Below are positions 1 to 64,000 of a stretch of DNA of 64,000 nt, one piece after another; the first letter of the stretch is position 1; each line of letters begins with the position of its first letter. Source of the stretch: Ignavibacteriota bacterium (GTDB lineage Bacteria > Bacteroidota > Ignavibacteria > UBA10030 > CAVZMI01); assembly GCA_963776275.1 (NCBI GenBank), contig CAVZMI010000014.1:115083-179082 (forward strand). The letters are read 5' to 3'. The notes under the pieces were generated by a model. That model had not been told where the DNA came from. It saw only the letters and a program-made list of their open reading frames with translations, and made no database searches. The translations under genes were made by a program, and so were the position numbers.

Positions 1-699
1 GCTTCCACCTTCCTTCGTGATGATATTCACGATACCCGACATCGCCTGGCCGTATTCGGCATTGAACGTGCCGCTCACGACCTGAACTTCCTGAATGGCG
101 GAGTTTTCGACAGTCGTCCCCATCCGTCCGTCATAAACGTCGGTTGAGGATATGCCATCAACCCAGTAGGCGATTTCACCGGGTCTGCCGCCGCGCATAT
201 GCAGCCGCCCGTCGGACTCGATGATGCCGGCATTCAATCTAAGGACCTGTTGTAAATTCTGAACCGGCAGACTCTCAATCTGGTCGGCTGTAGTCGTCGA
301 AAGGGATCCAGTCATATCTTTCACGATAAGTTTTCTTTCAGCTGTCACGATGACGGCTTCAAGTTCCACAGCCATTGGATGTAATTCGGTTAATAGTCGT
401 GTCGTTAAGTCGATGTTCACCCGGACGTTCTCGTATTGCACCTGCCGGTATCCGATCATTGTTACCGTAACTGTATAAGTTCCAGGTGGGATGTTCAGGA
501 TCATAAAATTCCCATCGACATCGCTCGATGTGCCCATCCTGGTACCTTTCAGGAGGACATTCGCAGCAATCAGGGGTTCCCCGGTAGAAGCATCGGTGAT
601 TCTTCCCGATATCTTTCCGGTCGTGCCCGCAAACAACGCCGTTGCACCCGCCGCAAGCATCAGCAGTGCAAAGAGAAGGATCGAAGTTTTCACATTCAT
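1..699 (-). CDS. TonB-dependent receptor, N-terminal part (runs off the window start)
   Basis: Not in the ORF track; read by hand on the minus strand from ATG at 699: MNVKTSILLFALLMLAAGATALFAGTTGKISGRITDASTGEPLIAANVLLKGT...GTYTVTVTMIGY...LHMRGGRPGEIAYWVDG...IQEVQVVSGTFNAEYGQAMSGIVNIITKEG. This is a signal peptide, a carboxypeptidase-regulatory-like domain and a TBDR plug. Confidence 0.92.
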   Translation of the reverse strand, partial: MNVKTSILLFALLMLAAGATALFAGTTGKISGRITDASTGEPLIAANVLLKGTRMGTSSDVDGNFMILNIPPGTYTVTVTMIGYRQVQYENVRVNIDLTTRLLTELHPMAVELEAVIVTAERKLIVKDMTGSLSTTTADQIESLPVQNLQQVLRLNAGIIESDGRLHMRGGRPGEIAYWVDGISSTDVYDGRMGTTVENSAIQEVQVVSGTFNAEYGQAMSGIVNIITKEGGS

Positions 700-757
700 A
701 GCAGTTACCTTAATTTTGTCTGAGTGATTCTATTATTATAGTGCAGTTATGACACGC

Positions 758-2249
758 TTACAGATTTAGAAGCTTTCGTAACAATGCGTCGAGCTTCTGT
801 GTGGAGATAAACAAAGGGAATTCCGGAACAACTACCGGGTATGGCACACCCTGCCTGTAGGCGAATAAATCGATATTTGTCAATGTTATTTTCGCCAGAA
901 CAGCCCGGTTTATAACAATTCTATTGCTGTATTTCATTTGCAGGTTTTGAAGATACGAGGTCCAGAATTGACGTACTCCTTCCCTGTCGTCGGCATTGAT
1001 TTTCCCGTCTTTCAGGGTGGATTCGATAATACGCTTTTGCTCGTCCTGCGCGAGTAATGCATCCTTCCACATTTCGACCGTCCGGAGGAACGTCGTCCGA
1101 TGCATCAAGCGATCTTTCATAGGATTCCAGAGTCAGATAATGATCGCGTACCATGTCGACGACAGCGAGCTTGAATTCCCGTTTGAAGTTCATGCTGTCC
1201 AAAGCAGTCGTCCGGAATACCAGCGGATGCGAAAGAATCTCCTTCCGAAAATCCCCGACACTCCAGGTCTTCTTGTCGATGGTGAAAAATGGAGCCCCGA
1301 GGTCGATTTCCTCCGCCGGAATCGGGAGTTCCCTCATCGTAATATGCAGAGAATCGCTTTGCTTTATCCGCACATAGTGTGTGAAGGCGAAGTCGGAGAG
1401 GGCGTTGAATGTCGCTTTATTGAATTCGATTTTTTTCCCTTTCATCAGATCGGCCTGATATGATGCCCATAATTTCCGGGCTTTCGACTGACGAAGAAAA
1501 TCCCTGACCTCGGCCCATCTCATACGCTGATCGTCACCGCTTACGATCGGATAGTCCACACGGTTCACCACCCGCATCACAATGTATCCGCCTGTCCTAA
1601 GTCTCAGCGGGCCTATAACCGCTCCGGTATCGAGAGGTGCGCTGAACAACGATTCATGAATCGCATCATCATCGGGATCTTTGAATCGCACCTTTCGGAT
1701 CGGTTTTTTTCCCGCCGCCGTCTCAAGTTCTCTGAAAACTTCATCGGATAATTCGGGCGCATTCTCAAAGATTTCCGTAATTCGCCGGGCGAGATCCTGA
1801 TCGCTCAACATATAGAATTCCACCTCGTACTCCCTTTGTGATAGCGTGTAGGCTTTTTTCACTTCGGAGGTATCGAGCCGGACGTTCTGCATACCTACTT
1901 CATCCTGAAGTTTATCGCGCATCGACTGTTCTTTGATGCCTTTGAGCGCGGCTTGAAATAGGGGATTGTTAGGCAACGAGCTTGTTTGCCGGGCTTCGAG
2001 TGAAAGAATTTTTTCCGAGATCAGATTGTCGAGCGCGGCATTTTTATCCTTAAAGTTGTCGGGGCGGATTGTCAGTTCGGTTCGCAGCTTGAATTCTCTC
2101 ACCGACAGCACCTTGTCGGCGATGCGGGCAAGGATTGTGCTGTCCGACTGGCTCAGGGCGTCAGTTGCGCAAAAAAGGAACGCCTGGCCGATCCAGAGGA
2201 ACACACGGAATTTGCCGGTACGGGTAAAAGTCATACCTATTCTCTTCAC
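758..2249 (-). CDS. SurA/peptidyl-prolyl isomerase-like exported protein (frameshift near 1085)
   Basis: ORFs 921..2249 and 758..1120 join by removing one base near 1085 (..DDV/LRTVEMWKD..). It has a signal-like N-terminus, ILARIADKVLSVREF..LDNLISEKILSLEA (SurA N-terminal-like) and GAVIGPLRLRTGGYIVMRV (parvulin-like tail). Confidence 0.6.
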
Positions 2250-2571
2250 TCCGGTCTTTCGCTTTATGCGAATAAAAAATTGCCTTTTGGGGATTAACTG
2301 TAGTTACCTGAATAATAAATACATAGATGTTCAAATAGTAGCCATTTTGTGCCATTAATTAACCAAATAGCGTACGGGCGAAATTTTAGATTGTTTTATA
2401 TAATGTACAAAAGCTATTCCATTTTTGCCACCATAAAGGAGGAGGTATATTTTCAGGAGACGCTTTCAAACGAGAGAAGAAGCTCGTCGAATATTTTTTA
2501 GATACCTGGGAATTTTTTTGGGGGGAGTCGGCGGCACGCGTCTCTCGGTTTAAAAAAATCACCAGTTGTAA

Positions 2572-2601
2572 TTGAACGGCAATAAAATATATTGTTATGA
2601 T
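2572..2601 (+). promoter_or_regulatory. Possible sigma70 promoter for the glycoside hydrolase cluster
   Basis: TTGAAC-18 nt-TATGAT with an extended -10 TG, in the AT-rich divergent intergenic region. Confidence 0.3.
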
Positions 2602-2830
2602 TCACAGTCAATTTTTTGCGTTAAGCTCCACGTGAGGTATGATGAACGGAATTATTTTTTCCTGAGTAATGCGACTACTATTTCAAATTATAGAGATAAT
2701 GGAGAATAAACTAAAGTTATTGAATAGAGCAAGAGGCTCTCTTAAGCCGGGGGTACTGCTATAACCTTCAAGTCGGCAGATTCAATGAAGCTAAAAAAAG
2801 TTATATTTCTCATATTTTAAAAGGACATTC

Positions 2831-4375
2831 GTGATGAAACACATAAGGCAACGAAGAAGTGTTCGGACCTGCATTAGGGGCGTGGTGAGTGTTGTGCTTT
2901 TGCATGGTATGGCGTTCTTTCCGCAGATCCACGCTCAAGGGACTAATGATGCAGTTCTTTATTTAGACAGTATTAAGCAGGTCATCAGAGGATTCGGTGC
3001 GGCAAATATACTTCCCTGGCGTCCTGATATGACAATGGATGAAATAGAGAAAGCTTTTGGTACCGAGACAGGTCAAATCGGATTTACAATACTGCGTCTC
3101 CGTGTCCCACACCAGACAAATGAATTTGGACTCAATATTCCTACCGCTCAATTGGCCAGCTCAATGGGAGTGACAATTATTGCGTCACCCTGGACACCAC
3201 CTTACTGGATGAAAACGAGTAAAAGCATAGTAGGTGGCAAACTATACGATACTTCATACGCTTCCTATGCAGCCCATTTGAAATCTTTTGCCGATTATAT
3301 GTCAAATAACGACGCACCATTGCATGCCATCTCGGTTCAAAACGAACCTGACATTTCGGTAACTTATGAATCGTGTGATTGGACTGCCTCAGAAATGCTC
3401 AGATTTGTGAAAGAAAATGCACCGTCTATTGGTACGAATATCATCGTTCCCGAGTCGTTTCATTTCGACCATGCCTTATCCGATCCTATACTCAATGATT
3501 CTGTCGCTGCTGCAAATGTTTCAATAATAGGAGGACATATTTATGGAGGAGGGCTTGGCAGCTATCCCCTCGCTGCCAGCAAAGGGAAAGAATTGTGGAT
3601 GACAGAATATCTGAATGTTGATACATCCTGGACAGCCGTTCTTGCTACCGGCAGCCAAATTAATGATTGTATGAATGTCGGTATGAACGCTTATGTCTGG
3701 TGGTATATTGTAAGATTTTACGGACCGATTAATGAAAATGGAAACGTAACAAAACGCGGTTATGTGATGTCGCAATATGCAAGATTTATCCGTCCCGGAT
3801 TTGTACGAGTCTTGGCTACAATACCTCCGCGGAGATTGCTCACTATAACGGCATATAAAAGCGATTCTAAATTAATCATCGTAGTTGTGAATTCAGGTTC
3901 GTCTTCAATAGAACAAACGTTTAGAATACAGAACCTTTCAGGCGGAACTGCGGTCTTTACGCCATATGTTACCTCCCAGACCAAAAATTGCGCTCAGGAG
4001 AGTGATATTACGCTATTAAATGGTAGTTTTACCACTACGCTCGATGGATCGAGTATAACAACTTTTGTGGCTGAAGATATTTCAAGTGTAGGTGATATCT
4101 CTGTGGTTCCACAAACGATCACGCTATCTCAGAACTATCCGAATCCGTTCAACCCGACGACCCGGATTGCCTACACTATTCCTCAGACCGGGTATGTCTC
4201 GCTCAAAGTTTACAATCTCCTCGGCCAAGAGGTGGCAACACTGTTTGAAGGCACTTGTCATCCGGGCCGATATGAAGCTACGTTCGACGCCGCCGGACTT
4301 GCGAGTGGTGTGTATTTCTACCGGCTGAGCGCCGGGCATTTCGCCGAAACGAAGAAACTCTTGTTACTTAGATGA
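2831..4375 (+). CDS. GH30 (GH30_8-like) glucuronoxylanase with T9SS type-A C-terminal domain
   Basis: QVIRGFGAA, IIASPWTPP, SVQNEPD (acid/base), LWMTEY (nucleophile), AYVWWYI..YGP, KRGYVMSQYARFIRPG; C-terminal LSQNYPNPFNPTT..SGVYFYRL. Confidence 0.9.
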   Translation: MMKHIRQRRSVRTCIRGVVSVVLLHGMAFFPQIHAQGTNDAVLYLDSIKQVIRGFGAANILPWRPDMTMDEIEKAFGTETGQIGFTILRLRVPHQTNEFGLNIPTAQLASSMGVTIIASPWTPPYWMKTSKSIVGGKLYDTSYASYAAHLKSFADYMSNNDAPLHAISVQNEPDISVTYESCDWTASEMLRFVKENAPSIGTNIIVPESFHFDHALSDPILNDSVAAANVSIIGGHIYGGGLGSYPLAASKGKELWMTEYLNVDTSWTAVLATGSQINDCMNVGMNAYVWWYIVRFYGPINENGNVTKRGYVMSQYARFIRPGFVRVLATIPPRRLLTITAYKSDSKLIIVVVNSGSSSIEQTFRIQNLSGGTAVFTPYVTSQTKNCAQESDITLLNGSFTTTLDGSSITTFVAEDISSVGDISVVPQTITLSQNYPNPFNPTTRIAYTIPQTGYVSLKVYNLLGQEVATLFEGTCHPGRYEATFDAAGLASGVYFYRLSAGHFAETKKLLLLR

Positions 4376-4669
4376 AAAGATAACTTGATATGATAAATAA
4401 AATTATATTTCCGTTACTTGTATTAATTTCATTGAACCTTACTGCGGGTTGAACCGAGAAAAATTATCCTGATACATGTTCCTCACTTGCGCTATTTGGT
4501 TAATTAATAGTCTTAAATGGCTACTATCTGAACATCCCTGTATTTATCATTCATGATGAGATGAATGAGTAATTGCTGCCGCTTTACTCTGAAATCATTA
4601 ACGCTCGTGAAGTGATTTTACTTCATTAATAAAATCTTTTATTCTATATGTAATGGAGCCCGCTGATAA

Positions 4670-6952
4670 ATGAACAGAATTTTTACGTTACTGCTTTTTT
4701 GCGTTATAGCGTACAGCTATAGTCTCTGTCAATCTCCCTCGTTCGATACATTTACAAATCCGGTCATTCCGGGTGATCATCCTGATTGTACGTTGACAAA
4801 AATCGGGAACGATTTTTATACAACCGGATCGTCGTTCAATCCGACGCCGGTGATTTATCACTCGACAGATCTGGTCCATTGGGAAGCCATTGCGCAGCCG
4901 GTGAGCGCTGCATGGTCAAATTATGGCGACGCACCTGGAGGAGGATGCTGGGGAGGACAGATAGTATACTACAATAATAAATATTGGGATTTTTTCGGAA
5001 GAGCTTTTGTCATGTACTTTGTCACTGCAGATGCACCAGAAGGGCCATGGAGTACGCCAACTCTCATGAATGTCCCGCCACCTGTTCCTGGTTTTGGTGC
5101 CGATAATTCTATCTTCATTGATGACGACGGAAAATGGTACCTCCTGGTAAAAAACGGACGGGAAAACAACTGGATAGTGGAACTTGGAAGTAATGGCCAG
5201 CCGCAGGGAGCTATTTACGATTTACGATGGCTCAATCCTGCCCCTTCGTATCCATATAGCTGGGCTGAAGGTCCGGTAATGTGGAAACACAATGACTACT
5301 ATTATTATTCTTTTGCGCGCGATGTTGGCGGCGGGCAAAAAGTTTTTCGAAGTACTACGCTGACCGACGATAAAAATTCGTGGGAAAACCTTGGTGATTT
5401 CTTTAATGAAAGTGATCCGTTGAAATATCAATCATTATTTCAAAACCCGAACCACAGTTCTGCCGCTATAGAACTGGACGATGGTACAAGCTGGGTTGTT
5501 CATCCTGTATGGCGTAGGGGAGTGTCGAATGAATGGCTGGGTCAGGGCAGGCAGGGATTGCTCAACCAGGTTATTTATGATGCTAATGATAAACCAATAG
5601 CCGATTATCCTGTGAACCAGCCGAAGGATGCTCCGAAATTGCCAAGCAGCGGCATTCCATGGATGGTGCCTCATTCGGATTTTTTTGATTCCGTCAAAGT
5701 AAATCCCGAGTGGTCATTTTTGGGATATACCCCTAATAATACCTATTCGCTGACCGATCGTCCCGGTTGGCTGCGTTTGTCACCGAAGAGTAGTTCAAAA
5801 GCCAATACTGTTATCAAGAATGATGGAGAGCATAATTACTCATTAATAACCCGTCTCGAATTCGATGCGATGTCAAAAAATGATGAAGCAGGGCTTCGAA
5901 TTATAAGAGGGGATGCAACAAAATATGTCAAACTGGCCAGTTCACTGAATGCGGATGGAAAGAGAATCATTTTTTTTAGTTTTGAAAATACAAGGTATGA
6001 GGTTGAAAACAGCGTTGGTGATACTCTGTGGCTCAGAATGATTAGGGTCAACCATAAAATAGGCGGGTATTATAGCAGCAATGGCAATGACTGGGTAAAA
6101 GTCGGTCAAGACGTCGACATTAGTTCGATAGACTCATATACAGATCCTGGCTACCAAGTTTGGGAAGGAACCAGACAAGGTTTATATGTTCAGGGAAGTG
6201 CAGCCTTTTTCGATCTTTACATTTATCGCGATGCACATACACCTATTCTGGCAGAATGCCCTGCAAACCAGCTCGGTACCACGAGAGCGGTTAAAAGTCA
6301 GGATGTCACGGTTCTCGATAATATACATGCGAACGACTGGGCGCTGTATGCCGGGGTGGAATTCGGCTCCAACGATTATCCGATAAAGAACGATTCGCTG
6401 ATCGTTACCGCTTCATCTGTTGCATCGGGAAATGCCGTCGAAGTGTGGCTCGACTCGCTCGATACCGGCACGAAAATCGGCGAGTGCACTATCGGCAATA
6501 CGGGTTCACTGAATACATTCAAAACGTTCACCGCCGGTGTATCGTCTCCCGTTTACGGAAAGCACGATGTGTATCTGAAATTTACCGGAACGGGAACGGA
6601 CAAACTGTTCCAGCTCCGAACATTCTATTTTTCGGATACGACGTATTCCAGTACTTCGATCGGAGAGTTGCCCTCAAACGGGACGCCCAAATCATTTTAT
6701 CTCGGACAGAACTATCCCAATCCTTTCAATCCGTCGACAACAATTCAATTCTCTATCCCGAGAAATTCGTTTGTGACTCTGCGATTGTTCGACGCGCTGG
6801 GGAAGCACGTCAACGATCTGGTGTCGGAGAAGCTTCAAGCGGGTGACTATCGTATTCAATGGAACGCTCAGAATTTGGCCAGCGGAGTGTATTTCTATCG
6901 GTTGATGGCCGGTAATTTTTCCGAGACCAAGAAGACAGTGTTGATGAAGTGA
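4670..6952 (+). CDS. GH43 xylosidase/arabinofuranosidase + beta-sandwich + CBM6-like domain + T9SS CTD
   Basis: NPVIPGDHPDCT, YHSTDLVHW, ADNSIFIDDDG, WAEGP; C-terminal SDFFD..WSFLG..RPGWLRL; CBM6-like WALYAGVEFG..VEVWLDS..GKHDVYLKF; QNYPNPFNP. Confidence 0.88.
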   Translation: MNRIFTLLLFCVIAYSYSLCQSPSFDTFTNPVIPGDHPDCTLTKIGNDFYTTGSSFNPTPVIYHSTDLVHWEAIAQPVSAAWSNYGDAPGGGCWGGQIVYYNNKYWDFFGRAFVMYFVTADAPEGPWSTPTLMNVPPPVPGFGADNSIFIDDDGKWYLLVKNGRENNWIVELGSNGQPQGAIYDLRWLNPAPSYPYSWAEGPVMWKHNDYYYYSFARDVGGGQKVFRSTTLTDDKNSWENLGDFFNESDPLKYQSLFQNPNHSSAAIELDDGTSWVVHPVWRRGVSNEWLGQGRQGLLNQVIYDANDKPIADYPVNQPKDAPKLPSSGIPWMVPHSDFFDSVKVNPEWSFLGYTPNNTYSLTDRPGWLRLSPKSSSKANTVIKNDGEHNYSLITRLEFDAMSKNDEAGLRIIRGDATKYVKLASSLNADGKRIIFFSFENTRYEVENSVGDTLWLRMIRVNHKIGGYYSSNGNDWVKVGQDVDISSIDSYTDPGYQVWEGTRQGLYVQGSAAFFDLYIYRDAHTPILAECPANQLGTTRAVKSQDVTVLDNIHANDWALYAGVEFGSNDYPIKNDSLIVTASSVASGNAVEVWLDSLDTGTKIGECTIGNTGSLNTFKTFTAGVSSPVYGKHDVYLKFTGTGTDKLFQLRTFYFSDTTYSSTSIGELPSNGTPKSFYLGQNYPNPFNPSTTIQFSIPRNSFVTLRLFDALGKHVNDLVSEKLQAGDYRIQWNAQNLASGVYFYRLMAGNFSETKKTVLMK

Positions 6953-7116
6953 TATTCTTTCAATCCATGGAGTTGGCGCACCGGTAGGACGGACGTTCCC
7001 GAGGCGCCTGTATACAACAGAATAGATAAGAGTGCACATCGAGGCAGTCTCCAAAGAAATTATTCCTTCGAACTATATGTTCAATACCCTCGAGATATAA
7101 CGAAATAGGAGGAGAG

Positions 7117-10100
7117 ATGAAAAAGGTCACTGGAAGAATAGTATGTCGATCAGCTTCTTTCATGTTTCTCGTCAGCGTCATTATGTATGCGCAGCCTTCG
7201 CAATCTCCGAGAACATTCTGCAATCCCATGAACCTCAGTTATCGGTTCATGGTGGATGCCGTTGACGCACGTGAAGCGGCAGATCCGGTAGTGGTATTAT
7301 TCAAGGACGATTACTATCTGTTCGCATCGCGCTCAGGAGGATATTGGTGGTCAAGCGATATGCACAACTGGACATTTGTGATTCCCAGCGGCTTGACCAT
7401 CATAGAAGATTACGCTCCCGGTCTGGTAGTTATGAGAGATACTCTGTTTTATATAGGGGGCGCCGGTGGTCAGGTGTTTAAATCCGCAGACCCGAAATCG
7501 GGTAAGTGGACAATCGGAAGCAGCATTAAAGCCTACGGCGATCCCGCCCTCCTCCTCGATGATGACGGAAAACTTTATATGTACTACGGCGTTTCAAATG
7601 TGAATCCCATCAGTGTGGTTGAACTTGATCCGTATTCATTCAGTGAAATCGGTGCCCCGGTCACTCTATTTGGTTCACACGCGTCTTCTTACGGCTGGGA
7701 ACGACGCGGCGATGATAATCTTCTGGATGAACAGCCGTGGATTGAAGGATCCTGGATGGTCAAGTATGACAATAAGTATTACCTCCACTACTCAGCTCCT
7801 GGAACTGAATTTAAAACCTACGCACATGGTATCTATGTTTCGGATTCACCCAAAGGACCGTTTCAATATGCCGACTACAGTCCTTTTTCATTTAAACCCA
7901 CCGGATTCATTTGCGGTGCAGGGCATGGATGCACGTTCAGGGATAAGAACGACAACTATTGGTGCGTCGCAACAATGACCATCTCGGTCAAACATATGTT
8001 TGAACGCCGACTCGGATTGTTTCCAGTTTCATTCGATGCTGACGGACATATCAATTGCAATACTGTCTTTGCCGACTATCCACAATATCTCCCCGGAGAA
8101 AAAAACGATCCGGGAATTGATAATCGAACGGGCATGATGCTTTTATCCCGGAACAAATATGTTACCGCTTCATCCTCGCTGTCAAATCACGGGGTCAACT
8201 ATGCTGTCGACGAAGAAATCCGCACCTATTGGTCTGCTCAAACCGGCAATGCCAATGAATGGTTAATGGTCGATTTGGGAAAAGAGTGTGATATCGAAGC
8301 AGTGCAAATAAATCTTGCGGAAGAAGGAACAACACCGGAACTTGTGCGGGGCCGCACGAATCCCGTCTACGAACAGTATGTCCTGCAGATTTCTAGCGAT
8401 GGTACAAACTGGAACACACTTGTCGACAAAAGCGGCAACACGCAAGATGTGCCTCATGATTATATCGAACTTGTCCAGGCAACCAAAGCGCAGTATGTAA
8501 AACTCATAAATGTCTTTACACCAGGGAATGGGAAATTTGCTGTCCGCGACCTAAGAGTTTTCGGAAATTCAGGCAAAGCAGTCATCAACGATATTACGGG
8601 TATTACAGTCAACCGTAATGCTGCCGACGGAAGAGATGCCGTCATCCGCTGGTCACCTGTCGACAGTGCTGACGGTTATATTGTACGGTACGGAATTGCC
8701 CCGGATAAATTATATAACAATTATATCGTTTATGATGCCGATAGTATCTCAATTCACAGCTTAAATAAAAATGTTGAATATTTTTTCTCGGTGCAGTCCT
8801 TTGATAATGGTACCGATTACTACATTCCTACCGGAGAATTCAAATCATACAAATCGGGAAACTGGAATGAAACCGATACCTGGCAGAGGTTTAACGGTAC
8901 TCAATGGATTCATCCGGCCCCTGGTCTCCCCGCACTGACCGACGGACCCATCACGATTTGCGCAGGTCATACGGTCACGATTACCGCGAACGATTCGGCA
9001 AACCAGCTTGCGGCAGATTCGGGCTCGACTCTTATCGTCAATCCGGGAACAACGTTCAGAGTCGTCGACGGAATAGGAACCGACTTCACGGTCGCCGGGA
9101 CATTGAGGAATAACGGAATAATCAATGGCGGCCCGTCTTCAACATTGAGTTTTATCGACGGGGGAACGTACGTTCATGAACGGGACAGTGGTACGATCCC
9201 ATCCGCGGAATGGCGGACGGGATCGACGTGCCGGATCGAAGGTATTACGGTGAACGCTCCTTCCAACGGAAACCAGAATTTTTATAATGTCGTCTGGGAT
9301 TGCGTCAATCAGTCGGGAAATTCAAGCCTTCAATGGAACAATAACACTATCGGCGGTACCATCACAATAATCAACACGGGAACGGGAAGTTGGCAGATGT
9401 GCGAACCTTCTGCCGGCTCTTCGGTGAATGTTACATTGAACGGCGGTATCGTTCAATCCGGCGGCGCATTCACAACAAACGGGACAAACAATGCAGGCAC
9501 GTCGGTAACAATATCACAGCGCGGCAATATTGCCGTGACGGGAGGAAACTTTTCGATAAGCAGCGGATCACAGGGGGGAACGGGAACGGCAGTATGGAAC
9601 CTCGACGGGGATATGACTATCAGCAATGCCACCGTGCACAATTCAAATCCTGCCGGCGGAAAATTCGTTATTACCGGAACACATATTCACAGCCTCACGC
9701 TCGGAGAAGGCAATACGTTAACGTCCCTTCCGATAGAAGTAGCCGGCTGTGCAACATTGAGTCTGGGAACGAGTGAATTGGTGGGTTCTGGCTTTTTTAT
9801 ACTCGATACCGGAGCCACCGTGTTATCAGGACATCCCGACGGTATTAATGGCAATCTCAAAAATACCGGTACAAGAACTCTATACCCGGAAACTGGGTAC
9901 GGTTTCAACGGTACCGCCGCTCAGGTAACCGGAGATTTGATGCCCGATGTAGTCAGAAATTTAATGATGGATAACACCGCGGGAGTAACCCTCTCAAAAT
10001 CGGTAACCGTGAACGGTATGCTTGAGATTAAGAAGGCGGGCCTTTCTCTTGGAAGTTACACACTTGTCTTCGGCCCGGAAGCGACATTAAAGTATTCCGG

Positions 10101-11037
10101 CACAACGGCAATGAGTACCAGTAATGTCGAATTTCCCGCAACGGGAGGACCGAAGAACGTTTATATCGGTAACTCAAGCGCATCCGGAATCACGCTGCAT
10201 GCGCAGCGGACTATTAACGGTAATCTCCGTCTCTCAGGAAAATTCAGACTGTCAAACAATAATTTCACTGCGGCAACGGCAGACAGAGAAGGTATTACCG
10301 GCTTTGTCGTCACGAACGGCACCGGTTCTCTCGGCATCACGAATGTCGGGACGGAGAAGACCCTCTTTCCGCTCGGCTTATCTTTCTACGCACCGGTCTG
10401 GATCATCAACAACGGCGCGGTCGACGATGTATCGGCAAGAGTCGAATCCGCAACTCAATTGCTGCCCGACGGCGGTAGGGTTCGGGCAAAATGGACTTTG
10501 AGAGAAGGCACGGCCGGCGGCGGAAACTACACGGTGACATTCGGATGGATGACTCAGCTTGAGGACACAAAATTCACTCAGGACAGGAATGCGAATGCGG
10601 GCATTTTTCTATTCGCGTCGGATACTACCGAAGCGGGAACCGGCGGATACACAACGCAGTTCGATTCACCACCGTACACGATCTCACGCGGCGGAATAAC
10701 CACACTTGGTTCGTTCGGGGTTGGTAAGTTCGGCACTATCACAGTTGGCGTCAAGAATTCAGAAATGGTACCAACCGACTTCAGTGTGAGTCAAAACTAT
10801 CCTAATCCCTTTAATCCGGTAACTCGTATATCCTTCACTATCCCCGAAGATGTTCATGTTTCCTTGAAGGTTTTTAACGTCCTTGGAAAAGAAATTGCAA
10901 CTATCGTTGATCGGAATATGGAGAACGGCGAGCACACATATGAATGGAATGCATCTGATTTTTCTTCAGGTATTTACTTTTATAGGATAACTGCGGGAGA
11001 TTTTGTCCAGACTAAAAAGATGATATTGTTAAAATAG
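7117..11037 (+). CDS. Multimodular GH43 + F5/8 (CBM32-like) + FN3 + long Gly/Thr/Asn-rich beta region + T9SS CTD
   Basis: TFCNPMNLSY..EAADPVVV, YGDPALLLDDDG, WIEGSW, YSAPGTE, GAGHG; AVDEEIRTYWSA..WLMVDLG (discoidin); WSPVDSADGYIVRYG (FN3); QNYPNPFNP. Confidence 0.85.
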   Translation: MKKVTGRIVCRSASFMFLVSVIMYAQPSQSPRTFCNPMNLSYRFMVDAVDAREAADPVVVLFKDDYYLFASRSGGYWWSSDMHNWTFVIPSGLTIIEDYAPGLVVMRDTLFYIGGAGGQVFKSADPKSGKWTIGSSIKAYGDPALLLDDDGKLYMYYGVSNVNPISVVELDPYSFSEIGAPVTLFGSHASSYGWERRGDDNLLDEQPWIEGSWMVKYDNKYYLHYSAPGTEFKTYAHGIYVSDSPKGPFQYADYSPFSFKPTGFICGAGHGCTFRDKNDNYWCVATMTISVKHMFERRLGLFPVSFDADGHINCNTVFADYPQYLPGEKNDPGIDNRTGMMLLSRNKYVTASSSLSNHGVNYAVDEEIRTYWSAQTGNANEWLMVDLGKECDIEAVQINLAEEGTTPELVRGRTNPVYEQYVLQISSDGTNWNTLVDKSGNTQDVPHDYIELVQATKAQYVKLINVFTPGNGKFAVRDLRVFGNSGKAVINDITGITVNRNAADGRDAVIRWSPVDSADGYIVRYGIAPDKLYNNYIVYDADSISIHSLNKNVEYFFSVQSFDNGTDYYIPTGEFKSYKSGNWNETDTWQRFNGTQWIHPAPGLPALTDGPITICAGHTVTITANDSANQLAADSGSTLIVNPGTTFRVVDGIGTDFTVAGTLRNNGIINGGPSSTLSFIDGGTYVHERDSGTIPSAEWRTGSTCRIEGITVNAPSNGNQNFYNVVWDCVNQSGNSSLQWNNNTIGGTITIINTGTGSWQMCEPSAGSSVNVTLNGGIVQSGGAFTTNGTNNAGTSVTISQRGNIAVTGGNFSISSGSQGGTGTAVWNLDGDMTISNATVHNSNPAGGKFVITGTHIHSLTLGEGNTLTSLPIEVAGCATLSLGTSELVGSGFFILDTGATVLSGHPDGINGNLKNTGTRTLYPETGYGFNGTAAQVTGDLMPDVVRNLMMDNTAGVTLSKSVTVNGMLEIKKAGLSLGSYTLVFGPEATLKYSGTTAMSTSNVEFPATGGPKNVYIGNSSASGITLHAQRTINGNLRLSGKFRLSNNNFTAATADREGITGFVVTNGTGSLGITNVGTEKTLFPLGLSFYAPVWIINNGAVDDVSARVESATQLLPDGGRVRAKWTLREGTAGGGNYTVTFGWMTQLEDTKFTQDRNANAGIFLFASDTTEAGTGGYTTQFDSPPYTISRGGITTLGSFGVGKFGTITVGVKNSEMVPTDFSVSQNYPNPFNPVTRISFTIPEDVHVSLKVFNVLGKEIATIVDRNMENGEHTYEWNASDFSSGIYFYRITAGDFVQTKKMILLK

Positions 11038-11140
11038 TATCGTATTACAGAAACCTTAATTGAATTGTAATTGGCATTGAAGGTTATACATAATTAATGA
11101 AAACTCGAAAAAATAGAATTTTTAGAGGAGTTTAATAAAT

Positions 11141-12688
11141 ATGAAAAGGAAGCTAAAACCAGGATTTTTTCTTCTTTTACTTTCGCTTTTACCATTGGGT
11201 ACATTGCCAGCTCAAACTGCAAAGATTAAAATTGATATCGATAGGACAATAGGAGAAATCGACCCAAAAATTTACGGGGTATTCATGGAACCTATCGAAT
11301 TTGACCCAAAGCGATTTGGTTCGAATGATACAATTATTCACAATACCCTTTATGGCACACTGTACGATCCTTCCTCTCCTCTCGCTAACGAAAACGGCTT
11401 TAAAAAGAATTTCATCGAGGCTGCACGAGAGCTTAAAATAACGAACATGCGCTGGCCGGGCGGTAACTATGTTGCAGGTTATAACTGGCAGGACGGTATT
11501 GGCCCGAAAGACCAACGGCCTGTTCGCAAAGAACTGGCATGGGGTGCTATTGACAATAACCAGGTCGGCACCGATGAATGGGTACAGTTAAATATGGCAA
11601 TGGGTTCCGAGAATGTCATTTGTATCAATCTTGGAACCGGAAACATCAATGATGCCCGCTATTGGGTTGAATATTGCAATTCGCCAAAAGGAACGTACTA
11701 CGCCAACTTAAGAAAAAAATATGGCCATGAAAAACCATATGGCATAAAATACTGGTGCCTGGGGAATGAAGTTGACGGTGAACCTTGGATTATGGGTTAT
11801 AAGAACGCCGATGATTACTGCAAAATTGCAAAAGAAGCTGCTAAAGTTATGCGGTACACCGATAATAGGATTAAGTGTATAGCGAATGGATCGTCGAATT
11901 ACGATAATACTGGCAAGTGGGTTGACTGGAACTGGAAAATAATCAACGAATTAAGAAATGTTGCCGACTACATATCCATTCATCGCTATTGGGATTATTC
12001 CGACGATTACTATGTCTATATCGGACAGCGGGCAATGGATCTAGAGGAAAAAATTAACATAACTGCTTCTCAAATTACAGCTGTTAAAACCATATACCGG
12101 TTACAAAAACCAATTTATTTGTCAGTAGACGAATGGGCACCTTTCAGTAGAGGTTTATTACCTGTTCTGGCAGTAGCCCAGTATTTCAACTCTTTCATAC
12201 GTCATGCCGATGTAGTTAAAATGGCAAACTATACCATGTTTACATCACTATTGAGCAACGACAGGGAAAAAGGAACGTTCAAAACGCCATTGTTTTACAC
12301 ATTCAAATTATTTTCGAACAATTGCCTTGGTAACTCTATCGACGCTTATGTACGCTGCGATACTTTTAATACAAACGATTGCAAAGGAATTCCATACCTT
12401 GATGTAACATCCGTTTATGGAAAAGAAACAAATACCCTCCTGATCAATGTTGTAAACCGTCATAAAGACAAAGCCATTAGTACAGAGATAATAAGTAATT
12501 CGGGCTCGTTCTCCGGGAACGCCCTAATAAGTGAGGTAAACTGCGATGATATTCACGCAGAGTTCACTTTTGACAAACAACAACAATATAACCCCATAAC
12601 CAAAGAAATGCTGGTTGAAGGAAACACGATGACCTATTCTTTCCCTGCCCATTCATTTGTTCAAATACAGGTGAAGATTAAAAAATAA
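11141..12688 (+). CDS. abfA: GH51 alpha-L-arabinofuranosidase
   Basis: IDPKIYGVFME, MRWPGGNYV..YNWQDGIGPKDQRP, YWCLGNEVDG, LSVDEW, RHADVVKMAN, FPAHSF; N-terminal signal peptide. Confidence 0.93.
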   Translation: MKRKLKPGFFLLLLSLLPLGTLPAQTAKIKIDIDRTIGEIDPKIYGVFMEPIEFDPKRFGSNDTIIHNTLYGTLYDPSSPLANENGFKKNFIEAARELKITNMRWPGGNYVAGYNWQDGIGPKDQRPVRKELAWGAIDNNQVGTDEWVQLNMAMGSENVICINLGTGNINDARYWVEYCNSPKGTYYANLRKKYGHEKPYGIKYWCLGNEVDGEPWIMGYKNADDYCKIAKEAAKVMRYTDNRIKCIANGSSNYDNTGKWVDWNWKIINELRNVADYISIHRYWDYSDDYYVYIGQRAMDLEEKINITASQITAVKTIYRLQKPIYLSVDEWAPFSRGLLPVLAVAQYFNSFIRHADVVKMANYTMFTSLLSNDREKGTFKTPLFYTFKLFSNNCLGNSIDAYVRCDTFNTNDCKGIPYLDVTSVYGKETNTLLINVVNRHKDKAISTEIISNSGSFSGNALISEVNCDDIHAEFTFDKQQQYNPITKEMLVEGNTMTYSFPAHSFVQIQVKIKK

Positions 12689-12897
12689 GCCAATAAACAC
12701 ATCAATCATATATCATAACCATAAAGCTTATCTAAAAGAACTGGATTAACAATTCCAAGAGTTGGTAAGGCTCCGTCAGGAAACTGATTCAAGAGAAATC
12801 CAGCTGCACCATGCAATATAATAGTGTATCGGTGAATCGTAAACCTTGAACATTTTTTTAATGCTGATGGATGGCAAAACTTGAAAGATACATGCTT

Positions 12898-14755
12898 ATG
12901 AAAAAAAGTCTAAAACTGGGATTTGTTTTTTTCTTCCTTTCGCTTTTACCAATGTCTGCACAACGACTGCAAAGCGATAATGGAGATGGGACTTATACCA
13001 ATCCGGTTATTTATTCTGATTTTCCGGATCCCGATGTAATCCGTGTAGATTCTATCTATTATATGGTTTCAACGACCATGTTTATTTTTCCCGGAGTAAC
13101 CATACTCAAATCGTACGACCTGGTAAACTGGGAATATTGCAGCAATGCAGTACAGCGGATGGATTTCAGTCCATGCTACAATCTCGATGGCTGCAACAGG
13201 TATTCGCATGGGCAATGGGCAACCAGTTTAAAGTATCATAATGGTAAATATTATTTATTATTCATAACACTTGATGAAGGTGGATTTCTCTGTACTGCAA
13301 CAAAACCTGAAGGGCCCTGGGAAATAAAGAAATTGCCCAGAGGATTTTATGATCCCGGTTTGTTTTTTGACGATGACGGAAAAATATATGTGGCACATGG
13401 ATATAGTACATATTAATATTACTGAACTGGATACAAATTTTGCAGCGAAAGGCAATGATGTCTTGGTTTTTACCGGCGATATCCGGTCCGGACTTGAAGG
13501 TACCCATGTATATAAAATTAATGGTTACTACTATTTATATTGCACATATGGAGGCGGAGACGGATTTCAGGTAGCTCTGCGTTCAAAAAATATCTATGGC
13601 CCTTATGAAGAAAAGATTGTTATTAGAGACAACGGAAATTTGGGTACAGGTATTCATCAGGGGGCGCTCGTAGAAACACAAACAGGTGAATGGTGGTCGG
13701 TTATTTTTCAGGATGGAGGTGCGTTTGGACGTTTTCCCACTTTACAACCTGTAACATGGCAGGATGATTGGCCAATGGTCGGCGTTAATGGAAAAGGTGT
13801 TGTAACATATAAAAAGCCAAATGTGGGGAAGGAGTATCCGATTACAATATTGCCCACTTCTGATGAATTTGACAGTACCAGCCTTAGGCATGCAGTGGGG
13901 ATGGAACCATAATCCGGATTCAACCAAATGGTCGCTGACGCAGAATCCCGGGTACTTAAGACTTACAACAGCCAAAGTTGTATCTAATTTGCGTGATGCC
14001 CGCAATACCCTTACGCAAAGAATTTTTGCCTATTATTCGAGATCTGTTGCTAACAACTGCTACTGTTAAAATTAATGTTGATAATATGCAAGATGGCGAT
14101 GTGGCAGGACTTGCAGTTTTTCAAAATCCATATGCATTTATTGGGATTAAAAAAATGAATGGCCTCAAATATGTTGTAATGGTAAACAATGGAAATACTA
14201 TTGATTCTGCCTTCATAGATACCTCAACAGTATATTTAAGAGCATATGCTTATTATGGCACAAGCCGGGCTTCTTTCGCATATAGTCTCGATAATCAATC
14301 ATTCACAAAACTCGGCAATGAACTCGTCGATGCAATTCAGTCTTTCTATTTTTACCGGGAATAAATTTTGCCTTTTTAATTATGCAACAATAACTACAGG
14401 CGGATTTGTCGATTTTGACTGGTTTAGAACAGGTATGCCTACACGAACCGAAGTTGCCCCTGAAGAAGGTCTTCCATCGAACGATATGCCCCATAACTTT
14501 TTTTTAGGACAGAATTATCCGAATCCCTTCAATCCCACAACGGCAATTCAATTTTCGATTCCGAAGAGCTCATTTGTGACATTACAGCTGGCCGACGTCC
14601 TTGGAAAGGAAATCCGCGTATTGATATCAGAACAACTACAGGCGGGTAAATACCGCATTAACTGGAACGCAGAGGATTTGCCAAGCGGAGTGTATTTTTA
14701 TCGTTTAAAAGTCGGAAATTTTATGAATACGAAGAAAACGGTGCTCTTGAAGTGA
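12898..14755 (+). CDS. GH43 (GH43_10-like) arabinofuranosidase/xylosidase + T9SS CTD, split by four single-base frameshifts
   Basis: Consecutive ORF pieces 12871, 13349, 13821, 13978 and 14246 join into DNGDGTYTNPVIYSDFPDPDVIRV..YDPGLFFDDDG..GLEGTHVYK..IHQGALVETQTGEWW..SDEF..LGMQWGWNHNP..GFVDFDWF..QNYPNPFNP. Extra bases occur near 13411, 13888, 14048 and 14326. Confidence 0.85.
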
Positions 14756-14875
14756 TGTTCCGTCATCAAGAACCATTGCCAGGAGCTGGCGCGGGTGATA
14801 TGATTGCTGATTCTGTTTTTAGGGCCGCGCACAGTTCTAATAGTAAGGCCTACAGAATTCAATCCAGAAATTCCG

Positions 14876-14906
14876 AGTGCAACTTACTTTGAAAGTGAGT
14901 CGCACT
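14876..14906. repeat. REP-like palindrome or terminator hairpin
   Basis: AGTGCAACTTACTTT-G-AAAGTGAGTCGCACT is an imperfect inverted repeat followed by a T-rich stretch. Confidence 0.55.
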
Positions 14907-15301
14907 TGTTTTTGTATCTGGTGTTATTTAAATTATGCATTAATTACGGCTTGTTATGGCGAATGGGGATTTTATTATTACGGGAAGATGAATGTCTGTA
15001 GATCTCTTGAAAGGTGAAAAGTCATAATTATTCAGGCGGAGTCGGGTCTCGTGGGCGGTAGGAAGTTATATGCAATCTTGATAATCATGGTTTTGGTAAT
15101 CGTCTTTCTGCGCAGCCGGGTATGGAACTGGGGACCTCTGGATGCCATATACAATTATACGGTCGATAATAGGAAGTTCTAAACCTTTTGCCGGCTTCTC
15201 CGATGTCCGCCGTTGTGCGGGATTCCGTGCTATTACCGGATGCAGAATCTTCTGCTACGGGTGTCTCACTGGATATCTTAAACACTAAAACTTATAATCA
15301 A

Positions 15302-17245
15302 ATGAATTCAAAAGTTAATTGTGGCAAGCTGATTTTTATTCTCTTATTTTTCTTGTCTGTCTCAACTTTTAGCCAGGTGAGACTTCCCCGACTAATAAGT
15401 GATGGCATGGTATTGCAGCGCGATGCTAAAGTAAAAATTTGGGGTTGGTCCGCTAAGAACGAAAAAATTTCAATTCATTTTATTGATTCGACATACAACA
15501 CGACAGCAAATAGTGACGGGGAATGGAATTTGATACTTGCAAGAATAAAAGCCGGCGGCCCGTATCAAATGCAAATAAATGCCAGTAATGTCATCATAAT
15601 TAACGACATTATGATCGGCGACGTGTGGGTGTGTTCAGGACAATCCAATATGGAATTGCCGATGAAAAGGGTAAGCCCGATTTATCAAAGCGAGATCGCA
15701 AACTCGGAAAACAAGTATATCAGACAGTTTTTTGTTCCACAAGTATACGACTTCAATGAATCACGAAAAGACTTACATTACGGCAGCTGGATAGCGGTAG
15801 ATCCTCAAAACATTCTGAATTTTTCGGCAGTCGCCTACTTTTTTGGGAAAGAAATTTATGATAAATATAAAGTTCCTGTGGGTTTAATCAATGCCAGCCT
15901 GGGAGGTTCTCCGGCAGAAGCATGGATCAGTGAAGAGTCTTTAAAGTCGTTTCCTGCATATTATGCTGAGGCACAACTATTTAAGAATGACACACTGATA
16001 AAACAAATAGAGGAGCGGGATAACACGAGAATCCAGGCGTGGTACAGCCTGTTGAGGCAAAAGGATGAAGGTTATCGAAATCCGCAAAAACCGTGGTATG
16101 ATCCGGATCTGAATACATCCGATTGGGCGACCATGAAAATTCCCGGATACTGGTCGGATACTAAACTTGGGATGGTAAATGGTGTTGTATGGTTTAGAAA
16201 AAAGGTAAATGTCCCTTCCACATTAGCCGGAAAAGAGGCAAAACTGATTCTAGGAAGAATCGTGGATGCAGATTCTGTTTTTATTAACGGCGTTTTTGTC
16301 GGAACGACAAGTTATCAGTATCCCCCCAGACGATATGAAATCCCGTCAAAATTATTAAAGGAAGGTGAAAATACCATCGTTGTCCGTGTCATTAGTAATG
16401 CGGAGAGAGGCGGGTTTGTGTTGGATAAGCCATATGAAATAGTGGTCGGGAATGTGTCTATTGACCTGAAAGGCGACTGGTACTATCACCTCGGAGCCGC
16501 AATGGAGCCGTTAGCAAGTCAGACCTTCATACGATGGAAGCCGTCGGGTTTATATAACGCGATGATTGCTCCGCTATTAAATTATGGAATTAAAGGTGTA
16601 GTTTGGTATCAAGGTGAAGCTAACGCAGATAGACCCGTTGAATACAGAGAACTTTTTGCTACGCTTATTCGGGACTGGAGAAAAAATTGGAATCAGGGTG
16701 ATTTTCCTTTTTTGTTTGCACAACTGCATAATTTTATGGAAACGAAAAGCGAGCCCTCCGAAAGTAATTGGGCATTATTGAGAGAAGCTCAACTTAAAAC
16801 ATTATCGTTACCAAATACCGGAATGGCTGTTACTATTGACATTGGAGAATGGAATGATATACACCCTTTGAATAAAAAAGAGGTAGGGAAAAGACTTGCA
16901 CTCGCTGCTCAAAGAGTGGCCTATGGTAATAAAAAGGTAATTTACTCGGGTCCGATTTATGAATCCATGAAAATTAAGGGGAAAAGAGTAACATTATCAT
17001 TTAAGAACATTGGCAGTGGCCTGGTTGCAAGGGGAGGCGGAGAGCTAAAGTATTTTGCAATAGCTGGAGCTAATAAGCAATTTGTTTGGGCAAAAGCTAA
17101 AATTCAAAAGAATAAAATTGTAGTATGGAATGATAAAATTTCAGATCCTGTAGCCGTTAGATACGCGTGGGCAGATAATCCTGAAGGGGCAAATTTGTAT
17201 AACAAAGAAGGCTTGCCCGCATCTCCCTTCAGAACCGATGAATAA
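15302..17245 (+). CDS. Sialate O-acetylesterase family (SASA/SGNH) carbohydrate acetylesterase with inserted beta-sandwich
   Basis: LPRLISDGMVLQR, GDVWVCSGQSNME, GGSPAEAW, KGVVWYQGEAN, DIHPLNK, VRYAWADNP, GLPASPFRTD. The ATG at 15302 precedes a signal peptide. Confidence 0.9.
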   Translation: MNSKVNCGKLIFILLFFLSVSTFSQVRLPRLISDGMVLQRDAKVKIWGWSAKNEKISIHFIDSTYNTTANSDGEWNLILARIKAGGPYQMQINASNVIIINDIMIGDVWVCSGQSNMELPMKRVSPIYQSEIANSENKYIRQFFVPQVYDFNESRKDLHYGSWIAVDPQNILNFSAVAYFFGKEIYDKYKVPVGLINASLGGSPAEAWISEESLKSFPAYYAEAQLFKNDTLIKQIEERDNTRIQAWYSLLRQKDEGYRNPQKPWYDPDLNTSDWATMKIPGYWSDTKLGMVNGVVWFRKKVNVPSTLAGKEAKLILGRIVDADSVFINGVFVGTTSYQYPPRRYEIPSKLLKEGENTIVVRVISNAERGGFVLDKPYEIVVGNVSIDLKGDWYYHLGAAMEPLASQTFIRWKPSGLYNAMIAPLLNYGIKGVVWYQGEANADRPVEYRELFATLIRDWRKNWNQGDFPFLFAQLHNFMETKSEPSESNWALLREAQLKTLSLPNTGMAVTIDIGEWNDIHPLNKKEVGKRLALAAQRVAYGNKKVIYSGPIYESMKIKGKRVTLSFKNIGSGLVARGGGELKYFAIAGANKQFVWAKAKIQKNKIVVWNDKISDPVAVRYAWADNPEGANLYNKEGLPASPFRTDE

Positions 17246-17437
17246 AAACATCAAGTGATGTCTTGGTAACAGAGATTTAGGTAGCAGTCTTTAGTTAGTT
17301 TTCTGTTTTAACTCCGATCTGCCCATAAAGCCAGAGGAGTACCGGAGGTGAACAGAAGGTGGATATGCTGTAAAAGAATTTTATGATTTTCTATGCACGA
17401 TTAATTTTGCATCAATAAGAATTATCTAAAAGGTATT

Positions 17438-18748
17438 ATGAAAAAGATTTCTTATTCTTTATACATTGCAGTAATTCTAGAATTCAATGTAGTGTGCTAC
17501 TCGCAAAACGTTGTTTCGCCGTACGAAGTCGGCACATGGTTGGGATTTCGAGATGCAGCTATAAGCTACACTTTTGATGATAATTGCTCCAATCAGCTGG
17601 CTTTAGCTGTACCCATGTTTAATAACTATGGGTTTAAACTGACCCTTTTTACCGTCACAAATTGGTCACCCAATTGGACTGGCCTCAGAAGTGCCGCTTC
17701 ACAGGGCCATGAGATTGCCAATCATACCGTATCGCACGCGAACTTTGGTACGCTGACAATAGACCAACAAAAAGCGGAAATTTCGAATGCTTCGAACTTG
17801 ATAAACTCAAACGTAACCGATCAGAAATGCATCACTTTTGCCTATCCGTATTGTGCTGAGGGAAAAGATTCACTTTGTGCACTGTATTTTGTAGCCGCAA
17901 GAGGTTGCCAGGGATTTATTGAACCAAGCACACCCGGTAATTTTATGAATGTAAGCTCGATCATATGCGGAAACCTGGGATCAGTAAAAACAGAACAAGA
18001 TTTTAAGACCAAAGCAGACAATGTCGCTTCCTCAAAAGGCTGGTTGGTTTATTTAATTCATGGTATTGATAACGACGGCGGTTATTCACCCCTGCCGTCG
18101 GTCACACTGGCGGCAAGCCTTGAGTATTTGAATACCAATAAGGAAAAATTTTGGGTTTCTACCTTTGGGAATGTTGCCCGCTACATTAAAGAACGAAATT
18201 GTTTATCGGTAACAGAAACGTCCTACCAGGACAGCAGCATTACGGTGCAGGTTGCCGACACGCTAGATAATGAATTATATAATGTTCCGGTAACCGTACG
18301 CAGGCCGCTTCCGGAAAATTGGTCATCGGCAATCGCGACGCAAAATGGACTGCCAATTAATGCTTCAATCGTAGACATTGATTCAATCATATATGTAATG
18401 TTCGATGCTATACCTGATGCAGGCGAGATTGAACTTGCAAAAACCAGTGCGACAGGCATTAAGACATCACGGGGATCTTCGCCTGTAAACTTCACCCTAG
18501 ATCAGAACTATCCGAATCCGTTTAACCCTACAACTCAGATCAACTACTCGGTTCCGAAAAGCGGTTACGTGTCGCTGAAAGTATTTAATCTTCTTGGAGA
18601 GGAAGTGGCGACACTGTTTGCGGGCATACGGCACCCTGGAAAATACATCGCCACTTTTGACGGTGCCGGATTTGTAAGCGGCGTTTACTTATACCGACTA
18701 CAGGCCGGAAATGTCTCTATCGCCAGGAGATTGGTTCTTATAAAGTAA
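17438..18748 (+). CDS. Polysaccharide deacetylase (CE4/NodB-like; possible acetylxylan esterase) + T9SS CTD
   Basis: AISYTFDD, GHEIANHTVSH, FAYPY, WLVYLIHG, FWVSTF; QNYPNPFNP tail. Confidence 0.85.
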   Translation: MKKISYSLYIAVILEFNVVCYSQNVVSPYEVGTWLGFRDAAISYTFDDNCSNQLALAVPMFNNYGFKLTLFTVTNWSPNWTGLRSAASQGHEIANHTVSHANFGTLTIDQQKAEISNASNLINSNVTDQKCITFAYPYCAEGKDSLCALYFVAARGCQGFIEPSTPGNFMNVSSIICGNLGSVKTEQDFKTKADNVASSKGWLVYLIHGIDNDGGYSPLPSVTLAASLEYLNTNKEKFWVSTFGNVARYIKERNCLSVTETSYQDSSITVQVADTLDNELYNVPVTVRRPLPENWSSAIATQNGLPINASIVDIDSIIYVMFDAIPDAGEIELAKTSATGIKTSRGSSPVNFTLDQNYPNPFNPTTQINYSVPKSGYVSLKVFNLLGEEVATLFAGIRHPGKYIATFDGAGFVSGVYLYRLQAGNVSIARRLVLIK

Positions 18749-18955
18749 GGCTTCTTCCCGGACAGCACGAATCTCTTCTTCCAACGGACAATGGATCTAT
18801 TCGAAACAGGATACTAAAACATCATCACGCACTTTTTTCATCAATTGTCTTGCAGTTTTTACCGGATTGTCTTACTTTCTTATTATATCAACCTCCCGAT
18901 TGCCGGAGTACTTGCGAGTCAATGTATTAATAAATTTAAAAACAGCGAGGGTCGT

Positions 18956-20455
18956 ATGAGTAATGGGATTCAGAAACTTCCACTGAGAGAAAAAATAGGT
19001 TATGGATTTGGCGATTTAGCGTCCTGTCTGTTCTGGGCGACGATCATGTCACAATTGCTTTTCTTTTATACTGATGTATTTGGTCTGACAGGGAAAGCCG
19101 CGGGGTTGATGTTTTTTGTTTCCAGGATACTCGATGCTTTATTTGACGTGGTCATTGGCATGACAGCCGACCGGACTAAAAGCCGGTGGGGTAAATTCAG
19201 GCCATATATACTTTGGGGGGCTGTCCCGTTGGCTGTGGCCGCAGTTCTGGCTTTCACGACACCCGATTTTGGAGATACCGGGAAACTGATATATGCCTAT
19301 GCCACATTCATCGTTTTTATGTTTCTCTATTCCACGGTCAACATTCCGTATACAGCGTTGCTGGGCGTGATAAGCGGCGACCCGGTGGAGAGAACGAGTG
19401 CCTCATCTTTTAAATTTGTAGGTGCATATTTAGGCGGTTTTATTGTTTCCGCTACAGTTCTGCCGTTTGCCGCGCATTTTGGTCAGGATAATGCCGCTAA
19501 AGGATGGCAGATGACGATGGGCATCTATGGTATAGCGGCTATTGTTTTCTTTTTAATAACGTTCCTTTCAACGCGCGAACGTATTCAACCTATTGCCAAA
19601 GAAAAAACATCGATAAGGGACGACTTGAAGGACTTGTCAAAGAACGTACCCTGGATGTTGTTATTCGTCGTAACGATTCTATTTATCCTGTTTGTCTGCA
19701 TCCGTATGAGCGTGACCACACACTATTTCAAGTATTATGTCGGAGAACAGGCCAGTCCGTTAGTTGCCCAAATTTATAATTTCCTGTTGAAATATATCAT
19801 TAATCCGTTGTGCGGCATTTTCGGATGGCAGCAGAACATTCTGCTCGACGAAACTCATAAATTTGGCTATGAAGTGCTCGCGTCTATTTTTAATACGCTC
19901 GGACAGGGAACATCTCTTATCGGTGTCCTTCTGGTTCCCTGGTTTGCCAAGCTTCTTGGAAGGAAGAATGCGGTGATAGTTCTCTTTATTGCCGCGATGA
20001 TTTTCACCGGCTCATTTTATTTCTTCAAACCGGAAAACTTAGTGCTGATTTTTGTTTTCCAACTTTTCGGATCATTGACGGGGGGACCGATTTCCGCGCT
20101 TTTGTGGGTTCTGTATGCCGATACGGCCGACTATTCCGAATGGAAGACAGGCAGAAGGGCCACGGGACTTGTTTTTTCGGCTTCAATAATGTCGAACAAG
20201 ATTGGATGGGCTGTCGGGAGCATGATCGCAGCCTTAATCCTGGATAAGACCGGATTTATTGCCAATGTGGTACAAAACATAGATGTCCTGGATGGTTTGA
20301 AGGCGATGATGAGCGTAATCCCGGTTGCGATTGGAGTGGTTGCCTTAATCATTCTGGCTTTCTTTTATAAATTAGATGAACCGACAATGAAAAAAGTTAA
20401 GATGGATCTAGAGTCGAGACGACAAGAGAGTGGAGAAAAAGCTGCAACTGCATGA
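18956..20455 (+). CDS. GPH-family (MFS_2) glycoside:cation symporter
   Basis: EKIGYGFGD, FFYTDVFGL, ADRTKSRWGKFRPY, NIPYTAL, ADTADYSEWKTGRRATG; GAGG RBS before the ATG at 18956. Confidence 0.93.
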   Translation: MSNGIQKLPLREKIGYGFGDLASCLFWATIMSQLLFFYTDVFGLTGKAAGLMFFVSRILDALFDVVIGMTADRTKSRWGKFRPYILWGAVPLAVAAVLAFTTPDFGDTGKLIYAYATFIVFMFLYSTVNIPYTALLGVISGDPVERTSASSFKFVGAYLGGFIVSATVLPFAAHFGQDNAAKGWQMTMGIYGIAAIVFFLITFLSTRERIQPIAKEKTSIRDDLKDLSKNVPWMLLFVVTILFILFVCIRMSVTTHYFKYYVGEQASPLVAQIYNFLLKYIINPLCGIFGWQQNILLDETHKFGYEVLASIFNTLGQGTSLIGVLLVPWFAKLLGRKNAVIVLFIAAMIFTGSFYFFKPENLVLIFVFQLFGSLTGGPISALLWVLYADTADYSEWKTGRRATGLVFSASIMSNKIGWAVGSMIAALILDKTGFIANVVQNIDVLDGLKAMMSVIPVAIGVVALIILAFFYKLDEPTMKKVKMDLESRRQESGEKAATA

Positions 20456-20548
20456 TCCATCAAAAAATAGACCAAAATAATAATTCAAGTGCGGGGGGAA
20501 AGTACCACGCATCAATCGTTAATATTGACAGGGTAATAGGATTCACAT

Positions 20549-21541
20549 ATGAAAAAAACAATAATCGGAAACGCGTTACCAAATATTCCGTGGGAAGAAA
20601 AACCGAAAGGAAGTACCGATGTCCTCTGGAGATACAGCCGGAATCCAATAATCGATTGGAATCCGATACCTAAAGCTGCGCGTATTTTTAATAGTGCTGT
20701 ATTGCCGTGCAACGGCGAATTTGTCGGAGTGTTCAGGGCAGATCAAAAAAACGGACGGGCAACATTGTTCTCAGGAAAAAGTAAAGATGGACTTGCATGG
20801 GAAATCGGGCCGGATCCAATCCAATGGGTAAATGAGAAAGGGAATCCGAATCCGACAAGTTACGCCTACGATCCAAGGTTGGTACAGATCGATGAGACTT
20901 TCTATATCGTCTGGTGTGACGACATGCACGGCGCGTCGATTGGTTTAGGTAGAACCAAAGATTTTAAAACATTTATCCGTATGCCAAACCCGTTAATGCC
21001 CTTCAACAGAAACGGCGTCCTTTTCCCGAGAAAAGTCAACGGCAAATATTTATTGCTCAGCCGGCCCAGCGACAGCGGACATACGCCATTCGGTGATATT
21101 TTTTTAAGTGAGAGTCCTGATCTCATCCATTGGGGCAACCATAAGTTTGTAATGGGTAGAGGCGGACAGGGCTGGTGGCAAGGAACAAAAATAGGAGCCG
21201 GACCAATTCCGATTGAAACTACAGAAGGATGGTTATTATTCTATCACGGTGTTTCGTTTACCTGCAACGGTTTTGTCTATAGTTATGGGGCGGTAATACT
21301 GGATATCAATGACCCCAGTAAGATATTATACAGAACCCGCGATTATCTCCTTACACCGGAAAAGTTATATGAGACGACCGGCTTTGTGCCAAATGTAGTC
21401 TTCCCTTGTGCTAACCTGTACGATGCGGATACCGGGAGAATTGCCGTTTACTATGGTACAGCCGACACCTGTACTGCTGTCGCCTTCACACAGGTAGATG
21501 AATTAATTGATTATATCAAGAAAAATTCGGAAGTATTTTAA
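20549..21541 (+). CDS. GH130 beta-1,4-mannoside phosphorylase (RaMP2/UhgbMP-like)
   Basis: LPNIPWEEKP..LWRYSRNPII, IFNSAV, YAYDPR, PFNRNGVLFPRK, LSRPSDSGHTPFGDIF, KIGAGPIPIET, GFVPNVVFP. Confidence 0.9.
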   Translation: MKKTIIGNALPNIPWEEKPKGSTDVLWRYSRNPIIDWNPIPKAARIFNSAVLPCNGEFVGVFRADQKNGRATLFSGKSKDGLAWEIGPDPIQWVNEKGNPNPTSYAYDPRLVQIDETFYIVWCDDMHGASIGLGRTKDFKTFIRMPNPLMPFNRNGVLFPRKVNGKYLLLSRPSDSGHTPFGDIFLSESPDLIHWGNHKFVMGRGGQGWWQGTKIGAGPIPIETTEGWLLFYHGVSFTCNGFVYSYGAVILDINDPSKILYRTRDYLLTPEKLYETTGFVPNVVFPCANLYDADTGRIAVYYGTADTCTAVAFTQVDELIDYIKKNSEVF

Positions 21542-21596
21542 GTCTCATATTTCTGTACGATGATGCTCTCGATAAATCGCTTGGAGGAGTTATAAA

Positions 21597-23987
21597 ATGC
21601 AATACGGATATTTTGACGACAAAAATAAAGAGTATGTTATTAAAAGGCCCGATACACCAAGGTCCTGGAGTAATTATCTCGGTTCGACAGAATACGGTGC
21701 TATCATCACCAATAATGCAGGCGGATATAGTTTTTATCACTCTGCCGCACAGGGACGGTTTACCCGGCTCCGGTTCAATACTATTCCGATGGATCAGCCG
21801 GGCCGCTATCTTTATGTCCATGATAAAGACAGTAAGGATTTTTGGTCGACTTCCTGGCAGCCTGTAGGAAAATCGCTGAAGGTATATAAATCCGAATGCC
21901 GGCATGGTACCGCGTATACAAAAATCTTGTCAGAATACTCGAACATAAAAACCGAGACTCTGTACTTCGTACCGTTAAACAAAACCTATGAATGCTGGTT
22001 GGTGAAGGTGACAAATACAGGCCGGAAAAAAAGGAATTTAAAATTGTTTACATATGTCGAATATGCAAACAATTGGAATATCTATCAGGATCAAATTAAC
22101 CTCCAGTACTCCCAGTATATTATGAAAATGGGTGTCGTGAAAAAAATGATCGACCACGGCACCAATGTCATGATGCCTTACGGAGAAGAACGAATTGAAG
22201 GCGTCGAACAGGCTCGCCATTCGTTTTTAGCTGTGAGCGGCGCTCCCGTGAAAGGCTTCGATACAGACCGGAATGTATTCCTCGGGCCCTATCGAACATA
22301 TGCCGACCCGATTGTAGTGGAACAAGGACGCTGCAAGAATTCGATAGCCGTTGGCGATAATGCATGCGGCGTCTTGCAGGTCGATATCTCACTTCGACCG
22401 GGTGAATCAAAAGAGCTGGTTGTCCTCATGGGCATCGGGATGGCGGGTATCGAAGGAAAACAGGCGGTGCGAGAGTCGGGGAAACCGGAGAAAGTGCGCA
22501 AGGAATTTAACAAGCTAAAAAGTTTTTGGCATACTCGCCTGAAAGGAATGACCGCCAAAACGCCAGATAAAGAGCTTAACAGCATGCTGAATATGTGGAA
22601 CCCATACAACTGTCTTATCACTTATGCCTGGTCGAGAGCAGCAAGTCTCATTTATACGGGTGAGCGGGACGGCTTGGGATATCGTGATACGGTACAGGAT
22701 ATGCTAGGTGTTCTCCATACAATTCCAGATGAGGTGAAAGAGCGTCTTGAGCTCATGATTACCGGACAGGTCTCTACGGGTGGTGCAATGCCCGTAGTCA
22801 AGCCATTTCTACACAAGCCGGGGAGTGAAAAGGCTCCGGAAGAAAAAGAATATCGTTCGGATGATTGTATGTGGTTGTTCAATACTATACCTGCCTATGT
22901 AAAAGAGACCGGCGATATCGCATTTTATGACAAAGTTCTGCCGTACGCCGACAAAGGCCAGGATACGGTGGTTGGACATTTAAGACGGGCGATACAATTT
23001 AATCTGGATCGTTCGGGAGCGCACGGCCTGCCCTGCGGTTTATTGGCGGACTGGAACGACTGTCTGGAACTCGGCCATAACGGTGAAACCACATTCGTGG
23101 CGTTTCAATTACGATATGCACTGAAGACCTACATCGAGATTTGTGAAATGCTCAACAAACCCGATGAAGTGCGATGGGCACAGGGTTGTCTCAACAGGTT
23201 GGATGAAAATCTTGAGAAACATGCATGGGATGGTGAATGGTATCTGCGTGCTTATCGGGCAGACGGTTTGAAATTCGGTTCAAAGGAAAATAGCGAGGCG
23301 TCGATTTTCCTGGAACCGCAACCCTGGGCTATATATAGCGGACATACGTCAAGGGAGCAATCCGAAAAATTAATGGACGTTGTCGATAAACACCTTTCAA
23401 CGAATTTCGGTCTTATGATCTGCGCTCCACCGATCGAAAAAACCGATCCACGAGTAATCAAGGCGAGGTTGTTCAACAAGGGAATGAAGGAGAATGCCTC
23501 AGTTTTCTGTCATACCCAGGGTTGGGCAGTTATAGCTAAAACGCTCATAGGCAGAGGGAAACAGGCTTATGATCTTTATCGAAAATTCATGCCTGCGGCA
23601 TATAACACAAAAGCAGAAATTCGCCAGATCGAACCGTATGTGTATAACCAGTTTACCAACAGCAAATACAATACGCGGTACGGTGCTTCTCGCCTCCCGT
23701 GGTTGAGTGGGAGTGCGTCGTGGGCATATTATACTGTTACACAATATATCCTCGGTATTCAACCGGATTACTCCGGCTTGCGCATCGATCCTTGTATACC
23801 GCCTCAATGGAAAGAGATTCAGATAACAAGAAGATACAGGAAGAAAAACTTCAACATCAAAATTGAAAATAGGAACGGCGCTCAAAAAGGTGTAAAGAAA
23901 CTGATCGTCAACAGTGAAGAAATAAACGGCAATCTTATTCCTTTGGATTTAATGAAAGAAGATAACGAAGTCCTTGTTGTGATGTAA
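21597..23987 (+). CDS. GH94 phosphorylase (cellodextrin/chitobiose phosphorylase-like)
   Basis: MQYGYFDDKNKEYVI..PDTPRSWSNYLG, GERDGLGYRDTVQD, RSDDCMWL, ADWNDCL, KENASVFCH, WLSGSASW, LRIDPCIP. Confidence 0.92.
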   Translation: MQYGYFDDKNKEYVIKRPDTPRSWSNYLGSTEYGAIITNNAGGYSFYHSAAQGRFTRLRFNTIPMDQPGRYLYVHDKDSKDFWSTSWQPVGKSLKVYKSECRHGTAYTKILSEYSNIKTETLYFVPLNKTYECWLVKVTNTGRKKRNLKLFTYVEYANNWNIYQDQINLQYSQYIMKMGVVKKMIDHGTNVMMPYGEERIEGVEQARHSFLAVSGAPVKGFDTDRNVFLGPYRTYADPIVVEQGRCKNSIAVGDNACGVLQVDISLRPGESKELVVLMGIGMAGIEGKQAVRESGKPEKVRKEFNKLKSFWHTRLKGMTAKTPDKELNSMLNMWNPYNCLITYAWSRAASLIYTGERDGLGYRDTVQDMLGVLHTIPDEVKERLELMITGQVSTGGAMPVVKPFLHKPGSEKAPEEKEYRSDDCMWLFNTIPAYVKETGDIAFYDKVLPYADKGQDTVVGHLRRAIQFNLDRSGAHGLPCGLLADWNDCLELGHNGETTFVAFQLRYALKTYIEICEMLNKPDEVRWAQGCLNRLDENLEKHAWDGEWYLRAYRADGLKFGSKENSEASIFLEPQPWAIYSGHTSREQSEKLMDVVDKHLSTNFGLMICAPPIEKTDPRVIKARLFNKGMKENASVFCHTQGWAVIAKTLIGRGKQAYDLYRKFMPAAYNTKAEIRQIEPYVYNQFTNSKYNTRYGASRLPWLSGSASWAYYTVTQYILGIQPDYSGLRIDPCIPPQWKEIQITRRYRKKNFNIKIENRNGAQKGVKKLIVNSEEINGNLIPLDLMKEDNEVLVVM

Positions 23988-23997
23988 TTGTGAGTTG

Positions 23998-24216
23998 TCC
24001 TCCTCCGGCGGGCTCAGGGCAAGTATCGAGGCCGCGTTGCTGGAATTATTATTTCTTTATAGTTACCTCGATACGTACCAATCCACTCAATTAAAGTGGT
24101 GCTTTGCTGACGCGGATTGGTACTACTCGGTAACCTGGCCCTTTATTTCTGATCTAGGTATAAACAACCAGGTGGCCGAGTTAGAACGCCATTTCAACAA
24201 CCATATCGAGGCCACT
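23998..24216. repeat. Cluster of REP/BIME-like palindromes
   Basis: Units GTTACCTCGATA..ACTCGGTAAC (24062-24134) and GTGGCCGAGT..TATCGAGGCCAC (24172-24215) lie in opposite orientation, joined by a linker. They are homologous to the reverse complement of 44623-44779. A GGCTCAGGGCAAG-type element sits at ~24001-24023. Confidence 0.8.
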
Positions 24217-24634
24217 GGTTAATAAATAAAAATCGAAAATTATTACAATTGATAAATTTTATTTGAGAATCGTTCACCTCGGCTAGCTTTCAAGGTAGCT
24301 GTTCGAATCCGCGGTTTAGTTGTTCGATAGACTCATGATGAGTAAGCTCACCGCGAGTTCGGGGAACTGGATATCGTATAAAACAAGAGGATCAACAGCC
24401 AGATGGCCGAACGTCCACCCCACAGATTCACGTTTTTTCCCTCTCAGAAAAACGTAGTATCCCCCCATTATAGTGTATTATCATAGTTGACAATACGGTT
24501 ATTATCAGCATGATAATAATTCCGAGGGATTACCATGACTTGTACCGGAAAAAGCCCTTTTTTATATGGCACAGATGTTGCAAAAACAGAGTCGGCTGTT
24601 AGGTGTAAAGTATAGTCTGGAGAAAGGCATTATA

Positions 24635-25644
24635 ATGCGTACAGAGGTTGCACTTGGCGTGGATATCGGCGGCACCAACACTGCCTTTGGTTATGTGGAT
24701 CGAAAAGGGAGATGTCTTGCAAGTGATTCTATTCCTACCAATGCCCATCAGCCGGCTGAATTATTCTTTGGGCGGTTACATAAAAGTACGACAGCGCTTC
24801 TCGACAGCATTCAAGAGAAATGTGAATTGATCGGTATCGGTATCGGTGCACCAATGCAAATTACTACAACGGAACGATAGATCATCCTCCTAATTTAAGT
24901 TGGGAGTACGTCAATGTCTTTGCTGAAATGAGGAAGTATTTCAATGTGCCCGTGGCTATAACGAACGATGCAAATGCCGCAGCCCTCGGCGAATTGTTAT
25001 TCGGTGCCGCCCAGGGCATGAGAGATTTCATTGTCATCACGCTGGGTACCGGATTGGGCAGCGGTATTGTCGCAAATGGCGAATTAATCTATGGAGCGGA
25101 TGGAAATGCAGGAGAGATCGGCCATACGATCGTCGATCTAAAGGGACGGGAATGTGGATGCGGCCGTCGCGGTTGCCTTGAAACATACGTTTCCGCCACC
25201 GGTATACGTCGGACGGTGCACGAGCTGATTTGCAATACCGACGTGCCGAGCGATCTTCGTCATGTGAGTTTCGAGGAGCTGACTTCGAAAATGATCTATG
25301 ATGCGGCCCAGCGCGGTGACCGGCTGGCGCTCGAGGCATTCGAGTACACGGGAAGAATTCTAGGAATGAAACTTGCCGATTCGGTAGCTCATCTGAGTCC
25401 GGAAGCCATCGTTTTCTTTGGCGGTTTAGCTGCAGCCGGCGATCTGCTTTTCAAGCCAACTAAACGATCGATGGAGGAACATCTTTTTGGTATTTTCAAG
25501 AACAAGGTAAAACTGCTGCCTTCAGGGTTTGCCGACGGCAATTCGGCGGTGATCGGAGCGAGCGCGTTGATCTGGAATGATTTGCAGAGAAAATCGGACA
25601 CACAAGATCGTACTCGCTTACGGAGAAAATTATTCAATAATTAA
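24635..25644 (+). CDS. ROK-family sugar kinase (glucokinase-like), frameshift near 24853
   Basis: LGVDIGGTNT, IGIGAP/NANYYNG, TNDANAAALGE, ITLGTGLGSG, GEIGH..CGCGRRGCLE, FFGGL. Confidence 0.9.
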
Positions 25645-25675
25645 GAATTGTTCAGGTTAAGTTCCATCCTCCTTC

Positions 25676-25737
25676 ATGTGGGGCTATATCCCGCGCTTTA
25701 TGATTTCTTGGGAATCATACGGGGTTATGCCCCACAT
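25676..25737. repeat. Long imperfect hairpin (REP-like or terminator)
   Basis: ATGTGGGGC...GCCCCACAT outer stem with an inner TATGATT/AATCATA stem. Confidence 0.6.
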
Positions 25738-25750
25738 TCTTTTTCATATA

Positions 25751-25852
25751 TCGCTTGTCATTGTGTTGTTTCTCGGTATCGTTGTGGTGGGTATACTTAT
25801 CTCAATGTATCTTCCGATGTTTGATCTGGTAAATGTTATAGGCGGAGGGTAA
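25751..25852 (+). pseudogene. Orphan 3' fragment of a PilC/GspF (T2SS F family) gene
   Basis: Hand translation gives SLVIVLFLGIVVVGILISMYLPMFDLVNVIGGG*, matching the PilC/GspF C-terminal ..IAMYLPMF.. signature. No upstream coding part is present. Confidence 0.75.
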
Positions 25853-26026
25853 AAGATTATAAGAGGATTTTATAAGTTACCTCTTTTGACGTCGTTTGAA
25901 GAGTTGTGATGTGAGAACAAAACTATTTAGAAAATATCTTGCGGTTAATTTTAAAAATAATCATCCTCCCCGCGTTCCCCTTGAAGTCTTAAAAAGAGAT
26001 GCAACCATCATTTCGTAATATTTATC

Positions 26027-26675
26027 TTACAAATTTAGTAGATCGTCGATCGATATTGCCGATAGATTAGGAACAACGATCGAAGCGTTCGGCAGTCTTT
26101 CCATAGGCCCGATCCCAAGTGCTTTCATCCCTGCGCGCCGTGCGGCTTCGATGCCGGTAACGGCATCTTCAACGACAATACAGAGGAGAGGAGGGACGCC
26201 GAGATTTTTTGCAGCAAGGAGAAATATTTCAGGGTCAGGCTTTGAATTTTCTATCGCGTATCCATCGACAATGGTATCGATCAATGTTCCCGATACCGAC
26301 CTGCTGAATAATGGTCTTTGTGTTACGGCTGTTTGAGGCAACGGCAATTTTAATTCCGCGTTTCCTGAGTTCCTTAAGGGCAGTAAGGGCACCGGGTAGA
26401 AGCACTTCATGCGTTACGGTTGAGAGCGATTCGACATAATACTTATTTTTCCTGTCGGCTAATTCCTGTTTCTGTTCGGGGGTAAAGCTTCTGCCCGCAG
26501 CCCTGGTGAGAATTTCCACGCACTCCATCCTTGCCACGCCGCGGAATTTATTATTGAATTCATGATTGAAAAAATCGAATTTCTCTTCGTCGGCAAGTTT
26601 TTTCCACGAACGGTAATGGTACTCATCCGTTGAGACCAGTACGCCATCAAGATCAAAGAGTACGGCTTTAATCAA
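26027..26675 (-). CDS. pgmB: Beta-phosphoglucomutase-family HAD hydrolase (frameshift near 26288)
   Basis: KAVLFDLDGVLVSTDEYHYRSW, IAVASNSRN, SKPDPEIFLLAA, IVVEDAVTGIEAA; two ORFs joined by one extra base. Confidence 0.8.
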
Positions 26676-26741
26676 AGAATTTCTGACTCCTGTATGTTAA
26701 GATTTATTGTATAATTTACGAAGAATTCCGCCGATTATCAA

Positions 26742-26779
26742 AAAAAATCCCAATCGGTGACGACCGGTTGGGATTTTTT
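26742..26779. terminator. Intrinsic terminator
   Basis: AAAAAATCCCAATCGGT-GACG-ACCGGTTGGGATTTTTT, just downstream of the minus-strand lipoprotein gene. Confidence 0.8.
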
Positions 26780-26813
26780 ATGTCCGATTACTTTTGTGCA
26801 CAAACTTAAAATT

Positions 26814-27489
26814 CTAGTTTTCCGCGGAAGAATATATATACATGCTTCCCGAGGCGCCGCTTTCCGGCACAAGTTGCAAGTACACAAGTCCGAACTTATG
26901 ATTTGCCTTGTAGACAATTTTCTTCACGCCGGGAATTAGCGAATTTTGCTCGACGGTAATTACTTTGATCAGATACAGTCCGTACGAGAAATCATCATCC
27001 GTCGATTTTGTAGTCACTGTTCTTGTAATTGTCTTGCCATCCGATCCTGTTAATGGGTATTGGTCACCGACACTGCAATCGTATTTCACCATGGTATGGA
27101 GTTTATGATCGGGATTAAATGTGTCCTGAATACCATCGGAAGTGATTTTAAACTGGACTTCCGTGTTCAATCTGCCCAAAGAATCCTTCATCGACGGCTG
27201 GAAATAATTATTCAGAACAGCCAGCTCGGGAACCTTGCTGAGGTCAGCCACAATTTTTACCGTAACGATACCGTTGTCGTTTTTTGTAATTGTCATCGGC
27301 TGCAAGACAGTATAAATTTTGTTTCCTATCATTACTCCAGAATTCGTGAATTGAGTTCCAACCTGACCGAGGGGTGTATTTACCTCACCGCCCAAATCGT
27401 TCGGACTGTCTCGGACTATCGTCTTTTTTACATGAGGCAAAAAATAATGTTAGCAACAAACTGCTGCACAATAGAGCCACTTTTTTCAT
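26814..27489 (-). CDS. Hypothetical lipoprotein (frameshift near 27411)
   Basis: A GGAGG RBS precedes ATG at 27489: MKKVALLCSSLLLTLFFAS-CKKDDSP (lipobox). It continues in ORF 26814..27440 after one extra base; the mature part is beta-rich. Confidence 0.7.
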
Positions 27490-27666
27490 ACTCAACCTCC
27501 TCGAAATATCACATTATCACAAAGAAATTTGATTTATTGGAGAATTTTTCCCCTGAAGTACTGAAGAGGATTGTTTATATAAAGTATTCGTATTTTCATA
27601 AAAATGCAACAGGTAAAACCGGAGTGAAAGGGAAAATATTACGATCTAAGTTTGTATCAGGTCAGA

Positions 27667-28165
27667 TTATTGAGATGACGCCGAATCAGATATGTCGGTT
27701 TGCGTATTCTCGTTTTTTTGTTTCTCGAGTAGGATGGAAAAAATGAGGAAATAGAAAAAGAACGGCGAGAAAAGATTAATGACAAGGATATGAAGGAAAC
27801 CGATGCCGTAGATGAAAAGAAATGAGAGAATCAAGAAAAGCGGAATTCACATACAGCGACAGCATAAGGGATTGGAGTCTGATCCGTTGGATAGTATCAG
27901 TTTCGATTTTTTCACGGGAAAAGCAGAGGAATACAAGTCCGCACAGCAGCAAGATTCCCGCAATTTCGTCCGTGATATTGTGATATATAAAGCTGAAATA
28001 TTTTGTCTCGAAGAAGGAATAATAGAATACGAAAACTTTTAAATCCAGCCACTGAGGTTTGAAATCATGCTGAAATCGCAGCAGGCCTATGATAAAACCG
28101 GCAGTAGAGAATATCCATCCCACGGCTTTGAAATATCGCGGTAAGAGAAAAGACTTTTGTAAAAT
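27667..28165 (-). CDS. Hypothetical membrane protein (frameshift near 27838; start uncertain)
   Basis: LLPRYFKAVGWIFS..NITDEIAGILLLCGLVFLCFSREKIE..IQRIRLQSLMLSLYVN, then FLILSFLFIYGIGFLHILVINLFSP after the frameshift; about four hydrophobic segments. Confidence 0.6.
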
Positions 28166-28378
28166 AGGACCACCTTGAATTTTTTAAGATATTTTATTTC
28201 GAAATATCACAGATTATTCACCCGTATAAAGTATCTGGTTTTTGCTTCAATTACAATGGAATGTTGACCGGTCGCCGATACGTATTGGTTTCCGTGATAA
28301 CGATTATTTGCAATTCAACATCAGACTTCTGCTATTCTCTTCGGCGATGAAGTATTAGAATTTTTTATTGTGGTTCAT

Positions 28379-29185
28379 TTAAAGCTGCATCCTTAAAATT
28401 CCCTTTCTTAATCTGATTCTGAAGGCATGGTAAAGGTATAATCCTGCCAGGGAAATATAGAAACAGTTCAGTCCCAATCCTATCCAGAAAAGGCTCCACT
28501 TCATTGTGCCAGTTGTCAGTACATGCCGCCCGGACTCAAAAATATAGGTCGTCGGCAGAATCCGCGCAATGTATTGTGCCCATTGAGGAAGAATGGAAAC
28601 AGGGTAATAAATTGCCGAGAACGGCAGCAGGATCATTCCGAATGACCATGCAAGGGCTTGAATTCTCTGTCCGTATCTCATGATCAAACCGGAAATGAGG
28701 AGTGCGATCCAGGTTCCGGCAAGAACAAGCAGAAACACGAACGGTGCCAGATAGTATCCAAAGGTTAGAATATTCACGCTGTACAGAAAAAATGCAAGAA
28801 GGGCTACAAGTGATGCGGAAAGAAATGCTTTTATGAATCCGACAATCACCGACGCAACGATCCACTCGGAAAGCGTCAGGGGAGAGCCGAAAATGTTAAT
28901 GAGATTTCGACTCCATATATCGTCGAGGAGACCAAACGGGACATCCGAGCTTATCCGCAGTGTGATAAGCCAGAAGATGATTGCGGAGACGATTGCGATT
29001 ACGAAATAATTGGCACCGGGCGTTCCGGATTGCGTCGCAAGTGTTTTTTGAAAATAGAGACTCGTCATTCCCCAGAGAAGTACATCGATAATCGGGAATA
29101 AAAATATTTCGGTGTATTTGTCAAAACTGTGCTTGAAGTTGTACAAATGCCTGAGTATTAATGCATAAATGCGGTACGCCTTCAT
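28379..29185 (-). CDS. ABC-2 type transporter permease
   Basis: About six TM segments; FPIIDVLLWG, DIWSRNLINIFGSP, FSAIYYPVSILPQW; overlaps the ATPase stop. Confidence 0.88.
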   Translation of the reverse strand: MKAYRIYALILRHLYNFKHSFDKYTEIFLFPIIDVLLWGMTSLYFQKTLATQSGTPGANYFVIAIVSAIIFWLITLRISSDVPFGLLDDIWSRNLINIFGSPLTLSEWIVASVIVGFIKAFLSASLVALLAFFLYSVNILTFGYYLAPFVFLLVLAGTWIALLISGLIMRYGQRIQALAWSFGMILLPFSAIYYPVSILPQWAQYIARILPTTYIFESGRHVLTTGTMKWSLFWIGLGLNCFYISLAGLYLYHAFRIRLRKGILRMQL

Positions 29186-30096
29186 CTGGTTATCCTATTC
29201 ACTGTGGAGATGAAATAGTCTTCGAGCGACGGCTGATCGATGCTGATTTCGTCGTACCGTATTCCGAGAGCAGTAATGTCGCTCAGGAGACGTGCAATCT
29301 GTTTCTCGTTGATATCGATGATGATAAATCTTCCATCGGCCCTCATTTGCAGTTTTTTCTCTTTACAGAATCTCCGAAGTTTCCTTATATTTTTGCTGAC
29401 AAGAAGCTGGATATGAGAAATTTGAATAGTTTTTGCAAGATTCTGGGGCGTATCGTCTGCAATGATTTTTCCACGATTGATGAAGATGACCCGATCACAC
29501 ACTTCCTCGACTTCCGCCATGTTATGAGAAGTCATTATGATTGAAATATCCAGTTTTTTCCTCTGATTCGTAATAAACGAACGGACATAGTGAGCAACAT
29601 CTGGATCTAATGATGCCGTCGGTTCATCAAGGAGGAGTACCTCAGGAGAATTCAGAAATGCCTTGGCCAGATTCAGGCGAGTCATCTGGCCTGCAGAGAG
29701 TGTATCGATGGATTGTGGTAGTAATTCATTCAGGCCGAATAATTCGACGATCTCATCGATCCGCTTTTTCCGATTTTCGATGGCATAGAGATATGAAAGC
29801 ACGCGCAGGTTTTCACGGACGGTGAGAACCCAGGGTAGATTCATGTAGGTTGAGGAGAAATTTATCCGGTTGAGAATATATTCTCGCTCCGCCGTGAGAT
29901 TCTTCTCAAAGAAAAATATTTCGCCGGCGGTGGGTTCCAGGACGCCCAGCAGCATCTGCAGTGTGGTTGTCTTGCCTGCGCCGTTGGGCCCCAGGAGGCC
30001 TAGAATTTCCCCCTTCTTCAATGAAAAAGAGATATGATCTACGGCAACCAGATTTTCGAAAACCTTCGTAAGGTTGACTACTTCAACGATATTCAT
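29182..30096 (-). CDS. ABC transporter ATP-binding protein
   Basis: Walker A GPNGAGKTT, signature LSAGQ, Walker B LLLDEPT, H-loop TSHNM; start set at MNIVEV from the promoter position. Confidence 0.93.
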   Translation of the reverse strand: MNIVEVVNLTKVFENLVAVDHISFSLKKGEILGLLGPNGAGKTTTLQMLLGVLEPTAGEIFFFEKNLTAEREYILNRINFSSTYMNLPWVLTVRENLRVLSYLYAIENRKKRIDEIVELFGLNELLPQSIDTLSAGQMTRLNLAKAFLNSPEVLLLDEPTASLDPDVAHYVRSFITNQRKKLDISIIMTSHNMAEVEEVCDRVIFINRGKIIADDTPQNLAKTIQISHIQLLVSKNIRKLRRFCKEKKLQMRADGRFIIIDINEKQIARLLSDITALGIRYDEISIDQPSLEDYFISTVNRITR

Positions 30097-30134
30097 CAGA
30101 TCCTGTTTCCAAGATTTCTTATGAAGAACAATCA

Positions 30135-30163
30135 AGTATAAGAAGAGGTTGCATTATGTTCAA
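30135..30163 (-). promoter_or_regulatory. Sigma70-type promoter of the ABC operon
   Basis: Minus strand TTGAAC-17 nt-TATACT. Confidence 0.55.
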
Positions 30164-30249
30164 TAGGAAAATTCCGACGAGCCCGTACTGCAACCGGCAG
30201 AGGAAAAGAGTCCAGCGATTCCTCAGAGGGGTCTTTTTTAAAAAAACGC

Positions 30250-30278
30250 TTGACTTTCACGTTGATCACACGTATTAT
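30250..30278 (+). promoter_or_regulatory. Sigma70-type promoter of the galKT-LacI operon
   Basis: TTGACT-17 nt-TATTAT. Confidence 0.65.
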
Positions 30279-30292
30279 TTCATTTATAGAAA

Positions 30293-30310
30293 TATGTTAG
30301 CGCTAACATA
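30293..30310. promoter_or_regulatory. LacI-family operator
   Basis: Perfect 18-bp palindrome TATGTTAGCGCTAACATA with central CG, between the promoter and galK; a LacI gene lies in the same operon. Confidence 0.85.
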
Positions 30311-30319
30311 AATTTCGTA

Positions 30320-31510
30320 TTGATGAGCATAGAAATGAACGAACCCTCACATTCAAAACAGCTCTTGCTCCAAAAAATATTTGCACACAGATTTGATAAC
30401 CACACCGACAAAGTAGTCGTGAGATCTCCGGGAAGAATAAATCTGATCGGTGAACACACCGATTATAATGAAGGATTTGTTCTTCCTGCCGCTATCAATC
30501 TGGGAATTTGTTTTGTTGTTGCGCCTCGAAACGATCGTGAGTTTCATTTTGTCGCAGCGGATATGATGGAAGAAGAATTTGAGTGCACATTACAAACGCT
30601 GAATAAATCTTCGAAAAGCTGGCCGAACTATCTTTTGGGGGTTATCGAACAGATGGTCAAAGCCGGTCATGATCTCCATGGGTGCAATGTTGTGTTTGGC
30701 GGAGATATTCCTATCGGTGCCGGACTCTCCTCATCGGCGGCGGTGGAGGCGGGATTTGCTTTTGCGCTCAATACTATTTTCTCCCTGGGATTGACACCGG
30801 TTGAGCTTGTTCATATTGCTCAGAAAGCTGAAAGGGAATTTGTCGGCGTTCAATGCGGCATCATGGATCAATTTATCAATATCTTCAGCAAAGAGAAGAA
30901 AGTATTAAGACTCGATTGCCGGACGCTGGAATATGAGTACTTCCCCTTTGAGTACGATCATGTCTGTTTTGTGCTATGCGATACGGGTGTCAGCAGACAA
31001 CTGGCTGCTTCCCAGTATAACACGCGGCGAAGCCAGTGTGAAGGCGGTGTCGCATTTCTTCAAAAATATGACGCAACTATCAAAAGCCTTCGTGATGTGA
31101 CAATGGAACTCCTTGAACAATATAAGAATGTTTTTGATCCGCTTCTCTATAAACGATGCGAGTATGTTGTGAGAGAGAATGCGAGAGTCCTATCGGCGTG
31201 TGAAGCTCTGCTTAGCCACGATCTCCATGCATTTGGCAGGCTTATGTTTCAATCACATGCAGGACTTCGGGATGGATACGAAGTAAGTTGCCGTGAACTC
31301 GATCTCCTTGTTGACATTGCCTCCACTGTTCCGGGTGTGATCGGAGCGCGCATGATGGGAGCCGGTTTTGGCGGGTGCACATTGAATCTTGTAGGGAAAC
31401 GCCATTGCGAGGAATTCACGCAGATCATCTGTTCTGAATATAAGAAAGCAACCAATCGCGATATGCAAACGTATGTAGTGCAGATTCAAGCGGGAACTGC
31501 CTTTGTGTGA
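30320..31510 (+). CDS. galK: Galactokinase
   Basis: SPGRINLIGEHTDYN, IPIGAGLSSSAA, CGIMDQF, GARMMGAGFGG. Confidence 0.96.
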   Translation: MMSIEMNEPSHSKQLLLQKIFAHRFDNHTDKVVVRSPGRINLIGEHTDYNEGFVLPAAINLGICFVVAPRNDREFHFVAADMMEEEFECTLQTLNKSSKSWPNYLLGVIEQMVKAGHDLHGCNVVFGGDIPIGAGLSSSAAVEAGFAFALNTIFSLGLTPVELVHIAQKAEREFVGVQCGIMDQFINIFSKEKKVLRLDCRTLEYEYFPFEYDHVCFVLCDTGVSRQLAASQYNTRRSQCEGGVAFLQKYDATIKSLRDVTMELLEQYKNVFDPLLYKRCEYVVRENARVLSACEALLSHDLHAFGRLMFQSHAGLRDGYEVSCRELDLLVDIASTVPGVIGARMMGAGFGGCTLNLVGKRHCEEFTQIICSEYKKATNRDMQTYVVQIQAGTAFV

Positions 31511-31548
31511 GATTCCCAGAAGAATTCTTTTATGAAAGGTGTGTTTCC

Positions 31549-32595
31549 ATGGAGGAGCTAGACCTGAATACCTCTCCGCACCGACGGCGAAATATACTGA
31601 CAGGCGAGTGGATTCTTGTTTCGCCTCACCGCATGAAAAGGCCGTGGCAGGGACAAATCGAAAATTCCGGTGACCTCCGGCGGGAATCGTACGATCCGTC
31701 GTGTTATCTCTGCCCTGGAAACACTCGGGCAAACGGCGAAACAAATCCCAAATATACAAAAACCTTCATATTCACTAATGATTTCAGTTCATTGATTCCG
31801 ACAACTCACGGAACAGAATGTGCATACCACGATTTGCTGGTGGCTGCGCCGGAATCAGGAGTGTGCCGTGTAGTATGTTTCTCACCGAGACATGATCTTT
31901 CGCTTGCTGAAATGGAAACGGAAGATATCAGGGATGTGCTAGATGAATGGGTTAAGGAATATGAAGAGCTCGGTTCAATGCCGGAAATAAACCATGTGCA
32001 GATTTTTGAAAACAAAGGTGAAATAATGGGATGTAGTAATCCCCATCCCCATGGACAGGTCTGGGCGCAGCATTCCATTCCAACCGAGCCGGCAAAAGAA
32101 ATTTTCCAGATGCAAAAACATATGCACGATCGTCAATCGTGCTTACTCTGTGATTATCTTACTCTGGAGTTGAAGGAACGCACGCGGGTAGTGTTTGCAA
32201 ATAATGATATTTCCGTGATCGTACCGTTCTGGGCTGTATGGCCGTTTGAGACAATAGTCGTTCCACATCGACATGTATCGTCAATCGGTGAATTGACGGA
32301 AGGGGAGAGGAATTCATTTGCCGATATAATTAAACGCCTGACGACGCGATACGATAACCTCTTTCAGATTTCATTTCCATATTCCGCAGGACTTCACCAA
32401 TCCCCGACAGACGGGCACATTCACCCGGAATATCATACACATATGCATTTTTATCCTCCGCTTCTTCGGTCGGCGAACATTCGAAAATTCATGGTCGGTT
32501 ATGAAATGCTCGCCGATCCGCAGCGCGACACCACACCGGAAACAAGTGCATCGCAATTACGGGGAATTTCAGAAGTACATTATTTTAAAAAGTAG
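31549..32595 (+). CDS. galT: Galactose-1-phosphate uridylyltransferase
   Basis: HRRRNILTGEWILVSPHRMKRPWQG, CYLCPGN, FENKGEIMGCSNPHPHGQ, RKFMVGYE. Confidence 0.96.
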   Translation: MEELDLNTSPHRRRNILTGEWILVSPHRMKRPWQGQIENSGDLRRESYDPSCYLCPGNTRANGETNPKYTKTFIFTNDFSSLIPTTHGTECAYHDLLVAAPESGVCRVVCFSPRHDLSLAEMETEDIRDVLDEWVKEYEELGSMPEINHVQIFENKGEIMGCSNPHPHGQVWAQHSIPTEPAKEIFQMQKHMHDRQSCLLCDYLTLELKERTRVVFANNDISVIVPFWAVWPFETIVVPHRHVSSIGELTEGERNSFADIIKRLTTRYDNLFQISFPYSAGLHQSPTDGHIHPEYHTHMHFYPPLLRSANIRKFMVGYEMLADPQRDTTPETSASQLRGISEVHYFKK

Positions 32596-32603
32596 AGGCG
32601 CGT

Positions 32604-33656
32604 ATGAGAGAAAAAGTGCCATCCACTCGTATCACTGTACAGCAGTTAGCGGAGAAACTTGGAATCTCAGCTATGACGGTCTCGCGAGCGCTGAATAACC
32701 GTCCGCATGTGGATCTTAAAACGCGAAAGAGGGTGCTGGAAGCGGCACGACGGCTTGGCTATAGTCCCGATCTCATTGCGAAAAGTCTTGCACTTAGAAA
32801 GACGTACACAATCGGTGTCGTGGTGCCTGAGATTACCCACTCCTTTTTCCCCGAAGCAATCCATGGGATTGAGGAGGTGACATACAGTCAGGGATACCAC
32901 CTGATTCTCGCACATTCGGCCGAGAGTGCCGAACGTGAACGGGATGCCCTTCAGACACTGGAATCGAAACGGGTCGATGGTATTCTCATCTCTACAGCTC
33001 AGAATATTTCAGATTTTTCACAATATAAACAGATTGTGCGGAAGGGTACTTCGCTGGTTTTTTTCGACCGGTGCGTCTGGGGAATTGGGGTGAGTTGTGT
33101 CAGTATCGACGACGAGAAGAGCGCGAGACAGATTACCAGGCACCTGCTGGAACATAGATATAAGCGGTTAGCCCACCTTGCGGGTTCTCCAAAACTCGCT
33201 ATCAGCAAGGCACGTTTGCGTGGATTTCGAAAAGCCATCAAGGAATTCAGTCTGTCCGTTGATGAGGGGTTAATAGTGGAATCGGGATTACACGAACCGG
33301 GGGGATATGCAGCTATGGTTAAAATTCTAAGCCTGCCGACAAAAAGATGGCCGCGGGCTGTCGTCGCGGTGAACGATCCCGCCGCATTTGGTGCAATGAG
33401 GGCATTGACGGAACACGGCCTGCGAATTCCCGAAGATATCGCAATCGTCGGCTTTTCAGATGATATTCGGGCTGCAATTATGACTCCTCCTCTGACCACC
33501 GTACGGCAGCCGGCTTTTGAAGTGGGACGAAAGGCTGCACAACGGTTGTTTGCCCATATCAGAGGGCAGGAGAAGTCCGCCACCCGAACCGAAATACAGG
33601 CAGAACTCGTTATCCGGCGGTCATGCGGCTGTCTCTATCCTGAACAAAAGGCATAA
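32604..33656 (+). CDS. LacI-family transcriptional regulator
   Basis: ITVQQLAEKLGISAMTVSRALN HTH, LGYSPD..AKSL, IPEDIAIVGFSD, PPLTTVRQP. Confidence 0.95.
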   Translation: MREKVPSTRITVQQLAEKLGISAMTVSRALNNRPHVDLKTRKRVLEAARRLGYSPDLIAKSLALRKTYTIGVVVPEITHSFFPEAIHGIEEVTYSQGYHLILAHSAESAERERDALQTLESKRVDGILISTAQNISDFSQYKQIVRKGTSLVFFDRCVWGIGVSCVSIDDEKSARQITRHLLEHRYKRLAHLAGSPKLAISKARLRGFRKAIKEFSLSVDEGLIVESGLHEPGGYAAMVKILSLPTKRWPRAVVAVNDPAAFGAMRALTEHGLRIPEDIAIVGFSDDIRAAIMTPPLTTVRQPAFEVGRKAAQRLFAHIRGQEKSATRTEIQAELVIRRSCGCLYPEQKA

Positions 33657-33869
33657 TGGGCATGATGACACCGATATGTGCTCCGGCAATCGGTGAAATG
33701 ACGTTCGTCGGCTCGATTCTTTTAGAGCTCAGGCCTCCATAACAAAGAAAGCGTTTTTTCCTGCGTTTTTGTTAAGATATTTTCCCTCTCTTGACTATTT
33801 CATTTTTCATTTATTAATTGTCACCGACAATTATCTTCGTTTGTGACGAATCCGGAAAGGAGGAGTATT

Positions 33870-34277
33870 ATGTCGAAGATTCAGCGTGTTACTTTTTTCA
33901 AGGCAAACCTCAGCGATAAACCTGGTATGTTGCTCGGAATTATGCAGGAACTCAAGTCAAAGGGTGTCGGACTGACATGCCTCTGGGGCTTCGGGAAACC
34001 GGACGGGAATGCGGAACTTTTTGTTGTAGCAAAAAATCCGGATAAATTAAAAAATATCTGGAAATCTTCGGGCATACTCGCAGAAGAAGGGACGGGTTTC
34101 TTTATAAAGGGAGCGGATCGAACCGGAGTTCTTGTGAAGAGCCTTGAAGCACTTGCTGGTGCCGGCATTAACATCAAAGCTATGAATGCTGTTGCCGTCG
34201 GTGGAAATTATGGCTCACTCATATGGATCGGTACTGCCGATATTGAAAAAGCAGCAGAGGTACTGGGGGCGAAGTGA
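33870..34277 (+). CDS. Tandem ACT-domain protein
   Basis: Two ACT-like repeats (SDKPGMLLGIMQELKSKGVGL; ADRTGVLVKSLEALAGAGINI); AGGAG RBS. Confidence 0.75.
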   Translation: MSKIQRVTFFKANLSDKPGMLLGIMQELKSKGVGLTCLWGFGKPDGNAELFVVAKNPDKLKNIWKSSGILAEEGTGFFIKGADRTGVLVKSLEALAGAGINIKAMNAVAVGGNYGSLIWIGTADIEKAAEVLGAK

Positions 34278-34332
34278 AATTCTGCATAGCAGGAAAGTTG
34301 AGGGTGAGCGGGATCTATTTCTGCAGGTAAAG

Positions 34333-34360
34333 AGAAGCCTCCGACATTATGGAGGCTTCT
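34333..34360. terminator. Hairpin terminator between convergent genes
   Basis: AGAAGCCTCC-8 nt-GGAGGCTTCT. Confidence 0.7.
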
Positions 34361-34400
34361 TGTCTTTTATAATTCTTTCTGTGAGCTGCTGTTGTAACAT

Positions 34401-37400
34401 CTATTCGGGTTTCGCATCCAATATCTCGCGTATCATCGAAAGAAGTTCCTTAGGTACGTACGGCTTCTGTGTGATGCCTTTCACTCCTGCCTGCAGCAAT
34501 TGGTTTTTTACCCCCGGTTCCAGGAATCCGGAAGCTAAGAATAATCTTCACCCCCGGATTGATCTTACGGAGTTTCTTGAATTCGTCGACCCCTCCAAGT
34601 TTCGGCATTCCCGTATCGCTTATGACAAGTGCAATGTCCTTCTGATACTGCGTATATATTTCGATAGCCTCCTGTCCATCGCTGGCGATGAGCACTTTGT
34701 AGCCATTCGATTCAAGCAGCGATCGTACAAATTCCAGCAGAAGAATTTCATCTTCAACAAGAAGAATCGTTTCAGAGCCGCCGTGTATATCTTTCATCTT
34801 CTTTAGTTTGAGTCTCCATGGATTTTTTTCAAGTTTTGCGGCAGCGGTATATATAGATGGAATGTTGTCCCCGCTCCGATGGTGCTTTCAACGTCGACAA
34901 GACCATGATGGGTTTGAATAACACCGAGGGCCACAGATAAACCGAGTCCGGTTCCTTTACCCTTTTCTTTTGTGGTAAAGAACGGATCGAAGATACGGGT
35001 TCTGGTTTCCTCATCCATTCCCGATGCCGGTATCGGTCACGCTAATAATAACATAGTGATCACGATCTGCAGAGGGGAAACGTTGAAGGATTTCTTCGCG
35101 TATCACTTTCTTTACTGTGATGATAAGGTCTCCTCCGTTCGGCATGGCATCCCGGGCATTGACGCAGAGATTCAATAACGCCTGGTGCAATTGCGTCCGG
35201 TCGGCATTGATCGTCGGAATATCTTCATCGATGATTTCCTTGATCGTGATCATTTTTGAGAAGGTCTCTCTTAACATCGAAAGAAGATCATGCACAAGAT
35301 CGGGAATATGCACAGGTTCAAATGAGACATCCGTTTTACGCGCAAACGTAAGGATCTGCCGCACAAGCGATGCTCCCCGTTCCACCGATTGTTTAATGGC
35401 ATTGATATTCAATAAGAATTTCTCGTTTGTCATGCCTCCTCTTTCCAGCAGGGAGGCGTATCCCATTATGATTCCGAGAATATTATTGAAGTCGTGCGCA
35501 ATACCTCCTGCGAGTGTCCCGATGCTCTGGATCTTTTGAGACTGTATAAGCTGGTATTGAAGTCGTTTTTGTTCGGTGATGTCCTGGAACACTTCAAGCA
35601 ATGCTTCCTTGCCCTGATAGGCCATTCCGATATGGCTGATCTGAAATATCTTTCCCCCAAAAATGCCGGCTGTTTCAACGACTTCGGGTTTATCGTGTTC
35701 AATCCCGTGCCGGAGCGGACAGTCCTGGCACTGCTGTTTATCATCCTTGTAGGCGAGCCAGCACTGTTTACCCATAGCTTCGGCACCGACGAGTTTTTTC
35801 ATTGAATCGTTCATAAAGAGGATATTTCCCTGTTCATCGACGATATCCATTCCGAACGGCATCGTCTGAAGAAGCAGCTGGTTGAAGGCATTACTCTGGA
35901 TGAGTGCTTCTTCCGCTGTTCCTGCAAGGACCACTTGAGAAGCAGTGCTTGCAATGTCTTCTAAATATTGTTTTTCATATTGTTCGATAGCCCGATTTCT
36001 GAACATCGCCATGACTCCGATCGGCTTACCTTCCGTTGAAATGAGTCGATAGCCTGCAAAGGAAACCAGGCCAAGAGATTTCGCCCACTCCCGGTCATGA
36101 ACTTGGGTGTCATGAACGACATCGTTGGTAATAAATTTTGCATCTTCTCCTGATGCGACACGTCCTATTTTGTAGCATCCAAAGGGAACCCTCCGGTGAC
36201 CGCCGTCAGTGTGAGTATAACACCCAGAACTGGATATAAGATGGAGACAGCGAATTCGGTCTACGCAGACATGCGGTCCTTCGCTCACCGCTGCATGCGG
36301 GCATCCTTTGTCACAGAGGTCTGCGTCTCTGACGATCCAGACCCGTGCGAAATCGGCGCCAAATATTTCAACTAGGCCGTCAGTCACGAGTTTGAGTTTT
36401 TCATTAATACCCCTTACACTGATTAACTTATGTTTTAAATCGCTGATCTTTTTACTATATGTTTCTTGTTGTTTACGCTCGGTGATGTCGCGAACGAACA
36501 CGAGTGCGCCATCGTGACCTTCATATGGGATTGGTACAGCAGAGACCTCCACATCGACTACTGTTCCGTCGAGTTTTAAATATTTTTCTTGTAATGGGGA
36601 AGCGTTTTTCTTTTCCTGGTTGATCAGACGAATGCGCTCCCGAATTCTTTCCCGATAATCCGGATGAAAATCGGTCCATTACGGGCTGTCCCAACAGCTG
36701 GCCCTCAGACTCGGCGCCGAATAACTTCAATGCGGCTGGATTTAGATATGAAAATCGGGATTGGGTCTGCACAAAGACTGTGTCAGGTGCACTTTCAATA
36801 AACCGGCGGAAGTTCTTTTCACTTATCTGCAGTGCTTCTTCGGCATGCTTTCTTTGCTCTTCCATCTCCAGAGATTCGAGTGCAAAGGAGACATTCCTTG
36901 CAAGTTCATCGAGCAACTGTACCTCCTCAAAATTAAAAGCCTGCACTTCATTTGAATAAAAGCTGAAGGTTCCGACTGTCTTGTTTAATATCCTCAGAGG
37001 ATATACAGCCGATGATTTATAACCGCGTTCGAGAGCCCGTTTCCGCCAGTGAATCGAGCGCTCATCACGTTCAATATCGTTATAAACAATGCCGCGGCCG
37101 TTCTGAAGATCTTCTCCGATTTGTCCTCTCCCCTCGGGTGTATCCGATGGCGTAATGTAGAGATGTTCCAGATAATTGTCGGTCGATCCCGCAGAAGCTG
37201 TCGGAGTGATGATATTCGAATCTTCTTTGAGCAACCCGATCCAGGCCATCGAAAAACCGCCGTCATCGACAGCGATTTTACATGCACCTTCAAGCATCTT
37301 TTGCCTGTCTCGCTCGCGAACGATCAATTGATTGACGTTGCTTAATACGGCATAGGTGCGATTGAGATTGAGAATTTTTATTTCGTTCTGCTTGCGGTCC

Positions 37401-40294
37401 GTGATGTCGTGCACTGCACTAACCAGATGAGTACAACTCCCTTCTTTATCGAAAATGGGAGCAATGCTGACCTCTCCAGTAAACCTGCCTGTCGGATAGT
37501 CGGTTGTTTCTTCCCAGCGGACAATTGTTTTTCCCTGGATCGCCTGTTTGTATTTGTCCAGTACCAGAGTCAGGGATGGCTCCGGGATGACATCGCTGAC
37601 GAGTTTACCGACAACTGCTATGGCAGGCAGCCCTATGGTTGAGAGGAATGCTCGATTGACGGAATTGAACCTGTATTCGCCATCTTTAGTCACATCCAAT
37701 AGGAAAATTGCATCGCCAACAGTCTCGTAAATTGATGAAAACCGCTTCTCGCTTTCACGTAACGCCTGTTCCACTTGTTTGCGGTCGGTAATGTCTTGCA
37801 CTTGAGAGATGAAGTACGATGGATTTCCATCGGCATCATGTACCAGCGAACTGATTAACAATCCCCAAACTACATGTCCATCCTTGTGATAATAGCGTTT
37901 TTCAAAGACGGCATTTTCCGTTTCACCCGCGATCGCCTTTTTGATAAACTCGGGACTCAGGAGTACGTCTTCGGGTACGGCAATAGTATTTACATTCATG
38001 CGCTCGAGTTCCTGTTTGCTGTATCCAAAAATTTCGCACATCTTGTCGTTAACCCGTTTCAAGTTGCCTGCTGTATCTACCAGGCACATACCTGTATTTG
38101 CATTCTCAAAGGCAAGACGGAACTTCTCCTCGCTATCCCTTAATGCTTCTTGTGCCATCTTCCGCTCGGTGATATCTTGTGCAAATCCAATCAGACCGAC
38201 AGGAGTGTTATTTTTATCATAAATCGGAATTTTATCCGTCTGTACCCATCTGATGCCGTCGGCAGATTCATATGGTTCTATTATGTTAAGTTTAGCGCGC
38301 CCTGAGGTTAAAACCTCCTGGTCATCGTTTGTCATGTCTTGTGCAATCTTTGGAGAATAAAGGTCAAAGACTGTTTTTCCCAAAAAATCTTTTTCAGGTA
38401 TTTTTTGTGATTCGGCAAACGTCTTGTTGACGCGAATGAATTTTCCTTCTTTATCCTTATAGAAAACTATGATTGGAGAAGTATCGATAATGAGCTTAAG
38501 TTCCCGCCGCTCTTTTTCCAGTATTGCTTCTAATTTCTTCCGCTCGGTGATGTCTTCCACGGTACCTTCGTAGTACAGAATTTCTCCATTTACATCGCGA
38601 TGAGCTCTTGCGCTTTCCAGAACATGGATCGTTGAGCCATCTTTTCTTATCCATATGGCTTCATACTCTTTAATTTCATCTGCAGCTGCAATGCGCTGTT
38701 TAAACTGACTGCGCGGACAGGAAGGGTCAAATCCTTCTTCCTCAAGGTTGCGTTTTGAAAGTTCCTCAAGACTTGAATATCCTAACATTCGAATAAGAGT
38801 GGGATTTGCGAGAATAATGGCTCCATCCAGAGTGGTTTGATAGATTCCGAGCGAAGAATTTTCGAAAAGGCTGCGGTATTGCTCTTCACTCTTTCGAAGA
38901 GCTTCTTCGGCCTGAATGCGCTCGCTAATATCACGAATGATGACCTGATAGAATTTTATCCCATCGATCGCGATCGGGCGTACACTTAATTCAACAGGGA
39001 ACGTCGATCCATCCTTCCGTCGATGATTAGTCCTGTAGATGGCACCCTGCTTCTCATTAATGATAGCGAACTCTTCTTCCAGACTTATAGAAGTAGCGGA
39101 CAAATGCAGATCGACAAACCTGAACCCGATAATTTCATCATAAGTATAACCATAAGATTGAAGAGCCCGGTCGTTCGCCTCCACGACAATCAAATCTTCA
39201 TTCGTCAACAAAATAATGTCGTTTGCATATTTTATGAGATATTCAAAGTGTGTAACAAGCGCCCGGCGCTTGAGTTCGGCTTCATATTTTTCACGGTAGA
39301 ACTTTAGGCGCTGATGCCTCCACCATAATCCCATTGTCGAAGCGGCGGCAAGAATGAGAAAGGATGCTGCAATTCCAACCATCCATGCTTTTTCACGCAG
39401 TGGAGCATAGACCTCTTCCTGATCGACTTTTGTCACCATAAACCATGGTGAATTCGGAATTTTCCTGATTACTGCCAGCACTGGGACACCACGATAGTCG
39501 ACACCTTCCACCGTTCCTTCAATTCCCCTTACTGCCATTGAAGCGGTCAGTTTTTCATGGATGACCGGCAGGCGGAGGTTCAATGCGGTGTTTTTTTTAT
39601 GACGCACGTCGTTAAGGTAAAGTACGCTGTCGCCTTCGCGGCGAAGTAATAGAGTTTCTGCTGAATGGCTTGGTGTTGGCCACCACTGAATTAGTGGGAA
39701 GAGAACCTTATCGATATCAATTTGGAGTAGAAAGACTCCAACAGCACTGTTCTCGCGTCGCTCATTCGAGACCAGGGGTACAATTAATTCCATATAAAGG
39801 TGCGACGACGGTCCTTTTCTGTGTATATCCGTAAGCAGCACCTCTCGAAGACGAAGAGTCTCCGAAATTTCTCCGTGCGCGATCGAGCACACTGTATCGC
39901 CCTCCGACGTGACAGTAAGCCGTATAGTGCCTTTCGTGTCATAAAGAAATATACTACTATAGTCGTACAAAGATTGTATCGATTTCATCCACACGATAAG
40001 ATCTTGTCGTCGTTTTACCTCCTCCGGTTTTTTGAGGAACGTTTCCACATAACTTGCGATGAATGGGTTCTCCTGGATGATTTTACCATCGGAAAGACGT
40101 TCATCACGCCAGTGGACAATTTGACTTGACTTGAGATCGGTGATTGCGCTCAACGCATCGTGCTGTTCTTGCTTTAGACGAGTCTTTTGAAAATTAAAGT
40201 AGAAATATCCGATGATGAGGATTCCTATGGCAATCAGCGAGAAGATGCCGAAAATTGCCCAGGGAATTCGTTCGAAATAATTAGAGGATTTCAT
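34401..40294 (-). CDS. Giant membrane-bound hybrid sensor kinase (TM-Cache-like-TM, ~7 PAS, 2 GAF, HisKA, HATPase, REC), split by several single-base frameshifts
   Basis: ORFs 36521..40294, 35011..36552, 34803..35018 and 34450..34797 join end to end: GTLAGGIAHDFNN, LNLCVNARDAM, DTGIG/MDEETRTRIFDPFFTTK..GTGLGL, ETILLVEDE..LVISD; final stop at 34401. Confidence 0.88.
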
Positions 40295-40556
40295 TTTGCC
40301 TGCGCTACTCCTGGTGCACCAGGCTTATGATCAAAGAATGTAGAAAAGAGATAATAATAAAAAAGGGAATGTCAGGAAAACGACACCCCCTTGTCTCTTC
40401 CATATACCTTATTTTCGGCATAATTATTGAGTTTCTTTAATTATTATGGTGTTTCTTTAGAATTTGAATTAATAGTTTGTGATAAACGCAATTGTCAGAA
40501 TATGGTGTCTTTCTTATATTGTAGAAGACAAATCGAACTAAAAACAGGGTTATTTC

Positions 40557-43437
40557 ATGCTCTCTGGTGCATATCGAAAACTCTATGACCGTCTGGTCGG
40601 CTTTATCCCCAAAATAAGGCTGCTCCATAATGAGCTGAATTTACTTGGATTCGGGACAGACGCCAGTTTTTACCGTCTCACTCCGCAGCTCGTTGTTCAG
40701 GTCGAGAATGAGGATGAAGTTATCAGGGTGCTTCAGGAGACCTCCAGATTAAAGATCCCTGTGACTTTCCGTGCAGCAGGAACAAGCCTTTCGGGACAAG
40801 CGATCTCGGATTCGGTGCTTATCGTTCTTGCTCCTACCTGGACGAAGTACAAGATAAATGACGACGCCTCGACTATTTCCCTGCAACCGGGTATTATCGG
40901 AGCACATGCAAATGTTTATCTTGCGCCGTATGGGAAAAAGATTGGTCCCGACCCGGCTTCCATCGACTCTGCAATGATCGGCGGAATCGCCGCCAATAAT
41001 GCAAGCGGCATGTGCTGTGGAACCGCACAGAATAGTTACCGCACCGTCAGGGGCATGAGAATTATTTTTCATGACGGGACAGTTCTGGATACGACCGACT
41101 CCGAAAGTCGAAGACAATTCTGGGTGACGAAAAGTGAACTGGTTTCTTCTATCGTTGATCTCTCCTACCGTATCCGCGCGAACCAGGCGCTGGTTGAGCG
41201 AATCCGGCGCAAATATACAATGAAGAATACGACCGGATACAGCCTGAATTCCTTCGTGGATTATTCAGATCCGGTTGATATTATCGAGCACCTCATGATC
41301 GGTTCCGAAGGAACACTTGGTTTTATCGCAGAGATTACCTATGAGACAGTCCCCGAACTCGCCAACAAAGCCAGCTCGCTTATAGTCTTTCCGGATATCG
41401 AAACGGCTTGTAAAGCTGTAGAAATTCTTACGACATTTACCGTGGATGCGGTCGAGCTAATGGACCGGGCATCATTACGGTCGATACAGGAAAAACCGGG
41501 AATGCCCGAGTTCCTGAAAAATCTCGACGGCGGGGTCGCAGCCTTATTGGTTGAAACAAGAGCAACTTCACGGGAAAAACTCTCAGAGCAAATTAAAGCT
41601 ATCGCCCATGCGCTTGTCTCTGTCCCGAAAATATTCCCCATCTTTTTCCATGCAAATCAGGTGGAGTATGACCGCCTGTGGAATATCAGAAAAGGACTTT
41701 TTCCTTCAGTCGGTGCAATGCGAGCGACAGGCACGACATGCATTATCGAGGATGTAGCGTTTCCTCTTCCCAGACTGGCCGAAGCTGTCGTCGAGCTGCA
41801 AAATCTTTTTGAAAAACATGGCTACAAAGATGCTATCATTTTCGGCCATGCCCGCGAAGGAAACCTTCACTTTGTGTTCAGCCAGGATTTCAACCGGCCG
41901 GATGAGATAAACCGTTACGCCCTTTTTATCGACGAGGTTACTCATCTGGTTGTAGAAAAATACGACGGATCGCTCAAAGCCGAACACGGCACCGGAAGAA
42001 ATATGGCCCCGTTCGTGGAGCTGGAATGGGGAAGCGAAGCCTATGCGATGATGCGTGAAATAAAAAGGATTTTCGATCCGGAAAATCTGCTCAATCCTGA
42101 TGTCATTATCAATATGGACGCGACTGCACATCTCAAGCATCTTAAACCGCTGATGCCTGCAAATCCAATCATCGATAAATGCATTGAATGCGGATTCTGC
42201 GAAGTGCTATGCCCGTCGAAGAATTTGTCGATGACGCCGCGTCATAGGATCACCGTTTACCGTGCAATGGTACAACTTACCCAGCAGAAGAGCGAGAAGT
42301 CTCGGCTTGCTGCTCTGCGTCGGGAATTTGACTACTCAGGCGATAAAACCTGTGCGACAGACGGGCTCTGTTCTCTGACCTGTCCGGTCGGGATTGACAC
42401 CGGATCGTTGATTAAGGAATTAAGGTTTGAAGATAACTCACAACTTGCAAATAAAGTTGCCACCGTTATGGCGAAGCACATGAGTTTTGTTGTCAGGGTT
42501 GTGAGAATAATCTTAAACACGACTTATGTCATCCGCGGAATCTTTGGCACTGCGTTTATGGAAAAAATATCATCGATTGCCCGAAAGATAACTGCAAATA
42601 GATTACCGAAATGGAACAGGTATGTGCCGAAGGGTGGGAAAAGGGTGAAGGTTAAGTCGGGGGTTGACCCTTCGACTCGTCCCGATATGATATATCGGAA
42701 CTCGCTCAGGGCGTGGGTTGAGAGAGAAGGTCGTCTATTTTCCGTCGTGCATTAATCGCGCGATGGGCTTATCGCACGACTATGATGTCCGCGAAGCGGT
42801 CACGAAGAAGACAGTCGCATTATTGCAGAAAGCGGGGTATGCGGTCGTCATTCCTGAAAAACTTTCAAAACTCTGCTGTGGTATGGCCTTTGACAGCAAG
42901 GGATTCAGAGAACAGGGGATGATGAAGGCACAGGAACTGGAAGCCGCTCTGCTGAAGGCATCGAATGACGGTGCATATCCTATTCTTGTCGATATGAGTC
43001 CATGTCTTTTCCGGATGAAAGAAACACTTGATCCAAGATTGCAGCTCTTCGAACCGATCGAATTTATTATTGAATTTTTAATCGACAGGTTGGAGTTCTA
43101 TAAACTGAACAAGACGGTGGTTATTCATACACCATGCAGTGCCATCGAGATGGGATTGAACGGGAAATTTAGACAGGTAGCGGAACTCTGTGCCGAGAAG
43201 GTCATCGTTCCAACCGGGATCGGCTGCTGCGGCTGGGCAGGAGACCGTGGTTTTATCTATCCCGAACTAAATGAAAGCGCTCTTGCGGACTTGCAAAGGC
43301 AGATTCCACAAGACTGTACAGAGGGATACTCTACGAGTCGAACGTGTGAAATCGGTCTATCACTTCATAGCGGCATCAGCTACAAATCGATCGTGTATTT
43401 AGTGGACAGGTGCACAACAGTGAAAACGACAAATTGA
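40557..43437 (+). CDS. FAD-linked, Fe-S-containing D-lactate dehydrogenase (Dld-II-like), frameshift near 42718
   Basis: FRAAGTSLSGQ, GPDPAS, GSEGTLG, GSLKAEHGTGRNM, CIECGFCEVLCP, CATDGLCSLTCP, then CCG domains (YFPSC, LCCGM, CCGWAGDRG) in ORF 42718..43437. Confidence 0.88.
42661..42721. repeat. Palindromic REP-like element inserted inside the dehydrogenase coding sequence
   Basis: GGGTTGA-CCCTTCGACTCGT-CCCGATATGATATATCGGA-ACTCGCTCAGGGCGT-GGGTTGA: 7-bp direct repeats 54 bp apart enclosing a hairpin. Confidence 0.7.
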
Positions 43438-43624
43438 GTGGTATAGCTAATCGAAATTAGCTTTTTTGGGATCAAGTTTGACATTTCAGAAGTCCACTAC
43501 TCTGTATCTTCTTTTACTCCTTACATGCCCAATTCTATTGGTAAGAATTTTAACTTTTTTGACCCTCCCGTGTCTAATGTTGTATGATTGTCATGTCATC
43601 GAAAACGATATGGGAGATCTCGGA

Positions 43625-44490
43625 ATGAAAATTTTCAAATTCTTGGTATCAGCTTTCATGTTGTCATTTGTGGTAATCCTTTCCAGCTGCAGCAGTACAA
43701 TTGAGGTGGCCAGCCGTTGGATGGGACATGAAAATCCGACCGATTCGAGTCTAGGAACAAGTGGATGGGCATTGACGGCAATCAAGGATGAGCCGGTTCT
43801 GGTCGGTTTTCGTAATGATGACTCGTGCCTTTATATATGCCTCATAGCGCAAAACCACCAGACAGCAAGGAGGATTGTGCTGTCCGGAATGACGCTCTGG
43901 TTCGATCCTGAAGGTGGGAAAGACGAATATATCGGCATCCATTATCCGATAGGGATGCATGAAGCATTTATGCCCGGCAGTCCGGATCAATCCGGCCCGA
44001 ACAGTGGAGAAGAAGGGTTTGCTGAACGCCGTGATGAGCTTCTTAAAACTTCTCTCGCAAATGTCGAAATACTCGGTTCCAGGAGAAGAATAAACGGGAA
44101 ATAAATCCGGTTGTGCAGCTGAGAGGAATGGCGATCAATATTCAGGATGAAGATCAGCGGTTGATCTACAAACTCAAAATACCGATGAAAAAAGACAACG
44201 ATCACCCCTATGCAATAGATCTCACCAAAGAAAGTACGATCGGCGTACAGATTAAAACTGGATCTGCACCTGTTAATCGTTCTCGTGGAGAAATGGGTGA
44301 GGGAGAATCAGGAAGAGGCGGTGGGCGGGGTGGATATCCGGGCGGAGGTGGGGGATTGGGTGGAGAACGGTCAGGACGTGGTCGATCTCCACGAACGGGG
44401 CAAGGACAACGACCGGAGGCAGCTAAACCGCTTGATATCTCCATTGTTGTTACTCTTGCGAAACCCATCACAGAGCATCTGTCTCGGTGA
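43625..44490 (+). CDS. Hypothetical lipoprotein with Gly/Arg-rich C-terminal segment (frameshift near 44080-44110)
   Basis: MKIFKFLVSAFMLSFVVILSS-C lipobox; RNDDSCLYI, GMTLWFD, GIHYPIG; continues in ORF 44113..44490 (LIYKLKIP, GRGGGRGG). Confidence 0.65.
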
Positions 44491-44533
44491 TGTCAATTCA
44501 TAATTCATCATTCTTATTTCATAACTGCTTTAG

Positions 44534-44862
44534 GCTCGGCCACAGAACTGTAGATTCTCTAATAAGAACTTCGAATGCCAGGTCACCGAGTTCTTCTGCA
44601 ATCTCAATAGCCAGATCAAAGTCGTGGTCTCGATATGGCTGTTAATATAGCCGATACACTCGGCCACCTGGCTGTTGATGCCGAGATGAGAAAAAAATAG
44701 CCAGGTCACCGAGTTCTTCAGCAATCTCAATAGCCATATCTAAGCCAGAGGCTTATGAGCCTTTGGCTCAGAGGTGACCTTATTAGCAAAGTATTCAATA
44801 GCCAGCTCGAAGTCGCGGCCTCGATATGGCTGTTAATATTGCCGATACACTCGGCCGCCTGT
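44534..44862. repeat. BIME-like array of alternating-orientation palindromic units
   Basis: Units GCCAGGTCACCGAGTTCTTC..AATAGCCA (44577, 44700) alternate with CTCGATATGGCTGTTAATAT..GCCGATACACTCGGCC (44629, 44820). Same family as 24062-24216. Confidence 0.85.
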
Positions 44863-44995
44863 CTGTCCCAAACATATTCATTCATAATTTATCAACCATC
44901 ATTCATAACTCACATTTCATAATTTTTCTATAAATCGACCTGTTTTTCCATCGGAAAAATTGTATTTTATGTATTATCGAATTGTGGAGAACATC

Positions 44996-46099
44996 ATGAA
45001 GATTCCTTTTAGCGATCTTACTTTGCTGCATAAAAGTCTGCACTCGGAAATCGATGCAGCCATAAAAAGAGTTATCGAAAGTTCCTCCTTCGTTCTCGGT
45101 CACGAAGTCTCAAATTTCGAAAAGAAATTTGCAGAATACATCGGAGTCGATCATGCCGTCGGAACAAGCAACGGGACAACGGCGCTCCTAGTTGCACTAA
45201 AAGCGTTGCACATCCGGCCGGGCGACGAAGTGATCGTTCCGGCTATGACTTTTTTTGCGTCGGCCGAAGCTGTGGCATTCCTCGGTGCGAAGCCCGTTTT
45301 TGTAGACATTGATCCGGTCACATCGAACATTGATCCTCAAAAAATCCGTGAGAAGATGACGCCGAAAACACGGGTCATCTTGCCGGTCCATCTCTACGGC
45401 CGACCGGCAAACTTGGATGAGATCAAGACGATTGCACGCGAATACAATCTTAAGATATTGGGAGATTGTGCACATGCCCATGGTGCAAAGTTCCACGGCA
45501 GAAGAGTCGGTTCAATTGAGGATATCGGAGCATTCAGTTTTTATCCAAGCAAAAATCTTGGATCTATCGGCGAAGCGGGCATGATCACTACGAACGACGC
45601 TCAACTTGCTGAGTCATGCCGCAAATATCGTAACCACGGTTCGATAAAAAAGTTTGAGCACACATCTGTCGGCATCAATGCCCGCATGGAGGCTCTCCAG
45701 GCAGCGGTGTTATCTGTCAAGCTGCCGCATCTCGACGAATGGAATGAACAGCGAAGAGAAGTAGCTAGATTTTATAATGCTCGTCTCGCAAATATGCCCG
45801 TCAAGGTACCACAAGAGATTAATGATATTGAACATGTCTATCATGTCTATCAGATTCAGGTAGACCATCGGGATACTCTCTTTGAAAAAATGATCCAAAA
45901 GGGGGTTGGAGTCAACATCCATTACCCCGTACCGATGCATCTCCATGAAGGTTTTGCATATTTACAATATCAGGAAGGGAATTTCCCTGTTGCAGAAAAT
46001 CTTGCTGCACATACTCTTTCTTTGCCGTGTTATCCGGGTATAACGGAAGAACAGATGATATATGTGGTGAATACTCTTAAAGAATTGATACATACCTGA
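44996..46099 (+). CDS. DegT/DnrJ/EryC1/StrS PLP aminotransferase
   Basis: SNGTTAL, GDEVIVP, PVHLYG, FSFYPSKNLG (PLP lysine), RNHG, LSLP. Confidence 0.93.
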   Translation: MKIPFSDLTLLHKSLHSEIDAAIKRVIESSSFVLGHEVSNFEKKFAEYIGVDHAVGTSNGTTALLVALKALHIRPGDEVIVPAMTFFASAEAVAFLGAKPVFVDIDPVTSNIDPQKIREKMTPKTRVILPVHLYGRPANLDEIKTIAREYNLKILGDCAHAHGAKFHGRRVGSIEDIGAFSFYPSKNLGSIGEAGMITTNDAQLAESCRKYRNHGSIKKFEHTSVGINARMEALQAAVLSVKLPHLDEWNEQRREVARFYNARLANMPVKVPQEINDIEHVYHVYQIQVDHRDTLFEKMIQKGVGVNIHYPVPMHLHEGFAYLQYQEGNFPVAENLAAHTLSLPCYPGITEEQMIYVVNTLKELIHT

Positions 46100-46214
46100 C
46101 AGACTTACGGTGTGTTCCGGATTGACTTTACTATACGGTAGGATTGTTCAAATCGAAAATAGGAAATAAACCTTATTCGAAAAGGGTCTTATTCTGTGTT
46201 ATTCACCCAGTAAT

Positions 46215-47696
46215 TCAGCAGTAAGCCTCAAATACTTTTCTAAAATGAAACCCATAGATGGCGAACGTTATCGCGAGCGGGAAGAGCCGCGGACGTGTAC
46301 AGAGCGACCAGAAGAATAATTTCCAATACTGATACCGTTCTTTTCCGATGATTCCCAGGAGCAAGGCAGATTTCACAAGAGCCTGGATGTCGCTCAGCCG
46401 TATATAAAACCCCGCGGATTGTGTCGGCTTGAAATCCTTCAGAAAACTTTTTACGCGTGCATAATAATGTTTTGGAGAATAAATTGTCTTGAGAATTTTT
46501 TTGTACCCGTCGATTAACGTGTCGAAATTCATCCGCGGCACAAAGTTCATAGTAAAGTCGGTGTTATCGCCGGTCGCCGCCTTCAGGAGTCTTCCCTCTT
46601 TCAGCAGCCGTTTGTACAGTTTTGAATTAACGGGGGCATTCAACAATCCCACCATCGCGGTGACAATGCCGCTTTCCTGGATAAAGCCGGTCATCCTGTC
46701 GAAGATGGTTGTTGGATCGCTGTCAAATCCGACGATAAATCCTCCCTGTGTTTGCATACCGAATTTCTGAATTTTCCTCACACTCGCAATCATATCCCGG
46801 TTCTTATTGGTGATTTTTTTGCATTCGATTAAACTTTCTTCGTTCGGGGATTCAATTCCCACGAAAATAGCATTGAACCCGGCCTTCGCCATCAACTGCA
46901 TCAGCTCTTCATCGTCCGAAAGGTTGATCGACGCTTCGGTTTGGAAATGGAAAGGACGTCTCCGTTGTTCCATCCATTCGATAATGGTGGGCAGGATTTC
47001 TTTTTTTAATTTTTCTTTATTACCGATAAAATTATCGTCGACGAAGAAAACGCCACCCCGCCAGCCTCTCCCGTACAAGCTTTCCAGTTCATGTATGACC
47101 TGCTCTTTTCCTTTTGTCCGCGGAACGCGGCCGTAGAGCACTGTGATATCGCAGAATTCACAATCGTACGGACATCCCCGAGAGTACTGGATATTCATCG
47201 AGGCATAAGGGCGTAATTTAATAAGATCCCAGAGAGGAATCGGTGTTGTTTGAATATCTGCCCATTGATTCGACGTATAAATATGGCGGGCGCGGCCAAT
47301 CTTCATATCTTCTAAAAATGGAGGTAAAGTGAGCTCGGCCTCGTTCAAGACGAGATGATCGACATCTTCAAATTCTTCCCAGTGCGCGGTAAATAGTTGG
47401 CCTCCTGCGACGATTTTCACACCGAGATCTTTACATCGTTGAATAATCTCTCTTGCCGATTCTTTTTGAACCGACATACCTCCGAGAAATACATAATCGG
47501 CCCACCGGAGTTCGTTGTCTTTCAACGTGCTTACATTGAGATCAATCAACCTTTTATTCCACTCTGCAGGCAGCATTGCGGCGACTGTCAGCAGTCCGAG
47601 AGGCGGAAAACTCGCCTTTTTGGAGACGAATTTCAAAGCATGCCTGAAACTCCAGAATGTATCCGGATACAGCGGGTTAATGAAAAGAGTGTTCAT
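46215..47696 (-). CDS. B12-binding radical SAM protein (DUF4070 / HpnP-like family)
   Basis: TFWSFRHAL..PPLGLLTVAA, SRGCPYDCEFC (CxxxCxxC), FFVDDNFIGN, GGFIVGFDSD. Confidence 0.9.
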   Translation of the reverse strand: MNTLFINPLYPDTFWSFRHALKFVSKKASFPPLGLLTVAAMLPAEWNKRLIDLNVSTLKDNELRWADYVFLGGMSVQKESAREIIQRCKDLGVKIVAGGQLFTAHWEEFEDVDHLVLNEAELTLPPFLEDMKIGRARHIYTSNQWADIQTTPIPLWDLIKLRPYASMNIQYSRGCPYDCEFCDITVLYGRVPRTKGKEQVIHELESLYGRGWRGGVFFVDDNFIGNKEKLKKEILPTIIEWMEQRRRPFHFQTEASINLSDDEELMQLMAKAGFNAIFVGIESPNEESLIECKKITNKNRDMIASVRKIQKFGMQTQGGFIVGFDSDPTTIFDRMTGFIQESGIVTAMVGLLNAPVNSKLYKRLLKEGRLLKAATGDNTDFTMNFVPRMNFDTLIDGYKKILKTIYSPKHYYARVKSFLKDFKPTQSAGFYIRLSDIQALVKSALLLGIIGKERYQYWKLFFWSLCTRPRLFPLAITFAIYGFHFRKVFEAYC

Positions 47697-47946
47697 GCAT
47701 GCCTCATTGTGATTATCTGTATTGAAATACAATCGCCTGAAAGAGATTATGGCACCCAGGATTGTTACCAGTATTGAGGCTTCAAAAGAAAGGAAAATGA
47801 TTTCTGGAATTTATTTTTGAGGCCTTGTACATTTGCTATGTTTAAATATAGAAATATGTTTCATAAAGATCAAATATTTCATTTTTATTGTTTATATTTG
47901 AATATTATGTAAAAAATTCAACATCCACCACTGACAGGGATTGACA

Positions 47947-48375
47947 ATGGATGAAAAACGGATTGGCTGGCATGAGTATTTTATGAATATTGCCAAGCAG
48001 GTCGCGACACGAAGCACATGCGACCGGAAACATGTCGGCGCAGTCATCGTGCGCGACAAGACCATCCTGTCCACAGGGTATAACGGCAGTCTAAAAGGTG
48101 CCCTGCATTGCGAGGAAGCCGGGCATGATATGGAAGGCGGACATTGTATAAGGACGGTCCACGCCGAATCGAATGCAGTAGCTCAGGCGGCTAAAAACGG
48201 TGTCGCAATTGATAATTCGGAAATATATGTGACGGCGTCTCCCTGTCTTACCTGTTTCAAACTCATTGCGAATTGCGGCGTTAAAAGGGTGTATTATAAG
48301 GAATTTTACCGCGACGAAAGAATAAACGAGTATGCAAAAGAGACCGGAATCGAACTGATCTATATGGGGAAATAG
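47947..48375 (+). CDS. dCMP deaminase (ComEB-like)
   Basis: RSTCDRKHVGAVIV, TGYNG, HAESNA, SPCLTC. Confidence 0.92.
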   Translation: MDEKRIGWHEYFMNIAKQVATRSTCDRKHVGAVIVRDKTILSTGYNGSLKGALHCEEAGHDMEGGHCIRTVHAESNAVAQAAKNGVAIDNSEIYVTASPCLTCFKLIANCGVKRVYYKEFYRDERINEYAKETGIELIYMGK

Positions 48376-48419
48376 GGCAACGTCTTAAAAGATCTGAGCC
48401 ATCGCCCCCAATTTCATCA

Positions 48420-48622
48420 TCAACTGATTTTTACGGGCAAATATTCTCTTCCAGATTTTGGATGATCTTCATATCCTTTGACTCCCATCTCGGGCAAATC
48501 CAGACCTTCAATCTCATCGGCTGCTGAGACACGGATACCAAATATCTTATCGCAGAGTCTGCCATCAGTAAAACAAGAAATAATATCGGTATGATAAGGA
48601 ATCTATATAAAATGTGATTCAT
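48420..48622 (-). pseudogene. amtB: Ammonium transporter remnant (putative N-terminal leader plus C-terminal tail only)
   Basis: An alternative frame at 48560..48420 reads RLCDKIFGIRVSAADEIEGLDLPEMGVKGYEDHPKSGREYLPVKIS*, the Amt C-terminal signature (LRVS..EE..GLD..E.G..AY). It is preceded by a hydrophobic leader MNHILYRFLIIPILFLVLLMA and is the third position in the glnK operon. Confidence 0.8.
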
Positions 48623-48672
48623 AAATGTATCCCCAATTGTAAAGTAAAAGACCTGTTTTTTGAAAATGAGGT

Positions 48673-49401
48673 CTATATATTAATATCCACTTGCGCGGTA
48701 AATGTACTGGGAGCATTATTGTTATAAACGTCCCGTGCGAATATGACACTGGCATTTTTTGAAAATGACCACGCAAAACCAAAACTGAATGCCCCATAAC
48801 TATTTTTTCCACTCTGGTAATCGACCGCAAGACAGAGATTCTCGCTGATTTCTGTAACCTGTTTATCCCATGAGAGCAAAACACCACTGTTATCAATTTT
48901 CCCATCCGGATCAATAAGAATATTCTTATTTCCAGTGTAGTATCCTGCGGAAATCCGTCCGATGACAGGTAACGTTTTCGCTATCAAGGCATAGAGTATA
49001 TTAACATTCGTAACGTTCTCTTGTACGCCAAAATTATATTCTCCGACCGCAATCGCGGGAAACCACCCGGTGACGACATTTTCAGGAATTCCGATTTTAG
49101 CGTTGAAGGCCCAGGGTGAATGCAGGGGTTCCAAGAGATCAACGCCGATTTCTGTCTGAATATTTGAGAAGGGCAGAATGCCGACGGTGAGACCGAGGTC
49201 TGTCGGGAATGCCGCGCCACCTTCACCAATTCCTTTCTTGAAAAGAGTGAAATAATTATCTATGCCAAAGTGGAATACAGAGTAAGGTTGGATATCCACG
49301 GAGGGTATCCATATAATCGTGGAAGGTGTCGCATAGATAGAGACACTTGCGTAGATCATCAACGCAAACGCGAGAATTGTCCGTTTTAATAAGGATTTCA
49401 T
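48673..49401 (-). CDS. Exported protein, probable outer-membrane beta-barrel
   Basis: Signal peptide MKSLLKRTILAFALMIYASVSIYA; alternating amphipathic strands (QTEIGVDL, GVLLSWDK, SFGFAWSF, TFTAQVDINI). Confidence 0.6.
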   Translation of the reverse strand: MKSLLKRTILAFALMIYASVSIYATPSTIIWIPSVDIQPYSVFHFGIDNYFTLFKKGIGEGGAAFPTDLGLTVGILPFSNIQTEIGVDLLEPLHSPWAFNAKIGIPENVVTGWFPAIAVGEYNFGVQENVTNVNILYALIAKTLPVIGRISAGYYTGNKNILIDPDGKIDNSGVLLSWDKQVTEISENLCLAVDYQSGKNSYGAFSFGFAWSFSKNASVIFARDVYNNNAPSTFTAQVDINI

Positions 49402-49448
49402 TCCTTCCCCCTGGTTATTAATGAAAGATTCTTTCCTAATTTTCATCT

Positions 49449-49787
49449 TTACAGTGCAGAATCACCGGATTCTTCAGTACGTATCCGAATTGCTTCATCG
49501 ATGGTAGAGATGAAGATTTTACCGTCTCCGACCTGACCGGTCTTTGCGACTCGCATGATTGTGCTGACCGCCGTCTCGAGGATTTTATCAGTAACTATGA
49601 TTTCAATTTTCATCTTCGGAAGGAAGTCGATCTGGTATTCCGAACCGCGATATAGTTCCGTATGTCCTTTTTGTCTGCCGATGCCGCGTACTTCGATGAT
49701 GGTCATCCCGGTGACGCCTGCTTCCAGGAGAGCTTCACGGACTTCTTCTATCGTCTGTGGTCGAACGATCGCCTCGATTTTTTTCAT
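49449..49787 (-). CDS. glnK: Nitrogen regulatory protein P-II
   Basis: 112 aa; MKKIEAIVRP, GIGRQKGHTELYRGSEY, KTGQVGDGKIF, RIRTEE; upstream of the amt remnant. Confidence 0.95.
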   Translation of the reverse strand: MKKIEAIVRPQTIEEVREALLEAGVTGMTIIEVRGIGRQKGHTELYRGSEYQIDFLPKMKIEIIVTDKILETAVSTIMRVAKTGQVGDGKIFISTIDEAIRIRTEESGDSAL

Positions 49788-49874
49788 ATGTCCCCTTTCT
49801 ATAATAAGGTCTTTATGGTAATATACATTATTAACTAAGGTTTTAAATAATAAGTTCCTTAATAATTAAATATT

Positions 49875-49902
49875 AATATAATATATTCTTCTCATATGTC
49901 AA
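49875..49902 (-). promoter_or_regulatory. Possible sigma70 promoter of the glnK operon
   Basis: Minus strand TTGACA-16 nt-TATATT in an AT-rich region. Confidence 0.4.
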
Positions 49903-50078
49903 GTGGTGTTTTATAAAGATTTTATGAACGAGATTTTAGGCATCAGAATAGAAGCTTCATGGAATTATTCATTGTTTTCAGGCGGTTTGAAAAATATGAC
50001 ATGTCAATGAGAGCACTTTCCGTTTATTGATATTCAACAAAACCGATGGTATATTCTTATAACCAGAAGGGGGTTGAT

Positions 50079-53000
50079 ATGTCCGTAAAAATACCAGATG
50101 CTTCTCTTATGGCCCGACAAAAACGGGTGCATCGTAAAATTAATGTAATCATCACGCAGGCTTTTATATTTTTCATAAGTCTTCTACAGATCACGAATGC
50201 CCAATCGTCCGACATATCCAAAGGTACATCACAGCGGCCGTCAAATCTCACCCCTATTCCCGGATGTATGGTTCTGCACGATGAAGAAATCAGGATTCGG
50301 GAATATGTCAAAGCACATCCCGAGATTCTGAAGTCCGAGAGTCTGCAAAAGAGGGCAGTATGGGGTTTCAGCGTAGGTAATGCACACAGTTGGTGGGCGA
50401 GGAACTTTGTTACGAATTTGGAGTATAGCGTTCCATCGACCTGCCGTGCGGTTGGGACACATGCCTATATCTTCGTGGAAGATTCTCTGTGGGTTCACGG
50501 AAAGGCCAATCAGGCTGCCGTGGATTCTATTCGAAATGCTTTCGATCTTCGAACGCCCGCGAATTCTTCGAAAGGAGTTTATCAAACAGACGTCGATACC
50601 TTCGGTGACCCTCCCGATGTGGATAGCGATCCGCGTATCATTATTCTTGTCCTCGATATTAAAGATGGCTACACCGGACCAACGGAAAGCTATGTCTCTG
50701 GGTATTTCAGTACTCTCAATGAATATCCCGAGGGCAGTTTTCCCGGGCATCACAGCAACTATGCCGAAATTTATTATGTCGATGGTGATCCTCAGAATCT
50801 GATGGTTCAATGGGGACTCACCTACGCGATGAGCACTACTGCCCACGAATTTCAACACATGATTCACTGGAATCACGATCCCGATGAGATGACATTTATT
50901 AATGAATCCTGTTCCACCGGAGCAGAAATCATTTGCGGATATCCATACGACTGGCAAGAGCTTTATACCGATAATACTGACATCTGGCTGTTAGGATGGA
51001 ACTATTCTGATGTAATGCCTGAATACTCCAGAGCCACTCGATGGGGCCTCTATCTCTGGAATCAATTCCCAAATGATTATTTAAAATTACTGGTCGCCAA
51101 TACGGCGCATGGCATTTCAGGAATGAACAACGCCCTCGCGGCATACACACCTGCGACATCTCGAAGATTCAACGATGTGTTTCAAGATTGGACTGTGGCT
51201 AATTCTCTTAATGATGTTTCGGTTGACAGCAGGTTTGGATATACATATGCTGGTTCTTTGACGAAACCGACGGGCACCGCCGTTTCGAGTTCAAGTTATA
51301 ACTCGGGAACTGTTACTGTCAATAAAATCGCTGCAGACTACTATACATTTTCCACAGGATCGAATCTTACCGCCACATTCACCAGCAGTGCTTCAGCGTT
51401 GCTTGTGAGGGCGATAGAAGTGGGTGCAGCTTCAAAAAGAGTAGTTGCTGTTCCATTGAATTCTGCATGGAATGAGCCGGCCTTCGGCAGTACATATACG
51501 ACCATCACGTTTGCCGTCGCAAACGATTCGAATAGCGCCAGTGCCTCGTACTCATTGGTATCGTCATATACCGGCCTTGAACCTCCTTCTGCACCGATTC
51601 TTCTCTCGCCGGATAGTGGCGCCGTGAATATTTCGATAACTCAGACACTAAGCTGGAATGCATCGAGCGGAGCGACTGCATATCAATTGCAGGTTTCAAA
51701 AAGCGCGGTTTTCAGTACGCTCGTGTTTGATGACTCAACGATTGCATTAACGACAAAGCAAGTCGGTCCGCTGGGCAGCGATACGATGTATTATTGGCGG
51801 GTGAGGGCGAAAAATGCCTATGGATGGGGCGGTTATTCTTCTATATGGAATTTTACTACGGCTACACCGCCGCTGCCTCCGGAATTATTGGCACCGCTGG
51901 ATGTCTCGGCCGATATTTCGCTGACACCGACATTAAGCTGGAATCCATCAGCCGGAGCGGCGACATATCAACTCCAGGTATCAAAGGGATCGGCATTTAT
52001 TACTATGGTGTTTGATGACACGACGATTGTAACTACATCGAGGCTGGTTGGTCCGCTGGAACACAACACGGCCTATTTTTGGCGGGTGCGGGCGAAGAAC
52101 ATAGGAGGATGGGGTGGTTACTCACCTGGTTTTAATTTTACTACCTTACCGGTTATACCGCCAGTTCCAGTGTTGCTGGCACCGACAGATACTTCGACAG
52201 GTATTGCCATCACACCGACACTGAGCTGGAATACATCAAGTGGAGCAACAGCATATCAGCTTCAGGTATCAAAGAATGCCGGATTCAGCACGACAGTGTT
52301 TGACGACTCGACGGTTGCATCAACATCGAAACAGGTTGGACCGCTTGGGAACGACACATTATATTATTGGCGTGTACGTGCAAAAAACACGGCGGGATGG
52401 AGTGATTATTCGACAACATGGAGATTCACGACTATAATTGCCCCGCCGCCGGTTCCAGTATTGCTGGCACCGACAGATGCTTCGACAGGTATCGCCACCA
52501 CACCGACGCTGAGCTGGAACACATCAAGTGGAGCAACAGCATATCAGCTTCAGGTATCAAAGAATGCCGGTTTCAGCACAACGGTGTTTGACGACTCGAC
52601 GATTGCAGCAACATCGAAACAGGTGGGGCCGCTTGGGAACGACACGTTATATTATTGGCGTGTACGTGCAAAAAATACAGCAGGATGGAGTGATTATTCG
52701 ACGACATGGAGCTTGACGACAATAATTGCTCTGCCGCCAGTACCGGTGTTGTTAACACCGGCAGATGTTTCGACAGGTATCGCCACCACACCGACTCTGA
52801 GCTGGAATGCATCAAGTGGAGCAACGGCATATCAACTTCAGGTATCAAAGAATGCGGGTTTCAGCACAACTGTGTTTGACGACTCGACGATTGCAGCAAC
52901 ATCGAGACAGGTGGGGCCGCTTGGGAACGACACGTTATATTATTGGCGTGTACGTGCAAAGAATGCAGCAGGGTGGAGCGATTTTTCGACAATATGGAGC

Positions 53001-53633
53001 TTGACGACAATAATTGCTCTGCCGCCAGTACCGGTATTGCTGGCACCGACAGATGCTTCGACAGGTATTGCCACCACACCGACTCTGAGCTGGAATACAT
53101 CCCAAGGAGCAACGACATATCGTCTGCAAGTGTCAACAGATGCAGGCTTCATACTTTTAGTATTCGACGACTCGACGATTACAACAACCTCTAGGCAAAT
53201 AGGATCACTGGATAACAACAAAACATATCATTGGCGAGTAAGGGCGAAAAATTCTATAGGGCATAGTGAGTTTTCAGGTTATTGGAGTTTTACTACCACG
53301 TCGACATCTATCGATCGCGTTGGCAACGATATACCCACGGAGTACGGGCTTGGTCAGAACTATCCGAACCCATTCAATCCATCGACAACTATCATAATCG
53401 GACTTCCGGAAGAAGCAGTTATTACACTTGAGATTTACGATATGTCGGGAAGAAAAGTCAGAACGCTGCTGGATGCAGATAGACCGGCGGGATATTATCA
53501 TTCTGTTTGGGATGCGAGGGATGATATGGGAAGAGAAGTTTCCAGTGGAATATACATCTATAGATTCAATGCTGTGCCGGTAAGAGATGGGAAACCATTC
53601 ATCAAATCCGGTAAGCTGGTGTTGGCAAAATAA
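50079..53633 (+). CDS. Secreted zinc metallopeptidase (M30/hyicolysin-like) with six FN3 domains and a FlgD/T9SS-type CTD
   Basis: FGDPPDVDSDPRIIILVLDI, TTAHEFQHMIH (HEXXH), FINESCS; six LSWN..GAT.YQLQVS..YYWRVRAKN repeats; QNYPNPFNP..WDARDD.GREVSSGIY. Confidence 0.82.
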   Translation: MSVKIPDASLMARQKRVHRKINVIITQAFIFFISLLQITNAQSSDISKGTSQRPSNLTPIPGCMVLHDEEIRIREYVKAHPEILKSESLQKRAVWGFSVGNAHSWWARNFVTNLEYSVPSTCRAVGTHAYIFVEDSLWVHGKANQAAVDSIRNAFDLRTPANSSKGVYQTDVDTFGDPPDVDSDPRIIILVLDIKDGYTGPTESYVSGYFSTLNEYPEGSFPGHHSNYAEIYYVDGDPQNLMVQWGLTYAMSTTAHEFQHMIHWNHDPDEMTFINESCSTGAEIICGYPYDWQELYTDNTDIWLLGWNYSDVMPEYSRATRWGLYLWNQFPNDYLKLLVANTAHGISGMNNALAAYTPATSRRFNDVFQDWTVANSLNDVSVDSRFGYTYAGSLTKPTGTAVSSSSYNSGTVTVNKIAADYYTFSTGSNLTATFTSSASALLVRAIEVGAASKRVVAVPLNSAWNEPAFGSTYTTITFAVANDSNSASASYSLVSSYTGLEPPSAPILLSPDSGAVNISITQTLSWNASSGATAYQLQVSKSAVFSTLVFDDSTIALTTKQVGPLGSDTMYYWRVRAKNAYGWGGYSSIWNFTTATPPLPPELLAPLDVSADISLTPTLSWNPSAGAATYQLQVSKGSAFITMVFDDTTIVTTSRLVGPLEHNTAYFWRVRAKNIGGWGGYSPGFNFTTLPVIPPVPVLLAPTDTSTGIAITPTLSWNTSSGATAYQLQVSKNAGFSTTVFDDSTVASTSKQVGPLGNDTLYYWRVRAKNTAGWSDYSTTWRFTTIIAPPPVPVLLAPTDASTGIATTPTLSWNTSSGATAYQLQVSKNAGFSTTVFDDSTIAATSKQVGPLGNDTLYYWRVRAKNTAGWSDYSTTWSLTTIIALPPVPVLLTPADVSTGIATTPTLSWNASSGATAYQLQVSKNAGFSTTVFDDSTIAATSRQVGPLGNDTLYYWRVRAKNAAGWSDFSTIWSLTTIIALPPVPVLLAPTDASTGIATTPTLSWNTSQGATTYRLQVSTDAGFILLVFDDSTITTTSRQIGSLDNNKTYHWRVRAKNSIGHSEFSGYWSFTTTSTSIDRVGNDIPTEYGLGQNYPNPFNPSTTIIIGLPEEAVITLEIYDMSGRKVRTLLDADRPAGYYHSVWDARDDMGREVSSGIYIYRFNAVPVRDGKPFIKSGKLVLAK
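52155..53300 (+). repeat. Intragenic tandem repeat with 288-bp period (FN3 units 3-6)
   Basis: CC(A/G)GT(T/A)CC(A/G)GT(G/A)TTG unit starts at 52161, 52449, 52737 and 53025; units 3-5 are near-identical. Confidence 0.9.
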
Positions 53634-53658
53634 CATTGATCAGTCTTTGTGAACGTAC

Positions 53659-53690
53659 AAAAAGTCCCCGGCATATACCGGGGATTTTTT
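53659..53690. terminator. Bidirectional intrinsic terminator
   Basis: AAAAAG-TCCCCGG-CATATA-CCGGGGA-TTTTTT between convergent genes. Confidence 0.85.
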
Positions 53691-53712
53691 ATAGATAGAT
53701 GAATAGCCGGCG

Positions 53713-56700
53713 TTATTTTTTCAACACTGTGATTTTTGGTTTTAATTTCTCCGATAAGGGCGGGAATGTTTCATTCAGCGATTTGATGAGATCAATACCG
53801 GCGGTATTTTCGGATTGTGAAATGCGACGTAATTGATCAATGACCTTTTTAATTTGATGTACTCCATCGCTCACCTGTCGGAGCAGCTGGGGCGAATTTT
53901 TCGCTAGAATATCGAAGTTCGCATTTTTCAGGACGTTTGCAAGAGTTGTCAATGGCGTATCGATTTCATCTGCGATGCCTGTCGTGAGCCGGCTGACGGC
54001 CGCGAGGTTTTCTTCCCTGATGGCTTTCCCCTGCATTTCCTGGAGATCGGCAAGCATTTGTTCGAGCTCGATATTCCTTCTCTTCAATTTTTCTTCGAAC
54101 GTCCGCCGCTCCTCTTCCAGCCGCTGCTGTTCTGTCATATCGCGTAGAACACCATCGATGCGGACAAGTCGATTCCCTTCATAGAGCGCAATCCAGCGAT
54201 TTTCGATAAATTTCAATGAGCCATCTTTGCATCTCCACCAGGTTGTTTGGTGGGTAGACACATCAAGAGAACTCGCTTTGGTTGGATTGTCGATTTCTTC
54301 CCTCAATGGAGCGAATACTTGATCTGGAGTCACAATGGAGAAAAATTCACGGAGTCCACCCATCTGTTGAATGTTCTCTATAGTATAACCGAATGTTTGC
54401 TTGAATACCGGACTGAGATATCGGAATTCTTTTTTATCTTCGCCGATACTGTACAAAACCTCGTCGATACGGCTGGCCATTCTCTGAAAATTTTCTTCCG
54501 ATTGGTGAAGTTCTTCATCCGCCTTTTTCCGTTCAGTGATGTCTCGCATGATGCCGTCGGTGCTGACAAGACGGCCCTCCTGAAAGACCGGGATCCAATG
54601 GTCTTCAAGGCACTTCACCGTGCCGTCTTTACATCTCCACCAGGCTTCGTAATAATCTGCACCGCCGCTCCGTTGATGAGATGTGATATCGCCGACGATC
54701 TGATCCTGCCTCATATATTTTTCTTCAAGAATAATCTTCGAGAGAAACGAACGGCGGCCTCCCATCATTCTAATGTCATCCTCCGTGTAACCGAGAATAC
54801 GTTCGAATGCCGGACTCAGATAGCGATATTCCATTGTTTCGGCATCGACGCTGTAGATTATATCTTCGATATTGCTGGCCATTCGTTTAAAATTTTCTTC
54901 CGACCTTCTGAGTTTATCTTCTGCAAGTTTTCTTTTTGTGATGTTGCGGCCGTTGCCGACCAGCCCTATGATTTTTCCTTGAGAATCTCGAAGCGGGATT
55001 TTTGTTGTTATGTTCCATTTCATTTCACCCGAAGATTCAATAATAAGCCCTTCCTTATCAATCAACGGTCGGCCTGTACGGAATATTTCCTGTTCATCGG
55101 CAAAATACTCCTCGGCAGCTTCCGGAAGATGAAAGTCGAAGTCGGTCTTTCCGTAGATTTCTTCCATTGTCTTCTTCCCTAAGCTTTGTATAAGAGCTGT
55201 GTTCCCGAGAATGAACCGGCTTTCTGTGTCCTTGACATAGATATAATCGGGGATAAGATCGATCAATGTTCGCAGTAAATTGTGTTCATGCTCTAACGCT
55301 TCCTCAACACGTTTGAGTTCGGTGATATCCTGAACGATCGTTCGGATACCCGTTATCTTTCCGTCGGCATCCCGGAGAAGTCGATCCTCGAGAAGGATGG
55401 GTAGCTCTGATCCGTCTTTCCGCTGGAGAACACGCGCGACACCCTGACTTGGCGGTATCGTGCCGACTAATTTTGCCAACGTTCTTTGGTTTGACTGTTC
55501 TTCATCGGCAGCGAATTTCCACACATATTGGCCAATCATTTCCTCGGCGGTATATCCCAACATCTTCAGTTCGGTTTCGTTGACACGGGTGATGCGTCCT
55601 TCTACATCCAATTCATGGTACCCTACCGGGGCTTCATCAAACAATTCCCTGTACCTTTTTTCGCTTTCCTGCAATATTTCTTCGGCTTGTTTGTGTTTGG
55701 TGATGTCGCGGCCAATGCCTACCAGACCAACTATCTGGTCTTTTTGATCCCGTAACGGTAGTTTGGAAGTAAGCAGCCAGCGTTTCTGACCTTTCTCATC
55801 AAGCACATATTCTTCTCTGTTGAGCACTGGCTGGCCACTTTGTATCACCGATTGGTCGTCATTTAAGAATCCCTCTGCCAATTCTTTCGGAAATAATTCA
55901 AAATCGTCTTTTCCTAAGACTTCGGATTCTGATTCAAGACCCATATTACGGGCATCAGCCAGGTTGGCGAGTGTTTTGCGGCACGCTTTATCCTTTGCAT
56001 AGATTGCGTCGGGCAGGTTATCGATGACGGTGCGAAGCAATATTCGCTCGTTCCGGAGTGCTTCCTCAATCCGCATCCGATCGGTGATATCATGATCCAA
56101 TCCGATGGTGATAATTTTTCCTTCGATATTGATCGGTACCGCACTGTATTCGACGATATTTTCTTTGCCGTCAGGACGAATCCAGGAGAAAATTCCTTTA
56201 AAGTTTTTACCTTCACGGAGCATTCCTGATTGTAGATCTCCAATTGCATCCAACCAACCATATTCGCTTGCTTCTGAATCAATGGCTTTCTGAAGTGGAA
56301 GTGTATTTCCGATTTCTAAGAGTTCTTCTTTACTTCGCCCGGCCATCTCAGCGTACCGTCGATTGCATTCCACAAGACGTTGCTTTCTATCTGTTAAGGA
56401 TTCCTCATAAACACTGATACCATCAAAGGCATTATCGAAGATCAAGCGCAATTTTTCTTCCGATTTCCGGAGCTCCTCTTCTGCCAGCTTCCGCTTTGTA
56501 ATATCGCGACCAATTCCTACCAGACCAACGATCTGGCTTTTTTGATCCCGTAACGGTAATTTGGAAGTAAGCAGCCAGCGTTTTTGACCTTTTTCATCGA
56601 TCACGTATTCTTCTTTGTTGATCACCGGCTGGCCGGTTTGGATAACCCGTTGGTCGTCGGCATAGAATCCTTCGGCCAATTCCTTCGGGTAAAACTCAAA

Positions 56701-59202
56701 GTCATCCTTCCCCAGAACTTCAGCCTCAGATTTAGCTTTCATGTCACGAACATCGGATGGATTCGCCAGCGTTTTGCGGCAGGCCAGGTCTTTGGTATAG
56801 ATTGATTCGGGAGCGCTATCGATCAAGGTACGGAGGAGTATTCGTTCGTTCCGGAGTTTTTCTTCTATTTGTACTCGATCGGTGATGTCGCGATCCAAAC
56901 CGATTGTAATAATCTTCCCATCGATTTTGATCGGTACGGCGTTGTACTCGATTATATTTTCCTTGCCATCGGGGCGAATCCACGAGAAAAGTCCTTGATA
57001 GTTTTTTCCTTCACGAAGTAATCCTGAATGTACATCCCCTGCTACATCCCATATAGATTGATCGTTCATTTCTGCATTGATCGATTTCTGAAGAGGGATT
57101 GTATCTCCGATTCTCAGAAGTTCCTCCTTGCTTCTTCCGGCCATCTCCGCATACCTTCGATTGCATTCTACAAGCTTTCGCTTTTTGTCAGTCAAAGACT
57201 CCTCATAAATGCTGATACCATCGAAGGCACTATCCATAATCAGTCGCAGTTTTGCTTCCGATTTGTAGAGTTCCTCTTCTGCAAGCTTCCGCTTTGTGAT
57301 ATCATGGCCGATGCCTGCTAATCCGATAATCTGGCCTTTTTGATCCCGTAGCGGCAGTTTGGAGGTGAGCAGCCAGCGTTTCTGACCGTTTTCGTCAAGC
57401 ACATATTCTTCTCTGTTGATTACAGGTTGGCCGGTCTGGATGACCGATTGGTCATCAGCAAAAAATTTATCTGCAGATTCTTTCGGGTAGAATGCAAAGT
57501 CATCCTTACCTAAGACTTCGGCCTCTGATTTCGCTCCCATATTATGCACATCGGCCGCGTTGGCAAGGGTCTTGCGGCAGGCTGTATCCTTGGTGTAGAT
57601 TAAATCAGGAATGTTATCGATGACGGTGCGGAGCAGTATTCGTTCTTTCAGCAGTGTTTCTTCGGCCTGTTTGTGTCTAGTGATATCGCGCATCGCAATT
57701 ACGAGTTCGATCCCGGCGTCACTTACCATCATACTGATGATAATCTCCGTGCTCATCCACGTCTCGTCAAACCGCCTGAAACGGAATTCAAAAGACCGGC
57801 TTGTATATGTATCGGTTACAATTCGTAGTTCATTCGCAAATCGTGCTCTGTCTTCCGGATGTACGTAGTCGAGGATGGATGTTCCAGGAATAACGGCTGG
57901 ATTGTACCCCATGAGACGGAACGAGTCGGTCACATACTGATATGTCCCTTCGGCATCGAGAATGGCAATATAGTCTTTGACGTTTTCGGAAATAAGGCGC
58001 AATCGTCCTTCATTTTCGCGGAGTCTCGCTTCGTTCATTACCCGGGATGTAATATCGCGGATGATTGCGACGATCGCCTGCTGTCCGTCATATTCGATGA
58101 CATAGGCATTGGAATGGACGTGAATTTCTTTTCCATCTTTTGCAAAATGAACGGACGATATATTTTCATGTTTACCTTCGCGGAGTATGGTCTGGATTAT
58201 TAAATCTCCACGCTCCGGATTCTTTGTGATGGAACGAAGACTCATTGATGTGAATTCTTCCCGTGTATATCCGTATACCTCGCATGCTTTGCGATTTACT
58301 TCCAGAACCTGTTCATCGGCAGGACGCAAAATAATGATTGGATCGTTTGCATACTCAAAGAGCATATGATATTTTGTTTCCGATCGTCGAATCTCTGCCT
58401 CGGCCTTTTTTCGTTCTGAAAGATCGCGTGCAACGCCGACAAGCGCGAAAGGATTCCCTTCGTCGTCGCGCACCGCCGAAGTCCATAACTCAAGGTAAAA
58501 ATCTGTGCCATTTTTATGGCGGTTAAGGATTTCACCGTTCCATCCGTTATTCAATGTTTCGATTGCCATCTGATTTCCGATTTCAGGATCCATGAGGGGC
58601 GATCGGACAATGGTGATGTTCTTTCCGATCAATTCTTCTTCAGAATATCCGTATGTGTTGATGAAAGCCTTATTAACGAAGAGAATTGTATCGTTTAAAT
58701 CGGTGATAGAGACACAATCGGTGGAGCTCATCACTGTCTGTGCAAGAAGTCGCAGTTGTCGCTCGGTTTCTTTCCTGTCGGTGATGTCCTGAGCTATCCA
58801 GAAGACAGAATGGTCGTCGAGCGGCGAGATCGTCGCACGAAACCAGTGCTTCTTATTCCCGTCGCGTACGGTATATTCAAAGCTTGCCGGGGTTTTTCCC
58901 CGGAGTGTCGATTGAATTTTTTCGAGGATCGAATCGATCTGTCCTGACTCAGTCGAGATGATCTGATCAAGTGTCTTTCCAAGAAATGATAGAGGAGATA
59001 TTTTTTGGACTTCAAGATTAGTCTCAAGAACTTTTCGAACGGTCCCCTGATCGTCCACAACAAAAATACAATCGCTTAATGCAGCAAATAATGAGTGTAT
59101 CTCAGAGTCAGCCTGTGAGAGTTCTTCGGATCGAACATCGGGCGATTGATGTGTTTTCCCTGCAGTCATGGTGCCAGAGTCAGTGTTTTTACTTTTTACC
59201 AT
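53713..59202 (-). CDS. Soluble 13-PAS protein with a degenerate HisKA (His to Asp) and no HATPase domain
   Basis: Thirteen PAS/PAC units ending in D(I/L/M)(T/S), then a coiled coil and EENLAAVSRLTTGIADEIDTPL; the stop comes ~85 aa later and is followed directly by a terminator. Start uncertain (59202 or 59169). Confidence 0.85.
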   Translation of the reverse strand: MVKSKNTDSGTMTAGKTHQSPDVRSEELSQADSEIHSLFAALSDCIFVVDDQGTVRKVLETNLEVQKISPLSFLGKTLDQIISTESGQIDSILEKIQSTLRGKTPASFEYTVRDGNKKHWFRATISPLDDHSVFWIAQDITDRKETERQLRLLAQTVMSSTDCVSITDLNDTILFVNKAFINTYGYSEEELIGKNITIVRSPLMDPEIGNQMAIETLNNGWNGEILNRHKNGTDFYLELWTSAVRDDEGNPFALVGVARDLSERKKAEAEIRRSETKYHMLFEYANDPIIILRPADEQVLEVNRKACEVYGYTREEFTSMSLRSITKNPERGDLIIQTILREGKHENISSVHFAKDGKEIHVHSNAYVIEYDGQQAIVAIIRDITSRVMNEARLRENEGRLRLISENVKDYIAILDAEGTYQYVTDSFRLMGYNPAVIPGTSILDYVHPEDRARFANELRIVTDTYTSRSFEFRFRRFDETWMSTEIIISMMVSDAGIELVIAMRDITRHKQAEETLLKERILLRTVIDNIPDLIYTKDTACRKTLANAADVHNMGAKSEAEVLGKDDFAFYPKESADKFFADDQSVIQTGQPVINREEYVLDENGQKRWLLTSKLPLRDQKGQIIGLAGIGHDITKRKLAEEELYKSEAKLRLIMDSAFDGISIYEESLTDKKRKLVECNRRYAEMAGRSKEELLRIGDTIPLQKSINAEMNDQSIWDVAGDVHSGLLREGKNYQGLFSWIRPDGKENIIEYNAVPIKIDGKIITIGLDRDITDRVQIEEKLRNERILLRTLIDSAPESIYTKDLACRKTLANPSDVRDMKAKSEAEVLGKDDFEFYPKELAEGFYADDQRVIQTGQPVINKEEYVIDEKGQKRWLLTSKLPLRDQKSQIVGLVGIGRDITKRKLAEEELRKSEEKLRLIFDNAFDGISVYEESLTDRKQRLVECNRRYAEMAGRSKEELLEIGNTLPLQKAIDSEASEYGWLDAIGDLQSGMLREGKNFKGIFSWIRPDGKENIVEYSAVPINIEGKIITIGLDHDITDRMRIEEALRNERILLRTVIDNLPDAIYAKDKACRKTLANLADARNMGLESESEVLGKDDFELFPKELAEGFLNDDQSVIQSGQPVLNREEYVLDEKGQKRWLLTSKLPLRDQKDQIVGLVGIGRDITKHKQAEEILQESEKRYRELFDEAPVGYHELDVEGRITRVNETELKMLGYTAEEMIGQYVWKFAADEEQSNQRTLAKLVGTIPPSQGVARVLQRKDGSELPILLEDRLLRDADGKITGIRTIVQDITELKRVEEALEHEHNLLRTLIDLIPDYIYVKDTESRFILGNTALIQSLGKKTMEEIYGKTDFDFHLPEAAEEYFADEQEIFRTGRPLIDKEGLIIESSGEMKWNITTKIPLRDSQGKIIGLVGNGRNITKRKLAEDKLRRSEENFKRMASNIEDIIYSVDAETMEYRYLSPAFERILGYTEDDIRMMGGRRSFLSKIILEEKYMRQDQIVGDITSHQRSGGADYYEAWWRCKDGTVKCLEDHWIPVFQEGRLVSTDGIMRDITERKKADEELHQSEENFQRMASRIDEVLYSIGEDKKEFRYLSPVFKQTFGYTIENIQQMGGLREFFSIVTPDQVFAPLREEIDNPTKASSLDVSTHQTTWWRCKDGSLKFIENRWIALYEGNRLVRIDGVLRDMTEQQRLEEERRTFEEKLKRRNIELEQMLADLQEMQGKAIREENLAAVSRLTTGIADEIDTPLTTLANVLKNANFDILAKNSPQLLRQVSDGVHQIKKVIDQLRRISQSENTAGIDLIKSLNETFPPLSEKLKPKITVLKK
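55690..57660 (-). repeat. Intragenic tandem duplication of a two-PAS module with 798-bp period (2.5 copies)
   Basis: AGCCAGCG (within KRWLLTSKLPLRDQK) occurs at 55775, 56573 and 57371. Confidence 0.85.
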
Positions 59203-59585
59203 AAATAATTTACGCAAAACGAATGCCAGCAAAATGGTAAAAAAACCCAAATATTTTAGGCTTTTTTCCAGGATAAACAATAATTATGGCTAATATTAGC
59301 CGTGTGGGGGAAAATTATCAAATATAGTTTGAGAAAAGAAAAAAAGAGAACTATAAAAAGAAATATAGAGTGAAAAGAATAAAAGCACACCCTCTGTATA
59401 TCAGGTTACAGGCTCCTTTTATATTATAAAGCCTAAAGATAACGCTCAAACAGACCGAACATTCATTATAGAACTCGGAGAGATATCCGGTGGGAATTCC
59501 AGAGTACGACTTGATTCCATAGGGTCTTTTTCGTACACTCTCGTACCAAGTCCTATTTTGTGACAAAGCAAAGGAGAATTCGAAC

Positions 59586-59996
59586 TTGTCACCAGACGTG
59601 ACTCCCGATTATACTTTTCTTGTCATCGATGACTCACCTCACCTTCGTGCGCTCATTAGTACGTACATACGCAAGGCAGGCTTCACGAAAATTCTGACTG
59701 CCGCATCTGGAATGGAGGGAGTCGAGCAATACAAGCTCTCACAGCCTGATATTGTTTTTCTTGACGTTGTTATGCCCGAGGTTGACGGTGTGACGACGCT
59801 TCAAGAAATTCGAAGTTACGATGCGAATGCGACGGTGGTGATGACAACATCAGTCTCTTCGCGAGAAACCGTTCTGCAATTGAAAGAAGCTGGTGCATAT
59901 TCCTATCTTCTGAAACCGTTCGAAGAGGCGAAGTTCCGTGAGACCCTTCAACGAACGGTCGCCTACGTAATTGAATTAAAGAAGCTGAGGAAATAA
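59586..59996 (+). CDS. CheY-like single-domain response regulator
   Basis: LVIDDS, VFLDVVMPEVDG (phospho-Asp), VMTTS, LLKPF; AGGAG RBS and TTG start. Confidence 0.9.
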   Translation: MSPDVTPDYTFLVIDDSPHLRALISTYIRKAGFTKILTAASGMEGVEQYKLSQPDIVFLDVVMPEVDGVTTLQEIRSYDANATVVMTTSVSSRETVLQLKEAGAYSYLLKPFEEAKFRETLQRTVAYVIELKKLRK

Positions 59997-60316
59997 TGGA
60001 ATGTCCGAAATGTAAAGTGCCGAACGACAAATTGAGGAAATTTTGTCGAATGTGTGGATCTCCGCTGGGAATTTACTGTGACCGATGCGGAACGGTCAAC
60101 GCAATGGAAGATAAATATTGTGGAACATGTGGATTGGCGTTACTTCCTTCGGCGGTCGATGATATAATAATTGGCGGATCGGAACAGAATATTCCGCGAC
60201 AGTACAAGTCCCACGAAATCGAAGAATTGCTTACTCTTCGTGAAAAAATACAGAAAGAGAAGGAAGTAACGCAGACATATTCACAGGATGATATTGATCT
60301 TCTCTTTTCCGCTTAA
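59996..60316 (+). CDS. Double zinc-ribbon protein with acidic C-terminal helix motifs
   Basis: CPKC..FCRMCG..CDRCG..YCGTCG; C-terminal YSQDDIDLLFSA; TAATG overlap with the regulator stop. Confidence 0.85.
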   Translation: MECPKCKVPNDKLRKFCRMCGSPLGIYCDRCGTVNAMEDKYCGTCGLALLPSAVDDIIIGGSEQNIPRQYKSHEIEELLTLREKIQKEKEVTQTYSQDDIDLLFSA

Positions 60317-60463
60317 GGGACCGCCACGCCTCAATCTACCGATGACGGCTGGCGGGGATAAGCTCGACAGCCGTCTCTTGTGCTGAAAGCACAAGAGACG
60401 AGCCTCGACACAGTCGGGAGTTCGTCGAAGTCTGACGACCTTTGGCTTACACTAAACGACGAT

Positions 60464-62164
60464 ATGATACCTGAACATCAAACCCTCCTTAAAGCGCTCA
60501 TCACTCAGGGCAGCCTTGATCCGGTGATGCTCGAAGCACGAAAAGATAATTTTTTCGCCGCAATCCGGGAAAAAGGGATTACACGTGGTCTCATGAGTGT
60601 TTTTTCGATTTCTGAAAATGTCATTGCCGATACCATCAGCGCATCATTTAAATGTGCGCGGAGGGCAATTACCAACGAGATCGAAACGGCACCGGGGCAG
60701 TTATTGTCCGATGAAGAGATCAAGACATTCCGTGCTATCCCGGTTTTTCGCATTGGGATCGAGCTGACGATGGCATTTATCGATCCCCCGATAAAAGCTG
60801 TTGTTATCCAGATACAGAAACTCACCGGATGCAGTGTCCTCGCTATTGTTACAACTCCGTCGGATTTCGATACGGCCTTTAACAAGTATCAGGGTTCGAT
60901 CGATAAGCTTCAGAACATGGTTTCAACGATCAAGCTCGAAAAATTCGATCTTCAAAAAGGGGGAGCCACTGAATCACGCAGGCTCGTCGATGGAACCTCA
61001 GAAGCCACCATGACCCAGCTGGTCGACGAATTATTTCTCCGTGCCACAAAAATGGGTGCAAGTGATATCCATATCGAACCGCTGGAAAAAGAATTATTGA
61101 TACGTTTTCGGATTGACGGTGTGCTTCAACGTATTCTCACACTTCCAAAAGAAGCCCACCCGGCATTGGTCGCTGTCGTCAAATCAAAGTGCGGCATGGA
61201 TATGTTCGAACGTGCAATTCCGCAGGACGGCCGCATCACGATTGATTTTGCAGATCGCTCGTTCGATGTACGCGTCAGCAGTCTGCCGTTAATTGAAGGG
61301 GAGAAGATCGTTCTCAGGATTTTGAGTAAATCATCAGGCATGATCGAGCTCGAGAACCTCGGTTTCTCCGAAGAGAACCTGAAGCTGTTCCGGTCATTAA
61401 TGCGGCTTCCCAACGGCATCATCCTTGTAACCGGTCCGACGGGGAGTGGTAAAACGACTACGTTGTATGCTGCCTTGAACGAAATCAAGGGAATGACAAA
61501 GAATATCACAACGGTTGAAAATCCCGTCGAGTATAAACTCCCGCTTGTCAACCAGGTTCAGATCGTTCCGGAGCGCGGACTGACATTCGCTTCTTCGCTT
61601 CGCTCCATTCTCCGGCAGGATCCGAATATCATTCTCATCGGTGAAATCCGCGATGCCGAGACGGGTATCATAGCAACCGAAGCAGCGTTAACAGGACATC
61701 TTGTGCTGAGCACAATTCATACGAACGATGCTTTCGGTGCCATTTCACGTCTAATCAACCTCGGTATCGCCTCGTTCTGGGTCAGTGCGTCCGTTATCGG
61801 TGTACAGGCGCAGCGACTAGTCAGGCGAATTTGCAATCGTTGTAAAGAGGAATATGAACCGGGTCGTGATTTTCTGAGAACGGTGGGACTCTCCGGTCTT
61901 CCGGAGGGAATCACATTTTTTCGGGGAAAAGGATGCAACTTCTGTGCGGGCACAGGATATAAAGGCCGCCTTGCGATTCATGAAGTATTTATGATTACCG
62001 AAGCGATGCGCGAGATTATCTATGGTGAAGTCACCACCCGGAAGCTCCGCGACCTGGCAGCCGCAAACAATTTCCATGATATGTATTTCGACGGAATCCA
62101 GAAAGCGCTGGCAGGGTTGACATCGATCGAAGAAATACAACGTGTGACACGACGTATTATGTAA
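60464..62164 (+). CDS. PilB/GspE-family assembly ATPase
   Basis: ASDIHIEP, RFRIDG, PQDGR, GPTGSGKTTT, LRQDPNIILIGEIRD, TGHLVLST, C..C/C..C zinc motif, TGYKGR. Confidence 0.93.
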   Translation: MIPEHQTLLKALITQGSLDPVMLEARKDNFFAAIREKGITRGLMSVFSISENVIADTISASFKCARRAITNEIETAPGQLLSDEEIKTFRAIPVFRIGIELTMAFIDPPIKAVVIQIQKLTGCSVLAIVTTPSDFDTAFNKYQGSIDKLQNMVSTIKLEKFDLQKGGATESRRLVDGTSEATMTQLVDELFLRATKMGASDIHIEPLEKELLIRFRIDGVLQRILTLPKEAHPALVAVVKSKCGMDMFERAIPQDGRITIDFADRSFDVRVSSLPLIEGEKIVLRILSKSSGMIELENLGFSEENLKLFRSLMRLPNGIILVTGPTGSGKTTTLYAALNEIKGMTKNITTVENPVEYKLPLVNQVQIVPERGLTFASSLRSILRQDPNIILIGEIRDAETGIIATEAALTGHLVLSTIHTNDAFGAISRLINLGIASFWVSASVIGVQAQRLVRRICNRCKEEYEPGRDFLRTVGLSGLPEGITFFRGKGCNFCAGTGYKGRLAIHEVFMITEAMREIIYGEVTTRKLRDLAAANNFHDMYFDGIQKALAGLTSIEEIQRVTRRIM

Positions 62165-62213
62165 TTCCTCACCGGCTCATCATTTTTAAAAAAGAGCAAT
62201 AAATGTGATTTTG

Positions 62214-62241
62214 AAAGTCCGACAAATGTTGGACTTTTTTT
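62214..62241 (+). terminator. Intrinsic terminator
   Basis: AAAGTCCGACA-AA-TGTTGGACTTTTTTT. Confidence 0.8.
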
Positions 62242-62336
62242 GTACGTTTTAGCTTGTGATGAATATTGTACTCTCTTATTTGCAATTCCGCCCAAGTTTG
62301 AGTAAGTTCTCGCCAGAACAACTAATGGAAAATACA

Positions 62337-63849
62337 ATGAAAAAAAATGTCTATTTTATCGTCTGTCTCGTCGCGTTCCTGAACGCGTTATCGAGCTGTC
62401 GGTCACAGGATAATTCAATCGACCGAAAACCCGCCGTTGCAGGTCAGTTTTATCCGGAAGAACGGGAAGTACTCCGGCAAACACTCGAGGACTTTTCTCA
62501 AAGGCATTCCGCCGGGGAAAGTGAAGAATGTCGTTGCGATCATTTCACCTCATGCAGGGTATGTGTTTTCTGGTGAAGTCGCAGCTTCGGGCTTTAATCA
62601 GATCGATGGTGAGAAGGAATATGAAAATATATTCGTTCTCGGACCGAGCCATCATGTCGCTTTTGAAGGAGCGGCAATCTACACAAAGGGAAATTATATT
62701 ACGCCGCTCGGTCCTGTTCCGGTCAGCCGTGAGCTTGCTCAAAAGCTGATCAAAGGATCGAAGGTTTTTGTTGAACGTGACGATGCCCATGCAGCAGAAC
62801 ACAGCGTGGAAGTCCAGCTTCCGTTTCTTCAATATGTCATGAAGAAAAAATTTACTGTCATACCAATTGTTGTAGGGACAGGTGGGAGAAAAACGTGTGA
62901 AGAAATTGCCCGTGAACTCAAGCCGTATTTCAATTCACGGAACCTTTTTATCATCAGCACCGATTTTTCGCATTATCCTTCCTATGAAAATGCAAAGAAA
63001 GTGGATATGGCATCTGCAAATGCCGTTTGTTCGAATTCCGTCTCAGTTCTTCTTGACACGCTCAGACACAACGAAACCATGAAAATACCCAACCTGAGCA
63101 CGAGTATGTGCGGTTGGTCGTGCGTACTGACACTCCTTGCCATGACGCAAGGCGATCCACATGCTTCGTTCCACGAAATTCTGTACAGAAATTCCGGCGA
63201 TTCCCCGGTCGGTGGACGTGAAATGTAGTCGGATATAACGCAATTGCGGTATCGCTTGATCAGGAGGGATCTGCGGTAAGGATTCAATCTTTCGGAACAG
63301 GAGAAGAAAGAATTATTGTCCATTGCTCGAAGAACACTGAATAATTATATCGAAAAGCAGGAGACACCGGCCATCAATGCGTCGTTCGATATCTCCGCAA
63401 CTGACGACAAAATGCGGCGCTTTCGTTACCTTGAAGAAACATGGTGTTCTGAGAGGATGTATAGGACGGTTCGATGCAAGCGAGCCGCTCTACAAGGTCG
63501 TTCAATCGATGGCAATTGCTTCTGCCACTGAAGATCCGCGGTTTCGTCCGGTTGAATCATCCGAGCTTGCGTCTCTTGAAGTCGAAATCTCGGTTCTCAC
63601 TCCGATGAAGAGAATACATTCCATCGATGAGATCAAGCTCGGCAAACACGGAATTTATATCCGAAGAGAGGACGATACGCCGGGACATTCCTGCCTCAGG
63701 TAGCGTCGGAAACAGGATGGTCGAAAGAGGAATTTCTTGGTCACTGTGCCCAGGATAAAGCCGGGATCGGATGGGACGGATGGAAAGATGCGAAGATTTT
63801 CGTGTATGAGGCACTCGTGTTTGGTGAGAACGAGAGTACGAAGCAGTAA
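62337..63849 (+). CDS. AmmeMemoRadiSam protein B (MEMO1-like) fused to protein A (AMMECR1-like), several frameshifts
   Basis: RKPAVAGQFYP, ISPHAGYVFSG, LGPSHH, EHSVEVQLPFLQ, STDFSHY, MCG; then GAFVTL..LRGCIG, EDPRF, EISVLTP, FLPQVA, KAG; stop at 63847-63849. Confidence 0.88.
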
Positions 63850-64000
63850 TGCTGCAGCAAAAAAAATGTGACATAGCGATTGGTGCGTTCGGATTCGGTG
63901 CCATTATCACTCAGACAATTTTTCTGCGGGAGTGCCTTTCTCTATTCTATGGAAATGAGCTGGTTATCGGCATCGTTCTTGCAAACTGGATGATACTGAC
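63849..64000 (+). CDS. Membrane-fused spermidine-synthase-like protein, N-terminus (partial)
   Basis: MLQQKKCDIAIGAFGFGAIITQTIFLRECLSLFYGNELVIGIVLANWMIL matches the Q...LRE....F.GNEL..G..L..W pattern; TAATG coupling to the upstream gene. Confidence 0.7.
   Translation, partial: MLQQKKCDIAIGAFGFGAIITQTIFLRECLSLFYGNELVIGIVLANWMIL

Follow-up and report, generated by a model that had tools for sequence, protein, structure and literature searches.

The window, by which we mean the whole 64-kb stretch of DNA analysed, comes from an uncultured member of the Bacteroidota and contains a block of four genes bounded by hairpins: a long sensor gene on the minus strand and, divergent from it, genes for a CheY-like receiver (henceforth REC), for ZnR, which is a zinc ribbon protein, and for an ATPase of the PilB/GspE family. 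Open reading frames and Pfam matches agree on this arrangement, which had been described in an earlier sequence-only reading. The features are as follows.

53665..53684, no strand assigned: bidirectional terminator-like hairpin (8 pairs, 6 of them G-C, loop of 4, with an A-run and a T-run on both sides)
53713..59280, minus: sensor gene, 1855 aa if read from TTG 59280, although translation probably begins at ATG 59202
53716..54111, minus: degenerate DHp/HisKA-like tail of the sensor, residues 1724-1855 (weak HisKA match and alignments)
54112..59097, minus: array of 13 PAS domains, residues 62-1723 (profile made from the sensor's own repeats)
55679..57574, no strand assigned: direct repeats, three copies at 798-nt spacing, the unit being two PAS domains (266 aa), 76-77% identical
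59281..59585, no strand assigned: divergent intergenic region, 305 nt between the sensor gene and REC
59586..59996, plus: REC, single-domain CheY-like receiver, 136 aa (Response_reg 8.5e-27, 94 bits)
59996..60316, plus: ZnR, double zinc ribbon protein, 106 aa (Pfam DZR, PF12773, 1.6e-10)
60281..60307, plus: SQDDIDLLF motif, ZnR residues 96-104, proposed CheY~P docking helix (conservation and complex prediction)
60380..62164, plus: PilB/GspE-family ATPase, 594 aa from GTG (T2SSE 1.9e-119)
62213..62245, plus: terminator hairpin and U-run after the ATPase gene (-18.7 kcal/mol, z = -5.38)

The translational coupling proposed for REC and ZnR is borne out by a one-base overlap between the TAA of the first and the ATG of the second (TAATG). 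An AAGGAG lies 8-9 nt ahead of the REC start, TTG 59586, and the 305-nt intergenic region yielded no significant promoter call. Both expected terminators are present. The first hairpin sits between the sensor gene and the convergent gene of a T9SS-tail protein (50046-53633, plus); for the second, none of 200 shuffles was equally stable, and it was missed by an automatic terminator scan whose total was not above that of shuffles (13 vs 10.0 ± 2.8). The 48 scanned ORFs of the window, 40 of them scanned only at E <= 1e-5, gave no match to CheA, CheW, MCP or any other pil/gsp family, in line with the absence claimed earlier for the block.

A profile built from the sensor's own repeats recognises its 13 PAS domains with E values from 8e-30 to 1e-48; TIGR00229 matches 12 stretches of the protein and many Pfam PAS models match as well. 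The three direct copies, also recognisable as repeats in the protein, record a recent expansion of the array. In the tail, HisKA reaches 18.7 bits at residues 1763-1825, under the Pfam gathering cut-off of 26.9. The DHp region of AtoS aligns to residues 1745-1822, the H-box of a kinase in the same window aligns to the tail at E 0.012, and 22 of its 30 Atlas neighbours fall within the HisKA set; despite the sub-threshold score, a homology of the tail to DHp is supported by these comparisons. The sensor H-box reads GIADEIDTPL, in which Asp1771 (codon 53968-53970) aligns with the His of GGIAHDFNNIL from another kinase of the window, and the counterpart in L001, a related locus that is ~93% identical, has the same residue at this position. 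No HATPase_c was found in the sensor by Pfam scan: the protein ends where the catalytic domain would begin, with the ORF stop 80 nt from the convergent gene, and the downstream ORF (53274-53636, minus) is without a family match in the Pfam scan.

Comparison with L001 gave a dN/dS of 0.113 for the sensor (770 shared codons) and 0.053 for its tail (131 codons). The 13-PAS protein is genuine and subject to purifying selection: a lineage-specific derivative of a kinase in which Asp replaces His and the catalytic domain is missing. The earlier claim that it could not act as a normal kinase stands. DivL-type pseudokinases are likewise PAS-rich, lack the phospho-accepting His and exert their effect by binding to a receiver with a single domain; DivL, however, keeps its catalytic domain and has Tyr in place of His, whereas the 13-PAS protein has Asp and is truncated before that domain. 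Its description as soluble holds with a start at ATG 59202 and fails with TTG 59280, which would add one N-terminal hydrophobic stretch. We favour ATG 59202, since the sequence corresponding to 59216-59280 falls outside the sensor ORF in L001, upstream of it, and the two genomes differ there by a 1-base indel.

REC has the complete pocket of a CheY (a single receiver domain with an acidic pocket, the acceptor Asp, a Thr, an aromatic switch residue and a Lys), and D15, D16, D60, T88, Y107 and K110 are invariant across 17 orthologues. Its best solved relatives are chemotaxis CheYs (6er7 at 1.1e-24; 1tmy and 4iga at ~3e-21) and its dN/dS against L001 is 0.061. Assignment as a CheY equivalog was rejected on score (NF041367, 89.2 bits vs a cut-off of 200; NF007901, 58.6 vs 189). 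Genes for CheA, CheW or MCPs, alongside which a chemotaxis CheY would be encoded, were found neither in the window nor in the flanks of L001 and L003. Judged by these profiles, REC is CheY-like and not a CheY equivalog.

ZnR matches DZR with 41.4 bits (cut-off 27.3) through four CxxC pairs; in an alignment of 65 sequences C17, C20, C28, C31, C42 and C45 do not vary, and conservation of C3 and C6 is at least 90%. The zinc ribbons (residues 1-50) are followed by a disordered linker (52-62), a long helix (72-91) that includes EIEELL, and a short C-terminal helix (97-103); in the AF2 model, where the short helix again follows the long one, mean pLDDT is 81.2. This last helix is amphipathic, SQDDIDxLF, with S96, Q97, D99, I100, D101 and F104 invariant in 7/7 sequences; across the 65-sequence alignment F104 is invariant and D101 at least 90% conserved. 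An exhaustive search with the ZnR profile returned 7322 matches at E <= 1e-3, mostly generic zinc ribbons, and the C-terminal motif was present in 71 of the 102 short matches (80-165 aa) examined. On these matches, ZnR can be placed in a wider family of proteins of ~105-125 aa that end in a conserved SQDDIDxLF helix. The dN/dS against L001 is 0.102.

The C-terminal helix of ZnR resembles the CheY~P-binding motif of FliM, in a likeness that spans only ~9 residues. According to PMC9126983, the contact between FliM and CheY~P is made by a conserved 'EIDALL' helix that occupies the alpha4/alpha5 groove. Both are short helices of acidic and hydrophobic residues, ZnR having DIDLLF preceded by SQ, plus EIEELL; FliM, a rotor protein, carries the motif at its N-terminus, whereas ZnR, a zinc-ribbon protein of 106 aa, has it at the C-terminal end. 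The Pfam scan of ZnR gave neither a FliM nor a FliN domain, the tail had no phmmer hit among PDB sequences at E <= 10, and Foldseek gave no match to the ZnR model at E <= 0.001.

The ATPase scores 399.1 bits with T2SSE (gathering cut-off 24.9) and has PilF, GspE and PilB as solved relatives (1e-105 to 1e-111); in relatives the annotated length is 566 aa, equivalent to a start at ATG 60464. It carries GPTGSGKTT, the Walker A motif, at residue 352 and the pairs CNRC at 485 and CNFC at 519, which make up a tetracysteine zinc site. Neither the PilB equivalog (TIGR02538, 514.7 bits, cut-off 675.65) nor the GspE equivalog (TIGR02533, 501.2 bits, cut-off 630.25) could be assigned. The sequence is that of a divergent PilB/GspE-family member, its nucleotide-binding and tetracysteine motifs intact and its dN/dS against L001 0.127. 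An MshEN match (4e-6, 27.1 bits, cut-off 23.1) covers only residues 102-173, and residues 30-60 fit poorly, by eye, to the c-di-GMP-binding motif; an MshEN-type domain is described in PMC11656802 as two 24-residue c-di-GMP-binding motifs. The N-terminal domain is specific to a small clade of 14 clusters, and the receiver set is similar (14 clusters).

Three related loci (L001, L002 and L003) were recovered in which ZnR has a full-length relative, with ZnR identities of 97%, 52% and 46%. REC, ZnR and the ATPase follow each other in the same order and on the same strand in all three, with gaps from an overlap to 99 nt, while the flanking genes differ wholly among the loci. Searches with the three proteins gave orthologue sets of similar size in which contigs of 1385, 7012, 18686 and 10014 nt recur, and these we infer to be the same contigs across searches. 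In L003 the ZnR frame has an in-frame stop at the Q69 codon: either ZnR is dispensable there or this is a MAG error. All of this gene context comes from a single lineage (Bacteroidota/Ignavibacteriae MAGs), so the shared order may merely be inherited.

The pseudokinase behaves differently. L001 keeps its tail and last five PAS domains, but the entire N-terminal sensor half differs, with a periplasmic propeller in its place, and beyond the window and L001 the protein is absent from the two more distant loci, L002 and L003. Its linkage is little informative, because the only two genomes showing it have a DNA identity of 90-93%. What had been expected was a conserved synteny of all four genes; the tight packing and order of the CheY-like, zinc-ribbon and PilB-like genes as one operon were recovered, and the sensor fell outside. 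The unit conserved across these loci is the three-gene REC-ZnR-ATPase operon and not the four-gene block.

Upstream of the operon in L003, directly and on the same strand, lies a complete PAS-HisKA-HATPase_c-REC hybrid kinase, and a second one lies downstream (H-boxes LSHDLRSPF and LSHDIRSPL); the L002 sequence begins inside an upstream gene on the same strand that ends in a receiver domain. In the relatives the circuit would therefore be chemoreceptor-independent but not kinase-independent, and the chemoreceptor independence originally proposed is supported, with no chemoreceptor-type genes nearby.

A complex prediction of REC with ZnR residues 62-106 gave a score of 0.37, in the weak band, vs 0.01 for the best of three controls, and passed a mark that 116 out of 157 solved complexes, and 2 out of 215 mismatched pairs, also attain, although at scores <=0.60 just 18 of the 157 solved complexes reach it, together with both passing mismatches. 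At least 90% of contacts recur between runs, and the partner pLDDT is 62 or more. The pass, a weak one for the suggested pairing of CheY with the zinc-ribbon protein, may mirror a likeness to solved CheY-FliM peptide complexes and not binding by this pair.

These observations suggest to us, at somewhat less than an even chance, a chain of three steps: phosphorylation of the CheY-like protein by a kinase, docking of CheY~P on the ZnR tail, and modulation of the ATPase by ZnR. The kinase would be a histidine kinase, in L003 the hybrid PAS kinase encoded directly upstream. The phosphorylated receiver would then use its alpha4-beta5-alpha5 face to capture the C-terminal helix of ZnR, much as CheY~P captures the N-terminus of FliM, and ZnR would contact the ATPase via its zinc ribbons or its long helix, so that an assembly motor serving type IV filament or T2SS machinery encoded elsewhere might be switched on, off or relocated. 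The 13-PAS protein, unable to phosphorylate, would at most bind the receiver as a scaffold or decoy. Counting against this chain, no kinase for the receiver was identified in the window.

The alternative that fares best, though we think it unlikely, is that the receiver acts directly on the ATPase, with ZnR a separate ATPase cofactor or inhibitor that does not bind the receiver. Direct contacts between a response regulator and PilB are published for a cyanobacterial PATAN-REC on PilB1 (10.1101/2021.06.11.447907), small PilB-binding proteins are described in PMC11656802 (PilZ, which sits on the N1 domain, and CpiA, an inhibitor), and the ZnR gene directly precedes the ATPase gene in all three loci. 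Such a scheme, however, has no role for the conserved FliM-like helix and leaves the weak REC-ZnR tail prediction unexplained.

A dedicated input by the 13-PAS pseudokinase, which would sense signals with its PAS domains and control the CheY-like protein by binding it through the His-less DHp tail, with output via ZnR to the ATPase, would make the block a four-part module and agrees with the divergent arrangement around a shared control region and with the strong constraint on the tail; that L001 keeps this end while exchanging the sensor half suggests that the output end matters at the locus. We nevertheless consider this improbable, given the narrow linkage of the pseudokinase described above and its absence from L002 and L003, which have instead a receiver-ending gene and a real hybrid kinase upstream, respectively. 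Quite improbable as well is that ZnR acts as a decoy of FliM, a sink or competitor for CheY~P by which flagellar chemotaxis is tuned in these flagellated lineages, its co-transcription with the ATPase being mechanistically meaningless: its FliM-like motif would suit such a role and cultured Ignavibacteria are described as flagellated (PMC3534657), but the three genes keep their tight order even where ZnR identity is down to 46%, and the clade of the ATPase N-terminal domain is similar in size to the receiver set. That the genes are mere neighbours with no shared function we regard as very improbable, for although all context is from one lineage and one ZnR copy has a stop codon, the REC stop and ZnR start overlap, the order is kept amid completely different flanks, and REC, ZnR and the ATPase are under purifying selection.

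The proposed chain, from receiver through ZnR to motor, has partial parallels. In archaea, as described in PMC9126983, a CheY-type receiver acts through a dedicated adaptor, CheF, on a type IV filament machine, the archaellum, with a PilB/FlaI-superfamily ATPase and no FliM; yet CheF, a PH-domain dimer, contacts CheY~P close to the site of phosphorylation and not in the alpha4/alpha5 groove, and it docks on ArlCDE, not on the ATPase (PMC9126983). ZnR, with its zinc ribbons and FliM-like helix, is unrelated to CheF in sequence and fold. In Xanthomonas and Pseudomonas a small adaptor of ~120 aa, PilZ, bridges the N-terminal domain of PilB to a multidomain REC-PAS protein, FimX, in a ternary complex that raises ATPase activity (PMC11656802). 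There the input is c-di-GMP, sensed through a degenerate GGDEF-EAL protein whose REC is described as lacking the acceptor Asp (PMC11656802), whereas our receiver keeps all its phospho-acceptor residues and the adaptor is a zinc ribbon protein without the PilZ fold. CheY-like regulators also control type IV pilus motors in the Pil-Chp, Dif and cyanobacterial Tax systems (PMC12632253, PMC11181946, 10.1101/2021.06.11.447907). Those systems use CheA, CheW and MCP-type receptors, in contrast to the locus described here. We know of no zinc-ribbon adaptor or FliM-like peptide in the known routes to pilus/T2SS motors (among them Pil-Chp and cAMP, c-di-GMP-MshEN, PilZ-FimX, PATAN-REC and CheF).

More broadly, double zinc ribbon proteins with SQDDIDxLF might be unrecognised adaptors, spread over several phyla, that reuse the FliM docking helix to link CheY~P with machines other than flagella, in the present case a PilB/GspE-type ATPase. 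The His-to-Asp kinase remnant of this lineage, which lacks a catalytic domain and whose sensor half can be exchanged (for 13 PAS domains in one genome, for a periplasmic propeller in the other), would be the non-phosphorylating partner of the same receiver. We would call this extended proposal a speculative one, with the chances well against it. The sensor gene is in any case a clean natural example of input domains being swapped on a constant, non-catalytic, kinase-derived output, and the REC-ZnR-ATPase operon hints at a new link from two-component signalling to the motor of a pilus or secretion machine. Should CheY~P prove to be bound by the ZnR tail, CheY recognition of the flagellar type would have been transplanted onto a pilus-type motor in Bacteroidota/Ignavibacteria, and the tail would provide a simple sequence signature for CheY targets outside flagella.

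ORF calling bore out the positions of the four genes that a sequence-only reading had grouped into one signalling block.

Features of the block (window coordinates)
53713–59280, minus strand: sensor ORF, 1855 aa
59586–59996, plus strand: CheY-like receiver (REC), TTG start with AAGGAG 8–9 nt 5' of it
59996–60316, plus strand: 106-aa double zinc ribbon protein (ZnR), whose ATG has one base in common with the REC stop codon
60380–62164, plus strand: ORF of the PilB/GspE-family ATPase
62213–62245: hairpin and U-run 3' of the ATPase gene (-18.7 kcal/mol, z = -5.4)

The translational coupling proposed for REC and ZnR is upheld by their one-base overlap, and the block is indeed closed by terminators, since besides the hairpin at 62213–62245 a strong one lies within the 80 nt separating the end of the sensor ORF from that of a convergent gene. 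Likewise, cheA, cheW, MCP and other pil/gsp genes had been noted as absent, and no other che, pil or gsp family was found among the 48 ORFs scanned in the 64-kb window. The remaining scanned ORFs are mostly devoted to polysaccharide degradation and sugar metabolism, several with T9SS sorting tails; housekeeping genes and a further PAS/GAF sensor pair are also present. Rfam gave no match within 53000–63000. Sigma-70-like sites were not in excess (18 against 16.3 +/- 3.5 in shuffles), nor was the Bacteroidota -7 motif TANNTTTG enriched (42 against 43.9 +/- 6.7); a single TANNTTTG copy lies 5' of the sensor gene at 59319–59326 (minus strand), from which we infer no promoter. The 1195-aa protein encoded at 50046–53633 (plus strand) combines five Rha78A-like Ig repeats with fn3 domains and carries a weak T9SS sorting tail; at three offsets, spaced by about 285 nt, its internal repeats align with each other and with the related locus L001. 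Several other genes of the window seem to be split by frameshifts (12871–14755, 24566–25644 and 26027–26675), namely a GH43/T9SS-tail gene in four pieces and a ROK kinase and a HAD hydrolase in two each.

A scan of the close ZnR alignment against one genome per species matched 63 stretches, of which 19 were confirmed, in 17 loci. Fourteen of these loci (L004 to L017) have nothing beyond generic zinc ribbons, in which profile coverage stops no later than position 97 of 110 and the C-terminal motif is absent; they are left out of the synteny count. The other three carry a full-length ZnR relative.

Loci with a full-length ZnR relative (locus coordinates)
L001: ZnR 97% identical; REC end 6926, ZnR 6923/6926–7246, ATPase 7346–9046
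L002: ZnR 52% identical; REC 548–937, ZnR 949–1263, ATPase from 1270
L003: ZnR 46% identical; REC 9603–9998, ZnR from about 10001, ATPase 10325–12025

The order and strand of REC, ZnR and ATPase are kept in 3/3 of these loci, all of one lineage, and the three-gene operon is a conserved unit. Of the four-gene synteny expected among relatives, it is this part that stood, while the pseudokinase was not found beyond L001. The genes flanking the operon are entirely different between L001 and L003. Word-based protein searches returned small sets of similar size (6 ZnR, 14 ATPase N-terminal domain and 14 receiver clusters), and several pairs among these clusters have longest contigs of equal size (1385, 7012, 18686 and 10014 nt), which are presumably identical contigs. 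In the comparison with L001, REC has a dN/dS of 0.061, ZnR of 0.102 and the ATPase of 0.127, with no indels in these three genes or in the sensor gene. One observation goes against the operon picture, namely that in L003 the ZnR frame is interrupted by a stop codon at Q69. In that frame (L003 10001–10315) the stop hits the codon of the otherwise invariant Q in the PRQY motif, and the reading frame runs on past it to a normal SQNEIDNLFG end. Downstream of the operon, a single 522-aa ORF makes up the Memo-AMMECR1 gene of L001 (9162–10730); in the window (62256–63703) this gene consists of at least three ORFs, broken by about a dozen indels of 1–2 bases, which points to a decaying gene or local assembly errors.

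REC is a phosphorylatable CheY-like receiver, with D15, D16, D60, T88, Y107 and K110 kept in 17/17 aligned sequences. Among solved structures it is closest to chemotaxis CheYs (6er7, 1.1e-24; 1tmy and 4iga, about 3e-21), and it scores under the NCBIfam CheY equivalog cut-offs. The ATPase looks intact: it is full-length, of PilB/GspE type (T2SSE, 399 bits), and has both a Walker A motif and two CxxC pairs. It falls below the equivalog cut-offs of both PilB (514.7 against 675.65) and GspE (501.2 against 630.25). Its N-terminal 210 residues define a small clade in which every named member is labelled 'Bacteroidota bacterium'.

ZnR is a DZR-domain protein in Pfam. Its AF2 model (pLDDT 81.2) has zinc ribbons at residues 1–50, a disordered linker at 52–62, a long helix at 72–91 and a short one at 97–103. 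Residues S96, Q97, D99, I100, D101 and F104, in and around the short helix, are invariant in the seven close sequences. An exhaustive profile search gave 7322 matches at E <= 1e-3, mainly generic zinc ribbons, and the wider ZnR family comprises about 70 clusters at 50% identity, with Atlas leads in Nitrospirota, Bacteroidota, Pseudomonadota and Acidobacteriota. Among 102 short proteins inspected (80–165 aa; 96 from the 150 best matches plus six close homologues), 71 have the motif Q..[ILVM][DNE]..[FLIM] in their last 45 residues. We aligned 64 of these motif carriers with the window's ZnR, omitting five N-terminally truncated and two odd sequences. In these 65 sequences F104 is invariant and D101 at least 90% conserved, the invariance of Q97 following by construction from the motif filter; the family consensus reads QYSxxxIxELLxLR ... 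SQDDIDxLF. The first hint of what this tail resembles came from longer FliM and CheZ consensus strings. FliM binds CheY~P in the alpha4/alpha5 groove through a conserved 'EIDALL' helix (PMC9126983), which the SQ-DDIDLLF of ZnR itself, together with its EIEELL, resembles. The tail had no phmmer match among PDB sequences at E <= 10, and the ZnR model none in the PDB by Foldseek at E <= 0.001, the best matches (E = 0.28) being generic NZF/RanBP2-type zinc fingers.

The proposed complex between CheY and the zinc ribbon protein was predicted with the receiver (17-row alignment) and ZnR residues 62–106 (65-row alignment). It passed with a score of 0.37 (runs of 0.45, 0.37 and 0.35), against 0.01 for the best of three controls, with at least 90% contact agreement between runs and a partner pLDDT of at least 62. 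Support of this kind is weak: of 157 solved complexes 116 reach the pass mark, as do 2 of 215 mismatched pairs, and passes at 0.60 or under comprise just 18 of those 157 complexes and both mismatches. Moreover, because CheY-FliM peptide complexes are solved, the pass may come from resemblance rather than from binding. The putative adaptor role of ZnR rests on motif likeness and one weak prediction.

The sensor, which had been described as a 13-PAS protein that could not be a normal kinase, answers to both parts of that description. By an iterative profile made from its internal repeats it has exactly 13 PAS domains, at residues 62–1723; TIGR00229 matches 12 stretches, and in Pfam high scores come from PAS-type models alone, the HisKA match (residues 1763–1825) reaching 18.7 bits against a threshold of 26.9 and HATPase_c having no match. 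The tail (residues 1724–1855) is kinase-derived. The DHp region of the AtoS model aligns to residues 1745–1822, 22 of the tail's 30 feature neighbours in the Atlas fall within the HisKA set, and BLASTP matches it (E 0.012) to the H-box region of a kinase encoded within the window at 35011–36552, placing Asp1771 in GIADEIDTPL opposite the His of GGIAHDFNNIL. The ORF ends where the catalytic domain would be expected to begin, and the 13-PAS protein is unable to autophosphorylate or transfer phosphate. A frameshift as the reason for the missing catalytic domain is ruled out by the lack of space before the convergent gene, by an identical stop in L001 and by zero indels against L001 in the sensor and operon genes, whereas the window's Memo-AMMECR1 gene has many. 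An AF2 model of the tail, made without an alignment, was all-helical beyond the PAS domain and too uncertain (pLDDT 54.7) for a fold search. A repeat search of the sensor gene found three DNA copies, each a two-PAS unit, spaced 798 nt apart and 76–77% identical, which show a recent internal expansion; Tandem Repeats Finder reported nothing in the gene. The window's other large sensor pair (35011–40294, minus strand) consists of a 1257-aa ORF (about six PAS plus GAF) and a 513-aa ORF (GAF-PAS-HisKA) with a 32-nt overlap. The latter has the normal H-box GGIAHDFNNIL and stops within its catalytic domain (…DTGIGNG*), and the pair may be one frameshifted gene or another truncated kinase.

Compared with L001, the window is 90–93% identical in DNA over 52733–56027 and 59216–64000 only. 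Within the sensor, the two have in common the last ~770 codons, which cover five PAS domains and the tail. L001 keeps GIADEIDTPL and the same stop, and dN/dS is 0.113 over the shared part and 0.053 for the tail by itself. The N-terminal two thirds are dissimilar: the window has eight further, cytoplasmic PAS domains, and L001 a signal or TM segment, a Reg_prop propeller, a Y_Y_Y domain and a second TM segment. Between flanks of 90–93% identity, the two genomes have entirely different sensor halves (window 56028–59215, L001 3300–6149) joined to the same kinase-derived output. The breakpoint falls within the 798-nt PAS repeat region, and sensor dS (0.33) is 2–5 times that of the adjoining operon genes.

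In L003, the operon is directly preceded, on its own strand, by the gene of a complete PAS-PAS-HisKA-HATPase_c-REC hybrid kinase, and a second gene, for PAS-HisKA-HATPase_c-REC, lies downstream; the H-box is intact in both. The downstream one (12339–14329) is called as two overlapping ORFs of 159 and 537 aa, each beginning with a PAS match, and may be frameshifted. The L002 sequence opens partway through a gene upstream of the operon and on the same strand, the product of which has a receiver domain at its end. Because the upstream genes of L002 and L003 and the sensor half of L001 differ in this way, the four-gene module is not a conserved unit, and the pseudokinase is lineage-specific. What recurs, in the two loci with a fully readable upstream gene, is a PAS-type two-component sensor adjoining the operon.

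The conserved operon, the conserved FliM-like ZnR helix and the real kinases beside the operon in one relative underlie the following putative mechanism. A kinase would phosphorylate the receiver, which would then dock the ZnR tail; ZnR would in turn activate, inhibit or localise the ATPase, which would serve components of a type IV filament or T2SS whose genes lie elsewhere. The conserved tail of the 13-PAS protein could also bind the receiver. Cultured Ignavibacteria have pilT, pilQ, pilB and pilC (PMC3534657).

Known routes to such motors include PilZ-FimX-PilB, the inhibitor CpiA and c-di-GMP acting on MshEN (PMC11656802), PATAN-REC regulators acting on PilB1, Pil-Chp and, in archaea, CheY-CheF-archaellum (PMC9126983). 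None of them is known to involve a zinc-ribbon adaptor or FliM-like peptide. Full-text searches on PilB with response regulator and zinc ribbon, and on double zinc ribbon with CheY, turned up no account of a REC-ZnR-ATPase operon. We therefore place the operon with systems in which an adaptor links CheY-type control to the motor of a type IV filament or T2SS, a known kind of control in a new form, in which the new observation is the ZnR family and its conserved tail.
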